Origin: a virus
Taxonomy: Duplodnaviria; Caudoviricetes
Length of the DNA stretch: 59,373 nucleotides
IMG/VR virus record: IMGVR_UViG_3300043443_000423
Span: 1-59,373 of that record
Strand: one strand, 5' to 3'
The number at the start of each line of letters is the position of its first letter. The stretch's first letter is position 1. Shown here piece by piece: positions 1-59,373 of this stretch. Below the pieces are notes generated by a model. It did not search any database. It was not told the origin of the DNA and worked only from the letters and a program-made list of their open reading frames with translations. The position numbers were made by a program, and so were the translations under genes.

Positions 1-22
1 CCGCTGATGTATTCCTTCATGC

Positions 23-295
23 TCATAGTCCAAATGGGTTGTGAAAGTCGTACTGTCCCGTCTCCTCGGTCTTCGGCTTCACGGCGCTGTAGTGCAGCTT
101 CCATGCGGCTCTCTTGAACCCTGGGCGCTTGATATAGAGCTTCTCAGGGCGAACCAGGTTGGCTTTGGCAAGCCTCCTCATGGACATCCGAATGCCGTCG
201 GTGGACATGTTGAACTTGGCCGCGAGATCGTAGACAGAGACGGGGTTACGACGCTGCTTGAGAAACTGCAGAATCGCTTCTTGCGTTGAATTCAT
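23..295 (-). CDS. Winged-helix DNA-binding protein (90 aa)
   Basis: MNSTQEAILQFLK..VSVYDLAAKFNMSTDGIRMSMRRLAKANLV wHTH pattern; start overlaps upstream stop; duplicated at 58456-58728. Confidence 0.7.
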   Translation of the reverse strand: MNSTQEAILQFLKQRRNPVSVYDLAAKFNMSTDGIRMSMRRLAKANLVRPEKLYIKRPGFKRAAWKLHYSAVKPKTEETGQYDFHNPFGL

Positions 296-618
296 TTCGA
301 TATAGTGTCCTTTGCTTGGTAGTACCATGCCCACGCGCCTCGCTTGCCGTTTGCCCACTTGTAGCGCGACTCTCTTTCGATCAATCCCTTTGACATCAAG
401 ACCTTTAGATGCTTCCTTGCGCCCTCTGTTGTGCAACCAAAGTGCTCTGATAGCTCAATGAGCGAGTAAGGCTGAGTAAGATGGTTGAGATACATCTGCT
501 CGGTTTTTGTCAGCGGTTTGTGTTTACGGAGAATCTGACGGACTAACCACTTGACTTGATCGGTGTGGCGACCAAGGCCGACGTTGTTCGCCATGCGCAG
601 GATCTCAGTGCGAGTCAT
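292..618 (-). CDS. Winged-helix DNA-binding protein, allele A (108 aa)
   Basis: YSLIELSEHFGCTTEGARKHLKVLMSKGLI wHTH pattern; allele B conserves the protein with many synonymous changes. Confidence 0.8.
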   Translation of the reverse strand: MTRTEILRMANNVGLGRHTDQVKWLVRQILRKHKPLTKTEQMYLNHLTQPYSLIELSEHFGCTTEGARKHLKVLMSKGLIERESRYKWANGKRGAWAWYYQAKDTISK

Positions 619-803
619 TGCTCACCCCACACAAGCACGTCCGCCTTTCCGGTAAACACCATCCACGCAGCCGTAACGCGCTTTTTGATGTTGATCCCAG
701 ACCAGCTTTCTGGTCTGGCTGGCGCCCACAAGCCATTTTTCAATTGCTTAGAAACATCCCAACACTTGATGTCCGTCGCTGAATAGACCATGGGTGTCCT
801 CAT
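615..803 (-). CDS. Hypothetical protein (62 aa)
   Basis: ATGA overlaps at both ends; GGGGTGA RBS. Confidence 0.7.
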   Translation of the reverse strand: MRTPMVYSATDIKCWDVSKQLKNGLWAPARPESWSGINIKKRVTAAWMVFTGKADVLVWGEQ

Positions 804-1030
804 CTCTCACCCCTTGCTCTGATGGCGGATGCGATATTGCCGCACCTGAATTTTGCGTGACCGTATGGTTCGTCCTGCGCCTGCTCGTCTGCCACCTTCG
901 CACACGCCTCACGCTCATGTGCTGCAACAAGTGCGGCGAAGCGTTCAAATAATTCGAGGTTTGCGCCCGTGTATGAGACTGGGTTAAAACCAGCCTCTCG
1001 CGCCATCTTGATAATGTCGTCTCGTGTCAT
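800..1030 (-). CDS. Small phage protein, MTRDDIIKMAREAG...AIRARGE type
   Basis: ATGA overlaps at both ends; characteristic N- and C-terminal motifs. Confidence 0.8.
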   Translation of the reverse strand: MTRDDIIKMAREAGFNPVSYTGANLELFERFAALVAAHEREACAKVADEQAQDEPYGHAKFRCGNIASAIRARGER

Positions 1031-1392
1031 TTGATGATCCTCATGAGGCGGTTCAGTACGGCATGTTCTTGAGCAATTACGAGGTCGTGGATAGGGCTTC
1101 CAAGTTTTGCAGTCGTCTCACACCAGTCGGCTAGTAGTAGGTGAAGCACCTCGTGCAAAGCGAGTCTCTCTGGGTCCCACTCGATGCCGTAATCGCCTTC
1201 CGTGTTGAGGGTCAGCCGTATCGATGCGTTCTTGCCTACAGTGTTGTATTGAGTCTGTGCAGCAATACGTTCACCGATCTGCTCATGCTTGATAGAAAGG
1301 TGCCACTCAGTCAGACCCATCTGCTCAACGAGAGACAGCACCTTAGCTTTGAATACCTCGAAGTCATCCGCTGTAAAGGTATGCGTCTTCAT
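1027..1392 (-). CDS. Putative HEXXH zinc metallopeptidase-like protein
   Basis: ALHEVLHLLL motif with downstream E (AQEHAV). Confidence 0.55.
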   Translation of the reverse strand: MKTHTFTADDFEVFKAKVLSLVEQMGLTEWHLSIKHEQIGERIAAQTQYNTVGKNASIRLTLNTEGDYGIEWDPERLALHEVLHLLLADWCETTAKLGSPIHDLVIAQEHAVLNRLMRIIK

Positions 1393-1616
1393 ACGACGGC
1401 CCTGGAGGTGGTGTTACTCGTCCAATACCTGGGCCACAACATCGTGTACTCAATCTGTCCACCGAGTGTGAGGAGTTCGTTGGTGGTTCTGGTCTCTCCA
1501 CCGGGTGCAACCCAGTGTTCCTTCTTGTTGTAATGGGGGAGCCACATCAAACCGCGGTAACGTATGAACGGTTGTTGATCTCTTTCTGCGGGTACATCTT
1601 GAACTCTGCTTACCAT
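1389..1616 (-). CDS. Hypothetical protein (75 aa)
   Basis: AGGAG RBS; coupled to neighbours. Confidence 0.65.
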   Translation of the reverse strand: MVSRVQDVPAERDQQPFIRYRGLMWLPHYNKKEHWVAPGGETRTTNELLTLGGQIEYTMLWPRYWTSNTTSRAVV

Positions 1617-1783
1617 AATGCTTCTCCTAGGTTGTTAAGGTTGTCTTGCTTGGTCTTGCGTTCCTGTTTACGGTTCCATGCCATGACTTTGGCTCGCTCT
1701 GCAGGTGTTTTGAATGGCCAGTTCCAGATGGCCATGGGCAGTCCGCTTGGGTGCTTGTCCTTCAGATCTTTTTCTTGAAGCAC
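1610..1783 (-). CDS. Hypothetical protein (start uncertain)
   Basis: Fills the gap in the coupled gene chain. Confidence 0.5.
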   Translation of the reverse strand: MLQEKDLKDKHPSGLPMAIWNWPFKTPAERAKVMAWNRKQERKTKQDNLNNLGEALW

Positions 1784-1974
1784 TTCAAGCAGAGCCTGCG
1801 GCCAAGAATGGTTTTCTTCAGTGCGGTGACCTGTCTTGCGCAGTCGGGGCACTTGTACTTCTTGCGATTCGGTGCGGTCCACTGCACAAGCGGCTCCTTC
1901 GGTTTGTCGGCCTTCTTCGGAGCCTCCTCCTTGACCTCGGGTGTGTTTTGCACAAGCCATTCGAACCCCTTCAT
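1762..1974 (-). CDS. Small zinc-finger protein
   Basis: CPDC..CLKC; ATGA overlap with upstream gene. Confidence 0.65.
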   Translation of the reverse strand: MKGFEWLVQNTPEVKEEAPKKADKPKEPLVQWTAPNRKKYKCPDCARQVTALKKTILGRRLCLKCFKKKI

Positions 1975-2486
1975 GACTTATCGCCGAAGATCTTCTTGAG
2001 CTCGTCGTACAACTGACGGGCCTGGCCGACCGGCATCTGATCCACCACCAGACTCATCGATGAGTGCTGAACGGCAGGCAGTGGCGTGACGGGGTGATAC
2101 TTGGACTTGGGCTTGATGAGTCCCGCGGCCTTCTTCTCTGCCAGTCGTTGGCGTGCAGCGGCCAGCGCCTTGTTGTCCGGGTCTGGGTGATACTCCTTGG
2201 TTGAACGGTAGTAGCGCTTGGGCGTACCCTTGGCGCTGACGAAGGCCTTCTTCTCCATCTGAGACATCATCGAGCCCGTGTTGTTGGGCGAGATCCCATA
2301 GCGCTCTTTCATCGCCTCCGACACCTGCGCTCGGGTGGAGCCTGGGTGGTCGCTGATGAACTGCAGGATTTTGCCGGTGTTGGTCACGGTGATGTCTCGC
2401 TCTACGATGACGGCCTTGACTGAGGTGGGTTCGTCATCGAAATGAAGTTGTTGGAGTTTCGCAAGTTCGCTTTTCAGGTCAGGCAT
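1971..2486 (-). CDS. Winged-helix DNA-binding protein (171 aa)
   Basis: ILQFISDHPGSTRAQVSEAM..SMMSQMEKKAFV; AAGGA RBS before MPDLK. Confidence 0.65.
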   Translation of the reverse strand: MPDLKSELAKLQQLHFDDEPTSVKAVIVERDITVTNTGKILQFISDHPGSTRAQVSEAMKERYGISPNNTGSMMSQMEKKAFVSAKGTPKRYYRSTKEYHPDPDNKALAAARQRLAEKKAAGLIKPKSKYHPVTPLPAVQHSSMSLVVDQMPVGQARQLYDELKKIFGDKS

Positions 2487-2661
2487 CGTTAGGTCCTTGG
2501 TGTCGGCGATGTTGTAGTGACTGGTACCCACTCCACTTGGCTTGGTACTCGGGCTGCTCGCTAGGAGGTATATACCCAAAGCGCCGCCATGTGTCCATCA
2601 CGTTTGTACCTTCAGAGCGGATGTAGATGTTCCGGTTTAGACGTTCTGCTTCCTTTTTCAC
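2479..2661 (-). CDS. Hypothetical protein (60 aa)
   Basis: GTGA overlap with upstream stop. Confidence 0.55.
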   Translation of the reverse strand: MKKEAERLNRNIYIRSEGTNVMDTWRRFGYIPPSEQPEYQAKWSGYQSLQHRRHQGPNDA

Positions 2662-3323
2662 GCTTTCACCATACCTGCAAGACGTGCTGCCATGGCAGCA
2701 GCGGTCAACTCCTCGACTGTCTCGGCGGATAGCAAGTCCTTACGCTCTTCCTTCTCACGCACGACCTTGCGATCAACTTCAGCGAGATACTGGGCGGGGA
2801 TGTAGAGTCGAATTGCGGGGAAGAGCTTCAGTGCTTCGTTCAGTGACTTGCACTTATCGAGGAAGGCCAGGACATCCTCTCTTGTCTTCTTCCACCGTGC
2901 CTCGAGGTCACGCTTGCGGGTCTGTTGATCGACGGCCTTGTAGATTTCGTCAATGACGGGGAACTGTTCGCGCAGGTGGTACATGCTATCGAGGTTGATC
3001 TTCGGTGGATCGTAGGAAGTGTAGTTAAGTCCGGGGCGCATCGAGACGTTCAGGTCTCTGAACTCCACGTTGATATGTCGATTGTCGTTGAGGGTGAAGC
3101 GCAGGTAGACCGAACTGGTAGACCGCAGCCAGTCGTTGGGAATCAGGGATTTGAGGTGCAGGTGATCGCCCCAGGTGACGCGGTCGATGAAGTCGTTGTG
3201 GAGTTGGCCGTTGAAGGTAGCGATGATCGGACCGATGTCTTGCTCGCACTCCGCTTGGAGCATGCGGTGGCAGGTGGTAGAGACGTCTTCGATGAGCTTG
3301 CGAGTGATACGAACGAGTGCCAT
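2658..3323 (-). CDS. Nmad5-like (nucleotide-modification-associated domain 5) protein
   Basis: C-terminal FLDKCKSLNEALKLFPAIRLYIP pattern recalled for Nmad5; GGAG RBS. Confidence 0.55.
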   Translation of the reverse strand: MALVRITRKLIEDVSTTCHRMLQAECEQDIGPIIATFNGQLHNDFIDRVTWGDHLHLKSLIPNDWLRSTSSVYLRFTLNDNRHINVEFRDLNVSMRPGLNYTSYDPPKINLDSMYHLREQFPVIDEIYKAVDQQTRKRDLEARWKKTREDVLAFLDKCKSLNEALKLFPAIRLYIPAQYLAEVDRKVVREKEERKDLLSAETVEELTAAAMAARLAGMVKA

Positions 3324-3336
3324 GTTAGTTCTCCAG

Positions 3337-3507
3337 TTAAGCAATGAGTTTGGTTAGGGCTTTGCGCAGTTCATCTCTGTCTTCTTGGTCTGCGTCTTTG
3401 GCCAGCGCTGAGTGACAGCGTTGGAGCAGCTTGCGGTACATCTCAATGAGGGATTCAATTCGGGATTCAACATCGGTGGCGTAAAACTTATCTGCTTTGG
3501 TGGACAT
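3337..3507 (-). CDS. Hypothetical protein (56 aa, MSTKADKFY..., not in ORF track)
   Basis: Open frame with GGAG RBS that fills the gap. Confidence 0.6.
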   Translation of the reverse strand: MSTKADKFYATDVESRIESLIEMYRKLLQRCHSALAKDADQEDRDELRKALTKLIA

Positions 3508-3511
3508 GCTA

Positions 3512-4621
3512 TTACTCCATTTCGAAGTGGATGGTTTCGCCGTAAGGCGCGGTGATGGTGTCGGTGCTGATGCACCAGATCACAGGGTAGGTGGGCTTGC
3601 TACTTGCGCGGAACGTCGTGTGGCCATCGGTCAGACAGACAAAGGCATCGGGCTCGATACCCTCGGCATCCACGAACTTAAAGCCAGCCTCCATGTCGGT
3701 GCCGCCACCCGAGTAGAACTCGAGGCCGAACTCCTCCCCGATCTCAAAGACTTCGTGCTTACGCACACTGGTGTCCGTGTATAAGACGTGTACACGCTCG
3801 GGGTTGCACTGCTCGATGATGCGTTGCAGGTGGCCGTTGTAGTAGTCGAGCTCACGCTTGGTGATGGACCCCGAGACATCGACCTGGATCACGACTTCGC
3901 CCATCTTGGCGACCTTGCCCACCGAAGGCAGGTAGACGTCGCGGAAACGACGGTTAGGCCGAGCCCAGCTGTATTCACCCTTGGTGAAGTTGACCATGTA
4001 ACGCTCGAGGATCTCGTACCACGGCGTGCGCGGCTCGATCAGTTCAGCGATGATCTTCTGCAGGGAGGTGGGCAGCTTGCCTTGCATCTTCGCAGCCTGG
4101 GCTGCTTGGGCGATCTCCACACGCACCTCGGCTTCGATGCGGCTGATGTCGTCTTGCGTGAGTGGTGAGCCACGATCGAGCAGGTCGTCCCCGATACCCC
4201 CAGGTCCGTCGCCATCCTTCATATCAGGCAGGCCGTTGTAGATGGAGTCCACCGTCACGTCCTTGGAGCCAGGCATATCGACACCGCCCTCGATGAACTG
4301 ACCGACACTGGCATCCCTGAGCATGTCGTTGATCCAAGCGTCGCCTGCGATGTTCCACTTCTTGGCGTGTCGAGCGCCGCGGCGTGCCGCGTGCTGACCG
4401 ATGACGTGACCGATCTCGTGGCACATGAGAAAGACGATCTGATCGACCGAGAGGGACTCAACGAAGGTGGGGTTGTAGTAGATCTGCCCACGCTGATCGA
4501 CGCCTGCAGTGGGGATGGTGGTGTCCTCGATGAGCTTGCGCTTCAAGAGGATGGAGGCGAAGAACGGATGCTGCGTGACGATGGCCACCTTGGCCCGATC
4601 GAGCTTACTGACTTGTCTCAT
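3512..4621 (-). CDS. DUF2201-like metallopeptidase plus VWA domain protein
   Basis: HEIGH, WNIAGDAWIN, MIDAS DVSGS, GGGTD, LTDG. Confidence 0.9.
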   Translation of the reverse strand: MRQVSKLDRAKVAIVTQHPFFASILLKRKLIEDTTIPTAGVDQRGQIYYNPTFVESLSVDQIVFLMCHEIGHVIGQHAARRGARHAKKWNIAGDAWINDMLRDASVGQFIEGGVDMPGSKDVTVDSIYNGLPDMKDGDGPGGIGDDLLDRGSPLTQDDISRIEAEVRVEIAQAAQAAKMQGKLPTSLQKIIAELIEPRTPWYEILERYMVNFTKGEYSWARPNRRFRDVYLPSVGKVAKMGEVVIQVDVSGSITKRELDYYNGHLQRIIEQCNPERVHVLYTDTSVRKHEVFEIGEEFGLEFYSGGGTDMEAGFKFVDAEGIEPDAFVCLTDGHTTFRASSKPTYPVIWCISTDTITAPYGETIHFEME

Positions 4622-4823
4622 AAGGTTCCTCATTGAGTATGTTGTTAGCGGCCACCATTAACAGTGCTTGGTTGACGCTGAGGTGATAGTCGGTGTTGAT
4701 GGTCGAACGAGGTGCCCCGTCCACGAAGATGTTGACGATGGCCTTCCCGTTTTTCATGTGCACCACGTTGATCCCGATGGTCTGGCTGCGCCAAGGCGCA
4801 GACGGCATGCGTCGCTTCCACAT
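4605..4823 (-). CDS. Hypothetical protein (72 aa)
   Basis: Fills the gap between cluster genes. Confidence 0.55.
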   Translation of the reverse strand: MWKRRMPSAPWRSQTIGINVVHMKNGKAIVNIFVDGAPRSTINTDYHLSVNQALLMVAANNILNEEPYETSQ

Positions 4824-4824
4824 G

Positions 4825-5703
4825 TCAGAAGAATGCAGCCATCTTGTCAGCCGCCTCGGCCAACCGACGGCGTGCCTCATCACGGGCAAGCGGGGATGCT
4901 TTGATGATCTCGACGTGATCGAGGTACCCCTTGGCCATGGTCTCCAGTGCAGTGATCTCGTGCGCCAGGCCGTCGTTCATGTTCAGTGCGAGCTTGCGTG
5001 CCATCGAGCAACCCTCCAAGACGTTCTCAATGACAGCGTTGTGGAAGCGTTCGCCTTTCTCGCCTTGGTACTCCTTGAGGCGTTCAACCAGGGCACCCAG
5101 GGGTTTGAGCATGCGGTTGACCGTGTCGGCGTTGGCCTGTGCGACAGCCTCCTCCTCGGCCCGTGCGACGGCTTGCAGGTCATCATCGTTGAGGTCAAAC
5201 AGGAAGTGCCTCGAGTCCGGCATGGGTTGGAACCTGAAGTCCATCGAGATCGAGGATCGGAACTTGTCCGCAGTGGGGTACTCGCTTGCGTCCGCCCGTC
5301 CAACGGCCTTGCCGAAGTTGCGATAGGCGATGTCCTCGGCCACCAGTTGATCGTAGACCGGCATGTAGTTATCGAGCAGGGCCTCCACCACGGCGATGCG
5401 TTGCTTCACCTCCTGCGTGTACTCGAAGTACAGGGTGTTGGGCAGGATGCGAGGACCCGAGTCGATGTAGGGCAGGGTGTTGGTCTTGTGGTATGCGTAG
5501 ACGCCGTTGACCTGGGACATGATCTTGTGGATCGGTCCGGTCTTATCCTTGAACAGTTTGGTGAGCACGGTGATCGAGGCGTCGTTCTCCTGCGACTGCA
5601 GCTGCGCAGTCAGGTGTTGGTCTTTCTTGGTCAGGCCCACACGTCGTGTGGTGAGCTTAACCAGCATGGCTTTGTCACTGAGCTTGCTAACACGATCCAT
5701 CAT
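4825..5703 (-). CDS. Helical protein of AAA/VWA cluster (DUF3150-like)
   Basis: AGGAG RBS; helical; position between AAA and VWA genes. Confidence 0.65.
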   Translation of the reverse strand: MMDRVSKLSDKAMLVKLTTRRVGLTKKDQHLTAQLQSQENDASITVLTKLFKDKTGPIHKIMSQVNGVYAYHKTNTLPYIDSGPRILPNTLYFEYTQEVKQRIAVVEALLDNYMPVYDQLVAEDIAYRNFGKAVGRADASEYPTADKFRSSISMDFRFQPMPDSRHFLFDLNDDDLQAVARAEEEAVAQANADTVNRMLKPLGALVERLKEYQGEKGERFHNAVIENVLEGCSMARKLALNMNDGLAHEITALETMAKGYLDHVEIIKASPLARDEARRRLAEAADKMAAFF

Positions 5704-5722
5704 GATGTTCTCCTTGCGTTGT

Positions 5723-6727
5723 TTACATAAGCACTTCTGCGTTGGTCGATGCCCACTCCACGAAAGCCCGTGAGGACTTGATGGCAGGCGTGTACTTGAT
5801 GGAGTCCTTGACGCACATGACACCGAACTCAGGGGTGAGTCGGTTGGTGAAGGCCGTGATGCGGTCGAAGTTGTCCTTGGTCGCTTTGCGAGCGAGTGCG
5901 CCCGTCAGGGCATAGAGCACCGCGGGGTCGGTGGGGACGTCGGCTCCCTTGGGATCGAGCAGCAGCGCGTCGATGTTGGGCAGGCCCTCGAAGATACGTT
6001 TGAAGCCGGTGTACTCTGCAGCTGCGCCTTCGCCCACCTCGCCTGCGCAGTTATCGAAGTAGAGATCGGCGGGCAGTGCCTCGGGGATCAGGTTGACACG
6101 CTCCCAGGTGCGGGGCGTGGGGTTGGCGAAGCGGTTGGGGTCGAACTCAGAGAGCAGGTTGGGACGGAAGCGAATGAACTGGATCAGGTCCGTGCGGATG
6201 TCGTTGTCGAGTGCCCACTCGGTCCAGTCGTCTACGTTCTCGGTGAAGTCGAAGCGGCGCGTACGGCCTGCGAGCTTGGATGTGATGCGGTTGGCACCGG
6301 ATTTGTCTTCGGTACGGTTACCCGTTGCAACGATGTACAGCTGCTCGGACAGCTGCAGCGCACCTGCCCTACGGTCGTAGATCACGCCACACAACGCGTT
6401 CTGCATGGGGATCGGCGCGTCGCTCAACTCCTCAAGAATGAGTGCTGCAGGCCCTTGGCCGGCACGGATGCGATAGAACTCCTCGGGTGGGGTCCAACGG
6501 GTGTACTCGCCCTTGTTGTCCGGGGTGCCCAGCACATCGACGGGGTCACGCAGTGACGCGGTGAACTCCACGACACGTTCGTCGGGGATACCCAGGGCTC
6601 GGACGGCTTCTCGAGCGCAAGCGGACTTGCCACCGCCAGGTGCACCGAGGATGAAGGGGACGACCTTGTGGCCGTTAGCAGCTTGGAACTGAGACGTGAT
6701 GGATGTAAGGATATGCGAGTAGCGCAT
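5723..6727 (-). CDS. MoxR-like AAA+ ATPase
   Basis: Walker A GAPGGGKS, Walker B LILEEL, IVATGNR, PTPRTWE. Confidence 0.9.
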   Translation of the reverse strand: MRYSHILTSITSQFQAANGHKVVPFILGAPGGGKSACAREAVRALGIPDERVVEFTASLRDPVDVLGTPDNKGEYTRWTPPEEFYRIRAGQGPAALILEELSDAPIPMQNALCGVIYDRRAGALQLSEQLYIVATGNRTEDKSGANRITSKLAGRTRRFDFTENVDDWTEWALDNDIRTDLIQFIRFRPNLLSEFDPNRFANPTPRTWERVNLIPEALPADLYFDNCAGEVGEGAAAEYTGFKRIFEGLPNIDALLLDPKGADVPTDPAVLYALTGALARKATKDNFDRITAFTNRLTPEFGVMCVKDSIKYTPAIKSSRAFVEWASTNAEVLM

Positions 6728-6764
6728 GGGAACTCCTAGTTAGTAAGTGACGGGGGAATGTACT

Positions 6765-6977
6765 TCAAATGCACGGTGGGATGAAGCGTTCGTAAGGATT
6801 ACTTACAAGTTGTGCAACAGGCAGGAAGTCATAGGTGTTCGCATCGTGGTTTACAAGACACAACACGGCTACGGGTTCGTTGGTCTCGACGTCGATGCAC
6901 TCCACCAGGGCCAGGTCGTCGTTCTTGGCGGCTCGTATGAGCTCGTTGTACACGTGGCGTTCGTCGTCCTTAAGCAT
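6765..6977 (-). CDS. Hypothetical protein (70 aa)
   Basis: GGAG RBS; coupled. Confidence 0.65.
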   Translation of the reverse strand: MLKDDERHVYNELIRAAKNDDLALVECIDVETNEPVAVLCLVNHDANTYDFLPVAQLVSNPYERFIPPCI

Positions 6978-7308
6978 GGGCTGGCTCCAGTTTGGTGGCG
7001 ATGTACTCGGCGAAGCGTCCCGCGCTGATCAGGTCTTGCATGCCGTTCCTGTCCAACCAGAATGAGACGTCGCCAGGGTGGGTTGCTGTTTGATGGTTCG
7101 ATGTGGTGCGGGAGTAGCGGTCCTTGTTGCCCACCCACTGGTTGACCTCGGTGTCGTAGATGTACATGGGGAAGTGCGGGCCGTAGCTGTACACGACGTA
7201 GAGGTTCTTGTTACGCCAACATGCTTGGATGGTTTGGGTGTTGGTCTCGAACTCTTGTCTGGCCTGTACCAGTGCACGCGCTTCGCGGTTGCTAACGTTC
7301 CTCAGCAT
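6970..7308 (-). CDS. Hypothetical phage protein (112 aa)
   Basis: GAGGAG RBS; YVVYSYGPHFPMY..YSRTTSNHQ. Confidence 0.75.
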   Translation of the reverse strand: MLRNVSNREARALVQARQEFETNTQTIQACWRNKNLYVVYSYGPHFPMYIYDTEVNQWVGNKDRYSRTTSNHQTATHPGDVSFWLDRNGMQDLISAGRFAEYIATKLEPAHA

Positions 7309-7711
7309 CTATGAGCTCCTCTGGTATGTCGATGTTGTCTCCAAGTTTCGATGCTACGTAGCAGCGCATAGCGGCGATTAGTGGGGTTGGGCCACGACCG
7401 GTTACATCATCTTTACTAGCCCACCATGCCGGCTTGTCCAACTGCACACACTCGCCTGTCTCATGGTCAAACAGCACGTCGGTTAGATCGAGCGTCAACT
7501 TCTCCCGCTCAATGATCGGCCCACCTTGCGCCCAGTCGGTTGAGTAACTTAGTTCCCACAAATCCATCACCCCGTACTCTTTTCTAGGGGGATAGATACC
7601 AAGTTGCGGCTCGTGTGGCCTACGTCCTGCAATTTTGTGCAAGCCTGTGTATCCCTCGCACTTTGCCACCGCCCAATCAAGGGCGGGTCCGGTTAGTTCT
7701 GCGGTGTTCAT
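7292..7711 (-). CDS. DUF2591/NinX-like phage protein
   Basis: ALDWAVAKCEG, YSTDWAQGGPIIERE, GPTPLIAAMRCYVASKLG. Confidence 0.8.
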   Translation of the reverse strand: MNTAELTGPALDWAVAKCEGYTGLHKIAGRRPHEPQLGIYPPRKEYGVMDLWELSYSTDWAQGGPIIEREKLTLDLTDVLFDHETGECVQLDKPAWWASKDDVTGRGPTPLIAAMRCYVASKLGDNIDIPEELIDAEER

Positions 7712-7932
7712 GCTTGTTCCTCCTCGATGTTGGCTGCTTGGATGATTTTCCACATGGCTACGATCTCGCGTGACGGGATGTCGTGTTTAGTGCGCAGATC
7801 GCCCACGACGTTCAGGATGTCTACGATGTCTCGGGCGTGGGCTTCTAGCATCCCGGTTGCGATGTTGCGTACAAACGTTGTGCTGTATATGGCGAAGGTG
7901 TTGCCGTCTGGCTCGACTCTGAACTTGTTCAT
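7708..7932 (-). CDS. Hypothetical protein (74 aa)
   Basis: ATGA overlaps at both ends. Confidence 0.65.
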   Translation of the reverse strand: MNKFRVEPDGNTFAIYSTTFVRNIATGMLEAHARDIVDILNVVGDLRTKHDIPSREIVAMWKIIQAANIEEEQA

Positions 7933-8123
7933 TGCCCATCCCTTAGTGCGACGACGCGGCCGCGGCGCGTTATGAGTGCTGACCCCCACGATGTGGGGTA
8001 GGCTGATGCCCATGCGAGGGACTCCGACCATGACCAGGCTTTGTGTTCGAAGATGTCCATCCCATCGGAGATGGAGATGCGGTAGGGCTTGAGGTGGTGG
8101 ATGAGTTTGCGTAATCGCTTCAT
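7929..8123 (-). CDS. Hypothetical protein (64 aa)
   Basis: ATGA overlaps at both ends. Confidence 0.65.
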   Translation of the reverse strand: MKRLRKLIHHLKPYRISISDGMDIFEHKAWSWSESLAWASAYPTSWGSALITRRGRVVALRDGQ

Positions 8124-8230
8124 AGGACCAGGACTCCCACGGTGAACATGATGACCAGGGAGATGGCGATCAACGCCATGCCGATACCGACCATGGTGTC
8201 GTAGGGAAAACTTTCGGGGTTGCGCTTCAT
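8120..8230 (-). CDS. Small single-pass membrane protein (36 aa, not in ORF track)
   Basis: MKRNPESFPYDTMVGIGMALIAISLVIMFTVGVLVL; GAGGA RBS; ATGA overlap. Confidence 0.6.
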   Translation of the reverse strand: MKRNPESFPYDTMVGIGMALIAISLVIMFTVGVLVL

Positions 8231-8233
8231 GGG

Positions 8234-8440
8234 TTAGGTCCTCTTAGGGTTTAGTTGATGCAGTAGCATCGGGTCAGAGATGTAGGTGGGTGTGGACTTG
8301 TTGATGGGCAGGCACATCGACGCCTTGCGTCTTAATTCCATCCTTGCGCTGGCCTCACCGCATGCGAGGCAGAGCTTGTACCCAAGGCGTTGGCGGGGTT
8401 GGGGGACGTCGTCCCCGCATCGGGGGCAGGGGTTATTCAT
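8234..8440 (-). CDS. DksA/TraR-like C4 zinc-finger protein
   Basis: CPRCGDDVPQPRQRLGYKLCLAC. Confidence 0.65.
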   Translation of the reverse strand: MNNPCPRCGDDVPQPRQRLGYKLCLACGEASARMELRRKASMCLPINKSTPTYISDPMLLHQLNPKRT

Positions 8441-8684
8441 CGAACTCGATACCCTCCAAGTCAACATCGGGAGTCGAGGGCTTCTTGTGGTTAGAGGTAC
8501 CATCCCTGACCACCCGCGTCTTATCCAAGTAGATCTGGAATAGTTGGGGACTGGTTTGTTTGGCGTGCGTTAGGAATAGTTTTCTTAGTAGCATCGTGGT
8601 GGGTATGAATTCCTGGGCCGCGAGGTCCGCGAGTAGGCGATGTTCAGCGACGGACAGCTTGAGATTGACGTTCTTGGTTTTCAT
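8433..8684 (-). CDS. Ribbon-helix-helix-like DNA-binding protein with acidic SSB-like tail
   Basis: MKTKNVNLKLSVAEHRLLADLAAQEFIPTTMLLRKL strand-helix-helix pattern; C-terminus DVDLEGIEFDE. Confidence 0.6.
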   Translation of the reverse strand: MKTKNVNLKLSVAEHRLLADLAAQEFIPTTMLLRKLFLTHAKQTSPQLFQIYLDKTRVVRDGTSNHKKPSTPDVDLEGIEFDE

Positions 8685-8699
8685 GTGTGTATATCCTGA

Positions 8700-9180
8700 T
8701 AGTGGTTAGGTGATGGTAAGTTGTGCATCACAATGGTATGTTAGCACATTATCAGGGGATTGAGCGGTTAGATCAGTGTTTGCGTGCGAAAGATAGTGTT
8801 GATGGTAAGACACTGGTAACGAAAATGGTATGATACTGGTTAGTTGTGCTATTGATGGATGCGGCAATTTGCCCAATATTTAAGCAAACTTGGGGTTTCG
8901 AGGGGGTGAAAAGGCGCTTGTCTAATTAGGCTGTCTAATTACCAAACGCTTGTAAGTGATTGATTTGATTGGGGAAATCGAGAGTCCACGGGGGCAATAA
9001 GACAATTAGGCAGAGTGGCGTAGGGTCAGACCTCCCCAGGGCCTCGCGTAGTCCATCATGGACGTGAAGCTCTCTATATAGTGACTCTTTTTACTGTCTA
9101 ATTGTCTAATTGTCTTATTACAACGAATAACTGAATGGAATCAAGCACTTAGTAATTAGACAGCTAATTAGACAGTCGGA
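8700..9180. promoter_or_regulatory. AT-rich non-coding region with iteron-like repeats and IHF-like sites (candidate replication origin)
   Basis: Nine TGTCTAAT-like copies in both orientations (8919, 8932, 8996, 9004, 9095, 9103, 9111, 9154, 9166); WATCAANNNNTTR matches at 8953-8965 (-) and 9139-9151 (+). Confidence 0.6.
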
Positions 9181-9217
9181 ATGTGTGTCTTAATATAACT
9201 ATGTATACACACGTGGG

Positions 9218-9415
9218 TTAATCGTGGGGTCGGCGGCGGGTGCCAGGGTAGCGAAAGCCGAAGGTTTGGGCGTGTTTGGAGATGGAGGACGCGGCGGAGG
9301 CGAAGCCCTGCGAGCGGTTCGATGGATGAGTGCTGCGCACGGCCATGAGGGTGGATAGGCGGGAAGGTTCGAAGGCGGGCATGGTGCCCTTGGCTACACG
9401 GTGGACGATGGGCAT
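9218..9415 (-). CDS. Hypothetical basic protein (65 aa)
   Basis: GGAG RBS before MPIVHRVAK. Confidence 0.5.
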   Translation of the reverse strand: MPIVHRVAKGTMPAFEPSRLSTLMAVRSTHPSNRSQGFASAASSISKHAQTFGFRYPGTRRRPHD

Positions 9416-9454
9416 GTAAGACTCCAAAGGGTGGGGGGATTAACCCCCCGCGGG

Positions 9455-9943
9455 TTAGACGGCTTGTTGGCGCTTGGCGATCTCGGCCGCGCAGAAGGCC
9501 TGGACACGCTCGATCAGGGTGATGCACTGCTCATACGACGTGCGCTTGGAGCCAGAGACGGTGACGCCGTCCTTCTTGCGTGTGGTGTACCCGCCATTCT
9601 TGAGGTCGGCGATACGGTCGCGATAACGGTCTGCAAGGCACTCGAAGGCCGAGCGGTTAGATATGGTCAAGGTCTCGCCGGTAAGGCTCGCCAGAGCCTC
9701 CGCAAGGGGCTTGTAGTTGCCACGCAGGGCAGACGACGCGATCATGCTCATGCCATCGGCTGCGAGCCCGAGACGGGCCTCCTTGCCGACCTTGCCCGAT
9801 GCGGCCGCAAGAAAACACTTGGTGGCGACGGATGCCTGAGCCACGACGGACAGCTTCTTCTCGACAATGGTCTTGCCATGCACGAGGACCGAGACAGGGC
9901 CGTATTCGATGACGTCGGACGCGTTAACGGTTTGCATTTCCAT
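9455..9943 (-). CDS. Hypothetical protein, first gene of leftward early unit (162 aa)
   Basis: AGGAG RBS before MEMQTV; codon usage like other genes. Confidence 0.75.
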   Translation of the reverse strand: MEMQTVNASDVIEYGPVSVLVHGKTIVEKKLSVVAQASVATKCFLAAASGKVGKEARLGLAADGMSMIASSALRGNYKPLAEALASLTGETLTISNRSAFECLADRYRDRIADLKNGGYTTRKKDGVTVSGSKRTSYEQCITLIERVQAFCAAEIAKRQQAV

Positions 9944-10004
9944 GGTTGAATCTCCTAGGGGTGAAAGGGTATGGATCGACACACTCGGGATGAATGTGCC
10001 CACT

Positions 10005-10350
10005 AATACCCCCGCAATGTCACTATGCTATGGCCCACCCGATGCGATCGGGAAGGTTTGCAGGGAGCCCATTGCGGGTTAATCCCGCGATCTTGCTGCT
10101 CTAGGCGATCACGCGCCATCAATACCCGATCTCGCACGGTATCAGCGGCCGCAGAATCCATTTTGGGTTTCTGTTCTCGAGCCCTCCATGACGCAGCATG
10201 GATAGGGGAGTCGGCTTTCCGAATTGTTAAAGATCAACGTATGGTGCGATCCGATATGCGACACATCCCGTAGGACGCCTCCAGCCCGTGGGCGAAGGGC
10301 ACACACCTTCACGACTGACCCGACGTATCGGATCCCACGGTCGGGGAACT
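10005..10350 (-). ncRNA. Candidate structured leader RNA with boxA-like element
   Basis: Consecutive inverted repeats; minus strand GATCTTTAACAA at 10224-10235 followed by hairpin TCGG-AAAG-CCGA. Confidence 0.45.
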
Positions 10351-10460
10351 TGCTAACCGCCCCCTTCCACCTTAGGGGATCTTGCTACCCCCCTGGGTCC
10401 AGGCCCCCCAGGCCCCCGCCCCCCTGCCTTACCAGTCGCTCTTACAGCGAAGCCAAAAAA

Positions 10461-10490
10461 TTGCCTATACGCATACACACCTGCTAACAT
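10461..10490 (+). promoter_or_regulatory. Putative promoter of late unit
   Basis: TTGCCT-18nt-TAACAT with TGn extension; contains the recurring TGCTAACAT motif. Confidence 0.45.
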
Positions 10491-10520
10491 AACGTCACTG
10501 CAACCCCTTATCTACTACCC

Positions 10521-10652
10521 ATGGACCACCTTCGACGCTTCCTGGACATCATGCTCATCGTCTTTCTATGGGCAGTGAGCACCGTAGTCATCGGTGCAGG
10601 CGCTCGGCTGATGCTCGAGTTGTTCTGTTTTGGCTACAGGTGTGGCCTGTGA
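10521..10652 (+). CDS. Small membrane protein (43 aa, not in ORF track)
   Basis: MDHLRRFLDIMLIVFLWAVSTVVIGAG; GTGA overlap with next gene. Confidence 0.5.
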   Translation: MDHLRRFLDIMLIVFLWAVSTVVIGAGARLMLELFCFGYRCGL

Positions 10653-10807
10653 AGCGTTGGAACCTGTTCATTCCCGACGATCTGATCGCCGAGGCCAAGG
10701 CGTTGGCCGACAAGAAGGGGGTATCGGTCGCAGAAGTCGTACGCATCGCGCTCACCAAGTACCTGGAAGCCGTCAGACGGGCCAAGGAAGCCAAACATGG
10801 AGCCTGA
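10649..10807 (+). CDS. Ribbon-helix-helix (CopG-like) regulator
   Basis: MKRWNLFIPDDLIAEAKALADKKGVSVAEVVRIAL. Confidence 0.75.
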   Translation: MKRWNLFIPDDLIAEAKALADKKGVSVAEVVRIALTKYLEAVRRAKEAKHGA

Positions 10808-11282
10808 AATCACCGATGACCCCCTCGATTGGGGGCAAAAACCCACCTCTTTCCCTCATATACCAGCCGAAATGGTCCATTCCATCGCGTTGGGGATGGA
10901 AGATGAGCTCGTAATCGCCTCCAGACATGGGTTTTCGGTCGAGCAGTACCAAGAAATCGCCCAACTGAAGCCTTTTCAGGCTGCGGTGGCCTCCCAGCGG
11001 GCGGAATTCGAGAAATCAGGGCTCACGTTCCGCCTAAAACAGGCGATGAAGGCCGACATCCTGGCCGATGAGGTGTTCGTAAAGCTCATGAGCAACGAAA
11101 CGACGCTGGTTCAGAAGCTCGAGGGCCTCAAATACTTCGCCAAGGTCGGTGGACTGGAGCCCAAGGAAGAAAAGGCCGCACCCATCTCCAATCTGCCCAC
11201 CATCGTCATCAACACCAACTCCATTTCGATGGAACCGTCCCGCACGATCGACATCCCCGCAAAGGTTCTGACCAGTGAGTAG
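10797..11282 (+). CDS. Terminase small subunit (putative)
   Basis: Size and position directly upstream of, and overlapping, the large terminase. Confidence 0.65.
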   Translation: MEPEITDDPLDWGQKPTSFPHIPAEMVHSIALGMEDELVIASRHGFSVEQYQEIAQLKPFQAAVASQRAEFEKSGLTFRLKQAMKADILADEVFVKLMSNETTLVQKLEGLKYFAKVGGLEPKEEKAAPISNLPTIVINTNSISMEPSRTIDIPAKVLTSE

Positions 11283-12744
11283 TTACACCCCAAGCGCCAC
11301 CCAAGGAAAGTTCATGGAGACCGAGGCCTACGTTAGGGTCTTGGCAGGTCCGGTGGGCGGTGGGAAATCGGTGACCTGTGTGCACGAACTGGTGCGACTC
11401 GCCTGTGGCCAGAAACCCAACGCCAAGGGGCTGCGAAAGACCCGTGCGGTCATCGTCCGTAACACGGCCGATCAGCTGGCGCTCACGACGCGTAAAACCG
11501 TCTTCGACTGGCTCCCGCCAGGCGAGATGGGCACCTGGCAGGCGGTGAACAAAACCTTCGTGCTCAAGGCTCGACTGCCGGACAACACCATCGTGGAGTC
11601 GGAGTGGCTCTTCATCGCGTTGGACACCCCGGATGACGTGCGTAAGGCGCTGTCGCTGGAGACCACCTTCTTGTGGGGTAACGAGGCTCGGGAACTGCAC
11701 CAGGACGTGGTAGATGGGCTCTTGGGGCGTCTGAACAGGTATCCGTCGATGAAGGACGGTGGACCCACCACGTCGTGTGCGCTCTTCGATACCAACATGC
11801 CCGACGAAGACACCTGGTGGCACGACAAGATGGAGAACCCGCCGTCTAACTGGTCCATTCACATCCAGCCGCCTGCGATCATCAAGCCGCAGCGTTACGT
11901 CGAGCTCTACGACGAAGAGCCCCCGGAGATCCTCGAGGACAAGGACGGTGGCGAGTGGGCGGTCAATCCAGGGTGCGACAACTACCAGCACCTGCCCAGG
12001 GTCTACTACCCCAACCTCATCCCAGGCAAGACCGAGGATTGGCTGCGGGTGTATCTGCGCTCCGAGTACGGGCGATCGCTCTCGGGGACACCGGTCTACG
12101 AGAAGACATTCACCTTCGACTTCCATGTGGCCAAGGAGCCGTTGAAATACGTGAGGGGCGAGACCTACCCCATCGTCATCGGCGTGGACTTCGGGCGTAC
12201 GCCCGCAGCGGTGTTCAAGCAGCGCGATCCGCGGGGCAGGGTGTTGACGCTGGGCGAGCTCACCTCGGACAACATGGGCATCGAGACTTTCATCAATACG
12301 AAACTCAACCCCTTCATTGCCAACCGCTTCCCAGGGGCGACGTTCGTGGTGGCACCGGACCCTGCGGGCTTCGCCAAACAACAACTCAACGAGATGAGCC
12401 TGGTCGATGTGTTGAAGCAAGCCGGGTTCAAGTGCGTCAAACCCCCGACAAACGACCCTGAGAGGCGCATACAGGCCGTTGAGAGGCTGCTGAACCAGCA
12501 GCTGGAGGGTAAGGCCATGTACCTCATCGATCCGGGCTGTGAGCAGCTTATACGGGGTTTCAGGTACGGCTACCGATACAAGATCAAGAAGAACGGCGAG
12601 CTCGAGGACAGGCCGGAGAAGAACAGCTTCAGTCACCCGCACGATGCCAACCAGTACGCCGATTCGGTGATCGACATGAACGTGCGAGGTGTCGCACTGA
12701 ACCAGGGACGACGGGAAGTTAAGAAAAAAGCATGGGTTGCTTGA
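11275..12744 (+). CDS. terL: Terminase large subunit
   Basis: GPVGGGKS Walker A, WGNEARE Walker B, DTNMP, nuclease IGVDFG and HPHDANQY. Confidence 0.93.
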   Translation: MSSYTPSATQGKFMETEAYVRVLAGPVGGGKSVTCVHELVRLACGQKPNAKGLRKTRAVIVRNTADQLALTTRKTVFDWLPPGEMGTWQAVNKTFVLKARLPDNTIVESEWLFIALDTPDDVRKALSLETTFLWGNEARELHQDVVDGLLGRLNRYPSMKDGGPTTSCALFDTNMPDEDTWWHDKMENPPSNWSIHIQPPAIIKPQRYVELYDEEPPEILEDKDGGEWAVNPGCDNYQHLPRVYYPNLIPGKTEDWLRVYLRSEYGRSLSGTPVYEKTFTFDFHVAKEPLKYVRGETYPIVIGVDFGRTPAAVFKQRDPRGRVLTLGELTSDNMGIETFINTKLNPFIANRFPGATFVVAPDPAGFAKQQLNEMSLVDVLKQAGFKCVKPPTNDPERRIQAVERLLNQQLEGKAMYLIDPGCEQLIRGFRYGYRYKIKKNGELEDRPEKNSFSHPHDANQYADSVIDMNVRGVALNQGRREVKKKAWVA

Positions 12745-12799
12745 TTGTTAGTTAGGATCTGCTAACATACAGCAGGATCCATCACGTCCAGGTACTCCC

Positions 12800-14884
12800 A
12801 TGGCTACATCTCTTGGTCTAAGTGTCGGCGGCATCCTGCCTGTCATGACGGCGCAGGAGATTGCGGCTGAAGAACGCAAAACGGCGGAACTGGCGCAAGC
12901 CCAGCCGCTCATCAAGGAACTCTCCGCATACGTCCGCAAGTGTTGGACCGAAGCCCGTCTTGCCAAAGAGCAGACGGTCGAGCCGAGGATGTTCAAGGCA
13001 GTCCGCGCGCGGCGCGGTGAATACGACCCCGAAGTGCTCGCCAAGATCCGGGAGACCGGTGGGGCCGAGATCTACATGATGCTGTTCTCGAACAAAGCGA
13101 GAGCGGCGAGCTCCTGGCTGCGCGATGTGATGCTCGGTCAAGGCAGCGAGAAACCCTGGACGCTGCGTCCGACCCCGGTGCCGTCTCTGCCGCCCAGTGC
13201 GATGGAGGAGATGCGCCAGCACGCCATCCAGCAGATGGCCAACGTGGTCCAGGTGACCGGGCAGACGCTGCCCCCGATGCAGCTGAGGAAGTTCCTCAAC
13301 GAGTTGCGCGAGGAGTACCTATACAACCTGCAGGAAGAGGCGAAATTCAAGGTCCGGCAGATGGAGAACCGGATGGAGGACCAGCTGGTCGAAGGGGGCT
13401 TTATCAGAGCTCTGGATCAGTTCCTGGACGACATCACGACATTCCCGGCTGCGTTCATCAAGGGTCCGGTTGTGCGTCGCAAAACGACGATGAAATGGAA
13501 CTCCGATGCGGTGTCCGGCTACCAGCTGGCGCTGGAAGAGGACCTGGTGCTCGAGTGGGAGCGCGTCGATCCGTTCATGATCTATCCGAGCCCGTCGTCC
13601 ACGGGCATCAACGATGGGTACCTCATCGAGCGGCACAAGCTGCGCCAGATCGACCTCGAGGAGTTGAAGGGGGTCGAAGGTTACGACGATGCGGCGATCG
13701 ACATGGTCATCGAGACCTACGGTCGCGGCGGGTTGCAGGACTGGCTCATCGTGGACTCCACGAAGGCCCAGGCAGAAGGGCGGTCCACGACCGCCGTGAT
13801 GCAGAACTCCGAACACCTGATCGATGCGCTGCAGTTCTGGGGCTACGTCTCCGGGCAGAAACTGCGCGACTGGGGGATGTCGGAAGAGGATGTGCCGGAC
13901 ATCGCCAAGCAGTATCCGGCCGAGGTGTGGTTGATCGGGCAGTACGTGATCAAGGCCTCGTTGAACTTCCATCCGCTCGGTCACAAGCCGTACTACAAGG
14001 CCTCCTACGAGGACGTGCCTGGCACCTTCTGGGGCAACAGCGAGTACGACCTCATCCGTGACTGCCAGGACATGTGCAACAGCGCCGCACGAGCGCTTGC
14101 CAACAACATGGGGATCTCCTCGGGTCCTCAGGTGGTCGTCAACGTCGATCGCATCCCCGCGGGCGAAGACATCACCAACCTCTATCCGTGGAAGATCCAC
14201 CAGGTCACCTCCGACCCCATGGGGTCCTCGGCCGCACCGATCTCGTTCTTCCAGCCTGGCAGCAACGCCCAGGAGTTGATGTTCATCTACGAGAAGTTCT
14301 CGGTGCTCGCCGACGAATACTCGGGCATCCCACGCTACATGACCGGATCCTCGCCATCGGGCGGGGCAGGGCGTACGGCCAGCGGCATGAGCATGCTGAT
14401 GAACAACGCCAACAAGTCGATCAAGCAGGTGGTCTCCAACATCGACAACAACGTGATGACCCCGATGCTCGAGCGCTTGTACTTCTACAACATGCGCTAC
14501 AGCGAGGACAACGAGCTCAAGGGCGACGTGTCCATCATCGCTCGGGGTGCCAACAGCGTCATGGCCAAGGAAGCAGCGCAGGTGCGCCGCAACGAGTTCC
14601 TGGCGGCAACCGCCAACCCGATCGACATGCAGATCATGGGTATCGACGGGCGCGCGACGCTGCTGCGTGAAGCGAGCAAGAGCCTGGACATGAACCCCGA
14701 CGACATCGTGCCGCCTCGCGAGAAGATGCGAGTCGCCCAGCAGATCACGAACATGATGCAGCAAGGGATGCTGCCGATGCAGCAGTCTGCGATGGGAGGC
14801 CCGCAAGGCTCACCTACTGGAAACCAGCAAATGTTGATGAACGAGGCACCGATCGAGGACAACTTCTCCTCGACGGCTGCTTGA
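12800..14884 (+). CDS. Portal protein
   Basis: 694 aa after TerL; DCQDMCN, RTASGMSMLM pattern typical of podoviral portals. Confidence 0.85.
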   Translation: MATSLGLSVGGILPVMTAQEIAAEERKTAELAQAQPLIKELSAYVRKCWTEARLAKEQTVEPRMFKAVRARRGEYDPEVLAKIRETGGAEIYMMLFSNKARAASSWLRDVMLGQGSEKPWTLRPTPVPSLPPSAMEEMRQHAIQQMANVVQVTGQTLPPMQLRKFLNELREEYLYNLQEEAKFKVRQMENRMEDQLVEGGFIRALDQFLDDITTFPAAFIKGPVVRRKTTMKWNSDAVSGYQLALEEDLVLEWERVDPFMIYPSPSSTGINDGYLIERHKLRQIDLEELKGVEGYDDAAIDMVIETYGRGGLQDWLIVDSTKAQAEGRSTTAVMQNSEHLIDALQFWGYVSGQKLRDWGMSEEDVPDIAKQYPAEVWLIGQYVIKASLNFHPLGHKPYYKASYEDVPGTFWGNSEYDLIRDCQDMCNSAARALANNMGISSGPQVVVNVDRIPAGEDITNLYPWKIHQVTSDPMGSSAAPISFFQPGSNAQELMFIYEKFSVLADEYSGIPRYMTGSSPSGGAGRTASGMSMLMNNANKSIKQVVSNIDNNVMTPMLERLYFYNMRYSEDNELKGDVSIIARGANSVMAKEAAQVRRNEFLAATANPIDMQIMGIDGRATLLREASKSLDMNPDDIVPPREKMRVAQQITNMMQQGMLPMQQSAMGGPQGSPTGNQQMLMNEAPIEDNFSSTAA

Positions 14885-14934
14885 CACAACGTGCTAACAT
14901 ACTGTAAAAAAGCGACATTGTTAGGAGCTACCCC

Positions 14935-15114
14935 ATGAAACGGTCGATCAAAGAGCATGTTGCCGAAGAGAAATCGGCCCTCAAGCGCGGCGGTGCATCC
15001 CCGAAATTGATGGCCGAAGAGCGAGCCGAGTACGCCAAGAAGGGCGTCAAGTTCGCCAACGGTGGGCATGTTAAAGCTCGCGCCACGGCGACCAGCCGCG
15101 GCAAGGCTTGCTGA
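14935..15114 (+). CDS. Small basic protein with FANGG motif (59 aa, not in ORF track)
   Basis: AGGAG RBS; MKRSIKEHVAEEK...KFANGGHVK; TGATG overlap with next gene. Confidence 0.6.
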   Translation: MKRSIKEHVAEEKSALKRGGASPKLMAEERAEYAKKGVKFANGGHVKARATATSRGKAC

Positions 15115-15347
15115 TGCAGTTTGCTAGACCCGACGCGAATCAGTGGAAGGCGTTAGCCCGCCTTGTAAGGTCGCAAGAAGGAGAGGTGCTCCTTAGTTTG
15201 TTGGACACCGAACTCCAGGCGCTACAGGGCCACATGATGGACGCAGCCGGGGATTACATCTGGAAGTTACAGGGTGCTTCGAAGTCGATGAGCACCCTCA
15301 CAAAGTTACTACGGCAAGCTCCCGAGCTTGCCGACAAAGCCCGCTAG
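15114..15347 (+). CDS. Hypothetical head-region protein
   Basis: Small helical gene between portal and scaffold, a common podoviral position. Confidence 0.7.
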   Translation: MQFARPDANQWKALARLVRSQEGEVLLSLLDTELQALQGHMMDAAGDYIWKLQGASKSMSTLTKLLRQAPELADKAR

Positions 15348-15417
15348 CCCAAGGTTCGTCCCGGCTCGCGTTTTTAACGCCCAAGGTCCCGTGTGACCCG
15401 GCAATTGGAGATATTTA

Positions 15418-16401
15418 ATGCCGTTACCCAAGCAGGTACAGGCTCAGGCCGATGCGGTCGAGCAATACGAGAAGCAGGTTGCAGAAGCACGTCAAGCAGC
15501 TGAACCCAAGCCTCCCGAAGATCCGCCTCCCGCAGACCCGCCGATTAACGGTACGGAACCGACCCCAGTCGATCCACCCAAAGCTCCTGTAGAGGACGAC
15601 GCAGCACAGTGGCGGCAACGCTACCTAAGTCTGCAAGGCCAATACAACAGCCAGGTCCCCGACCTGCAGCGTCAGGTGCAGAGCCTGATGGAGACGGTGA
15701 ATGGATTGCGAGAGGAGTTGAAGACTAGGGAAGCGCCTACGCCTCCACAGTCGGAACCCTCCGAGTTGGTGACAAACAAAGACGTTGAGGCTTTTGGTGA
15801 GGACTTGGTGGACCTCGCTCGACGCATCGCCAAGGATGAGTTTGGTAAGCGCGAGTCGAAGTACCTCAAGCAAATCGATGCGCTGCAAGAGCAGTTAGCA
15901 GAAGCCAAGGGTAGCGTCGGTCAGATTGCAGAGGTTCAGGCGAAGACGGCGTCAGCCAGATTCTTCGAGGCGTTGCAAAGCGCAGTGCCCACCTGGAACA
16001 CGGTGCAGCAGACAGCGGAGTGTCAGTCGTTCTTGGGCTCTCGGATTCCGGGGACCGGTGCGACGTGGGACATGGCGCTGAAAGAGGCTGCAGCAAACCG
16101 TGATGCAGAGACCGCGATCGAAGTGTTCGAGGAGTTTTTCAAGCGGTTTCCTCAGCACGACCCTAAGGCCAAGCCCGCTCCGCAAACCAGCGCGAAGCAA
16201 GAGCTCCAACGGCAGGTAGCACCCGGCAAATCGGCTGCAGCTGCCACGACGCCACAGAACAAGCGTGTGTACTCGGGACAGGACTTTCACACCGAGAGCA
16301 TGCGAATCATGAGGCTCACGCAGCAAGGCAAACACGATGAAGCCGCTCGATTGGATGCAGAACTTAACGCCGCCCTAGCAGAAGGAAGAGTCACACCGTG
16401 A
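15418..16401 (+). CDS. Capsid scaffolding protein
   Basis: Acidic/Pro-rich N-terminus, coiled coil, directly upstream of the capsid gene. Confidence 0.75.
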   Translation: MPLPKQVQAQADAVEQYEKQVAEARQAAEPKPPEDPPPADPPINGTEPTPVDPPKAPVEDDAAQWRQRYLSLQGQYNSQVPDLQRQVQSLMETVNGLREELKTREAPTPPQSEPSELVTNKDVEAFGEDLVDLARRIAKDEFGKRESKYLKQIDALQEQLAEAKGSVGQIAEVQAKTASARFFEALQSAVPTWNTVQQTAECQSFLGSRIPGTGATWDMALKEAAANRDAETAIEVFEEFFKRFPQHDPKAKPAPQTSAKQELQRQVAPGKSAAAATTPQNKRVYSGQDFHTESMRIMRLTQQGKHDEAARLDAELNAALAEGRVTP

Positions 16402-16442
16402 CATCCGATGCGGGGGCATCAAACCGATAAAGGATCTTAGAA

Positions 16443-17426
16443 ATGAGTACGATTACCCCCGCCGCAGCGTATGCCGTCACCGGCTCGTTTGCTACCAACC
16501 CGGCTTACTCCGGTACCTTCATTCCGGCCGTCTGGTCGTCCAAGCTGAACGTGAAGTTCTATGCGAACACCACGTTTGGTGATGTCTCCAATACCAACTG
16601 GGAAGGCGACATCAAGAACATGGGCGACAAGGTGATCATCAACAACATCCCCTCGATCACCATCAATACCTACACGGTCGGCCAGAGCCTGACCTATGAG
16701 GTGCCCACTCCTGACACGATCGAGTTGCAGATCGACAAGGGTTTCTACTTCGGTGTGAACGTGAGCGATGTGCTCGAGTATCAAGCTCAGCCCAACCTCA
16801 TGGACATGTTCACGACCGACGCAGCGAACCAGATGAAGATCAAGGTTGATCGTGACTGCTTCGTTAGCACGTTCTCTGGTGCTGCAGCTGCAAACGTCGG
16901 TGCGACCGCTGGTGCACTGTCTGCTGGTTTCAACCTCGGTACCGATGCTGCTCCGATCGACTATACCCAGGCTGGCAACGAGATCCTCAAGACCATCACC
17001 GCGATGTCTTCGGTCCTCGATGAGCAGAACGTCCCCGAGGGCGATCGTTTCCTCGTGATCACGCCTTACGAGCGTCAGTTGCTCATGCACTCGCCGCTTG
17101 CTCAGGCCTATGTGACGGGTGATGCCCAGTCGATCCTGCGTAACGGCAAGATCGGTCGTATCGATCGCTTCGACATCTATGTGTCGAACCTGCTTCCCGC
17201 TGCTGCCGCTGGTCAGAACTACACCGGTGGTGCTGCTGCAGGTACCGTGAAGCGTCACGTCATCATCGCTGGTCACCGCGCTGCAATGACTTTCGCCTCG
17301 CAGATCAACAAGGTCGAGAGCATCCCCAACCCCAACGACTTCGGCACCCTGGTGCGTGGTCTCATGATCTATGGTCGCAAGACGATCAAGCCTGAGGCCC
17401 TCACCTACGCAGTCGTCAAAGGTTGA
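16443..17426 (+). CDS. Major capsid protein
   Basis: FIPAVWSSKL, WEGDIKNMGDKVII, RFLVITP, VRGLMIYGRKTIKPEAL; followed by terminator. Confidence 0.88.
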   Translation: MSTITPAAAYAVTGSFATNPAYSGTFIPAVWSSKLNVKFYANTTFGDVSNTNWEGDIKNMGDKVIINNIPSITINTYTVGQSLTYEVPTPDTIELQIDKGFYFGVNVSDVLEYQAQPNLMDMFTTDAANQMKIKVDRDCFVSTFSGAAAANVGATAGALSAGFNLGTDAAPIDYTQAGNEILKTITAMSSVLDEQNVPEGDRFLVITPYERQLLMHSPLAQAYVTGDAQSILRNGKIGRIDRFDIYVSNLLPAAAAGQNYTGGAAAGTVKRHVIIAGHRAAMTFASQINKVESIPNPNDFGTLVRGLMIYGRKTIKPEALTYAVVKG

Positions 17427-17443
17427 ACGTGATGTAACAGGAC

Positions 17444-17465
17444 AGGGGGCTTAGGCCCCCTTCTT
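17444..17465 (+). terminator. Rho-independent terminator after capsid gene
   Basis: AGGGGGC-TTAG-GCCCCCT then TCTTGTGTT. Confidence 0.75.
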
Positions 17466-17507
17466 GTGTTAGTATGTGAGTAAGTCCTAACACCGCAAGG
17501 AACGCGC

Positions 17508-18197
17508 ATGGCGACGATAACAGTGACGCAGCTGCTTAATCGCGTGTCTGTGATCCTGCAGGATCCGACGAATGTCCGGTGGCCGCAGGCTGAACTGCTC
17601 GACTGGGTCAATGATGGCCAGCGAGAGATCGCCACGTACAAGCCCAACGCGTTCGTGAAGAACGAGTCCAAGCAACTGGTCACAGGGACCAAGCAGACCC
17701 TGCCCGCAGATGGCGTGTCGCTCATCGATGTGGTTCGCAACATGGGTACCAACGGCACGACGCCGGGTAACGCCATTCGCGCTGTCTCCAGAGAGATCCT
17801 CGACTCCCAGATTCCCGGCTGGCATGCGTCCACCGCAGCCGCCACCGTCAAGCACTTCATCTACAACCCGCTCGATCCGAAGACGTTCTACGTCTATCCG
17901 CCGCAGCCCAACGCAGCGCAGAACCAGGTCGAGATGGTCTATGTCGCGTCGCCCACCGACGCCACGCTCAATTCCACGATCACGCTGGACGACATCTATC
18001 TGTCGGCGCTGGTCAACTACGTGCTCTTTAGGGCCTACAGCAAGGATGCCGAGTTCGCGGCCAACGTGCAGCTGTCGCAGGGCTACTTCGCGATGTTCAA
18101 GGGCAACCTCGAGGGCAAGGTCACCGCAGAAGCGGCCACCAACCCCAACCTCGCGCTGGCCCCGTTCAACCCCAACGTGCCAGCAGGTAACAAGTGA
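17508..18197 (+). CDS. Head-tail adaptor protein
   Basis: RWPQAELLDWVNDGQREI, FYVYPPQP, ALVNYVLFRAYSKD. Confidence 0.7.
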   Translation: MATITVTQLLNRVSVILQDPTNVRWPQAELLDWVNDGQREIATYKPNAFVKNESKQLVTGTKQTLPADGVSLIDVVRNMGTNGTTPGNAIRAVSREILDSQIPGWHASTAAATVKHFIYNPLDPKTFYVYPPQPNAAQNQVEMVYVASPTDATLNSTITLDDIYLSALVNYVLFRAYSKDAEFAANVQLSQGYFAMFKGNLEGKVTAEAATNPNLALAPFNPNVPAGNK

Positions 18198-18838
18198 GCG
18201 AAATCTCCTACGAGAAGTTTCTGCCGCACGTCCTCCCCTACGTTCCGAACTGCCTGGAGGACCAGGCGGTGCTTGCCATCCGAAACGCGTGCATCGAGTT
18301 CTGCAGGGAAACGAACATCGTCCAGGAGCCGATGGACGCAATCACCGCGACCGCGGGCAACAACACCTACCAACCCGACGTTCCCTCCGGCTATCTAATG
18401 AACAAGGTGCTCGAGCTCTACTACGTCGGTCGCAAGATGGATGCAAAGAGCCTGCTTGAGTTGCAGCGCCTCTACACGATGAACTGGGGCGCGCTGGTGG
18501 GCGCACCGCGTGTCTATACGCAGTTCAATCCCGATGAATTCACGGTCACGCCAAGCCCTGCAGAGACCGTCAAAAACGCCTTCACGGGCCGCATGGGCCT
18601 CGTGCCGACCCGATCCTCGACGCAGGTGCGCTCGATCGTCTACGACCGGTATTTGGAAGACATCGTGCCGGGTGCGCTTTTCCGATTGATGGTGACGCCC
18701 GATCAGCCCTATACCGATGTCGCTGCAGCCAGGGACTACATGACGCTCTTCAAGAGCCGCATCGCGGCGGTACGCCAGTACGTCAACAGCGGCATGACCC
18801 AAGCTCCGATGCGGGCACGTTTTAGTAGGATCATCTGA
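18194..18838 (+). CDS. Adaptor/tail tubular protein
   Basis: AIRNACIEFCRET; paralogous style to upstream gene. Confidence 0.6.
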   Translation: MSEISYEKFLPHVLPYVPNCLEDQAVLAIRNACIEFCRETNIVQEPMDAITATAGNNTYQPDVPSGYLMNKVLELYYVGRKMDAKSLLELQRLYTMNWGALVGAPRVYTQFNPDEFTVTPSPAETVKNAFTGRMGLVPTRSSTQVRSIVYDRYLEDIVPGALFRLMVTPDQPYTDVAAARDYMTLFKSRIAAVRQYVNSGMTQAPMRARFSRII

Positions 18839-19158
18839 TGGCCGAGAAGATCAAACTTGTACAGGGAGACACCCGCCCGGTCCTGCGCGTGACGATTACC
18901 GATGAGGTGACGGGTGCTGCGATTCCGGTGAGCGCCGCGACGCTGAAGTTTCGCGAAGCGGGAGCCAGCACGATAAAGACAGCGATCACGGGCGTGGTGA
19001 TTGACGGTCCCAACGGTGTGGTGGACTTCACCTGGACCAATACGGCGCTCGATACCGCGGGTGAGTTCGAAGGCGAAGTCGAGTTCACGCCTTCTTCGGG
19101 TGGTGTGCAGACCGTCTACGACCTTCTCAAGTTCAAGATCCGGGAGCAGTTTGCGTGA
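18838..19158 (+). CDS. BppU-like Ig-fold virion protein
   Basis: KLVQGDTRPVL..LDTAGEFEGEVEF. Confidence 0.65.
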   Translation: MAEKIKLVQGDTRPVLRVTITDEVTGAAIPVSAATLKFREAGASTIKTAITGVVIDGPNGVVDFTWTNTALDTAGEFEGEVEFTPSSGGVQTVYDLLKFKIREQFA

Positions 19159-19853
19159 GTAACGCTCGCCTGTTGGTGGCTCTCGCCAAGGCTCAAGCTG
19201 CCGTTGCAGCCTCGCGCCCGGTAGCGGCTGTCCGCTACTCGATGGCCAAGCTCGCCGTTGAACTGCGCTCGCTCACCAACAACCCCATCATCAACGAACT
19301 GGTCACTGCGGCCGATTCGTCGTATCTCACGATCATCAAGAACCTCGAGGACTTCGTTGAAGCGATCGAGTCTGCAGAGGTTTACAACCAGGGCAACGAC
19401 AAGTTCGATCTGGTCGCAGCGGTCGATCAGCTGACGATCTCGCTGCAGTTCCTGCGCTCCTTCGAGCATGCTGTAGCTACAGATGACGTTGCTGCACTGA
19501 GCCTCACCAAAAACATCTCGGATGCCGTCACGGCGGTTGAAGGCAACTTTGCCGCGGTGGTTGCGAACCTGCAGAGCCCGACCGACATTGCTGCGGTGGG
19601 CGAGGCGCTTGCCTTCAATGTTAGCAAGTTGCTGGACGATGCGCCGATCGCAACCGATAGCGTTAGTATCCAAACGCTGTTAGCATTTACCGATTTTGTT
19701 TCGGTGACGGATGCCTTGCAGTTTCAAGGCTCCAACGAGCAGTTTTACGGCGATCAGCTGTCAGTTGGCGACAGTGGTTCGCTATTGATGCAGGACTACG
19801 CCGACATCACCTATTTTGCAGATGACTACGTGGGCACGTCCCGCACGTTCTAG
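19155..19853 (+). CDS. Virion structural protein
   Basis: Acidic repetitive beta pattern; coupled in tail operon. Confidence 0.65.
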   Translation: MSNARLLVALAKAQAAVAASRPVAAVRYSMAKLAVELRSLTNNPIINELVTAADSSYLTIIKNLEDFVEAIESAEVYNQGNDKFDLVAAVDQLTISLQFLRSFEHAVATDDVAALSLTKNISDAVTAVEGNFAAVVANLQSPTDIAAVGEALAFNVSKLLDDAPIATDSVSIQTLLAFTDFVSVTDALQFQGSNEQFYGDQLSVGDSGSLLMQDYADITYFADDYVGTSRTF

Positions 19854-19862
19854 GAGTAATCG

Positions 19863-20303
19863 ATGATCTCCGATCACATCAAAGCCGTTGGGAAACTGAC
19901 GATCACCATCACCGGTGACGATGGTCAGGTCAAGGACCAGCGCACTGTAGACAACTTGGTCGTTACCGCAGGCAAGGGCTTCATCGCCTCTCGGATGACG
20001 GGTACCGCAGCCAATGTAATGAGCCACATGGCGATCGGCACAGGCACTGCAGCAGCTGCTGCAGGAGACACCACGCTGGCGACCGAATCGGCTCGAGTCT
20101 CGCTCACGAGCTCGACCACCACGAATGCACAGACCCTGTATGTCGCGACGTTTCCAGCGGGTACCGGGACTGGCGCTATCACCGAAGCAGGCCTTCTGAA
20201 CGCAGGCGTCGGTGGCACCCTGTTGTGTCGTACCGTCTTTGCAGCAGTCAACAAGGGCGCTAACGATGCAATGACCATCAACTGGACCGTAACCATTCAA
20301 TAA
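19863..20303 (+). CDS. Tail/fibre-attachment protein
   Basis: NLVVTAG, HMAIGTG, ITEAGL..LLCRTVF. Confidence 0.7.
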   Translation: MISDHIKAVGKLTITITGDDGQVKDQRTVDNLVVTAGKGFIASRMTGTAANVMSHMAIGTGTAAAAAGDTTLATESARVSLTSSTTTNAQTLYVATFPAGTGTGAITEAGLLNAGVGGTLLCRTVFAAVNKGANDAMTINWTVTIQ

Positions 20304-20305
20304 AC

Positions 20306-20494
20306 ATGATGACCCTATCTGAACTTACTTACCGGCTGTCCCTGAACCAGGCCCAGATCGTCATGGACGCTCTGGCAGAACTTCCTTGGCGTGTCTCCAA
20401 CCCGGTGATCCTGAGCATGCGAGCGCAAGCCGACGTGCAGTTCGCTGAGACCGAGAAGCCTGCGCAAGAGGAAGAAAAACCCGCAGAAGAATGA
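20306..20494 (+). CDS. Small hypothetical protein (possible fibre chaperone)
   Basis: IVMDALAELPWRVSNPVI; co-oriented. Confidence 0.6.
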   Translation: MMTLSELTYRLSLNQAQIVMDALAELPWRVSNPVILSMRAQADVQFAETEKPAQEEEKPAEE

Positions 20495-20502
20495 GTTGAT
20501 CG

Positions 20503-21945
20503 ATGGCCACACTGACCCTCCGATCCGTCAAAGGCTCACCGCTTACCACCGCGGAAGTCGATGGGAACTTCACCGCACTCAACACCGAGCTCGGCCAGAA
20601 AGTCTCGTCGTTCAATTCGCGCTCGGGCGTGGTGTCGCTGACGACCGGAGATGTCACTGCGGCCCTCGGATTTACCCCGCTATCCAGCAACCAGACGATC
20701 ACGCTCTCGGGCGATGTAACAGGTTCCGGTTCGACTTCGATCGTCGCGACACTGCCCAACACGGGCGTGGCCGCGGGTAGCTACACCAACGCCAATCTCA
20801 CCGTCGATGCGAAAGGCCGGATCACTGCGGTCGCCAACGGCACGGCAGGCGGCGTCACGACGTTCAATACGCGCGCAGGCGCAGTCAGTCTCACCTCTGC
20901 CGATGTCACGACGGCACTCGGGTTCACCCCGGCCAACAAGGCAGGCGACACCTTCACGGGCGATGTCGTCATCGACACCAAGCTCGCCGTTGGCACGTCT
21001 GTCACTGCAAGCACTAACTACCGATTCGGCAAGGGCATCTCGGGCGGTACATCCTCGAGCGCGTTCGTGCAGAACGGCAGCGTCCAGTCGGATGTCACGA
21101 CCACGGCAGTCTCGTTCAATTCGCAGGCCAACACCGCAAACGCGGCGTTCACACTTAGCAACTACTTCCACTACTACGCTCAGCAAGGCGTGCTCGGTTC
21201 CGGGTCGGCGATCACGGCGATCACGGGTTTCTATGCCGACAATACGCTTGCAGGTTCGACCACGACGTATGGTTTCCGAGGCGGCGTGGGAAGCGGTACA
21301 GGCAAGTGGAATCTGTACATGGATGGCTCAGCAAGCAACTACCTTGCTGGTCGCCTTGGGATTGGTACCACGTCGGTCACATCCGATGTCCTGAGAATCA
21401 CTCGAGCCATCGATGGTGGGGTCAACGCCAACGGCCTACTGATCGACAGTGCCGTCAACTCGGATGTGACCACGCGGGCTTCGCTGTTCCGCACGGTCCT
21501 GAACACGCAGGCTGCGTCGTTCACGCTGGCGACCGTCCATCACTACGAGGCGGCTCAGAACGCATCGCTCGGTGCGGGATCTGCGATCACCACGCAGTCA
21601 GGCTTCACGGCCGACTCGACACTCACGGGTGCAACGAACAACTTCGGTTTCCGAGGACGCATCGCCGCTGCGACAGGGCGCTGGAACCTCTACATGGATG
21701 GCACCGCGGCGAACTTCTTGGCTGGCGGCGCGATCTTCAACAACGCGATCGGCCTGGGCTCGGCTGCATCCCCAAGCTACGGCTCTGCCGGACAGGTGCT
21801 GACTTCTTCGGGGCCTGGTGCTGTACCGACCTGGAGCACGGTGACGGGCGGTGGCGGCGGTGGAAGCTCGAATACTGCGATCGAAGGCGGCTTCCCCGAT
21901 TCATCTTATGCCGCGATCACCCCGATTGATGGAGGTACTCCGTAA
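20503..21945 (+). CDS. Tail fibre protein with internal repeats
   Basis: KGSPLTTAEVDGNF N-terminus, 2x FNxRxGxVSLTxxDVTxALGFTP, TVDAKGRIT, 2x GFRG..WNLYMDG..N(Y/F)LAG. Confidence 0.85.
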   Translation: MATLTLRSVKGSPLTTAEVDGNFTALNTELGQKVSSFNSRSGVVSLTTGDVTAALGFTPLSSNQTITLSGDVTGSGSTSIVATLPNTGVAAGSYTNANLTVDAKGRITAVANGTAGGVTTFNTRAGAVSLTSADVTTALGFTPANKAGDTFTGDVVIDTKLAVGTSVTASTNYRFGKGISGGTSSSAFVQNGSVQSDVTTTAVSFNSQANTANAAFTLSNYFHYYAQQGVLGSGSAITAITGFYADNTLAGSTTTYGFRGGVGSGTGKWNLYMDGSASNYLAGRLGIGTTSVTSDVLRITRAIDGGVNANGLLIDSAVNSDVTTRASLFRTVLNTQAASFTLATVHHYEAAQNASLGAGSAITTQSGFTADSTLTGATNNFGFRGRIAAATGRWNLYMDGTAANFLAGGAIFNNAIGLGSAASPSYGSAGQVLTSSGPGAVPTWSTVTGGGGGGSSNTAIEGGFPDSSYAAITPIDGGTP

Positions 21946-22835
21946 TGCCACAACAGATTCAACTCCGCAGGGGTACCGCGACTGCCTGGTCCACTGCCAA
22001 CCCCGTTCTCGCAGCCGGTGAAGTCGGTACCGAAACCGATACCCGGAAGTTCAAGGTCGGTGATGGCACAACCGCATGGAACTCGCTGACTTATGCCTCG
22101 GTGAGCTACCGGGGAGCGTATTCGGCTGGAACGACCTACTACGTCAACGACATCGTTGTATCTGGTGGCTCGGCCTACATCTGCATTCTGACTTCGACGG
22201 GTAACGCGGTTACCAATACGACCTACTGGTCGGTGCTCGCAGCCAAGGGTACGGATGGCACGAACGGGACCAATGGGACCAACGGCACGAACGGAACGTC
22301 TTTCACCTGGCGCGGCACCTGGTCATCAGCAACGGCTTATGTAGTCAACGATGTGGTTGCACTGAATGGCACGACTTACATCTCGATCCAGGCCGGTACC
22401 AACCAGAACCCCGCGACACAGACGGCCTACTGGAGCGTGATGGCCGCAAAGGGCACCGATGGCGCTGTGTCTCTTGCAGGCGCTCAGACGCTGTCGAACA
22501 AGACGATGACTTCCACGAAGTACGTGGTTGACCCCCTTGGGTCGATCTCCGGGACCAACACGCTCGATCTTGCAGCTGCTACCGAGTACACAGCGACGAT
22601 CACTGGAGCCACGACGTTCTCGTTCACGAACGAGCCTGGAGCCGATGAGGCCCAGGTGGTCTACCTACGACTAACCAATGCCGGAAGTGCCGCGATTACG
22701 TGGCCAGCCGGTACCCGGTTCGCCGGTGGTACTGCACCGACGTTTACTACATCAGGCGTCGATCTGTTGGCGATCAAGCTGGATCCGGTGTCCCTCAAGA
22801 TGATGATCTTCGTTATTGGCTTGGACATTAAGTAA
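21945..22835 (+). CDS. Fibre protein with Mtd-N/hyaluronidase-like N-terminus and collagen-like repeat
   Basis: IQLRRGTATAWSTANPVLAAGEVGTETDTRKFKVGDG; (GTN)n; two YxVNDxV modules. Confidence 0.8.
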   Translation: MPQQIQLRRGTATAWSTANPVLAAGEVGTETDTRKFKVGDGTTAWNSLTYASVSYRGAYSAGTTYYVNDIVVSGGSAYICILTSTGNAVTNTTYWSVLAAKGTDGTNGTNGTNGTNGTSFTWRGTWSSATAYVVNDVVALNGTTYISIQAGTNQNPATQTAYWSVMAAKGTDGAVSLAGAQTLSNKTMTSTKYVVDPLGSISGTNTLDLAAATEYTATITGATTFSFTNEPGADEAQVVYLRLTNAGSAAITWPAGTRFAGGTAPTFTTSGVDLLAIKLDPVSLKMMIFVIGLDIK

Positions 22836-25800
22836 TGAGCGATCTCCTGCTTCCCGCGGTTCAGAAAGGGTCCGTTGCGACCGTTGATACCGATCCGTAC
22901 TACAACCTGGTCTCCCTGCATCTCAAAGGAGATGTGAATACGGGCCGGAACTACAACGCCTTCTCGGATGCGAGCTCGAACAACTTCAGGCTCACGAACA
23001 ACGGCGATGTGCGGGGCTCGAGCTTCAGTCCGTATGGGACCAGTTGGAGTAACTACTTCTCGGGTGTAAGCGACTTTCTTAGCTACAGCACGATCACGCT
23101 CGGTGCAAGTTTCACAATTGAGTTCTTCGTTTACTTCCCGACGACGCCAAGCGCAAACGCGGTAATCATCAGCAATATCGGAGCGGGTGGCACCAACTGG
23201 GTTGGCGTAAGCAATACCGCAATATCGTTGTCCTATAGCGCCGGTACAAGAACCTTTGCGTTCACCCCAGCGGGCGGCACTTGGTACTACGTCCAACTCA
23301 TCAACTCGGCATCGTCGCTTACTTGCTATGTCAATGGTACGCAGGTCGGTACGGCTCAGACAGGCCCCAGCAGTTTCACACTAGACCGCGTTGGCGGTTA
23401 TACGAACGTCGGGTTCACTGGCTACCTCTCCAGCGTTCGAGTCAATTCCACTGCATTGGCGGTCTCTGCCCTTCCAACATCGCCGTTGACCGAAGTAGCA
23501 AACACGGTCCTTTTGACCTGCCAGTCGAATCGACTACTCGATAACAGAGCGAGCCCCTTGACGCTCACAAAGGGCGGATCCCTATCCGTCTCCTCCTTCT
23601 CCCCATTCCTCGAGACCGACACCACGACAGGGTCGGGGTACTTTGATGGGAACGCGGACTACCTTGACGTAACGAGCGCCTTGTTCAATCCAGCCGGTGC
23701 TTTTACTGTCGAGTTTTGGTTTTACGGCACTGATAGCGCAACATCTACCCAAGGTCTAATTTCTACTTGGGCTAGTGGTCTTAGTCCTGCGCAGGGGATT
23801 CTTATATGGAAAACTGGCGCAAATTGTGAGATCCAAATTGGTAATGCTTCTACTGGCGGCACAACAATCGCCACGTTTACATGGGCAACATATCTAAATC
23901 AGTGGAACCATTTTGCGCTTGTTAGGAACAGCAGCAATAGTTGTACTGTCTTTCTTAACGGTATTCGGCTTGCTGCCCCAGTTACTAAATCAGGCTCGCC
24001 TGGCCAGACCGCACTAACGATTGGCAGAGCGTTTCCAAATAGCGCAAGTTCGTATTTCGCAGGTTACATGTCTAATGTTAGCTTTGTTAGCGGTTCGTCG
24101 CTTTACGATCCTGCCTTAACGACCATACCTGTACCTACGCTACCGATCACCAAGGTAACAGACACAGCCCTCCTCACCCTCCAAGAACGCGGTGCCTACA
24201 ACACCATCGGGTTCCAGGACGAAAGCGAGTATCAGCACCTCATCACGCGCAACGGTAACGTCGCTCAGGGCACGTTCTCACCTTTCAGCAATGCTGGGTG
24301 GGCGGTCAGCTTCGGTGGCGGTGCATCGAATATCAACCTCGCAAGTAGCGCAGACTTCGCCCTTGGAGGTGCGTTTTCATTTGAATGTTGGGTATATCAA
24401 ACGAGCATACCCAACTTCGTGGACCTGCTAGATGTGCGAACCAGTAACGAAGTCGGTTCGCTCGGCATATCCGCAACCGGATTTCCGCGTTGGCAGAACG
24501 GTCCGACCACAGGATCGCTAATCACTGGGTCCACGGCGCTAACGCTCAATCAGTGGAACTATCTCCTTTTTGTTGCGGATGCTAGCGGCTGCTCGATTTA
24601 CCTGAACGGTCAGCGTATCGCCAACACGGCTCAAGTTGCTACTTGGCCGTCCTCCGCAAGACCGTGCTTTATTGGCGGTAGCTTTGGCAACGCATCCGGT
24701 GGCTCGCTGAGTGGGTTCATTGCGGACGCAAGGTTAATCAAGGGATCGACTCCGTACAGCAGCACAGCCACCAGCGTAACCGTACCAACAGCTTTGCTTC
24801 CGTTCGTCACAAATACCGTATTGCAGTGCTGCAGAACAAATCGTTTCGCAAATACGGTGAACAGCGCTTCGATGACGGCCAACGGGACAACTTCTGTCGC
24901 CCCCTTCTCCCCCTTCAAGCCCGTAGCGTATGACCCTGCTGTGCATGGCGGGTCGGGTTACTTTGATGGGACAACTGACAACCTGGCCGTCGTCTCGCCA
25001 CAGTTCACGCTTGGCACAGATAACCTAACGGCTGAATGCTGGTTCTATCCGACAGCAGCAGGAAATTCCTCAACTATCCTGGCTTGCAAGATTAGTGCTG
25101 GAGCGGGTTTTTATCTTATATGGTCAAGCACAAGCGCATTTAGAGTGCTAGTTAATGCTGGAGCGGTTTGGAGCGTAGACGCATCTAGTGCTGCGCTCAA
25201 TCTAAATACCTGGAACCACCTTGTAATGACGAGGGACGGCTCTACGATTCGAACTTTCTTGAACGGCGTGCTTGCTACCGTTACGACCGGGATCACGGGC
25301 TCCATGGGGGCTACAGCACCGATCGTCCGAATCGGGTCCGATGACGCTGGAAGCGGAGTGGTGAACGCCTCCTACATCACAGGCGTCAGGATCGTAAAAG
25401 GTGTGGTCTATCCGACTTCGCTTACCACGACAGGAACCCAGGTCTTTACGCCTCCCAACGCGCCTGCGCCGGTAATCAACAACACGCTTTTCCTGCTGAA
25501 CTTTACCAACGGCGGGGTCATCGACTCCACTGGCAAGAACGTGATCGAGACCGTTGGCAACGCTGGTGTGGTCACAACGACCATTAAGAAGTTTGGCTCG
25601 GGATCCATGTTCTTTGACGGGACTGGGGACTACGACGTAATCCCGCTGAACAAGCAGATGGATTTCAGTTCGAGTGGTTCGATCACCATCGAGTTCTGGA
25701 TGTACGGGGAGAACACAAGTCGCGCTTTTGTCATCGGAAGCAACGCGTTCAGCGGCTCCACCAGCAATTATTCAGCCGGGATCATGTTTGACTGGACTCC

Positions 25801-27004
25801 TGGCGTTAGCTGCTTTTTCGGTGCCGGTAGATCGACTGGTCTGAACCTTGGGGCCGGTGTTACCGCGAATACATGGCATCACGTTGCCTTCTGCTACAAC
25901 GGAGCCACCGGGACAAATTACGTCTTCCTAAACGGCAACCTGATCACAAGCTCGGTTTCTTCGAGCGCCATGACGCAGACGGCGGCGTTACTGCTCGGCG
26001 TCCAGGGTAGCGACCGGATCCTGCCATATAAGGGCTACATCGATGACCTGCGCATCACAAGCGGTCTAGCCCGTTACACAGCCAACTTCACTCCTCCAAC
26101 CAAAGCCCTTCCTGATCGAGGAACCACAAGCACGCTGACTTCTGACCTGGCTGCGCCTGCGAGCGTTGAAGCGTTGGTGGTTGGTGGTGGCGGTGGCGGT
26201 GGCGGTAGATACGCTGGGGGCGGCGGCGGTGGCGGCGGCTTCCAGGAGTTTGTGGGTGGCAGCGCTCTCCCTGTTTCCGCAGGGGCAAACTACCCTATCT
26301 CGGTCGGCCTGGGTGGTGCCGGAGGTGCTGCGAATAACGCTGGGCAAAATGGAGGCAACTCTGTCTTCTCGAACATCACATCCACAGGTGGCGGCGGTGG
26401 CGGCTCTTCGTTAGATGCGGGACCAATCGTCGTTGCCGGCAATGGCGGTTCTGGTGGTGGTGGTTCCTGGAGAAGCGTGTCACAAGTAGGCACAGGCGGA
26501 ACAGGAATTGCCGGTCAAGGTTATGCAGGTCAAACAGGGCTATCCAACGGAACTATCGGAGGTGGCGGAGGCGGTGCCGGTGAGGCGGGTGGCACTGACG
26601 GAAACGGCTACGGCGGTGACGGGTTGCAATCCTCGATCACTGGCGTCGCGACCTTCTATGCAGGCGGCGGTGGCGGTGGAAATCAAGGAACAGCAACCCC
26701 GTATCAGCGGCCAGGAGGTGATGGCGGTGGCGGCGTTGGCGCTATTGACGCAATTGGCGGGGCTCCAAGCACTATTCAAGCAACCGCAGGAACTCCCAAC
26801 ACCGGTGGTGGCGGTGGAGCGGGCTGCTGGAACAATACCCCTTCAGGAGCGGCGGGCGGATCCGGTGTAGTGATCGTCGCCTACCCAACATCCTTCAGGC
26901 CGCTTAAAGCATCGCTTGGCTTGGTCTACACCATCGATACAGTCACCCGTCCTGGATACCGCGTCTATCGATTCACAAGCGGCTCCGGCAGCATTTCTTG
27001 GTAA
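22835..27004 (+). CDS. Multi-LamG (concanavalin A-like) receptor-binding protein with glycine-rich C-terminus
   Basis: Five FTxE(F/C)W..W(N/H)H..LNG modules; GYIDDLRIT; GGGG-rich tail ending GGSGVVIVAYP. Confidence 0.88.
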   Translation: MSDLLLPAVQKGSVATVDTDPYYNLVSLHLKGDVNTGRNYNAFSDASSNNFRLTNNGDVRGSSFSPYGTSWSNYFSGVSDFLSYSTITLGASFTIEFFVYFPTTPSANAVIISNIGAGGTNWVGVSNTAISLSYSAGTRTFAFTPAGGTWYYVQLINSASSLTCYVNGTQVGTAQTGPSSFTLDRVGGYTNVGFTGYLSSVRVNSTALAVSALPTSPLTEVANTVLLTCQSNRLLDNRASPLTLTKGGSLSVSSFSPFLETDTTTGSGYFDGNADYLDVTSALFNPAGAFTVEFWFYGTDSATSTQGLISTWASGLSPAQGILIWKTGANCEIQIGNASTGGTTIATFTWATYLNQWNHFALVRNSSNSCTVFLNGIRLAAPVTKSGSPGQTALTIGRAFPNSASSYFAGYMSNVSFVSGSSLYDPALTTIPVPTLPITKVTDTALLTLQERGAYNTIGFQDESEYQHLITRNGNVAQGTFSPFSNAGWAVSFGGGASNINLASSADFALGGAFSFECWVYQTSIPNFVDLLDVRTSNEVGSLGISATGFPRWQNGPTTGSLITGSTALTLNQWNYLLFVADASGCSIYLNGQRIANTAQVATWPSSARPCFIGGSFGNASGGSLSGFIADARLIKGSTPYSSTATSVTVPTALLPFVTNTVLQCCRTNRFANTVNSASMTANGTTSVAPFSPFKPVAYDPAVHGGSGYFDGTTDNLAVVSPQFTLGTDNLTAECWFYPTAAGNSSTILACKISAGAGFYLIWSSTSAFRVLVNAGAVWSVDASSAALNLNTWNHLVMTRDGSTIRTFLNGVLATVTTGITGSMGATAPIVRIGSDDAGSGVVNASYITGVRIVKGVVYPTSLTTTGTQVFTPPNAPAPVINNTLFLLNFTNGGVIDSTGKNVIETVGNAGVVTTTIKKFGSGSMFFDGTGDYDVIPLNKQMDFSSSGSITIEFWMYGENTSRAFVIGSNAFSGSTSNYSAGIMFDWTPGVSCFFGAGRSTGLNLGAGVTANTWHHVAFCYNGATGTNYVFLNGNLITSSVSSSAMTQTAALLLGVQGSDRILPYKGYIDDLRITSGLARYTANFTPPTKALPDRGTTSTLTSDLAAPASVEALVVGGGGGGGGRYAGGGGGGGGFQEFVGGSALPVSAGANYPISVGLGGAGGAANNAGQNGGNSVFSNITSTGGGGGGSSLDAGPIVVAGNGGSGGGGSWRSVSQVGTGGTGIAGQGYAGQTGLSNGTIGGGGGGAGEAGGTDGNGYGGDGLQSSITGVATFYAGGGGGGNQGTATPYQRPGGDGGGGVGAIDAIGGAPSTIQATAGTPNTGGGGGAGCWNNTPSGAAGGSGVVIVAYPTSFRPLKASLGLVYTIDTVTRPGYRVYRFTSGSGSISW

Positions 27005-27014
27005 GGAATAAACA

Positions 27015-27470
27015 ATGATCTACGCACGAGTTATCGATGGGGTCATTCACGACATGGCTCCCCTTTCGGATCTATTCCCCACGACGACCTTCCCGGCCTC
27101 AGGTCCAAGCCTCGAGTGGTTGGCAGCAGAGAACCTGTTCGAAATCCAGATGCGTAAGGCGTACAACACATCAACGCAGAAACTTGTACAAGTGCAGCCC
27201 TATGTCGAGGATGGCGCGGTCTACGGTGTGAACGTGGTGGCTCTGTCACAAGAAGAGCTCGATGCGATCAATAACGCAGCCAAGGCTCAGAACGAAGCTC
27301 AAGCCAAACGCTTGCTTGAGGAAACCGACTGGTCCCAGTTGGCCGATGTGAACCTCACGAACCAGGCAGACTTCACCACATATCGTGCAGCACTTAGGGC
27401 TATTGTTTTGAACCCACCTGTTACAGTTAGCACTTGGCCAACTAGACCGGCCGCTGTATGGGCATCTTGA
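27015..27470 (+). CDS. Tail fibre assembly chaperone
   Basis: LLEETDWSQLAD..YRAALRAI..WPTRP. Confidence 0.8.
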   Translation: MIYARVIDGVIHDMAPLSDLFPTTTFPASGPSLEWLAAENLFEIQMRKAYNTSTQKLVQVQPYVEDGAVYGVNVVALSQEELDAINNAAKAQNEAQAKRLLEETDWSQLADVNLTNQADFTTYRAALRAIVLNPPVTVSTWPTRPAAVWAS

Positions 27471-27478
27471 GGTGAGCT

Positions 27479-27700
27479 ATGACACCAGAGCACAAAGTGG
27501 ATGTAGCAGCTGAGGCCGCAAAAGCGGCTCCTGCGGTCGCCGTGGCAACGGCATCGACCTTCCTGGGCTTCTCGCTCAACGAGTGGGTGGCCATCGCGAC
27601 GCTGATCTACATCATCCTGCAGGCCGGATGGTTAGTGTGGAAGTGGTATCACGCAGCCACCGACAAGCGAGAGCGCAAGAAAGCCATCAATGGATCGTAA
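27479..27700 (+). CDS. Holin
   Basis: GFSLNEWVAIATLIYIILQ hydrophobic segment, basic C-terminus, upstream of lysozyme. Confidence 0.75.
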   Translation: MTPEHKVDVAAEAAKAAPAVAVATASTFLGFSLNEWVAIATLIYIILQAGWLVWKWYHAATDKRERKKAINGS

Positions 27701-28145
27701 ACCGCTTGCGGCACTGGGTTTGAGCGCTGTAGCACTGGTGAGTATCGCGTTGCATGAAGGCTATTCCGATCGGGCGATCCGACCGGTTCCGGGCGACAAG
27801 CCGACCTTAGGGTTCGGCACCACCGACGGCGTGAAGATGGGGGACACGACGACCCCACCGAAAGCGCTTGCCCGCGCGCTGAGCGACATCCAGAAGTTCG
27901 AAGGAGCCTTGAAGGACTGCGTGACCGTGCCCCTTCACCAGTACGAGTACGACACCTATATCAGCTTCGCATACAACGTAGGATCTTCTGCGTTCTGTAG
28001 CTCTACACTTGTTAAGAAGTTAAACTCGGAAGACTACGACGGTGCGTGCAAGGAGCTCTTGCGGTGGACGTATTTCAAGGGGCAGAAGTTACGCGGGCTC
28101 GAAGTCAGACGACAACAGGAATATCAACAGTGCATGGGTAACTGA
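27690..28145 (+). CDS. GH24 lysozyme, probable SAR endolysin
   Basis: Ala/Gly-rich N-terminal helix, HEGY..D..TLGFG, FAYNVG, GLEVRR. Confidence 0.92.
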   Translation: MDRKPLAALGLSAVALVSIALHEGYSDRAIRPVPGDKPTLGFGTTDGVKMGDTTTPPKALARALSDIQKFEGALKDCVTVPLHQYEYDTYISFAYNVGSSAFCSSTLVKKLNSEDYDGACKELLRWTYFKGQKLRGLEVRRQQEYQQCMGN

Positions 28146-28146
28146 T

Positions 28147-28635
28147 GTGATCACACCGAGACTGGCCATTGCGATCGCGATTCTGTTGATGCTGGGGTTC
28201 ACTCACATCGCAGCGTACGTGCACGGCAAGTCGGTGGGAAAACAAAGATGGGAGAAGGAAAGAGCGGAGCTCACTGCAAGGACCCTCGAGCTCGAGCAAG
28301 CCACCCGTACCAAAGAGCAGCAGCTGGTCGAACAACGCCAGAAAGCCGAGGTGAAGTATGTCGAAGTCAAACGTGAGGCAGCGCGCGCTGCCACTTCTGC
28401 TCAGTCTGAGCTTGACCGCTTGCGCCACGTCCTCGCCGCCCGTGAAGCCCGTGGACCCACCCAAAATCCCGCCGCCCCCACCGGAACTCATGATCCAGCC
28501 GGACTCGAGCGCGTCCTACTCGGACACTGTGCGGCAACTCTTGTTGAAGTGGCAGCGGATGCTGACCGGCTCAAAGCAGTCGTTGTAGGGCTGCAAGCGT
28601 ATGTGAAAGGTGTCTGCCAGGGGAGTACCGAATGA
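28147..28635 (+). CDS. i-spanin (Rz-like)
   Basis: N-terminal TM then coiled coil, after endolysin. Confidence 0.8.
   Translation: MITPRLAIAIAILLMLGFTHIAAYVHGKSVGKQRWEKERAELTARTLELEQATRTKEQQLVEQRQKAEVKYVEVKREAARAATSAQSELDRLRHVLAAREARGPTQNPAAPTGTHDPAGLERVLLGHCAATLVEVAADADRLKAVVVGLQAYVKGVCQGSTE
28358..28588 (+). CDS. o-spanin (Rz1-like lipoprotein) embedded in Rz
   Basis: Lipobox LTAC, Pro-rich, +1 frame inside the i-spanin. Confidence 0.8.
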   Translation: MSKSNVRQRALPLLLSLSLTACATSSPPVKPVDPPKIPPPPPELMIQPDSSASYSDTVRQLLLKWQRMLTGSKQSL

Positions 28636-30524
28636 CGACGATCGCACTGAAGAACTTCTCTGGAGAGATCCCCAACCTGCCGCCGTACCTGCTGCCGGAC
28701 ACCAACGCTCAGCAAGCGATCTACTGCGACTTCGCGCAGAAGGACCTGCGCCCCTTAAAGAACGGCACCCAGATCGCCACGATGTCGAACAACATCAAGG
28801 GCATCTACACCGAGGATGGCATCAACTTCCTCACCTGGCCGACCGAGACCTACGCGTACAAATCCCCGGTGATCGGCGACACGTTCAGCCGTGTCTACTT
28901 CATGAACGCCAGTGGGTACTACGTGACCACGGTCAACCAGGCCGACAACAATGGCGGCGAACCCGCGAACTCATGGCTGGTGGGCGTCCCCACCCCCACT
29001 ACTGCACCGACCGCATCGACCGTCGAGCTCACGACACTGCGTGGATACCCCTCGGCCACCGTCACTGTTCGCGCTTGGTACGAAGCAGGGGGCTCGAGAT
29101 ACGACGAAGCACAGGTGACTGCAGCCACCGTCACCGCCTTCAAGAAGTACACCTTCACGCCTCCCACGCGCAGTGGGAACACCCCGGCATCGGCCACGCT
29201 CTATGCGAGCTTCACGATCACCGACTCGGGCAAGCAGGTGCTCTCGGTCAGTATCCCCGCGGGGACCATCAACTCGGTGCGCTCGCAAGCCCTGCCCGGT
29301 GGGATCGAATTCACGCTGACCGCCGCAGGCGAGATCACGTTGCAGTGGGGTGTCTACGAAACACGGGCCTACGTCTTCACGGTGACCAACACCTTCAACG
29401 AAGAATCTGCACCGAGCCCTGCCGCAGTGATCGACGTGACCTACATGCAGAAGGTAACACTGGGTGCAACACTTCCGAGCTTCACGGGCTACCGCCCGAT
29501 GCAGGGGGTGTCCTTCTATCGCACCTTCGGTACCAGTGCGGCCTACTCGAAGATCAACGTCACCGACCTGGGTAGCAACAGCTACTCCGATGAGTCTTAC
29601 CAAGCCTCGGACATCAAGGGCACGTTGTTGAGTGCTGACTGGGAGCCCCCGGTCACCGGGATGTTCGGACTGACGCTGCTGCCCAACGGCGTGTTCGCAG
29701 CCTTCAAGGGCAACGTGCTCTATATGAGCGAGCCCTACCGGCCCCACAGCTGGCCGTACAAGATGAGTTTCCCCCAGGCGGTCAGAGGCATCTGCCCTGG
29801 CGCTCAGTCGCTGGTCGTGACCACCGCCGAAGGGTGCTACAACGTGCTGGGCAACAGCCCCAAGAACATGGCGCAGCAGCGCTTGCCGCTGCCGCAGGCC
29901 GGAGTCACCCACCGCTCGATGGCACTGATCGATGGTGCCGTGGGGTTCGCATCCAACGACGGGATCGTGGTGGTCAATGGCTCGCAGGCCACGATGGAGT
30001 TGAGCCAGAAGTTCTTCTCCCGAGACGACTGGCGTGGGCGTTATGCGAACGTGCTGGACACCCTACGCTTTGCTTATCACGACGGTTTCCTGGTCGGGAC
30101 CTCTCCCGCAGGCGTGGGGTTCTTGGTGCGGCTCGATGAAGCTGCGGGAACATTTACTCAATTCAGTGAGCAGATCGATGCGGCCTTCTACCTTCCAGTT
30201 CTTGACACGCTTTACTACGCAAAGGGCGCGACGCTCTACCGCTTTCGCACTGGCACCAACTACACCTTCGACTGGTGGAGCAAGGAGTTCATCCTCCCCA
30301 GTTACGTCGCCCTCGGGGCAGGCTACATTCGGTGCACTGGACCCGTCACGCTCACGCTCTATGCAGAAGGCGCACAGTGGCACCAGGTCACACTGAGTAA
30401 CTCGGGGTACTTCCGACTGCCCTCGGGCATCCGTGCACGTCGTTGGTCGATCAGGTTGCAGTCATCCGCCTCGCTGCAGGAGTTGACCCTGGCCACCGCG
30501 ATGGGGGAGTTAGGAAGTGTCTGA
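28632..30524 (+). CDS. Tail nozzle/stabilization protein (beta-propeller-like)
   Basis: NFSGEIP N-terminus, LYMSEPYRPHSWP, FDWWSKEF. Confidence 0.65.
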   Translation: MTTIALKNFSGEIPNLPPYLLPDTNAQQAIYCDFAQKDLRPLKNGTQIATMSNNIKGIYTEDGINFLTWPTETYAYKSPVIGDTFSRVYFMNASGYYVTTVNQADNNGGEPANSWLVGVPTPTTAPTASTVELTTLRGYPSATVTVRAWYEAGGSRYDEAQVTAATVTAFKKYTFTPPTRSGNTPASATLYASFTITDSGKQVLSVSIPAGTINSVRSQALPGGIEFTLTAAGEITLQWGVYETRAYVFTVTNTFNEESAPSPAAVIDVTYMQKVTLGATLPSFTGYRPMQGVSFYRTFGTSAAYSKINVTDLGSNSYSDESYQASDIKGTLLSADWEPPVTGMFGLTLLPNGVFAAFKGNVLYMSEPYRPHSWPYKMSFPQAVRGICPGAQSLVVTTAEGCYNVLGNSPKNMAQQRLPLPQAGVTHRSMALIDGAVGFASNDGIVVVNGSQATMELSQKFFSRDDWRGRYANVLDTLRFAYHDGFLVGTSPAGVGFLVRLDEAAGTFTQFSEQIDAAFYLPVLDTLYYAKGATLYRFRTGTNYTFDWWSKEFILPSYVALGAGYIRCTGPVTLTLYAEGAQWHQVTLSNSGYFRLPSGIRARRWSIRLQSSASLQELTLATAMGELGSV

Positions 30525-33456
30525 CTTTGTTCCAATCCCACCGACCTATGCGGTCGAGGATGTCCAGACTCGGGCCGTGCTCGATGCACTGGCCTCCAAC
30601 ATCGTCGCGGCTCAGGAGAACTACGCCACTGACGAGAAGGTCAAGACGATCGCTGAACAGACCGTCATCACGGTGCTGGGCGGTGGAGACATCCCTGGCA
30701 GTTCGGTTGGAACCCTGATCGAGAACCTGTCTCGGGCCATCACCGGCACCGAGCTCTACAACTACCTGGGCACGAAGATCGAGCCCCTGGTGGCCAATTC
30801 GCAGTGGTTGTCCGAGTTCGATGAGCGGGTCCGTGACCTGATCGAGTCCACCCAGGCAGACGCCAACGACCTGGCTGCAGAGACCGCAGCGCGCGTGGCT
30901 GCGATCAACCAACTTACAGCAGACTTACAGGCCGAAGCCAACGCTCGAATTGCAGCAGTGCAGGCCGAAGCCAACGCCAGAGCCCAAGCGCTTCTCGATG
31001 AAGCCACGGCTCGCGGTGCAGCCATCCAGGTGGAGACCCAGGCCAGACAGACTGCGGACTCTTCGCTCGCCTCGCAGATCACGACGCTCACTGCATCGGT
31101 CAACAGCAACGCCGCTGCGATCCAGACGGAAGCCACGGCTCGCGCCGATGGCGACTCAGCAGAAGCCGCTCAGCGCACGATCCTCGCCGCACGCGTGACG
31201 ACCAACGAGTCGAGTATTACCAATCTGAACACGGTCACGCAGAACCAAGCGACCTCGATCACGAACCTCACGACGCGCACAAGCACCGCTGAGAGCAACA
31301 TCACGACGCTGCAGACCACGACGGCCAACCAGGCCACGCAGATCTCGCAGCTGAACTCGACGGTGGGCAGCGCCAACCGGGTCTTCGCACAGACCGCGGC
31401 ACCCACGAGCGGTGGCGGCTACACGCTTCGCACGAACGACATCTGGTACGACACCGACGACGGCTACAAGCCCTATTACTGGACGGGCTCGGCGTGGGCA
31501 GATCTCACCGACACGCGCCTGCTGAACGCAGGCTCCAACATCACTTCGCTGCAGACGACGACCGCGAACCAAGCCTCGACGCTCAACAGCCTGTCCACCC
31601 GGACCAGCACGGCCGAGAGCAACATCTCCAACCTGCAGACAACGACCACGAGCCAGGCCACATCGCTCACCAACCTCACCACGCGGGTGGGCACCGCCGA
31701 GAGCAACATCTCCAACCTGCAGACGACCACTGCGGGGCAGGCCACCTCGATCACGACGCTGCAGACAACAGTCGGACAAAAGGCAAGGGTGTTCGCACAA
31801 ACCGCGGCCCCCACCTCGAGCGCGAGCTACACGCTGCAGACCAATGATCTCTGGTACGACACCGACGATGGACTGAAGTCTTACCGCTGGAACGGTACCG
31901 CTTGGGCGGACCTGACCGACACCCGCCTGATCAACGCAGGCTCTGACATCACCAACCTGCAGCAGACGACCGCATCACAAGCCTCCTCGCTCACGAGCCT
32001 GCTCACCAGAACGAGCACCGCCGAAACCAACATCACGAACCTGCAGACGACGACCAGCACGCAGGGCACCTCACTCACCAATCTGACGACTCGGGTGGGC
32101 ACGGCCGAGACCAACATCGGCACCCTGCAGACGACCACGTCCAACCAGGCCACGCAGATCACCAACATCTCGGCGACCGCCAACGCGAAGAACCGGACCT
32201 ACTACCAGACCGCAGCGCCCACGACGGGCCTTGTGATCGGAGACATCTGGATCGACACGGACGACAACCGTCGTCTGTTCCGTTGGAACGGCACTGCTTG
32301 GGATGCAGCCGACGACGCACGAACCGCCACCAACGCCGCTGCGATCACTGCGGAGCAGACTGCACGGATCAACGCAGACAACACGCTCACCACCAGCATC
32401 AGCACGCAGTCCAGCCGGATCAGCAACGCCGAATCGGCGATCACCACCGAGCAGACGACCCGCAACACCAAGGACCTCTCGCTCGCCTCGGCGATCAACA
32501 ACATCTGGTCGGTGGTCGGTGGATCCACCGCGGTCATCGGAGACGGCTCGCTTGCTGCTGCAACCCCCACGACGGCGCAGGCCACGAAGTGGAACCAGGT
32601 CACCGCAGCCGTCACGGATCCCAACACCGGGCAGGTCAGCACGACTTCGATCAAGCAAGACTTCCTCACCTACGCGTCCACCAACGACACCTCGGTCAAC
32701 GGGCTCAAGGCTCAGTACACCGTCAAAGTGGATGTCAATGGGTATGTCTCTGGGTTCGGGCTGGCCACGACGCTCAACAACGGTACACCGCTCTCGGACT
32801 TCGCAGTACGTGCAGACAGGTTCTCGATCGCATCGCCTGGAGTCAACAAGGTGGTGCCCTTCATCGTCTCGGGCGGGGCGACCATTATCGACACGGCGCT
32901 CATTCAGAACGGCACGATCGACAACGCGAAGATCGGCAACTACATCGCCTCGACCAATTTCAACGGCGGCATCAACGCAAGCGGGTTCATCAGTAGTGCA
33001 GGAACGACCGGGTGGGCGATCGACAAGTCGGGCTACGCCACCTTCAACAACGTCAAGGTCCGCGGCGACATCCAGGCCAACTCGCTGACTGCGAATACCG
33101 TCTACACCGAGAACATCGTAGGCGCAGCCGTTGCACAACTCTACTTATCTCAAAGCGGAGGCATGTCCACGTCTTTGACGTTCAGTGTTCCTACCGGCAT
33201 TTCGGGCATTTTGGTGATTGTCGGCCTTGGTGGTTACACCGGAATGAGTGGAAAAGACCTGCAATCAGGTGCTTACCGAGGAATCCTGGAAGTCGGAGGT
33301 TATGGGGTGGTCACGTCTGGAATCGGCACTTTGACGTACGCATTCACCGGTACGGCAGCAGGCACGTACACCTTAACCGCCAGTCGTCTTTACCCCGGCT
33401 TCTCAAGCTCCCCTGATGACAATATCGTCCTAAGCGTACTGATCAGCAAGCGATGA
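30517..33456 (+). CDS. Tail fibre/spike with coiled-coil repeats and DUF1983-like domain
   Basis: AQYTVKVDVNGYVSGFGL..FAVRADRFSI, IQNGTIDNAKIG; three DIWYDTDD modules. Confidence 0.8.
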   Translation: MSDFVPIPPTYAVEDVQTRAVLDALASNIVAAQENYATDEKVKTIAEQTVITVLGGGDIPGSSVGTLIENLSRAITGTELYNYLGTKIEPLVANSQWLSEFDERVRDLIESTQADANDLAAETAARVAAINQLTADLQAEANARIAAVQAEANARAQALLDEATARGAAIQVETQARQTADSSLASQITTLTASVNSNAAAIQTEATARADGDSAEAAQRTILAARVTTNESSITNLNTVTQNQATSITNLTTRTSTAESNITTLQTTTANQATQISQLNSTVGSANRVFAQTAAPTSGGGYTLRTNDIWYDTDDGYKPYYWTGSAWADLTDTRLLNAGSNITSLQTTTANQASTLNSLSTRTSTAESNISNLQTTTTSQATSLTNLTTRVGTAESNISNLQTTTAGQATSITTLQTTVGQKARVFAQTAAPTSSASYTLQTNDLWYDTDDGLKSYRWNGTAWADLTDTRLINAGSDITNLQQTTASQASSLTSLLTRTSTAETNITNLQTTTSTQGTSLTNLTTRVGTAETNIGTLQTTTSNQATQITNISATANAKNRTYYQTAAPTTGLVIGDIWIDTDDNRRLFRWNGTAWDAADDARTATNAAAITAEQTARINADNTLTTSISTQSSRISNAESAITTEQTTRNTKDLSLASAINNIWSVVGGSTAVIGDGSLAAATPTTAQATKWNQVTAAVTDPNTGQVSTTSIKQDFLTYASTNDTSVNGLKAQYTVKVDVNGYVSGFGLATTLNNGTPLSDFAVRADRFSIASPGVNKVVPFIVSGGATIIDTALIQNGTIDNAKIGNYIASTNFNGGINASGFISSAGTTGWAIDKSGYATFNNVKVRGDIQANSLTANTVYTENIVGAAVAQLYLSQSGGMSTSLTFSVPTGISGILVIVGLGGYTGMSGKDLQSGAYRGILEVGGYGVVTSGIGTLTYAFTGTAAGTYTLTASRLYPGFSSSPDDNIVLSVLISKR

Positions 33457-33836
33457 AACACTTCATTATTTACGACACCTTTGGTGAGATTAAGCGGACC
33501 GGACAATGTCCCGACGAAGACTTCGCGCTCCAAGCGCTCGAGGGTGAACTGATCCTTGAAGGGCAAGCCGATCCGATGAAAGACCGGGTCAATGTGTCCA
33601 CCCATGCCGTGATGGCCGGTGCGAACGTGCAGCCTCCGAAAGCCGAGGCCTACACCACGGTCAGAAAGCGCATGTACCCCACGGTCGAGGAGCAACTCGA
33701 CATGCTCTGGCATGCGATGCACCAGTACCACACGCCTCGGGTGGAACCCTTCTACTCCACGATCAAGGCGGTCAAGCAGGCCGTGCCGAAACCGCCGCAG
33801 TCCGATGACGAAATCTTTGACGTGGGGGCGATCTGA
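33453..33836 (+). CDS. Fibre-associated chaperone-like protein
   Basis: RKRMYPTVEEQLDMLWH..IKAVK. Confidence 0.65.
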   Translation: MKHFIIYDTFGEIKRTGQCPDEDFALQALEGELILEGQADPMKDRVNVSTHAVMAGANVQPPKAEAYTTVRKRMYPTVEEQLDMLWHAMHQYHTPRVEPFYSTIKAVKQAVPKPPQSDDEIFDVGAI

Positions 33837-34327
33837 TGTACCACTTCAAGAAGTACACCGTGGGCCGCTTCACCGTCTACGAGTCCCGCCAGAAGCAAGG
33901 CGACGAACACCGCAAGCGATTCACCGGCAACGTGACGCCGCAGTCACAGGCCACGCTCAACCTCTACGTCTCAGGGCAGTTCGAGTTCGCGATCCCCGCG
34001 GTTAACTTCACCCAGGTGCTCGAGGCAGGGCAGACCAACCGGGATCTCACGATTGCATCTTTCCCGGCCAACGAAGTGACCATCGAGCGGGTGCTGAGTG
34101 AAACGGCAACGCGTCTGTGCGTATCAGCTGCTGGAGCCATGACGGTGGCCACCGTAGACCTGACTGCTGGGCAAAGTTATCCACAAGCCGCTGTCGGCAT
34201 GCTGGTCGTGATTTCGGGGGTCGTCGTGATCGATGGGCTGACGAATCACCCTGGGGTGGTGCGAGAAGTGTTCGCGGGGTCGTCAATTCAGGCCCAGACT
34301 GCAGCCAAACTAGCCATTGTCTCATAG
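33836..34327 (+). CDS. Hypothetical protein (possible cupin-like beta fold)
   Basis: Coupled ORF, beta-rich. Confidence 0.6.
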   Translation: MYHFKKYTVGRFTVYESRQKQGDEHRKRFTGNVTPQSQATLNLYVSGQFEFAIPAVNFTQVLEAGQTNRDLTIASFPANEVTIERVLSETATRLCVSAAGAMTVATVDLTAGQSYPQAAVGMLVVISGVVVIDGLTNHPGVVREVFAGSSIQAQTAAKLAIVS

Positions 34328-34346
34328 AACCTGCTAACATTGAGAG

Positions 34347-34811
34347 ATGAGTGAGTACATGCTAACCGTATTGACTCCCAACCAAGTGGAGGCTAGGTGG
34401 CCTGTGCTCGAGAAGTTGCTGGGGCGCTCGGTGGTGTACTCCAACGATGAGTTCAAGGTGGAGGATCTGCGGGAGTTGGTGGCGGCACGCGAAGCGATCG
34501 TGCTGGGGATGTTCCGAGATGATGATCTGGTATTGGCAGCTGTGGCTGAGATTGCAAGGTACCCGCGTAAGACGGTGCTTTACGTCATCGCGCTCGGTGG
34601 TCGTGAACTCAATGTCGCGGTTCGTTGCTTTTGGGATGGCGTGGAAGAGGTTGCTTCACTGCTGGGTGCGACGGCGATTCAGTTCGCGGTCCGGCCGGTA
34701 ATGGAGCGTTACATGGGCAGCTTGATGCCCGAAGCCAAGCGAGTGTACGCAGTGCTGGAGAAGAAATTATGGGCGGCCGAAGCGGCGGAAACAGTTACTA
34801 CGCAAATCTAG
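34347..34811 (+). CDS. Acetyltransferase-fold virion assembly protein (putative)
   Basis: YPRKTVLYVIALGG; precedes ejection genes. Confidence 0.55.
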   Translation: MSEYMLTVLTPNQVEARWPVLEKLLGRSVVYSNDEFKVEDLRELVAAREAIVLGMFRDDDLVLAAVAEIARYPRKTVLYVIALGGRELNVAVRCFWDGVEEVASLLGATAIQFAVRPVMERYMGSLMPEAKRVYAVLEKKLWAAEAAETVTTQI

Positions 34812-36073
34812 ACCGACTCTATGGCATGCAGGCCGATCAGGCCCAGCAGCTGATGGGGTTGTCTAACGAACTGGTCTTTCCCCAGTTCAGGCGTTTGGTG
34901 GGTGAGGCCAACGATTACGGCTCCCAGGCCAATCGGGAACGCGCTGCCGCGACGGCAGGCGCAGATGCTGCGGCATCCCTGGGTCTGTCCAACCAGATGA
35001 TGGTGGACCAGATGAGCTCGATGGGGGTCAACCCCGCCGACATGACCATGGCGCTGCGTCGCAATTCGATCGCCGGTGCTGCAGCCGATGCTGCAGGTCG
35101 TACCGGTGCCCGAGACAACGTGGATAGGATGGGGTTCGCTCGCATGATGGATGCGACCGGCATGGTCGCAGGAACGCCCACCCAAGCGACAGCAGCGGCC
35201 AACGCTGCAGGCAGCACCGCATCGGCGATGGGCAACCTCGCGATGCAAAACCAGGCCAACAACAATGCGGCACTCGGCAACGCCGTGCGCGGTGGTATCA
35301 ACCTCTATGGCTTCGGTCAGGGTCAAGGCTGGTTCGCTGATGGTGGACTGGTCGAACCCCAGCGTTATGAGAAGGGCGGCTACGTCGTTCGCCGTGCCCA
35401 GGGCGGGATCATCGGTGCGATGAAGAATGTGGCTGCACCACCGCCGCCTCCGTCTGCGCCTCCCGGCGCGTCTGCAGGTGCACAAGTCGCAGGTGCTGCG
35501 GCCCCCGCTCTGATGAAACCCGGCATCGCAGGCTCGATGGTGGAGACCGCGGGCAACATGGCTGGATCGCCTTACGTCGCCGCCATGGGTAAAGGCATCG
35601 CCAACCCCGGTGCAGTGGGTCCCGGTATCGAGGCTTACACGACTGCGGCCAACCAGGTCAATGCGGCACTCGGAGGTCTTGAAGCATCGGGCGCTGCGGC
35701 GGCTGGTGCAGAGGCTGCGGGTCTTGCAGCTGCGGGTACGGAGGCAGCAGGCCTGGGCGCTGCTGCAAGTGGTTTGGGTATGGGCGCGACACTCGGTGCC
35801 GCGATGCCTTACGTGGGTGCAGCCATGATGCTTGGCTCGGCACTCGGTCTGTTCGCGGACGGCGGCGAAGTCACTCCAGGCTCCAACGGTGCTCAGGGTG
35901 GCAAAGTCGATGGTCCCGGTGGCCCAAAGGATGACATGGTTCCAGCCCTGCTATCCGATGGAGAGTTCGTGCTGCCTGTTGGCACGGTTAAGAAGTACGG
36001 CCTAGCAAAACTCGAGAAGATGCGCCAAGAAGGCCTGGATTTCGAGAAGCAGTTGGGTATCGGGAGAAACTAA
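34769..36073 (+). CDS. Internal virion/DNA ejection protein
   Basis: MGG start, Ala/Gly-rich, FADGG repeats, GPGGPKDDMVPALLSDGEFV. Confidence 0.7.
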   Translation: MGGRSGGNSYYANLDRLYGMQADQAQQLMGLSNELVFPQFRRLVGEANDYGSQANRERAAATAGADAAASLGLSNQMMVDQMSSMGVNPADMTMALRRNSIAGAAADAAGRTGARDNVDRMGFARMMDATGMVAGTPTQATAAANAAGSTASAMGNLAMQNQANNNAALGNAVRGGINLYGFGQGQGWFADGGLVEPQRYEKGGYVVRRAQGGIIGAMKNVAAPPPPPSAPPGASAGAQVAGAAAPALMKPGIAGSMVETAGNMAGSPYVAAMGKGIANPGAVGPGIEAYTTAANQVNAALGGLEASGAAAAGAEAAGLAAAGTEAAGLGAAASGLGMGATLGAAMPYVGAAMMLGSALGLFADGGEVTPGSNGAQGGKVDGPGGPKDDMVPALLSDGEFVLPVGTVKKYGLAKLEKMRQEGLDFEKQLGIGRN

Positions 36074-36331
36074 ATGACTTTAGATGTCGGTGCATTTGCA
36101 GTAAAAGTAAATGGTGAGTTGGTCGGTGGACGTGTCATCGGTTTGTATGGTGGCAAGAAGGTGTTCCTAACGACAGTTGGTGATGATGGCCAACCGTTCC
36201 TGACCGCAGAGGGTCTGGATCTGGACAACACCATCGTCTCGGCTTCGGATGTAGAAGCCCCCGCGCCCAAGAAGGGGCGCAAGAAAGTCGAGGACACGGT
36301 GTCCGTCGATGACGTGCAGATCGAGGTTTAA
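36074..36331 (+). CDS. Hypothetical protein (85 aa)
   Basis: GGAG RBS, co-oriented. Confidence 0.65.
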   Translation: MTLDVGAFAVKVNGELVGGRVIGLYGGKKVFLTTVGDDGQPFLTAEGLDLDNTIVSASDVEAPAPKKGRKKVEDTVSVDDVQIEV

Positions 36332-36341
36332 GGAGTAAGCC

Positions 36342-37541
36342 ATGAATTTCTTGGGTGCTTTGGGTGCGGCTGGTAGCGGTATCAGTGCGGGCATCCAAGA
36401 TCTTGAACGGCAAGAAGAGCAGAAGTTCCTCAAGCAACAACGTGCCCGCATGCTCAAGCAGCAGGCCGACGACGATGCGATCCAAGAGGGGCTCAAGGGT
36501 ATCCGCGCACCGGGCAAATACACCGAGCGGGTGGACGACACCCCGGAGTACGGCACTGCAAGCACGGCCACCACACGCGAAGTCGATTACACCCCGCAGC
36601 AACGGGCTCGCGACATCCAGGCGCTCTATCAGCGTTATGGACGTGTGAAGGACGCCGACCAGTATGGACAGATGGCAGACGCCATCGAAGACCGCACTCG
36701 CCGCCTATCGCGTGAAGACATCCAGGACCGGGCCGCACGGCTCAGTGAGATCTCGCGCAACGCTGCGTTCATGTACAACACCGGCAACCTCGAAGGTGCG
36801 ATGCGCCTGCTGCAGGGTGGGTATGACCTCTTTCCTGATGGTCGCCGCGTGGTGGTCGAGAACGGGCAGTGGGGTGTTGCAGGTCCATCGGGCAAGTACG
36901 AAGTTGCACCCCAGCCGTTGACCAAGGAGTCGGTTGGCCAGGCGGTCAACATGGCCATGAAGTTCGGCAACCCTGCGTTGTGGGCTCAGTTCGAACAGGT
37001 CCGCCAGGGCGACGACAGGGTTGGTATTGCTCGCGAAGCCAACGTACTCAAGGGCAAAGAGATCGACAACATCGGCAAATACTACAGCGACAAGATCTCG
37101 CTCGATCGCGAAGAGCTCAATGCGAAGACCAAGGCAGGGTTCTTCAATCCACGCAGCCACCAGCCTGCAGAGCGCTTCAATCCGATCGGCCTGTCCGATG
37201 ACGGTAGGCGCGTGCTTGGCATCAACGGTGGGCGGTTGGTCGAGCAGCCGGTTCCAGAGGGCTACTCAGGGATGTTCCCCAAGACAACGGGCATTCGTCC
37301 ACAGCAAACGAAGCCTCCCAAGCCCATCGGCATGAACGAGGTTCAGAAGTTTGTGGAGACGTTCGGACATCAACCTGCATCGGGTTATCCACCCGATCGC
37401 AAGACAGGCAAGACACCTCGAATTGCAGATCTGCCGTTCGAAGACATCGTCAGGATCATCGAGGCCCGAAGTGCCGTCGGTGGCGTTTCAGCAGGACTGC
37501 CTCTACCCGAAGGTGGGCTCGGTAAACCTCCAGGGAGGTAA
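36342..37541 (+). CDS. Internal virion/ejection protein
   Basis: MNFLGALGAAGSGISAG amphipathic start then coiled coil. Confidence 0.65.
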   Translation: MNFLGALGAAGSGISAGIQDLERQEEQKFLKQQRARMLKQQADDDAIQEGLKGIRAPGKYTERVDDTPEYGTASTATTREVDYTPQQRARDIQALYQRYGRVKDADQYGQMADAIEDRTRRLSREDIQDRAARLSEISRNAAFMYNTGNLEGAMRLLQGGYDLFPDGRRVVVENGQWGVAGPSGKYEVAPQPLTKESVGQAVNMAMKFGNPALWAQFEQVRQGDDRVGIAREANVLKGKEIDNIGKYYSDKISLDREELNAKTKAGFFNPRSHQPAERFNPIGLSDDGRRVLGINGGRLVEQPVPEGYSGMFPKTTGIRPQQTKPPKPIGMNEVQKFVETFGHQPASGYPPDRKTGKTPRIADLPFEDIVRIIEARSAVGGVSAGLPLPEGGLGKPPGR

Positions 37542-37544
37542 GCG

Positions 37545-40500
37545 ATGATTCGGACGCTCCAAGACCTACGCAAGTTCGCAGGTCCCGATTGGAAAGATGT
37601 CAGTGATGAAGACCTGGTCACCGCGTATGCGAAGAAGGTCAACATCGATCCCGCCGAAGTCGGTATTCAACTCGGTATGTATGCGGGTGATGGGGGCAAG
37701 AACTCCAAGCGCCTGTCGTCGTCCATCGACAGCTACCAGGCCAACCTCTACGGTCTTGGAGAGGCGATTGCTGAGAAGGCTGGGTTCACCGGTGTTCAGG
37801 AGGCCATGGGTCGGCGTCGTCGCGCCAACGAGTTCGAAGCAGCCGTGCAGTCCCAACGCGCCAAGGAGATGGGCGCAGTCGATCGGTTCGCAGATGTCAA
37901 CAGTGCTTCGGACTTCGGGGACTACGCAGTCGGTCTAGGTATCCAGTCGCTTCCCTATCTGGGTGAGGCGCTCGGCGGCGGCGTGATCGGCCGTGGCGTG
38001 ATGATGGGTACCAAGGCAGCGTTAAGAGGTGCCGAAGCTGCGGGTGATGTTGCAGCCGCTAACCGTGCAAGAACCGCTCTCAATCGTGGTGCCACTGCAG
38101 GTGCAGTCGGTGCGTCTTACCCATCGGCCGTGGGCGATGTCCTGAGCAGTCAGCGGGATCAAGCAGACACGATGGACCTGGGCAGCGCAGCTGCACTCGG
38201 TATTCCCTACGCAGCACTCAACGCGTTTGGCCTCGAAGGGGCGCTGGCCCGTCGTTCGGGTTTCCGCTCGGGTATCGAAGCGCTGGACAACATCTCCGGC
38301 ATCAAGGGTGGACTCGCCCGCATGGGTGCAACAGGTCTTCGCACGGGCCTCACGGAAGCCGTCACCGAGACTGCACAGGAAGGTCTGAATCAAGTCGGCC
38401 GCATGCAGGTCGATCCCAACGAGACGTTCTTCAACGAGCGCTCCGCGGAACGCTTTCTCGAGTCGGCCATCGGCGGTGGGTTGCTCGGGGGTATTGGTGG
38501 TGCAGGGCTGGGCGGATGGCGTCGCTCCAAGCCGGTGGATCTTCTGGGAACCGCTAACCCCACGCCGCCCACGCAAGAAGAGATCGCTGCAGAACAAACA
38601 GCGGCAGCGCAAGCACAAACTGCTTCGGAGATTACTCAGTCACCGGCTCGAGTATCCAACGTCTTCTCGGAGCAGCAGCAACGCCTGATCGACATGGGGG
38701 TTCGCCCCACCAAGAAGGCCATGGATCTCCTCGAAGAGATCGATGCGAGCGGGCTTGCGCCCGAGCAGCTGACCGGTGTCACCACCGCGATGGCCCAGAA
38801 CAAATACAAGCGCGCGGCTACCTTGCTCGCCGACGCGATCATCGAAGCCAAGAAGAATCCTCAACCCGCAGCTGCTGCGCCCACTGCGCCAGTTGCACCT
38901 ACGCCCGCGCCTACCGATGTCAATCAAGCCCCTCAAGCCGTCCAAGCTCAAGAAGAAAAACCGAAAGTTCGAAGAGTCACAGCTGCAGAAGCAGCTGCCC
39001 AGCAGGCCGCAATTCAACCCCCTGCCGAAGTCCTTGGTGACCCCGCAGGAGCCGCCCCCGAAGCGCCCGTCGTAACGACGCCGCCTGCAGAACCTGTCGT
39101 CCAGCGCAAACAGAAACGGGTGGTCACTCCGACCGCTCCGGCCCAAGCGTTCGTCGCAGAAGAACCGGCTGAACAAACTGAGCCAGTTGTGGAAACACCA
39201 CAGGCCGCTGCACCCTTAGCTGAACAAGATCTCGCAGATATTGCAGAGGCCACCGGGCAAGGTGCGTTGGCACAAGCCCAGCAGGAAGAGGAAGCCGGAG
39301 CCCGTCAGGACGCCCCCGACGTTGACCCCAAGGAAGCCGCTAACCAGATTTTCCAAGTGGCGTTCCAAGGCTCGGCTAACCCGCAGCGCGACGCAGAGAT
39401 CGCGCAGGCCTACGTCACCTCGATGGCCAATGCACCCAAGGGGTCCAAGGCGAAGATCGCTGAGGCGATCGGTGCGAAGTACGGCATCGGTCCCAAGATG
39501 GTGGCCAAGCTCGGCAACACGACCAACCTGGTCGCTGCCGGAGAAAAGCTCGGCTACACGCCTCAGCAGGTGCGCGAAATCCTCGGCGTGGGCAACAACA
39601 CCAAGTCCGCCCCCAAGGCAGAACTGACGCCTGAGCAAGCCGACCGCCAGGAAGCCATGCAAGACCAAGCCGATCGTGCTGCGAAGTCGCAGGCGCTCGA
39701 GGCCGCGGGCATTTCCTCGGAGGAGGGTGAAACCTCCGGTCTGGGTGGTGACGACAAGTCGGAGACCTGGAAGCAGGGTGGTAAGGGCGCAGGCGACACC
39801 GCCAACGCCAAGGATGAGGCCATCGCCAACGAAGTCCAGTCGCTGCTAGAGAAACAAGACGAACTGCGCCAGACCGCTGAAGAACTGCGTGATCAAGGTC
39901 AGGACGAAGCTGCAGAGGCCATCGAAGCACAGATCAACTCGCTGGAAGGCAAAGTCGCCTCGGCGATGAAAAAGTACGAAACTTTCCTCCAGAGCAAAAA
40001 GAAGAAAAAAGCCAAGGCCAGCGAATCGGCCACGTCCGTCGAGCGTGCAGGCGAAGCCTGGGACAACGCGATCCAAGACATCGATGGAGCCCCACCCTGG
40101 GACAGCCTGACCGATGCGCAGCAGCAAGCCTTTGCAGACTTTGGTGAGGGCAATTGGAAGCTGAGCGACATCGCGTCGTTCGTGGATCGTCTCGATCGGG
40201 GCTTGGCCAAGAAAGGTAAGAAGGTTGCACCCAAGTCCTTCAAGGAACGCGAACTGGCCATGCTCCGCGGTGCGGAACTGGCTGAGCAACAACTGCGTGC
40301 CATCGGTATCGACAGGCCTGCTGACTTCGTCAGCGAGTACGAGTTCTATGAAGACTTCGATCCTGATGAGGTCGAGGGCGAGATCGTCCCGGATGGGCAG
40401 GGCGGTTATCTAATTCGTGTGAACCTGGCCAAGGTGTCCTCGGCAGCGGGTACAGCCCTTGTGATGACGCACGAAGTTGGCCACGCAGTGGACATGGGCC

Positions 40501-43500
40501 TGCACGGTGGGATCTATTCCGACCAGCCCGAAATGGGCGTGGCGATCGACAACAAACGCATCATCGGCACCGGTGCAGTGTCTCGAGAACTGCTCTCGCT
40601 CTACAAGTCTAATGACATCTTCCGGGAGCATTTCGCCTACCCGTTCGATACCAAGGCCTACCCTGAATTCTTGGACCAGCCCGTGCTGTTGCGTATCGAG
40701 ATGTTCGGGCAGCTGTTTGCGCTTTACGCTAACCCCAAAGGCCGTGCGCTGCTGAAGCAAGTCGCACCCGTCGCGTACAATTACATGCAGGAGGTGATGC
40801 AACATGTCCAGTCTGCAGGACCGATTCGAGAAAAGACGACAGAAGTTGCTGAAGAAAGAACCCGTACTTTCCAAGCTCGTGACACCTCCCGGCGTAGCGG
40901 AGCGTCAGGCGCGCGTAGCGGAAATGTTGGACAAAACCGACTTGCAAGCCGCCAAGCCCAAACAGGATCTCAAAGGCTAGGTGGGCTTCCACCGCAGTTC
41001 CAAGAGCCGGTTCGCAACACCGTCGAGCGCCTGCAGGATGCAGGGCGCTACGTCCTCAACAACTTCACGTTTACCGAAGACCTGATCAACCGGGCCAAGT
41101 CGCTGGGCATCACCGCGGCGGGCCAACTGCAGACCATCTACCGCCAACGCGCTTCGCTGCAAGGCAGGCTCGAGCGCGACGTGGAACGCGTCGCACAGCT
41201 GTACAACAAGGTGCCCGAGCAAGAGCGTGGCACCGGCCCATCGTCAGTCAACAAGTTCATCTACGACGCCACCCGCGAAGGCAAGTGGGGGTTCGAGCCT
41301 GACTGGAGGCAGAAGAAGCCTCCGATGGACGCTGCCATGCAGCGCCGCTTCGATGGACTGTCGAAAGAATCCCAGGCTCTGGTTCGTGCCGTCTTCAAGC
41401 ATGGCGACGATGTATTGGCCGAGAAGAAGCGCACCGTGCAGGACGCGATCAACGGCGAGTACGACCAGGCCATCAAGGATGCCCAAGCAGCAGGTGAGAC
41501 CGCGAAAGTCACCAAGCTCACCAACGCGAAGAACCAGCAGGTCAAGAAGTTCCAGTCGCTGCTCAAGCTCACCGAGTTCAAGCCCTACGCGCCCATGAAG
41601 CGCTTCGGGGACTACGTCGTCATCGCCCGTTCGGCGAAGTACATGGCGGCAACCCCTGCGGAGAAGACCAAGCTCGAGTCGAGCCCCGATGACTACCACG
41701 TCAACTTTGCGGAGTCTCCTGCCGCAGCGCGTGAGATGCAGCGTGAGCTAGAAGCCCAAGGCTCGTTTGCAGAAGTGATCGTGCGGGAGAAAGAGAAAGC
41801 CCAAGGCGAGATGTACAACGGCACGTTGGACGCCTTCACGAAACTTCGTGCAGCGGTGGAATCCGATCTGGCCAACACCACCGACCCCAAGCAAAAGGCT
41901 GCGGTCAACCGCATGCAGGGCATCATCACCGAGCTCTATCTGTCGTCGTTGGCCGAGTCGTCCGCGCGAAAGGCCGAGATGCGCCGCCGTGGGGTCTCCG
42001 GTGAGTTGGACATGCTGCGTTCGTTTGCCACCCAGGGGCGCGCCGATGCGATGTTCCTTGCGTCGGCCAAGTACAGCGATGCGTCCTTCAAGGCCATCAA
42101 CGAGATGCGCAAGCAGGTCAAGGCAGGTGGCAATCAGCTGGCCAAGTCGGAGACCTTCAACGAAATCATGGCGCGGCACTTTGCCTCGCTGAAGTACGAC
42201 TACTCCCCATTTACCGATCGGGTCACTCGACTCACGTCGATCTGGTTCCTTGCGACCAGCCCGATGTACTACCTGCAGAACTTGACCCAGCCTTTCATGA
42301 TGTCGTTGCCGTTCATGACCAAGCGGCACTCATACGCGGCGTCGGCCTCCGAGCTCATCAAGGCGTACACGGACCTGGGTCCGATGTTCAAGAACCTGAA
42401 GTTGGGCGAGCAGTTCAACTTCGCTGCCGCCCCGGCAGACGTTCGCGCAGCGATCTCGGAGTTGGTGGACCGCGGGCGTATCGACATCGGCATCAACACG
42501 GAACTGGGCAAGATCCAGTTGGAAGAGGGCAGCGCACTGCGCCGGGGTTGGAACAAGGTCGATCGTTACCTCTCCGACTTGTCGCAGAAGATGGAAGCCG
42601 TCAACCGGTTGTCCACCGCGATCGCTGCCTACCGCATGGAGATGAAGAAGCCCGGAGCCACTGCGGCCTCGGCGCTCGAATACGCGGACTCGGTTCTGGC
42701 CCAGACGCACGGCGATTACACCCGCATCAATGCACCCAGAGCGTTCAACACGAACCTCGGACGGGTGATGTTGCAGTTCCGCAAGTTCCAGCTGATTCAG
42801 CTGACCCTGATGGCCAAGTTGATCAAGGACCTGAAGGATCCCAAGGAGCGGGCTGCAGCAGGCAAGGCGCTCGCATTCATCCTTGGCCACACCGCAGTGA
42901 TGGCCGGTGCCGTCGGTCTACCAGGGTTCGCAACGATCTCCTGGCTGCTGGGCAAGGTGTTGGGCGATGACGATGAGCCGTTCGATCTGGAGGTGGCGCT
43001 GCGGGAGGTGATTGGAGACAACGATGTCGCGAGCCTGATCCTGCGCGGAGCGCCCACCGTGGCTGGGGTTGACCTGTCTGGCAAGGTTGGTATGGGCAAC
43101 CTGCTGGCGATCCTGCCGTTCAACGACCTCGATCTGTCCGCTCGCTCCGGTGTGGAGTCGGCGATGGCGAACCTGCTGGGTGGTCCGTTCGGTGGCTTGG
43201 TCATCCGTGCAGCCGATGGCTTGGGTCTGATCTCCAAGGGCGACTACTACAAGGGTCTCGAGCAGCTGCTGCCCACCGGTATCTCCAACGCCATGAAGGG
43301 CTACCGCACGGCCACCGACGGGGTGACCCGGCGCAACGGCGACGTGCTTGTTTCGGCAGAAGAGGTTGGGGCGCTAAGCGGGTTTGCTCAAGCCTTGGGC
43401 ATTCCACTGTCCAGCACCACCGAGCGCACGTTGCTCAGCAAGTACAAGTTGGACACCGAGGAAGGGCTGCGCAACGCGGCCACCCGGATCAAGAACGACT

Positions 43501-43739
43501 TCCTCAAGGCCCGCAAAGAGGGCGATGGCGAAGCGATGGGCGAAGCCCGCGAAGCCTGGATGCAGCTTCAGGACAGACGCATGGAGCTCGGGTTCTCCCG
43601 CCAGCCGATGTCTGGATTGCTCAATGCCTCGAAAGAGCAAAGCGGTCGGGAGCGCAACACGATCGGCGGGATTCAGTTTGACAAAAACAGCCGCAGGTTC
43701 GTTGAGAACCTGGTTGAAGACGATGAAAGTGAGGATTGA
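37545..43739 (+). CDS. Large polyvalent ejection protein (zincin-like HEXXH and PLxRFG domain)
   Basis: 2064 aa; THEVGHAVD; YAPMKRFGDY; Gly-rich hydrophobic ends. Confidence 0.8.
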   Translation: MIRTLQDLRKFAGPDWKDVSDEDLVTAYAKKVNIDPAEVGIQLGMYAGDGGKNSKRLSSSIDSYQANLYGLGEAIAEKAGFTGVQEAMGRRRRANEFEAAVQSQRAKEMGAVDRFADVNSASDFGDYAVGLGIQSLPYLGEALGGGVIGRGVMMGTKAALRGAEAAGDVAAANRARTALNRGATAGAVGASYPSAVGDVLSSQRDQADTMDLGSAAALGIPYAALNAFGLEGALARRSGFRSGIEALDNISGIKGGLARMGATGLRTGLTEAVTETAQEGLNQVGRMQVDPNETFFNERSAERFLESAIGGGLLGGIGGAGLGGWRRSKPVDLLGTANPTPPTQEEIAAEQTAAAQAQTASEITQSPARVSNVFSEQQQRLIDMGVRPTKKAMDLLEEIDASGLAPEQLTGVTTAMAQNKYKRAATLLADAIIEAKKNPQPAAAAPTAPVAPTPAPTDVNQAPQAVQAQEEKPKVRRVTAAEAAAQQAAIQPPAEVLGDPAGAAPEAPVVTTPPAEPVVQRKQKRVVTPTAPAQAFVAEEPAEQTEPVVETPQAAAPLAEQDLADIAEATGQGALAQAQQEEEAGARQDAPDVDPKEAANQIFQVAFQGSANPQRDAEIAQAYVTSMANAPKGSKAKIAEAIGAKYGIGPKMVAKLGNTTNLVAAGEKLGYTPQQVREILGVGNNTKSAPKAELTPEQADRQEAMQDQADRAAKSQALEAAGISSEEGETSGLGGDDKSETWKQGGKGAGDTANAKDEAIANEVQSLLEKQDELRQTAEELRDQGQDEAAEAIEAQINSLEGKVASAMKKYETFLQSKKKKKAKASESATSVERAGEAWDNAIQDIDGAPPWDSLTDAQQQAFADFGEGNWKLSDIASFVDRLDRGLAKKGKKVAPKSFKERELAMLRGAELAEQQLRAIGIDRPADFVSEYEFYEDFDPDEVEGEIVPDGQGGYLIRVNLAKVSSAAGTALVMTHEVGHAVDMGLHGGIYSDQPEMGVAIDNKRIIGTGAVSRELLSLYKSNDIFREHFAYPFDTKAYPEFLDQPVLLRIEMFGQLFALYANPKGRALLKQVAPVAYNYMQEVMQHVQSAGPIREKTTEVAEERTRTFQARDTSRRSGASGARSGNVGQNRLASRQAQTGSQRLGGLPPQFQEPVRNTVERLQDAGRYVLNNFTFTEDLINRAKSLGITAAGQLQTIYRQRASLQGRLERDVERVAQLYNKVPEQERGTGPSSVNKFIYDATREGKWGFEPDWRQKKPPMDAAMQRRFDGLSKESQALVRAVFKHGDDVLAEKKRTVQDAINGEYDQAIKDAQAAGETAKVTKLTNAKNQQVKKFQSLLKLTEFKPYAPMKRFGDYVVIARSAKYMAATPAEKTKLESSPDDYHVNFAESPAAAREMQRELEAQGSFAEVIVREKEKAQGEMYNGTLDAFTKLRAAVESDLANTTDPKQKAAVNRMQGIITELYLSSLAESSARKAEMRRRGVSGELDMLRSFATQGRADAMFLASAKYSDASFKAINEMRKQVKAGGNQLAKSETFNEIMARHFASLKYDYSPFTDRVTRLTSIWFLATSPMYYLQNLTQPFMMSLPFMTKRHSYAASASELIKAYTDLGPMFKNLKLGEQFNFAAAPADVRAAISELVDRGRIDIGINTELGKIQLEEGSALRRGWNKVDRYLSDLSQKMEAVNRLSTAIAAYRMEMKKPGATAASALEYADSVLAQTHGDYTRINAPRAFNTNLGRVMLQFRKFQLIQLTLMAKLIKDLKDPKERAAAGKALAFILGHTAVMAGAVGLPGFATISWLLGKVLGDDDEPFDLEVALREVIGDNDVASLILRGAPTVAGVDLSGKVGMGNLLAILPFNDLDLSARSGVESAMANLLGGPFGGLVIRAADGLGLISKGDYYKGLEQLLPTGISNAMKGYRTATDGVTRRNGDVLVSAEEVGALSGFAQALGIPLSSTTERTLLSKYKLDTEEGLRNAATRIKNDFLKARKEGDGEAMGEAREAWMQLQDRRMELGFSRQPMSGLLNASKEQSGRERNTIGGIQFDKNSRRFVENLVEDDESED

Positions 43740-43741
43740 TC

Positions 43742-43990
43742 ATGGCCAAGACACCAGCCTGGCAGCGTAAAGAGGGACAGAACAAGAATGGTGGACTGAA
43801 CGCCAAGGGGCGTGCGTCCTACAACAAGGCAACCGGTGGGAATTTGAAGCCACCCCAGCCTGAGGGTGGGTCCCGGCGCGATTCGTTTTGCGCCAGGATG
43901 GAAGGGATGCGTAAGAAGCTGACTTCAGCCAAGACCGCCAACGATCCCAACAGCCGCATCAACAAGAGCCTTCGGGCGTGGAAGTGCTGA
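43742..43990 (+). CDS. DUF6321-like small basic protein
   Basis: PAWQRKEGQNKNGGLNAKGRASYN..RRDSFCARM..SLRAWKC. Confidence 0.75.
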   Translation: MAKTPAWQRKEGQNKNGGLNAKGRASYNKATGGNLKPPQPEGGSRRDSFCARMEGMRKKLTSAKTANDPNSRINKSLRAWKC

Positions 43991-43994
43991 AACT

Positions 43995-44180
43995 TAGGTA
44001 CGAATTTGGTACACAATTGCTGAAAAACAACGCTATCGGTGTACCATGCACTGCGCTGTAAGTGATTGAATTTACATCAGAATCTAACGCAGTGTTGTAA
44101 AAATGGTGCTGATGAGATGGGGGCAGGATTCCAGGATTCATGCGGGTTTCCTGGCGTTCAGTTACAGCATTGGTACAGAA
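43995..44180. other. Putative attP with tRNA 3'-end core
   Basis: 44104-44116 reverse complement CTCATCAGCACCA (tRNA-Thr-like end); TGGTACA arm-like repeats at 44007, 44040, 44171; IHF-like site 44059-44071. Confidence 0.65.
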
Positions 44181-44187
44181 TGCCCCC

Positions 44188-45213
44188 ATGCCGACGTACC
44201 AAGAACGCGATGGCCGGATTCGCGCAATCATCCGGTTGAAGGGTCATCCCACTGTCTCTAAGACGTTTGCCAGCAAGACAAGGGCAAAGCAGTGGGCGAC
44301 CACGACCGAAGCCGCCATGATTCAGGGTGACTACACCAACCCAACCAAGCTCACGTTCAGGGACGTTGCCCAGCGCTACCTCGAGGAAGAGGAGTGCGAT
44401 CGGTGGGTGAGCAACCGACTGAAGTCGTTGCTGCGGGATGAGAAGTGGGTGGACTGGTCACTGACGGACTGTCAGGACGCGATGGCTGCTTGGATCGACA
44501 AGCGCCGCAGGGAAGTCAAGCCCAACACCGTCAGGCGCGAAGCCGCGATCGTCTCGAGTTTGATGACACATGCCATGAAGCGATGGAGGATCAAACTCGG
44601 ATCAAACCCCATGCGGGGCGTCGAGCTTCCACCCAAGGACAAACCCCGCAACCGCCGGGTCAAGCCCTCCGAGATCGATGCGCTGTGGGATCGCTTCGGC
44701 CATACCGCAACGACGTTGCGTTCCTACATTCCGTGGATGTTCGAGTTCGCCTGCGAGACCGGCATGCGGCTGGGCGAGATCACGGCCATCGAGTGGGAGC
44801 ACATCAACACCGAGGAGCGCTGGGTCCTGGTGGCCAAGTCAAAGAACGGGGATTCGAGGCATGCGCTGCTGACGGTGCGAGCGCTTCAGTTGTTGGAGAA
44901 GTTGCCCAGGCGGGCAGACCGGGTGTTCCCGGTCAACAAGGATTCGTTCGGGACCGAGTTCCGAGAAGCGACCAAGGCGCTGGGCTTTGCCGACCTGCAC
45001 TTCCACGACAGCCGTCACGAGGCTTGCACGAGGCTTGCCAGGTTTCTGACTGTCATGGAGCTTGCCCGCGTGATCGGCCATCGCGACCTGCGATCGTTGA
45101 TGGTCTACTACAACCCTACTGCTGCGGAGTTGGCTGGGAAGTTGGACGGTGCTGCTGCACCCAAGCCTCTACATCCTCAACAGCCCACATCAGTTTCCGA
45201 CTGGGTAGATTGA
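44188..45213 (+). CDS. int: Tyrosine integrase
   Basis: TGMRLGEI, SKNG, FHDSRHEA, IGH, VYY catalytic set. Confidence 0.95.
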   Translation: MPTYQERDGRIRAIIRLKGHPTVSKTFASKTRAKQWATTTEAAMIQGDYTNPTKLTFRDVAQRYLEEEECDRWVSNRLKSLLRDEKWVDWSLTDCQDAMAAWIDKRRREVKPNTVRREAAIVSSLMTHAMKRWRIKLGSNPMRGVELPPKDKPRNRRVKPSEIDALWDRFGHTATTLRSYIPWMFEFACETGMRLGEITAIEWEHINTEERWVLVAKSKNGDSRHALLTVRALQLLEKLPRRADRVFPVNKDSFGTEFREATKALGFADLHFHDSRHEACTRLARFLTVMELARVIGHRDLRSLMVYYNPTAAELAGKLDGAAAPKPLHPQQPTSVSDWVD

Positions 45214-45319
45214 GTCGAGGGGGCAGCTTCTCGGGAAACCGTGATGCGTACTGCTGTACGGTCCGTACAGGAAGGCTCAGTGCTTCGGCAAGACCTTTGG
45301 CGTCGAGTGTTAGTTTCAT
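45116..45319 (-). CDS. Excisionase / AlpA-like HTH
   Basis: LDAKGLAEALSLPVRTV..LPPRL..WAVEDVEAWV. Confidence 0.8.
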   Translation of the reverse strand: MKLTLDAKGLAEALSLPVRTVQQYASRFPEKLPPRLNLPSRKLMWAVEDVEAWVQQHRPTSQPTPQQ

Positions 45320-45328
45320 GGTCAGTTA

Positions 45329-45356
45329 GGAAAAAGTCCCCGGCGTTGCGCCGGGG
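45329..45356 (-). terminator. Rho-independent terminator after primase
   Basis: CCCCGGCG-CAA-CGCCGGGG then ACTTTTT. Confidence 0.8.
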
Positions 45357-45392
45357 TAATCACAAGGAGACTAACAAATGGCACTTGAATCA

Positions 45393-48300
45393 TCATGATA
45401 CACCGCCGACCGCTTTGATGTCAGTAACTACAGCAGGGTTTGGCACGATGGTTAGGTGGTCCTTGTCGATCTTGTAAGCGTCTACCACGATACAACGTGC
45501 CTGGATGGACGGTACATCGGTCCCGCGGGTCAATGTCAGCTTTTCGCTGCGGTTCACCAGTGCGCCATCAGCGCTCAGTTGGTTCAACAGCGCTTCATAG
45601 TCCACCCGGTTCTTCGTACACCAGTCCCGCACGTCGCGTTGGTTGAGCATGATGTGGCCAGCGTGCTCCGGTTCGTCGGGTCTACCCAACACGTAACGTC
45701 CTGCGATCGCACCGTTGACACGGTTGCGTGGGCTCTCCGGGCCTCGCTTGCTGCGCTTGTCGCGATAGGTGTCGGTCACCAGGATGCGTGGGGTGAGATC
45801 GGCCATCATGCGGTTGAAGGCTTCCTCCATCGTCACGGTGTTCATCGTCGTGACCTGCTCGGCCAGCTGCTGCAGCAAGGTGATGGTGAACGCTTCAAGG
45901 CGCTGCAGATCGAACTCGATGATCCCGAGATCCTTCGCCACGCGAGCGATGACCAGGGTGCAGGCTGCATGTGCCCGATAGAACCGATACTTCGGCCCCG
46001 GTAGATGGGTGGCCAAGTCGTTGCCCACCGTGCGCAACTCCGTCATCAGGCTTCGGCTGTGCTGCGCGACATACTGGATCATCGCTTCACCGGCCGCACC
46101 GCGGTTGGCCTTCATGGTGTCCACGCACTGGCGTACGAGCTCGGCCTCTTGGCCATCATCGTCGTGGAGCTTGATGCGCGGGTAGCTATCCACGTTGATC
46201 TGAATAAGACGTACTGCCTCGGCTTGTGAGTTCGCTTGTGTGGATGCAAGCAGCCCGTGGAAGTCTTTGTTGCCCGTGATGAACGGTGAGAACTGCCAGG
46301 TGATCGTATCGGCGAACTGCACCGAGCCACCCTTGGAAGTCATGCGCAGCTTGCCCTGACCGTTGGAGACACCGTAGGCCAGGTCCGAGAACATCTCGGG
46401 GTCCATGTTGGTCAACTCATCGAGCAGCACCGGCACGTTGTTGAAGGTGCCGAGAAACGACCACAGCGCGTTGTAGGTGAACCCGTCCTTGGAGTGACGC
46501 GTCATCTCCTTGGCATCACCGAAGGCGTACATCGATGCGAAGCAGGCGGTGGTCTTACCCTTGCCGCTGTCCCCACCGCGCAGTGCAACGAGCAGGCCGT
46601 TGAACAACTCCTCACCCGAGAACGGCGTGAGCACCGAGCCCCAGCCCGAGCAGATCGCGTACTGGAAATGCTCGACACCCGGACGGTTGTATAGAAAGTT
46701 GAGCGCCTCGGCATACTGGGTCACGGACCCGGAGGTGTAAGCGAACGCTGGAGAGAACTTCGATGCACCGCCCCCTACGAGTACCCGACGCACCGATCCG
46801 TCCTTGTGGATCAGACGGTCACCGAGCAGGAACGACTCTTCGTTGTTCTTCCACCCGAAGGTGGTCAGTGTGTTGACTTCTTCGACGTTGCGCATCAGCG
46901 CATCGAGTTGGTCTCTAAGGTAAGCAGCCATGTGCAGTCCCGAGTCTTTGTGGTTCGATTGACGCAGTTCGTACTTGGCGAGCGAGCGCAGCATGTCGGT
47001 CTGAGAGGCCATGGCCTCCGAGCTCATCTCGAAGTCACGCACCTTCTTGTTGGGCAAGTGCATGCGAATGCCAATGCGATACGTGCCGTCCTCGGAACGA
47101 ATCCTCGAGATGGGGTAAAAGAGAATGGACGAGAAGGTCAGGGCGTGAATCACTCCATCCTTGTCCGTCATCAAGCGTGCAAGCAGCCCGTTCGACCACT
47201 GGTATCCGTTGGGGAGAGCCGGTGCAACGACTTCCTCGAGCTTCCCATCATCGAACTGCACTTCAACCTTGGGTTCGACGGCGATGGGAATGACCCGACC
47301 TAGAACGATCGGCGAGCGGATCTTGCCTTTGAACTCACAGCCTTCGCACCCAGCGGGGTTGATCTTCTCGAAGAAGTCACAGGTGGTCGGGCCTGATGTC
47401 CATGTGTCGTAGCGCGTACGCCAGTCGAGTTGAGAGTGCCCAGTGGCCTCTCGTTCAACGGACCATGTCTCTGCGAGCTCTTCGCCATCGATACAGTGCG
47501 TTAGCAGCCCGATCACGCCTCTCCAGTGCTCATAACTCACATCACCCTGGGTGTCTCGCATCGCTGCGATCTGGGCGCATTTGGAGGCTGCAGTGTCCCC
47601 TGAGGATTCAATCTCTGGGAAGTTTGCGAGATGGGCGGTCAGGTCTGAGTTGAGATCGGCGTTTGCAGGTGCGCTCCGCTTGGGAGACTCTCTTACCGCC
47701 TTGACATGGTTGTCTTTGGCGTACTGCGTAAGCGCATCTGCTAACACCTTCGGTTCAGAGACTTGACCTTCGCGCCGCAGCTTGACGGCTTTTTCCTGAT
47801 CGTTCTTGCGGTTGTGGGTGCCTGGGGTCCTGAGGATCGATGCGAAGTCTGCTGTCCGTGTCGGATCGGCTAACACGCCTGCGTGGGCAAGAGAGGCCTT
47901 GAGCAGAACTGCGACCTTCCTCCAAGAGGCTGCGCTGATCGTCCTATTCAACGGCCAGTAGCAGTGCAGTCCATTGCCTGAGTCCACCACGGTGGGGCGT
48001 GGCCAACCGATGATGTCGCTGAACTTGAAGATCTTCGTTAACGCGATGGTCTTGTCGAGATAGCCTTCGCCGCTGTCGTGCTTGGCCTGACCGCAGTCAA
48101 TGTCCACCCAGAACGCTTTGGCGCGATTCCAGTTCTCTTCAACGCGGTACTTGCGCCTGGGCTTGCCCCAGTCGTTGGTCTCTTCAAGCTCGATGTAGGG
48201 CCGTAGATAGCCACCACAGGCGTGGTACACGCCGATGTAGTCAGGGTCTTGATCAAACTCGATGGCTGCGAACGCCATCGACTCCAGGTCGGAGTAGGAC

Positions 48301-48410
48301 TTATGGATCTTGAAGGGCTCGCCGCGATCGTTGAGCCGCTTGGTGAACAGGACCAGGTAGTTGATCCCGTCGTCCGGTAGGACGTGTTGAAAGAACTCGA
48401 GAGTAGTCAT
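45393..48410 (-). CDS. Primase (RepB/AEP-like) fused to DUF927 helicase
   Basis: FWVDID, SGNGLHCYW, LRTPGTHN; TFGW, GDSGKGKTT, LLDELT. Confidence 0.88.
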   Translation of the reverse strand: MTTLEFFQHVLPDDGINYLVLFTKRLNDRGEPFKIHKSYSDLESMAFAAIEFDQDPDYIGVYHACGGYLRPYIELEETNDWGKPRRKYRVEENWNRAKAFWVDIDCGQAKHDSGEGYLDKTIALTKIFKFSDIIGWPRPTVVDSGNGLHCYWPLNRTISAASWRKVAVLLKASLAHAGVLADPTRTADFASILRTPGTHNRKNDQEKAVKLRREGQVSEPKVLADALTQYAKDNHVKAVRESPKRSAPANADLNSDLTAHLANFPEIESSGDTAASKCAQIAAMRDTQGDVSYEHWRGVIGLLTHCIDGEELAETWSVEREATGHSQLDWRTRYDTWTSGPTTCDFFEKINPAGCEGCEFKGKIRSPIVLGRVIPIAVEPKVEVQFDDGKLEEVVAPALPNGYQWSNGLLARLMTDKDGVIHALTFSSILFYPISRIRSEDGTYRIGIRMHLPNKKVRDFEMSSEAMASQTDMLRSLAKYELRQSNHKDSGLHMAAYLRDQLDALMRNVEEVNTLTTFGWKNNEESFLLGDRLIHKDGSVRRVLVGGGASKFSPAFAYTSGSVTQYAEALNFLYNRPGVEHFQYAICSGWGSVLTPFSGEELFNGLLVALRGGDSGKGKTTACFASMYAFGDAKEMTRHSKDGFTYNALWSFLGTFNNVPVLLDELTNMDPEMFSDLAYGVSNGQGKLRMTSKGGSVQFADTITWQFSPFITGNKDFHGLLASTQANSQAEAVRLIQINVDSYPRIKLHDDDGQEAELVRQCVDTMKANRGAAGEAMIQYVAQHSRSLMTELRTVGNDLATHLPGPKYRFYRAHAACTLVIARVAKDLGIIEFDLQRLEAFTITLLQQLAEQVTTMNTVTMEEAFNRMMADLTPRILVTDTYRDKRSKRGPESPRNRVNGAIAGRYVLGRPDEPEHAGHIMLNQRDVRDWCTKNRVDYEALLNQLSADGALVNRSEKLTLTRGTDVPSIQARCIVVDAYKIDKDHLTIVPNPAVVTDIKAVGGVS

Positions 48411-48412
48411 GG

Positions 48413-48670
48413 CTACCCCCGTTCAATGATGCTTTTCTCCGTCGCGTGAGCCCCGATGCGAATCGTCCGGTCGAGGTGGTCTAGGACCACCTCCTTCATC
48501 TGATCCATCTGAATCTGGGTACTACCAGTCTGGACAATGACACGCCCGAGCAATTCGGCGAGGCCGATGATGACCTCACCCATGTTGAAGTTCTTACCTT
48601 CAAGTGCTGCGTTCGCTTCTCTGACCACCCCTGCGACTTTAGTTGCTTCAATGTTCATGCGTTTATCCAA
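48413..48670 (-). CDS. Hypothetical protein (start uncertain)
   Basis: Co-oriented ORF ending 2 nt before the primase start. Confidence 0.65.
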   Translation of the reverse strand: MDKRMNIEATKVAGVVREANAALEGKNFNMGEVIIGLAELLGRVIVQTGSTQIQMDQMKEVVLDHLDRTIRIGAHATEKSIIERG

Positions 48671-48678
48671 AAAGAGCG

Positions 48679-48732
48679 TGGGCTACTCGCTGCGTCCGGG
48701 GTGGTACTACCCCCAGCATCCGCTTTCACCCA
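48679..48732 (-). ncRNA. Candidate structured RNA with bulged-G/loop E module
   Basis: TGGGT-GAAA-GC-GGA-TGC-TGGGG..CCCCG-GAC-GCA-GC-GAGTA-GCCCA followed by CTTTTT. Confidence 0.45.
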
Positions 48733-48737
48733 AGGGG

Positions 48738-49703
48738 TCAGTCGTCAAAGTCGATGCCTTCCAGGTCCACATCCAGGTCTTCCACCGGCGTGGGCTTGGG
48801 TTTGGCTTTCTCCGCTTTGGGCGCGGCTTTCTCGGCGGCTGCAACGGCCGTCTCGACTTCGTCGGTGGTCACGGTCTTGGACTTGGAGGCGGTCTTCGCC
48901 TTGGTCACTGCGGTCTCTGCAGCCTCGGCAGCTGCGGTGGACTCGTTAACGTCGGCTTGCGCCACGGCATCGATGGCGGTGTTCAGGCTTCCACCCGTGA
49001 TGTCGCGAACGGTGTCGCTGTCCATCATCTCGCGCACTTGCTCGAACGACGCGTCATCCAGGATACCCACGGGCTTGAAGGTGAGCTTGGGGCTCTCGGC
49101 CTCCATGTCGAACCCGATGCGGGTGAGCACCATGTTGTACGCCACGCCTCGTTTGGCCAGCATCTGACCGTACTCGCCCAGGCCGCGGATGGACGCCGGA
49201 GGCACACGAAGCAGCATCGGATCGTTGATCTGTCCACCCGGTGCGATCGCAAGACGCACGGTGTCCGAGCAGGCCTTGCCCTTGGAGGTGCCCTTGTCGG
49301 TGATCCTCGAGCCCCACTGGTTGTGAGGGCAGGTGGCGCACTTCTTGGACTGCGGGGTCTTGGCGTCTGCCGCGGGCTCCACGCCGGTCGTGGAGTAGCA
49401 GTCGGGCTTTTGTTTCTCCGAGCTCTCCGGGTCGTAGCCCTTGAGGTAGAACACCTTGGAGGTGCCCTTGTTCGCCTTGATGATCACAGCTTCGATGGCG
49501 GTCGCCGCGCTGTCGGGATCCTTGGGGTTGGTGAGGACCTTGCGCTCACCATCGCGCACCACTGCGAACACCTTGCCCTTGATGGACATGACCGGGAAAC
49601 CACCACCTGCGTGCGCAGTGAGATCCGCGTTAAGTGCTGCAACATCAACTTGTTTGAGATACGCGGGCAGCTTGCTACCGCCTTCGAACGGAATGATATT
49701 CAT
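48738..49703 (-). CDS. Single-stranded DNA-binding protein (putative)
   Basis: PDCYS..CATCPHNQWGS..KAC..LLRVPPAS; Ala/Lys linker; acidic-aromatic tail; in replication module. Confidence 0.7.
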   Translation of the reverse strand: MNIIPFEGGSKLPAYLKQVDVAALNADLTAHAGGGFPVMSIKGKVFAVVRDGERKVLTNPKDPDSAATAIEAVIIKANKGTSKVFYLKGYDPESSEKQKPDCYSTTGVEPAADAKTPQSKKCATCPHNQWGSRITDKGTSKGKACSDTVRLAIAPGGQINDPMLLRVPPASIRGLGEYGQMLAKRGVAYNMVLTRIGFDMEAESPKLTFKPVGILDDASFEQVREMMDSDTVRDITGGSLNTAIDAVAQADVNESTAAAEAAETAVTKAKTASKSKTVTTDEVETAVAAAEKAAPKAEKAKPKPTPVEDLDVDLEGIDFDD

Positions 49704-49731
49704 TCAGTTAGCTCCAGAAAGGTTAGAGATA

Positions 49732-50118
49732 TTACGCCGATCGGCGCACGTTGACTACACGTTCCACTCGCAGGTTGACGCCTGGAGGGACTTGGGTATC
49801 GTTGGCTGCGACGAACTGCTCCACAGCGGTCTTGGATGCCCTAACTTCCAACAGTGACCATTCCTCTTTGGCCTTCACGAAGTCCATGAAAGCGTCCCGA
49901 TCTGCCACGGAGGCGGTGGTCCTGGTGGATGTGTATGCGGTGCCAAACTCGGTTTTCACAGAGTCTACACCGGTTGAGTCGAAGGCCTGCAGCAACTTGG
50001 CTTCGAGCTTGTCCATCTTCTCGGTCAAGGGGGCTACCGAGGCTTCGTACTGGGCCTTCAATTCGGCCTTCTGGTCGCGCAGTTTGATGTACAGTGCGAC
50101 TGCTTCTGACAGTTTCAT
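49732..50118 (-). CDS. Conserved phage replication-module protein (coiled coil)
   Basis: GVDSVKTEFGTAY..VPPGV; AGGAG RBS. Confidence 0.75.
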   Translation of the reverse strand: MKLSEAVALYIKLRDQKAELKAQYEASVAPLTEKMDKLEAKLLQAFDSTGVDSVKTEFGTAYTSTRTTASVADRDAFMDFVKAKEEWSLLEVRASKTAVEQFVAANDTQVPPGVNLRVERVVNVRRSA

Positions 50119-50147
50119 TTGTTAGCTCCTGTTGTACTACGTTAGAA

Positions 50148-50174
50148 AGTATACCACATCCGTTAGCATGTCAA
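50148..50174 (-). promoter_or_regulatory. Putative sigma70 promoter with CTAAC motif in spacer
   Basis: TTGACA-TGCTAACGGATGTGG-TATACT (15-nt spacer, extended -10). Confidence 0.55.
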
Positions 50175-50374
50175 GCCGTACCATAATTTACACCATAAGC
50201 TGCTAACACGCCCATGGTACCAATCGCCGCGAGGAAGTCCTGCAGGTCCTCGAGGTCCTCGAAACGCATGATGAACGTATGTGTACCGCTATCGACTTCC
50301 AGCTGCAGGTGACCCTCCTTGTTCATGAACACGTTGATGGAGAGATCGGGCTCGGCTGCTTGTTCTTTACTCAT
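50171..50374 (-). CDS. Hypothetical protein (67 aa)
   Basis: Coupled to helicase stop. Confidence 0.6.
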   Translation of the reverse strand: MSKEQAAEPDLSINVFMNKEGHLQLEVDSGTHTFIMRFEDLEDLQDFLAAIGTMGVLAAYGVNYGTA

Positions 50375-51938
50375 CTATCTTGTCCTTCATCATCTCCAGC
50401 AGCACGCCCTGCATGGACTTCTTCTCCTGCAACCGCTGGTAGACCCTGCGCTCCATGTCGGAGCCGGCGATGTGCGCGATCACCGTTGTCTTGGTCTGTC
50501 CTGGGCGGCGCACCCTGGCGTTAGCCTGCTCGTAGATCTCGTTGGAATGCACGGGCGCATACCAGACGATCGTTGTTGCTGCAGTAAGGGTCAGCCCGTG
50601 ACTCATCGTGGCGGCGTTCGCCACCAGGACCCGTGGATCAGACTGCGTCTGAAACGCCGAAAAGATCCGATCGCGTTCCGTCTTGGACGTCTCACCGTGG
50701 ACGATGTCCACGCTCTCAACGCCGTAATGACTTCGTAGATCATCTGCTACCGTCTCCAATGCTGCGGTCAAGGGAACGAACACGATCACCTTGCCACTTG
50801 ATTCTTCGATCAACTCACGCAGCACCTCGAGCCGTGGCTTGGAGGGCAGCACCACTTCGTTACCCGCAATGCCGTATGCAACGCCGCAGGCGATCTGGAT
50901 GAGCTTGTTGGCCTTGACCGCTTCGTTGACCGCCAGGATCTGTCCACCCTGGTACTCGGTGGAGAGCTTGTCCAGCATGTCCTTGTAGGCCTTGGCTTGC
51001 TCCTTGGTCATCTCGACGTCATAGGTGGTGAACACCTGCTCGGGCAAGTCCACGCAGTCTTCCAATGCGTAGCGGATCGCCGGCTGCATCATCTTGTGGA
51101 TGATGTCATTGGCCTCGGGGCGCGGGACCCACTTGAACTGGGTCAGCTGACGCATGACCTTGTCTCGGAACTTGCCGAAGTAGGGGGGCACCTCGGGGTT
51201 GTCGGGTGTCACCAGTTTGCATTGTGCCCAGGCGTCGGTCGGTGCGTTGGGCGTCGGCGATCCGGTCATCCCCCATACGCGGCGCGAGCTCTGTTTGTTA
51301 CAGATGACGTTCAGGTTCTTCCACCGCTCGGTCGAGGAGTTGCGAGCCAGGGCGAGCTCGTCAATACAGATCACATCGATGTCAGGACGCTTGGCCAACT
51401 CATCCCGGATCGTGCCTACACCATCAATGTTGATCACGTAGACGTGGACATCAGTCTTCAAGAGCTTGAGCCGTCTCTCGCGAGTCCCATACAGGACTGA
51501 ACAGTCCAAGTGGGGGAAGGTCTGGAACACCGAGTCCCCCCAGGTCCGCTCCATCGTGGACAGGGGGCAGATCACCAACATCTTCTTGGCCTGCTTGGTG
51601 CGGCGCAGGTAGTCATACGCCCACAGTGCCGAGTTCGTCTTGCCAGTGCCCATGCCGTTTAAGCAGTAGGCCCTCGAGTGCATCACCAGAAAGTTGGCCG
51701 TATCTCGCTGCGCAATGAAGGGGTCGTACTGCCCACGCACCTTGGGAAAGCTGTAGTGCATCGGCATGGGGTCGGGTACTTCGAACCCCAGGTTCCTCAG
51801 GACCCTCGTCTCATCAGGGCGGTGGGGGATGGCCACCATGTGCGCGCTGACTGCAACCGCAGTCGGGATCACCGTCGTGACGCGCTCGGGATTGCGCAGC
51901 TTGAGGACGACTGCCTTCTTGTCCTTATGAATCAGCAT
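50367..51938 (-). CDS. SNF2-family helicase
   Basis: GMGTGKT, ICPLS, CIDEL, MTGSPTPN, HGLTLTAA, QANARVRRPGQ. Confidence 0.92.
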   Translation of the reverse strand: MLIHKDKKAVVLKLRNPERVTTVIPTAVAVSAHMVAIPHRPDETRVLRNLGFEVPDPMPMHYSFPKVRGQYDPFIAQRDTANFLVMHSRAYCLNGMGTGKTNSALWAYDYLRRTKQAKKMLVICPLSTMERTWGDSVFQTFPHLDCSVLYGTRERRLKLLKTDVHVYVINIDGVGTIRDELAKRPDIDVICIDELALARNSSTERWKNLNVICNKQSSRRVWGMTGSPTPNAPTDAWAQCKLVTPDNPEVPPYFGKFRDKVMRQLTQFKWVPRPEANDIIHKMMQPAIRYALEDCVDLPEQVFTTYDVEMTKEQAKAYKDMLDKLSTEYQGGQILAVNEAVKANKLIQIACGVAYGIAGNEVVLPSKPRLEVLRELIEESSGKVIVFVPLTAALETVADDLRSHYGVESVDIVHGETSKTERDRIFSAFQTQSDPRVLVANAATMSHGLTLTAATTIVWYAPVHSNEIYEQANARVRRPGQTKTTVIAHIAGSDMERRVYQRLQEKKSMQGVLLEMMKDKIDE

Positions 51939-51943
51939 GCGCG

Positions 51944-52210
51944 TTACTTGTCTGGGTTGTAGGAGCCACTGCCTTTTCTCCACCCGCGGTTCTTGGCGCG
52001 ATCCTGGACCTCGAGGTTCGATGGAGCGTTCCCGCCGCCATTCTCCAATGACTGCTTGTGTGCAACATCCTTGCCATCTCCGACCTTGGCTTTGCCGGCT
52101 TTGATCGCTGCACGTCGTGCGGCGTTGTTAGCGACTCGCTTTGCGACTTCTTCGGGGCGGGCGTTGTAGGCCTTCTGGTAGGCCAGCTTGCGAGGCGTTG
52201 ACTTCGTCAT
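51944..52210 (-). CDS. Small HNH-like protein
   Basis: GDGKDVAHKQSLENGGGNAPSNLEV..KNR. Confidence 0.75.
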   Translation of the reverse strand: MTKSTPRKLAYQKAYNARPEEVAKRVANNAARRAAIKAGKAKVGDGKDVAHKQSLENGGGNAPSNLEVQDRAKNRGWRKGSGSYNPDK

Positions 52211-52211
52211 C

Positions 52212-52529
52212 TTACTCTCCTGATAGTTTCTCTGCGATCTGAATTGCATTGAGCGACTCACGAAGGAAGTCAACGTCATCCACGACCAAAGCGAATCCGT
52301 CGTTGGCCACGATCTCATCGATCACTCGGCGTTGATTGGCCGTCAAGTCTTTCCACTTGCCGGGTGCCTTGGTCTCGATGGCGATGAAGTTCCCTCGCCA
52401 GCAGCAGATGAAGTCGGGGATACCCACCCGACCCATGCCGTTCTGTACGGGCTGGTAGTACCAGATCCCTAGTTCTTGCAACAGCTTCCTAACTTGTGCC
52501 TTGACACGACCTTCGGGCGTCATCGCCAT
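52212..52529 (-). CDS. VRR-NUC nuclease
   Basis: TPEGRVK, GIPDFICC, IAIETKA, TANQ. Confidence 0.88.
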   Translation of the reverse strand: MAMTPEGRVKAQVRKLLQELGIWYYQPVQNGMGRVGIPDFICCWRGNFIAIETKAPGKWKDLTANQRRVIDEIVANDGFALVVDDVDFLRESLNAIQIAEKLSGE

Positions 52530-52659
52530 CGTCTTCCTCCTGCAGTGCTATGGCCAACCGTTGGGCCAGTTCGATCTCGAGCGAAGACGCGTCTTCTTTC
52601 AGGAGCACCATGTGCACCAGTTCGAGGCTGCTCATCCACGCATACTCCGTTAGAACCAC
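52489..52659 (-). CDS. Hypothetical protein (56 aa, GTG start, not in ORF track)
   Basis: GGGGTGA RBS; helical acidic; fills the gap. Confidence 0.4.
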   Translation of the reverse strand: MVLTEYAWMSSLELVHMVLLKEDASSLEIELAQRLAIALQEEDDGDDARRSCQGTS

Positions 52660-52662
52660 GTC

Positions 52663-53316
52663 TCACCCCTTGGACCGATAGAACTCGCAGGTGGTTACCG
52701 GGCACCAACCTTTGCACAAACCGGAAGGTCTTGCGGGCCAGCTGTCACGATCGTAAGCAGATTCCAGCTTGACCACACGGGGCAATAATGACTGCCATGT
52801 CACCGATATGGAAGACCTGTCAATCGGCTTCCAGTCAATGCGCTTATCTCTTAACCAGACGAAACCTGTTGTGACCTTGTTCACCTCTGGGTGGTGGTGA
52901 AAGACGTAATTCGCATACAAATCAAGCTGTTCGGTGGGCTTGCGCTTGCCTGTTTTGAAATCCAGAACAGCGGCCTTCTCGCCCGCAATGACTACCAGGT
53001 CAGCGATTCCTCGACTCCAGGAACTGGACCAGTCTGTTGGCTTGAAGTCACGGTCGATCGCGTACTTGTACTCGGTCAATTTCTCGCCAGGTAGGTTCTG
53101 CAGCTTGGTCGCCAACGCCTGCCACTGCTGCATGTCCTCGGGGAGCGGGACGCCGTCCTTGATGGTGGCCTCGAAGGCTTCGTGAACTCGGTTGCCCCAT
53201 ACGGTGTGGACGCTCGGTGGCTCGGGGAAGTCACGCTTGACCTTGGCGTGGTAGAACTTGCGTGGGCAGGACTCGAACGAGTCCAGTTGGCTGTACGTCC
53301 AGGGTCTTCGATCCAT
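52663..53316 (-). CDS. PD-(D/E)XK Cas4/RecB-like exonuclease
   Basis: SCPRKF, GNRVH, RGIADL..LDFKTG, QLDLY, CKGWCPVTTC. Confidence 0.88.
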   Translation of the reverse strand: MDRRPWTYSQLDSFESCPRKFYHAKVKRDFPEPPSVHTVWGNRVHEAFEATIKDGVPLPEDMQQWQALATKLQNLPGEKLTEYKYAIDRDFKPTDWSSSWSRGIADLVVIAGEKAAVLDFKTGKRKPTEQLDLYANYVFHHHPEVNKVTTGFVWLRDKRIDWKPIDRSSISVTWQSLLPRVVKLESAYDRDSWPARPSGLCKGWCPVTTCEFYRSKG

Positions 53317-53405
53317 CGTTCCTCCCAATGTGGTTCAGCCCCAGGTCACCTTTCGGTGGCTGGGGCGCTTTGTTAGGAACTATTATAGGGGTATCGGTGT
53401 GTATG

Positions 53406-53996
53406 TCAACGAGGTTTGATGGCCTGGGCGAGCTTCTCTCCGAAGCCGCTCTTGGGCTTGTTTTCCACCTTGACGACGTACTTGCGCTTGATGCCGCCCT
53501 GCAGTTTCGCCTCGGCCAGCAGCGCATCGATCTCGCGTTCTTTGCGATGCCAGAAGTCCTTGAGCTTGTCGTTGCGCTCGAGCCAACTGAGCTCACCCTG
53601 TTTCTCTAGAAACTCGACTCGCTCCTTATTCCACACAGTGTACTGACGCAACAGCACCTTGCGCCGCTCATCGAGCGAGAGCTTCTTACCCGTCATCACT
53701 TCCTCGAGCTCGATCACCTTCTTGTCGCGCTGCCTCTTAGCGGCCATGTACTGGCGTTGGTAGGCGTTGCGATCGTCTCGCTTGATCTCCGCGACTTGGA
53801 TGAGGTTCTCCATCGCCTGAAGATTCTGGCGACCGATCACGAGCAACTCGTTAAGCACCTCCGCATCGTCCTTAAAGGGCATGGACCGCGGCTTGCTGAC
53901 CGTAGAGCGCAGCTTCTTGATGTGGTGAGAAAAATAGGAACTGTCTACCAAAAACTGCACGGCCAGCCTTGCACGTGCCAGGTCGTACGCGACCAT
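53406..53996 (-). CDS. Hypothetical helical protein (196 aa)
   Basis: Long charged ORF with possible own promoter. Confidence 0.75.
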   Translation of the reverse strand: MVAYDLARARLAVQFLVDSSYFSHHIKKLRSTVSKPRSMPFKDDAEVLNELLVIGRQNLQAMENLIQVAEIKRDDRNAYQRQYMAAKRQRDKKVIELEEVMTGKKLSLDERRKVLLRQYTVWNKERVEFLEKQGELSWLERNDKLKDFWHRKEREIDALLAEAKLQGGIKRKYVVKVENKPKSGFGEKLAQAIKPR

Positions 53997-54071
53997 GTGT
54001 AGGCCTTCACAATCACACTAAGGTAGCAACAGCCTACATCATGTGATACCAACGTTCAAGTGTTTATAGCG

Positions 54072-56039
54072 TCATTTAGCTTCGCCGTAACGGTCCGCCA
54101 TGTCTCCGTCGCTCCAGGTCACCAATTCGGGCCACCAGTCAACAGGTGATCGCATGATGGTTTGGAGCTCGGCCAACAGGCCTTCGGCTTCCTTCTCGGG
54201 GACCACGTAAACCAGTTCGTCATGCACCGTGAGTGCTGGCGAGAGTCCCGTTAAGCGTCTGAATTTTAAGGCGTTATCGGCGATGATGTCCCTGGCCAAG
54301 GCCTGCACCAAGTTCTCCACACCCTTCCCGGCGTAGATGCGTGCCTTGGTCCTGCCGCAGCCGTACCACCATTCGGTCTTGCCATTTTCGCGAGCCCGTC
54401 CAAGGTTGGGGTAGTGGATCTTGCGGCCTGATGGGAGGCGCACGGCGTTCTTCTCAACGATGCACATTCCCCACGGATCGATCTCGCGGTGGACCCCCTG
54501 AAGGATGCTGGGTAGGGACTCCTGAAAGCCCTGCCAGCCGTTAACAATTTCCTTGTACTCCTCGCGCCAAGTATTAACTATGTCTAGAGATTCTTCCTCG
54601 GACAAGTCCAGCCCGCCCATCAATTTAGCAACTTTGCGGAAGGTCGGTGCACCGGCTCCGAAGCCCAGTCCAAGCTGGGCGACCTTGGCCAGTTGTCGTT
54701 GATCCTTGGACACTTGATCCGGCTCAAGTCCATACCGTGCTGCAGCAAAGGCTCGATACAGGTCTGCCTTGGCGTCCGATGCGTACAACGCCATCGAGGA
54801 CGGCACCTTCCAGAGGAAGTGGTTGACCCGCAACTCGATACCCGACTGGTCGGCCACGATCACTTTGTACTTCCTAGGCGCACACAAGCTCAGACGCAAG
54901 GCGTTCGATGGGCGAGGGATGATGTTGCCCTCCTTGTCGCGTGGGATCCGCGGCAGGTTCTGCATGTTGTACTGCTCACCCGACCAGCGCCCGGTGGTGT
55001 CGGCACCGGCGTACTTCAAAGGCACCGGCAGCTTGCCTGACACAGAGCGTGCAGCCAGGATGAACGCCTCAAGGCGGGTCTCGAGCAGGGTGGACTTCAC
55101 GTCCAGCCGAGCTCTCGCTGCGGTGGCCACCAGGGGGTTGTTGTGTTCCTGCAGTTTGATGAAGGCCTCATCGGTCTTGGCCAGCGCCGGCACCATCTTC
55201 TCGCTGTTGGTGGGTGACGGTTTGGTAGGAACTTCCACGCCCAGCTTGTTCAGGAGCGCCGAGAACTTGGCCGCACTGGCGAGCTCTGACTTGACCAGCG
55301 TTTCGATGGGGGTCCCATTCTCGAGGCTCTCGGCCACCAGGTCTGCCATGTCCAGCTGCTTGGCCAATCGGATCAGCATGTCGCGCTTCTCGTTCTGGCA
55401 TTGCACCATGGTGTCGCTCACCAACTTGAAGTCGAGCTCGAACTGCGGCTCGGTCAGCATGCGTACCGTCATGTCAATCAACACCAACTCGTTCTTTGGC
55501 ATACGTTTGACCAGCAAGCCGAACAACTCTGCACACAGGTCCGTATCGACCTTGTTGTACTCCCGCATGGCCTCGATCTCATCGGGCGTGAAGTCCTTGA
55601 GATACTTGCCCTTGGTGTTGGTGCCCTCCAGGTCCAGCTTGCGTCGGGTGGTCAACTCCGCGGCGAGCTTCTTCAGCGACACACCGGTCTGCATCCGTCC
55701 ACCGACGAACGCTTCTGTCTTGGAGAACTCCGAGCGAGCCATCGCTGCGGTGCACCCCCACATCTTCGGGTTGATGTCATAGCGCCATGCCACGATCATC
55801 GAGTCGAACCCGGCCATGTTGTGGCCGATGCACATCGCATCCGTCCAGTCGATCGCCCGCAGGGCCTTGCCGATTTCCTTCTCACCAAAGACGACGTAGG
55901 TCTCGCCTGCCATCCCTTCCTTGATTGCGCAGCTGATGATCTCGGTCTTGTCGCTCGTCACGTACTCGGTGGGCGACATCTTGGTCAGTGAGTGGGTGTT
56001 GTCCCAGTAAGTCTCGAAGTCTAGGAAGACAGGTTTCAT
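54072..56039 (-). CDS. Family A DNA polymerase with 3'-5' exonuclease
   Basis: FLDFETY, HNMAGFD, TTGRWS, ADQSGIELRV, RQLAKVAQLGLGFG, TVHDELV. Confidence 0.95.
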   Translation of the reverse strand: MKPVFLDFETYWDNTHSLTKMSPTEYVTSDKTEIISCAIKEGMAGETYVVFGEKEIGKALRAIDWTDAMCIGHNMAGFDSMIVAWRYDINPKMWGCTAAMARSEFSKTEAFVGGRMQTGVSLKKLAAELTTRRKLDLEGTNTKGKYLKDFTPDEIEAMREYNKVDTDLCAELFGLLVKRMPKNELVLIDMTVRMLTEPQFELDFKLVSDTMVQCQNEKRDMLIRLAKQLDMADLVAESLENGTPIETLVKSELASAAKFSALLNKLGVEVPTKPSPTNSEKMVPALAKTDEAFIKLQEHNNPLVATAARARLDVKSTLLETRLEAFILAARSVSGKLPVPLKYAGADTTGRWSGEQYNMQNLPRIPRDKEGNIIPRPSNALRLSLCAPRKYKVIVADQSGIELRVNHFLWKVPSSMALYASDAKADLYRAFAAARYGLEPDQVSKDQRQLAKVAQLGLGFGAGAPTFRKVAKLMGGLDLSEEESLDIVNTWREEYKEIVNGWQGFQESLPSILQGVHREIDPWGMCIVEKNAVRLPSGRKIHYPNLGRARENGKTEWWYGCGRTKARIYAGKGVENLVQALARDIIADNALKFRRLTGLSPALTVHDELVYVVPEKEAEGLLAELQTIMRSPVDWWPELVTWSDGDMADRYGEAK

Positions 56040-56199
56040 GGTTATCCTTAGTTAGTTGATCGTGGGGGAATAGCAGATTGCACCTCCCCCGTAGTGCCTT
56101 AAGGAGCCGTATGCGGGACAACCCGTCGTCACAAACCCACCCCCATACGGCGCAAGCGCACCCTCAGATCTGCCAGCCTAGTGACGCCTGCGACATCTT

Positions 56200-56358
56200 C
56201 TATTGGGTTTGCGCGTTCTGCTGTTGCTCGAGCATCTGCTTGAGCAGTTGAATGTGCCGATCCGCGGACTTCAGGGCCGCGTCGCTGAGGCCGAGCTTGA
56301 TCAAGCCGGCGATGTGTTCGAATCCATAGAGTGCGCGTTCAATATCTTCTTTACTCAT
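56200..56358 (-). CDS. Hypothetical protein (52 aa, MSKEDIERAL..., not in ORF track)
   Basis: ATGA overlap with upstream stop. Confidence 0.55.
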   Translation of the reverse strand: MSKEDIERALYGFEHIAGLIKLGLSDAALKSADRHIQLLKQMLEQQQNAQTQ

Positions 56359-56651
56359 TTGCTGATTGCCTTCATTGCTAGGATGGTAGTAAATGCGTCC
56401 GAGAGCTTCTCGCCTTCCCGAACCAGGTAGAGCTCGGTGGTCCAGTCAGGCCCGTGAGGGTTGTGCTTGTAGGAAGAGACGGCCACCGCCATGCCGTTCA
56501 TGGCCTTGATCACACCAAAGCGGGTGTGCTGCGTCAGGTCGTCGGTAGTGAGGGACGACGTCTGTTTCTCAGGTTCAATAGTTGCAAGTGCATTTTCGAA
56601 CTCGGCCTGGAACATCTTCTTCTTGAGCCATCTGAAAAATGATTTAGTCAT
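56355..56651 (-). CDS. Hypothetical protein (98 aa)
   Basis: GGAG RBS, ATGA overlaps. Confidence 0.7.
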   Translation of the reverse strand: MTKSFFRWLKKKMFQAEFENALATIEPEKQTSSLTTDDLTQHTRFGVIKAMNGMAVAVSSYKHNPHGPDWTTELYLVREGEKLSDAFTTILAMKAISK

Positions 56652-56842
56652 CGGTTCTCCAATCGCGTGGCCACAATGTGCGCCTTCAACTCCTCGACAA
56701 GGCTTTGCAACGACTCGCCATAGACGGCCTTGCAGTCGTTGGGGCCGGCGTCAATCTCCATCAGGTAGCCATCGGATAGCGCGTAGATAAGGATGTTGCT
56801 GCTGTAGATCGCTCGAGCGCCGGTGTTCTGAGGGGTCACCAA
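56648..56842 (-). CDS. Hypothetical protein (64 aa)
   Basis: Coupled ORF. Confidence 0.6.
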   Translation of the reverse strand: MVTPQNTGARAIYSSNILIYALSDGYLMEIDAGPNDCKAVYGESLQSLVEELKAHIVATRLENR

Positions 56843-57063
56843 GATGTCCTACCCAAGATCTCATCGAGCTTCTGCTTGTAGTGCTTGAGCTTGCCCGCGT
56901 CCGGTGAGTCCTTGTAGCCTTGGCGCATGGCGTACTTGATTATGTTGCCCTTCAAGAACCCGATGAACTCTTCACGGGTAAGGACGCTCTCCATGACCGT
57001 CCAGGGTTGTACTGCCATGTCCTTGTAGTGGGTCCCGCCCACTTGAATCTCGTCTGCTTTCAT
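56836..57063 (-). CDS. DUF3310 (SaV-like) protein
   Basis: QVGGTHYK, GFLKGNIIKYAMR. Confidence 0.85.
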   Translation of the reverse strand: MKADEIQVGGTHYKDMAVQPWTVMESVLTREEFIGFLKGNIIKYAMRQGYKDSPDAGKLKHYKQKLDEILGRTSW

Positions 57064-57175
57064 TGGATTTGTGCTCCGGTTTTCCTGTAAGGGGGTCAAG
57101 GCCGAAGTGCAGCATGAGCTTGGATAACCTAGTCTCGATGCGTACAAGTCGGCGGGTGATGTCATCTTCATTCAT
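56972..57175 (-). CDS. Hypothetical protein
   Basis: ATGA overlap; long 3' overlap with DUF3310 gene. Confidence 0.5.
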   Translation of the reverse strand: MNEDDITRRLVRIETRLSKLMLHFGLDPLTGKPEHKSNESRRDSSGRDPLQGHGSTTLDGHGERPYP

Positions 57176-57546
57176 GGCTTCTTTCTTTTGCGTAAGGCCT
57201 TCTCTGCTTGCCGCTCATCGTGGTGTACAAGGCGGTGGCAGTTGGCGCACAAGGGGATGCACTTCTTGACTTCTTCCATCGCAGCTTTGAACCGCTTGCT
57301 TTGCACCAGCTTGTTGACTGCGTGCTTGGGTGGTGTACGGTCGATGTGATGAAAGTCGATGAGCACGGGGTGCTGTATGCCGCAGTGATGGCATGCAAGC
57401 GAGGACTTGAAGGCGTTCCATTTGTCTTTTGCTGACTTGGACGAACGTCTCGACCTGGCCCGGTGCAGTTCCTTGTTGCGCTCGTAGTAGGCCCTAGAGT
57501 AGACCTTCTGCGCCGCTCGGCGTTTAGCCGGATCCTTGTACGGCAA
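57172..57546 (-). CDS. HNH endonuclease
   Basis: CHHCG..DFHHID..KCIPLCANCHRLVH. Confidence 0.88.
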   Translation of the reverse strand: MPYKDPAKRRAAQKVYSRAYYERNKELHRARSRRSSKSAKDKWNAFKSSLACHHCGIQHPVLIDFHHIDRTPPKHAVNKLVQSKRFKAAMEEVKKCIPLCANCHRLVHHDERQAEKALRKRKKP

Positions 57547-57973
57547 GAGGCTTGCGCCAGTACAGACTTGTACTGTGCGCCCAGGGTTCCGTTGGATCGA
57601 ACATCTTGAAGCCCTCCGAAATAAGTGAATTGGCTGAAACGACGTTGTCGGTGGTGTCCGTGATGGCCCAGTTCATCCCGATGGCTCGAGCGAACCTGCA
57701 GCGCACTCTGATTAGGCGTTTCTGGAGACCTTTGCCGCGATGTGCTTCGAGAACCCCAGCCCGTGACAGATACACGCAATCACTCCACTTGGTGGACACC
57801 ATCATACTACCGAAACCTGCTAACTCTGCCTTGTGGTAGACGATCCACCACCAGCCTTGGGCCGGCGATAGGACCTGATCGTGTGGAAGACACCGCTTCT
57901 GCATGAAACGCAACGCATTCTCCGACTGCGGAGTGTGCTCTACACGACGTACGATGTAGTCCGTTTCTGACAC
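57524..57973 (-). CDS. GNAT-family acetyltransferase
   Basis: YLSRAGVLEAHRGKGLQKRLI acetyl-CoA motif; NVVSANSLISEGF. Confidence 0.85.
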   Translation of the reverse strand: MSETDYIVRRVEHTPQSENALRFMQKRCLPHDQVLSPAQGWWWIVYHKAELAGFGSMMVSTKWSDCVYLSRAGVLEAHRGKGLQKRLIRVRCRFARAIGMNWAITDTTDNVVSANSLISEGFKMFDPTEPWAHSTSLYWRKPLAVQGSG

Positions 57974-58022
57974 GCAATAGTCTCCCGACCAAGCGAAATG
58001 CTTTATAACATACTAACACATA

Positions 58023-58220
58023 TCACACTCCAGGTGAATGCCTGTGCGATCGGGTCTCGGTCCGCTTGAGCCAGGCGTGGTCGTTGTTCCCGCCTTTGAT
58101 GGCTCCCAAGCACAGCATGCAGACGAACCGGGTCTTACCATCAGCGCGGCGGCGCATGCGTCCACCCTCTACAGCCCGAGGGGAGTAACAGCTGGTACAG
58201 AACTTCTGCTCGGCGCTCAT
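58023..58220 (-). CDS. Small zinc-finger protein
   Basis: CTSC..CMLC; ATGA overlap. Confidence 0.6.
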   Translation of the reverse strand: MSAEQKFCTSCYSPRAVEGGRMRRRADGKTRFVCMLCLGAIKGGNNDHAWLKRTETRSHRHSPGV

Positions 58221-58459
58221 GCCATGTCTCCTGCATGCAGCTGCCATTCGTCGTTCTTGTGTCGTCGTGGGGCGAGCTTCTCCTTGATATGCGATGGCAC
58301 CTTTGGGAGCGGTGCCCAGGCCGTGGCCCAGTTACCCCATGTCCCGATGACGCAGACACCGCCTGCGTTCAACAGCAGCATCTTCACGCCTAACGGCGGT
58401 GGTGATTCTTCGGGCGTTCGCCATACGCTCTCACCGCTGATGTATTCCTTCATGCTCAT
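58217..58459 (-). CDS. DUF551-like small protein
   Basis: PPPLGVKMLLL..TAWAPLPK. Confidence 0.6.
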   Translation of the reverse strand: MSMKEYISGESVWRTPEESPPPLGVKMLLLNAGGVCVIGTWGNWATAWAPLPKVPSHIKEKLAPRRHKNDEWQLHAGDMA

Positions 58460-58728
58460 AGTCCAAATGGGTTGTGAAAGTCGTACTGTCCCGTCTCCTC
58501 GGTCTTCGGCTTCACGGCGCTGTAGTGCAGCTTCCATGCGGCTCTCTTGAACCCTGGGCGATGGATATAGAGCTTCTCAGGGCGAACCAGGTTGGCTTTG
58601 GCAAGCCTCCTCATGGACATCCGAATGCCGTCGGTGGACATGTTGAACTTGGCCGCGAGGTCGTAGACAGAGACGGGGTTACGACGCTGCTTGAGAAACT
58701 GCAGAATCGCTTCTTGCGTTGAATTCAT
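58456..58728 (-). CDS. Winged-helix protein, allele B
   Basis: Same as 23-295 with one K/H substitution. Confidence 0.7.
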   Translation of the reverse strand: MNSTQEAILQFLKQRRNPVSVYDLAAKFNMSTDGIRMSMRRLAKANLVRPEKLYIHRPGFKRAAWKLHYSAVKPKTEETGQYDFHNPFGL

Positions 58729-59051
58729 TTCGATATGGTGTCCTTTGCTTGGTAGTACCACGCCCACGCGCCTCGCTTGCCGTTTGCCCACTTGTAGCGC
58801 GACTCTCTTTCGATCAATCCTCTTGCCATCAGAACTTTGAGGTGTTTCCTTGCTCCCTCTGTCGTGCAGCCAAAGTGAGAGGCAAGATCGTTGAGCGAGT
58901 AGGGCTGGGTAAGATGGGCGAGGTAGATCTTCTCGGTTTTCGTCAGTGGTTTGTGCTTGCGGAGAATCTGCCTGACTAGCGCTTTCACCTGATCGGTGTG
59001 ATGAACAAGTCCTAAGTTATGAGCCATCCGTTGGATCTCAACGTCTGTCAT
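58725..59051 (-). CDS. Winged-helix protein, allele B (108 aa)
   Basis: Same length as 292-618, diverged N-terminal part, identical C-terminus. Confidence 0.8.
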   Translation of the reverse strand: MTDVEIQRMAHNLGLVHHTDQVKALVRQILRKHKPLTKTEKIYLAHLTQPYSLNDLASHFGCTTEGARKHLKVLMARGLIERESRYKWANGKRGAWAWYYQAKDTISK

Positions 59052-59251
59052 TAATCACCCCTTGCTCTGTTAATTGGCGTTGGTAACGCGATCAGTTCAC
59101 GCAGCGCGTCCATTGTTTTGTAGCGTGGATTAGCGCATTGATCAGTGGCTATACGGCTGACCGCAGGCTTGCCAACACCGAGGTATTTAGAAATGCCTTG
59201 CCGGGTCCAGCCAACCATTTCAAGCGTTGCAATCATGTCTGCTGGTTTCAT
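59051..59251 (-). CDS. XRE/Cro-like HTH protein present only in allele B
   Basis: GWTRQGISKYLGVGKPAVSRIAT..NPRYKTMDAL; ends RARGD. Confidence 0.75.
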   Translation of the reverse strand: MKPADMIATLEMVGWTRQGISKYLGVGKPAVSRIATDQCANPRYKTMDALRELIALPTPINRARGD

Positions 59252-59373
59252 TGCTCACCCCACACAAGCACGTCCGCCTTTCCGGTAAACACCATCCACG
59301 CAGCCGTAACGCGCTTTTTGATGTTGATCCCAGACCAGCTTTCTGGTCTGGCTGGCGCCCACAAGCCATTTTT

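Follow-up and report, generated by a model that had tools for sequence, protein, structure and literature searches.

Why should a small DNA-binding protein of a phage end in what is almost exactly the C-terminal tail of the single-strand-DNA-binding protein (SSB) that the same phage appears to encode? The window, that is the whole stretch of 59,373 nucleotides that was analysed, is the entire genome, apparently circularly permuted, of a freshwater temperate phage, and among its roughly 74 predicted proteins is an 83-residue ribbon-helix-helix (RHH) protein for which this question arises. SSB tails are the main hubs that bring replication, repair and recombination enzymes to single-stranded DNA, and by joining an RHH domain to an SSB-like tail the protein probably connects site-specific DNA binding with the network of replication proteins. 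Our tentative choice among more specific readings, to which we assign a probability of roughly 0.45, is an accessory regulator or adaptor, bound to DNA, whose putative partner is also that of the SSB tail.

Two proteins with near-identical tails

The RHH gene and the gene that follows it comprise these features:

8234 to 8440, minus strand: 68-residue zinc-ribbon gene, its ATG overlapping the RHH stop and the two codons before it (ATGAATAA)
8433 to 8684, minus strand: gene for the 83-residue RHH-plus-tail protein, an ORF with an ATG start and its stop codon at 8433-8435
8436 to 8468, minus strand: tail D73-E83, DVDLEGIEFDE, at the end of disordered residues 59-83
8550 to 8684, minus strand: predicted RHH domain, residues 1-45, with a strand and helices 12-24 and 29-44

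The RHH gene is the second of an operon, with AGGA 9 nt upstream of its ATG, and an identical 83-residue protein is recorded in two contigs. The earlier note had described the protein as RHH-like, and an AF2 model and a VIA wide search bear this out. In the model, where residues 1-40 have pLDDT values of 82-96 and an additional helix (46-56) follows the domain, the N-terminal strand and two helices superimpose on solved RHH domains, the best match being the PutA RHH (Z 6.3, rmsd 1.0, 44/44 aligned), with modest Z values that are in keeping with a domain of 45 residues. RHH proteins, including TacA, AmrZ, CopA, Arc, NikR, omega and MazE, account for most rows of the wide search and for nearly all of the top 36. 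Foldseek matches include CopG, PutA, Arc and ParG, all at E>0.3, and a PDB profile search returns MazE7 at E 0.039. By itself the 83-residue protein matches no family in Pfam (E<=0.1) or PHROG; among 16 aligned homologues Pfam recognizes HicB in four (best E 2.5e-5), NikA-like in four and FitA-like RHH in one. Residues 59-75 and 77-80 have pLDDT values below 50. Proteins of the RHH fold class act as dimers on double-stranded DNA, and the 83-residue protein is a genuine early protein, accessory in role.

In a run from a different sample and study, one of four DNA runs whose contigs were compared, 8446-8648 is covered by contigs of at least 99% identity. Such near-identity in one independent sample is uninformative on selection.

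The second carrier of the tail lies in the replication module:

45393 to 48410: primase-helicase gene, on one flank of the SSB candidate gene
48738 to 49703, minus strand: gene for a 321-residue gp32/phiC31-gp3-like SSB candidate, with predicted OB fold, cysteines and replication-module position
48741 to 48773, minus strand: SSB tail D311-D321, DVDLEGIDFDD, the family-conserved tip
50367 to 51983: helicase gene, on the other flank

That the 321-residue protein is an SSB, as proposed previously, is plausible from its OB fold, four invariant cysteines, disordered linker and FDD tip. In the model (mean pLDDT 68, core strands 87-94) the predicted OB-fold core resembles those of gp32 and gp3, with VIA aligning it to the phiC31 RDF 9teh_I (Z 7.4, 149 aligned, rmsd 4.8), to gp32 8gme_B (Z 5.5) and to RB69 gp32 2atq_B (Z 5.1), and with many further OB-fold ssDNA binders at lower rank. 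Residues C102, C122, C125 and C145, the putative zinc ligands, are invariant across 25 sequences; a disordered K/A/P/E linker comes after them, and the tip is at the extreme C-terminus. Foldseek against the PDB gives no match at E<=0.001, Pfam no family at E<=0.1 (and so none of the curated SSB families, PF00436 and PF10991 included), and PHROG only families of unknown function; nor does any other gene of the genome match PF00436 or PF10991. From the fold, the architecture and the position in the replication module we infer that the protein binds ssDNA.

The family to which it belongs extends to 61 IMG/VR loci, 21 GenBank phage records and 32 BFVD structural neighbours; in all 21 GenBank records the relatives are hypothetical or unannotated, and none of the BFVD neighbours has a functional name. 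FDD lies within the last five residues of 55 of the 57 complete members from IMG/VR, and in the family alignment (A1) D320 and D321 do not vary and F319 hardly does. The family conserves this tail as its tip, as expected of the docking peptide that the earlier note took it to be. That note had placed the RHH and SSB genes 40 kb apart; around the apparently permuted circle the distance is about 18 kb, and both genes belong to one shared leftward block.

The match at the peptide and DNA levels

The tails, DVDLEGIEFDE and DVDLEGIDFDD, are as originally described: nine of 11 residues are identical, the other two are D/E swaps, and the codons differ at six of the nine identical residues, with 25/33 nt identical overall. 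Seven of the eight nucleotide differences fall at third positions and the remaining one at a synonymous first position of Leu, a placement with P = 3.6e-5 relative to random placement, and in 200,000 neutral simulations of eight substitutions at least 9/11 residues were kept in 0.15%, none of them also with only D/E swaps. The same codon is used at three of nine residues, against 4.28 expected from codon usage, so that synonymous sites are randomised. With differences that are either silent or D/E swaps, and with the outcome of the simulations, the claim that the match is maintained in the peptide and not in the DNA stands, and the codon differences and simulations rule out a recent DNA duplication of the tail. 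A point against the reading that we prefer is that the start of the next gene, which overlaps the last RHH codons, and the GGAGG ahead of it place a constraint of their own on these codons.

Within the genome a six-frame motif scan finds the RHH and SSB ORFs as its only two matches, and among 50 records the DNA pattern [hydrophobic]xFD[DE]-stop has two matches only in this genome. An ungapped BLOSUM62 comparison of the two tails scores 51 (self 59); in 16 related genomes the best non-self matches to the cognate SSB tails score 18-32 and none is C-terminal. When a profile is made of 14 distinct SSB tails, with the tail of this genome left out, the RHH protein of the window ranks first (22.1) among 9,168 non-SSB ORFs from 17 genomes. 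Small membrane proteins ending in KDDGYFFEE, with a profile score of 11.6, were set aside as a folded, unrelated family. The motif scan, the BLOSUM62 scores, the profile rank and the homologues considered below rule out chance or a non-coding ORF.

The DNA comparison also bears on a reading, unlikely in our view, in which the tails share no partner, that of the RHH protein being either left over from recombination with the 3' end of an SSB gene or an acidic DNA mimic that folds onto its own DNA-binding surface. The nucleotide similarity continues beyond the 11 codons through the stop and five further bases (32/41 nt; the score of 37 compares with at most 24 in shuffles), which suggests common descent of the segment, and one report places acidic SSB tails on DNA-binding clefts (PMC11551737). 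A remnant or mimic is at odds, however, with the silent-only pattern of nucleotide differences, with a conserved G-hydrophobic-x-F-D-[DE] that is more specific than acidity alone, and with the independent appearance of SSB-like tips on RHH relatives of different architecture. Another argument against the regulator or adaptor that we prefer is that its tail could be a recent graft from the SSB gene of another phage, in which case the silent differences would reflect SSB divergence and not selection on the RHH protein. No donor is seen among 13 SSB orthologue tails, which are identical to the RHH tail at 20-24 of 33 nucleotides as compared with 25 for the tail of the phage's own SSB.

The RHH protein has few relatives. 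Over its N-terminal 45 residues it shares 37-41% identity with a small phage protein family that is present in three of 50 related viral records and in none of eight MAGs with the SSB family. Searches of viral contigs yielded homologues only in G009 and G036, those of genome contigs none, and those of metagenome contigs two distant partial matches, while megablast of 7000-12000 and tblastn of the protein found no match in GenBank phages. An exhaustive phmmer search of 1.84 billion representatives gave four matches, one being the protein itself and one a true homologue; two very long proteins among the matches were taken as spurious. In an IMG/VR scan for DL[DE]GIxFD[DE]-stop 45 SSB-family proteins and one unrelated ORF were recovered and no second RHH protein, making the exact fusion a singleton. 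L187, a 106-residue ORF ending in YYPDLDGIFFDE on a 101-kb contig, was taken as unrelated to the fusion.

What recurs is the tip. SSB-like ends (ELGMSFDE, ELGHLFDE, ELGITFDD.., DLQDLDFPED) are found in five of 22 database RHH homologues, which represent four lineages, the other 17 having tail-profile scores below 8. The G009 homologue scores 14.5, second among the 9,168 non-SSB ORFs, and the database homologues P0018, P0014 and P0013 score 14.2, 9.3 and 8.2, levels that only 2-10 of these ORFs reach. In the P0013 and P0014 clusters all six additional members retain ..SFDD, ..SFDE or ..LFDE. The G036 homologue, which ends in ..ASKPAIPE, the 17 low scorers and the singleton nature of the exact fusion speak against the regulator or adaptor. 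The contigs of P0013, P0014 and P0018, at no more than 5,995 bases, are too short for an SSB gene, and a pair of RHH and SSB tails is available from two genomes only. What is new here, as judged from these sequences, is that SSB-like tips appear to arise independently on several members of a rare RHH family, and this recurrence at the level of the family lifts the present case above a single coincidence.

Repeats, neighbours and candidate partners

Two sets of repeats lie upstream of the RHH start:

8703 to 8843, no strand assigned: direct repeats (C/T)T(A/T)ACCA, a candidate RHH operator
8919 to 9174, no strand assigned: cluster of nine TGTCTAATT-type repeats ('iterons') in both orientations

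The set next to the gene contains four copies of (C/T)T(A/T)ACCA within 176 nt, where the genome-wide count predicts 0.034, and seven of WACCA, where it predicts 0.30; the ACCA cores form three pairs with a spacing of 11 bp, and the repeats, enriched about 100-fold, include families D2, D6 and D9. It is solely from this enrichment that the repeats are proposed as the RHH operator. In G036 and G009 a different element, the palindrome AGTGTGTTCAAAACACACT, lies upstream of the RHH homologues. A scan of 8200-10900 for sigma-70 promoters and terminators gave nothing usable, with four promoter-like sites against 1.7 expected.

The earlier note had favoured a role at the origin, in which the RHH protein binds the repeats by its gene and the SSB-like tail brings the primase-helicase or PolA there. 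The gene is 235 bp from the cluster of nine TGTCTAATT repeats, an array of DNA-bound dimers would show many SSB-type tails on duplex DNA, and SSB tails are known recruiters, as described in two reports (PMC11551737, PMC12593628). The cluster holds nine of the 13 matches to TGTCTAATT with at most one mismatch in the genome, where 4.84 are expected by chance, and is a putative origin at most. Arguing against recruitment, the TGTCTAATT 8-mer is also clustered in at least five relatives (G001, G002, G006, G010 and G016) that have no RHH homologue, the RHH gene is confined to the few viral records noted above and to none of the MAGs, and a different repeat adjoins the start of the gene. With these observations the proposed role becomes improbable, and the TGTCTAAT clusters of the same five genomes do not point to the RHH protein as an iteron-binding initiator. 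The TGTCTAATT cluster would not be bound by the RHH protein, which, because its family is so sparsely distributed, would not be an essential initiator.

The downstream gene raises the question of an antitoxin-like pair, in which the RHH protein would neutralise, via its disordered C-terminus, the product of the translationally coupled zinc-ribbon gene. The overlap of the RHH stop with the zinc-ribbon start (ATGAATAA) fits such a pair, as do closest structures that include the RHH antitoxins TacA, MazE, ParD, VapB and FitA. A Pfam search of the 68-residue neighbour, however, finds no recognisable toxin, only zinc-ribbon models at E 0.012-0.075, all below the cut-off; a homologue stands alone in G029, which is without the RHH gene; and such a pair would leave the match to the SSB tip unexplained. 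We consider a type II toxin-antitoxin system highly improbable.

A competitor or decoy, in which the early RHH protein blocks the docking site of the SSB tail on a phage or host protein, would fit a peptide that is nearly identical to the SSB tip, and a gene order in which, within the shared leftward block, about 18 kb separate the RHH gene from the SSB gene downstream of it. We doubt this reading, and equally the effects that it would have, on replication timing or through diverting a host factor (a defence sensor included) that recognises the phage SSB. A soluble decoy needs no sequence-specific DNA-binding domain, and regulators are usually far scarcer than SSB, which speaks against competition. 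On the other side, phage SSBs trigger defence, with escape mutations in the tail region, according to a recent preprint (bioRxiv 10.64898/2026.10.21.760695).

In the regulator or adaptor reading that we prefer, RHH dimers would bind the paired (C/T)T(A/T)ACCA repeats immediately ahead of the RHH gene, from where they would present SSB-type tails on duplex DNA, and each tail would occupy the site of the SSB tail on its partner. Candidates for the latter are the family-A polymerase, the helicase, the primase-helicase or the DNA-binding cleft of the SSB itself. A predicted complex of PolA (54072-56039; alignment A5) with RHH residues 46-83 gave scores of 0.00, 0.47 and 0.00 and a mark of 0.32 and is counted neither way. 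By analogy with RHH antitoxins, which sense a partner via a disordered C-terminus, the protein may be a partner-responsive regulator or adaptor that would couple control of the early operon to the replication proteins.

If so, a site-specific duplex binder with an SSB tag of its own would link a DNA address to the SSB hub, or sense or block that hub, and the RHH tail would offer a handle on a widespread, unannotated phage SSB family. At long odds, the RHH family might be a minimal 'SSB-tail adaptor' that makes a chosen double-stranded site look SSB-coated to a helicase, primase or polymerase. Such an adaptor would be a portable device of two parts for starting or directing replication (or recombination) at a particular site, and it would have arisen repeatedly as the tip was joined to different bodies.

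Comparison with known systems

No description of an RHH protein with an SSB tail was found in the open-access literature searched, and the systems that come closest each resemble the present one in part. In phage T7 the gp2.5 tail uses the same polymerase as the gp4 tails, and the tails are interchangeable. The acidic tails of gp4 dock onto basic patches of the polymerase gp5, as a recent report describes (PMC12593628). The likeness is that two different proteins of one phage have similar acidic, aromatic-containing tails. Both T7 carriers, however, belong to the core replisome, whereas the second carrier here is a small RHH protein of the early region, a predicted binder of double-stranded DNA that few related phages have; the T7 tails end in a C-terminal Phe and those here in F-D-[DE], and the SSB here is of another fold family.

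T4 gp32 is a zinc OB-fold SSB with a disordered acidic C-terminus, to which the model of the window SSB aligns at Z 5.1-5.5, although Pfam and PDB profile searches give no sequence similarity between the two. A short amphipathic acidic peptide at the gp32 C-terminus docks on the Dda helicase (PMC11551737; PDB 8gme); a second T4 protein with this peptide was not found in the open-access literature searched. In structure the window SSB is closest to 9teh_I, which leads to phiC31 gp3 and TG1 gp25, recombination directionality factors (RDFs) that double as SSBs. The TG1 RDF (gp25) binds ssDNA, has a gp32-like zinc OB fold and is a functional SSB, and the acidic disordered tail of the TG1 integrase is proposed to bind the RDF by mimicking ssDNA (PMC11795197). 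There, in contrast to the present case, the predicted contacts of the SSB are made via an N-terminal peptide and the integrase tail is no copy of the SSB tip; moreover, the integrase of the phage studied here matches PHROG family phrog_1, and a serine integrase with an RDF is not indicated.

The bacterial SSB-Ct (...DDDIPF) is likewise a short acidic-hydrophobic C-terminal docking tag that follows a disordered linker. It differs in that the motif here, G-I-x-F-D-D, belongs to the SSB family of the phage itself and is not IPF, and in that the carrier here has a predicted sequence-specific DNA-binding fold. Finally, RHH regulators such as TacA, AtaR, ParD and MazE, and omega, CopG and Arc, also combine an N-terminal RHH domain with a flexible C-terminal peptide, and omega has an operator of direct repeats (PDB 2bnw title), as the candidate operator here would be. 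Unlike the RHH antitoxins, the protein described here has no evident toxin partner, and its C-terminal peptide copies the tag of a replication protein.

Genome layout and the SSB candidate

The window is a single complete viral record of 59,373 bases with rightward genes from 10.2 to 45.2 kb and leftward genes from ~10.2 kb, through the record ends, to 45.4 kb. The rightward block encodes terminase, portal, capsid, tail and a DarB-like giant protein, with an integrase at its end, while the leftward block contains small early genes followed by a family-A DNA polymerase, an exonuclease, a helicase, a 321-residue protein and a 1005-residue primase-helicase (DUF927). Judged by its integrase the phage is temperate, and one relative is classified as a provirus.

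8433-8684, minus strand: 83-residue ribbon-helix-helix (RHH) protein
48738-49703, minus strand: 321-residue SSB candidate
44140-45213: integrase (phrog_1)
37545-43739: DarB-like protein, 2064 residues, end of the structural block; antirestriction match phrog_10089, E 8.9e-65

It follows from this layout that the RHH and SSB genes belong to one leftward block and are ~18 kb apart around the circle, not 40 kb as the earlier note had it. Within the block the RHH gene comes early, as the second clear gene after a 182-residue ORF.

The 321-residue protein matches no Pfam family, the PHROGs matched are all of unknown function and the 21 of 21 records for its relatives in GenBank phages are hypothetical or without annotation. 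In an alignment of 25 relatives the conserved core spans ~240 residues, among them four invariant cysteines, and is followed by a variable linker rich in K/A/P/E and then a conserved tip. F-D-D occurs in the last five residues of 55 of the 57 complete family members in IMG/VR, and similar tips are found in cultured distant relatives (Pseudomonas phage Rollin, ..FAGWDD; Rhizobium phage RHph_TM3_14A, ..ELDDMLNNLLPA). The structural model has a mean pLDDT of 68 (87-94 in the core strands, <50 in the linker) and best matches the phiC31 recombination directionality factor (RDF) gp3 (Z 7.4, 149 residues, rmsd 4.8), followed by T4 gp32 (Z 5.5), RB69 gp32 (Z 5.1) and many OB-fold ssDNA binders. A Foldseek search of the model against the PDB gave no match at E <= 0.001, and a PDB profile search no meaningful match. 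The TG1 RDF, a relative of gp3, is described as having a gp32-like zinc OB fold and as binding ssDNA in vitro (PMC11795197); this protein, TG1 gp25, moonlights as an SSB. The rest of the window genome has no PF00436 or PF10991 match, the PF10991 search having been run without a positive control. From fold, architecture and position among replication genes, SSB is the best reading of the 321-residue protein, and we accept the earlier putative assignment.

The RHH protein and its tail

The 83-residue protein has no Pfam or PHROG family match. An exhaustive search (1.84 billion representatives) returned 1 true homologue and a profile search 22 more proteins, with the common region confined to the first ~45 residues (37-41% identity in the better-matching rows); of 16 homologues, four matched Pfam HicB and four NikA-like. 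In the AF2 model the N-terminus is extended, residues 12-24, 29-44 and 46-56 form three helices and residues 59-83 are disordered; pLDDT values are 82-96 for residues 1-40. Its structural neighbors are nearly all RHH proteins, led by the PutA RHH domain (Z 6.3, rmsd 1.0, 44/44 residues) and including TacA, AmrZ, CopA, Arc, NikR, omega, MazE and ParG, so that the RHH-like label given earlier is borne out; ESM Atlas neighbors, taken as a lead only, also indicate RHH.

AGGA is located 9 nt 5' of the ATG. Within 8433-8470 the stop codon and the ATG of the following gene overlap (ATGAATAA), and since the L-E-G tail codons (TTGGAGGGT) include GGAGG 12 nt ahead of that ATG, the tail DNA may double as the ribosome-binding site of the downstream zinc-ribbon gene. 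Contigs at least 99% identical over most of the RHH gene were recovered from a second sample and study (freshwater run X3: 8446-8648, 8679-8957, 8995-9161); runs X4 and X6 contain 95-99% identical sequence for ~9175-9545 only.

As reported in the earlier note, the RHH protein ends in DVDLEGIEFDE and the SSB in DVDLEGIDFDD, with different codons for six of the nine identical residues. This match far exceeds background. The SSB tail scored at best 32 against 16 related genomes (51 for the RHH protein), with no C-terminal matches, no further ORF of the window genome was found with the motif, and a DNA pattern covering the stop codon and the five residues before it had, among 50 records, two matches in the window genome only. 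DNA similarity is limited to 11 codons, the stop and five more bases. Within the tail 25 of 33 bases agree; seven of the eight differences are at third codon positions and one at a synonymous Leu first position (P = 3.6e-5 if placed randomly over 33 sites). In neutral simulations (n = 200,000, eight substitutions) at least nine residues were retained in 0.15% of cases, and never with D/E swaps as the sole remainder. Codon identity (3/9) is not above the 4.28 expected from random draws on genome codon usage and resembles that between the window SSB tail and orthologous SSB tails of other phages (2-6 of 7-10). The substitution pattern, together with the recurrence of tips described below, argues against an inert remnant, which we disfavor. 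A caveat is a recent graft from the SSB gene of an unseen phage, where silent differences would arise without selection on the RHH protein; against this, no donor was found among the SSB tails compared. The RHH tip is identical to its own SSB at 9/11 positions and to the 13 other SSB tails compared at no more than 8/11.

SSB-type tips in the RHH family

A scan of IMG/VR for DL[DE]GIxFD[DE]-stop gave 46 loci, 45 of them SSB-family proteins and one an unrelated ORF; the exact RHH-tail fusion is unique among the loci scanned. The lone non-SSB match is a 106-residue ORF ending ..YYPDLDGIFFDE on a 101,483-base contig (L187). Counting the window, three of the 50 related viral records have an RHH homologue, as do three of the 17 genomes that were analyzed in their entirety, whereas none of the 8 MAGs carrying the SSB family does; pairs of RHH and SSB tips are available from G000, apparently the window genome, and its relative G009 only.

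Most relatives of the RHH protein have an additional domain of ~110 residues. SSB-like endings are seen in database homologues P0013 (..AELGMSFDE), P0014 (..DELGHLFDE), P0018 (..AELGITFDDDANQE) and P0005, the G009 gene (..DLQDLDFPED). All 9,168 non-SSB ORFs of the 17 genomes were scored at their C-termini (offsets 0-6) with a position matrix built from 14 distinct SSB tails, the window genome's excluded; the window RHH protein ranked first (22.1) and the G009 homologue second (14.5), while the scores of P0018 (14.2), P0014 (9.3) and P0013 (8.2) were equaled or exceeded by just 2, 9 and 10 ORFs. The tip is present in 5 of 22 database homologues, corresponding to four lineages because P0025 is a fragment of P0005, and absent from 17, including that of the relative G036 (..ASKPAIPE) and a 146-residue group (..FREFQDGEV). 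In the P0013 and P0014 clusters it is kept in 6/6 further members, the last residue alternating between D and E. From matrix ranks, independent tips and cluster members we therefore conclude that, at the level of sequence, SSB-type tips recur in the RHH family. The window protein goes furthest in this: its RHH domain leads almost directly into a tip like that of its own SSB.

G009 has two tandem RHH-family paralogues of 167 and 117 residues (56500-57357, or L064 1504-2361), with the tip on the first only. The third-highest group on the SSB-tail profile is a conserved ~65-residue protein with a hydrophobic N-terminus, ending ..KDDGYFFEE(S/I)K; it has no homologue among the window's genes and looks like a folded hairpin of unrelated origin.

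G012: 23486-23683
G015: 56401-56598
G007: 16932-17126
G011: 30303-30500

Upstream repeats and a possible role

As one of two options, the earlier note proposed that the RHH protein, encoded beside an iteron region, recruits replication proteins to a putative origin. The TGTCTAATT cluster is real, with 9 of 13 genome matches (<=1 mismatch) in 8919-9174 (genome-wide chance expectation 4.84). The 8-mer is also clustered in five relatives (G001, G002, G006, G010, G016), 0/5 of which have an RHH homologue, and is thus a trait of the phage group independent of the RHH protein. Taken with the 3/50 distribution of the gene, this speaks against an essential origin recruiter, a role we disfavor. Other repeats occupy the equivalent site in G011 and G012 (TTGGATAATT) and in G036 (CTCAAGACAG). 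A repeat-rich non-coding stretch past the first early gene is kept across the group, its word varying by lineage (TGTCTAAT in several); such lineage-specific words suggest a co-evolving binding protein.

Window: 8919-9174
G002: 36251-36588
G006: 17126-17473
G010: 24212-24303
G001: 11679-11966

Immediately 5' of the RHH start (C/T)T(A/T)ACCA occurs in four copies within 176 nt (0.034 expected), the ACCA cores forming three pairs with 11 bp spacing, and a palindrome, AGTGTGTTCAAAACACACT, is found at the corresponding site of the G036 and G009 homologues. These elements fit candidate RHH operators.

Our analysis shows a DNA-binding fold with a disordered C-terminal peptide, a copy of the conserved phage SSB tip that is maintained at the protein level and recurrent in the family. 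We infer that this tail would occupy the binding site of the SSB tail. A soluble decoy, akin to the competitor proposed earlier, is disfavored by the specific DNA-binding domain; we favor a DNA-bound, partner-responsive protein that would regulate the early operon or serve it as an adaptor. Acidic tails of T7 gp4 are reported to dock onto basic patches of the polymerase (PMC12593628), a gp32 C-terminal peptide to dock on Dda helicase as a helix, while its acidic end may fold back onto the ssDNA cleft (PMC11551737), and the acidic tail of TG1 integrase is a proposed binder of the phage SSB/RDF (PMC11795197). An RHH protein with an SSB tail was not found in the open-access literature searched. 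The pattern proposed here resembles that of RHH antitoxins, in which a flexible C-terminus senses the partner. Tail sharing among replisome proteins is known from T7.
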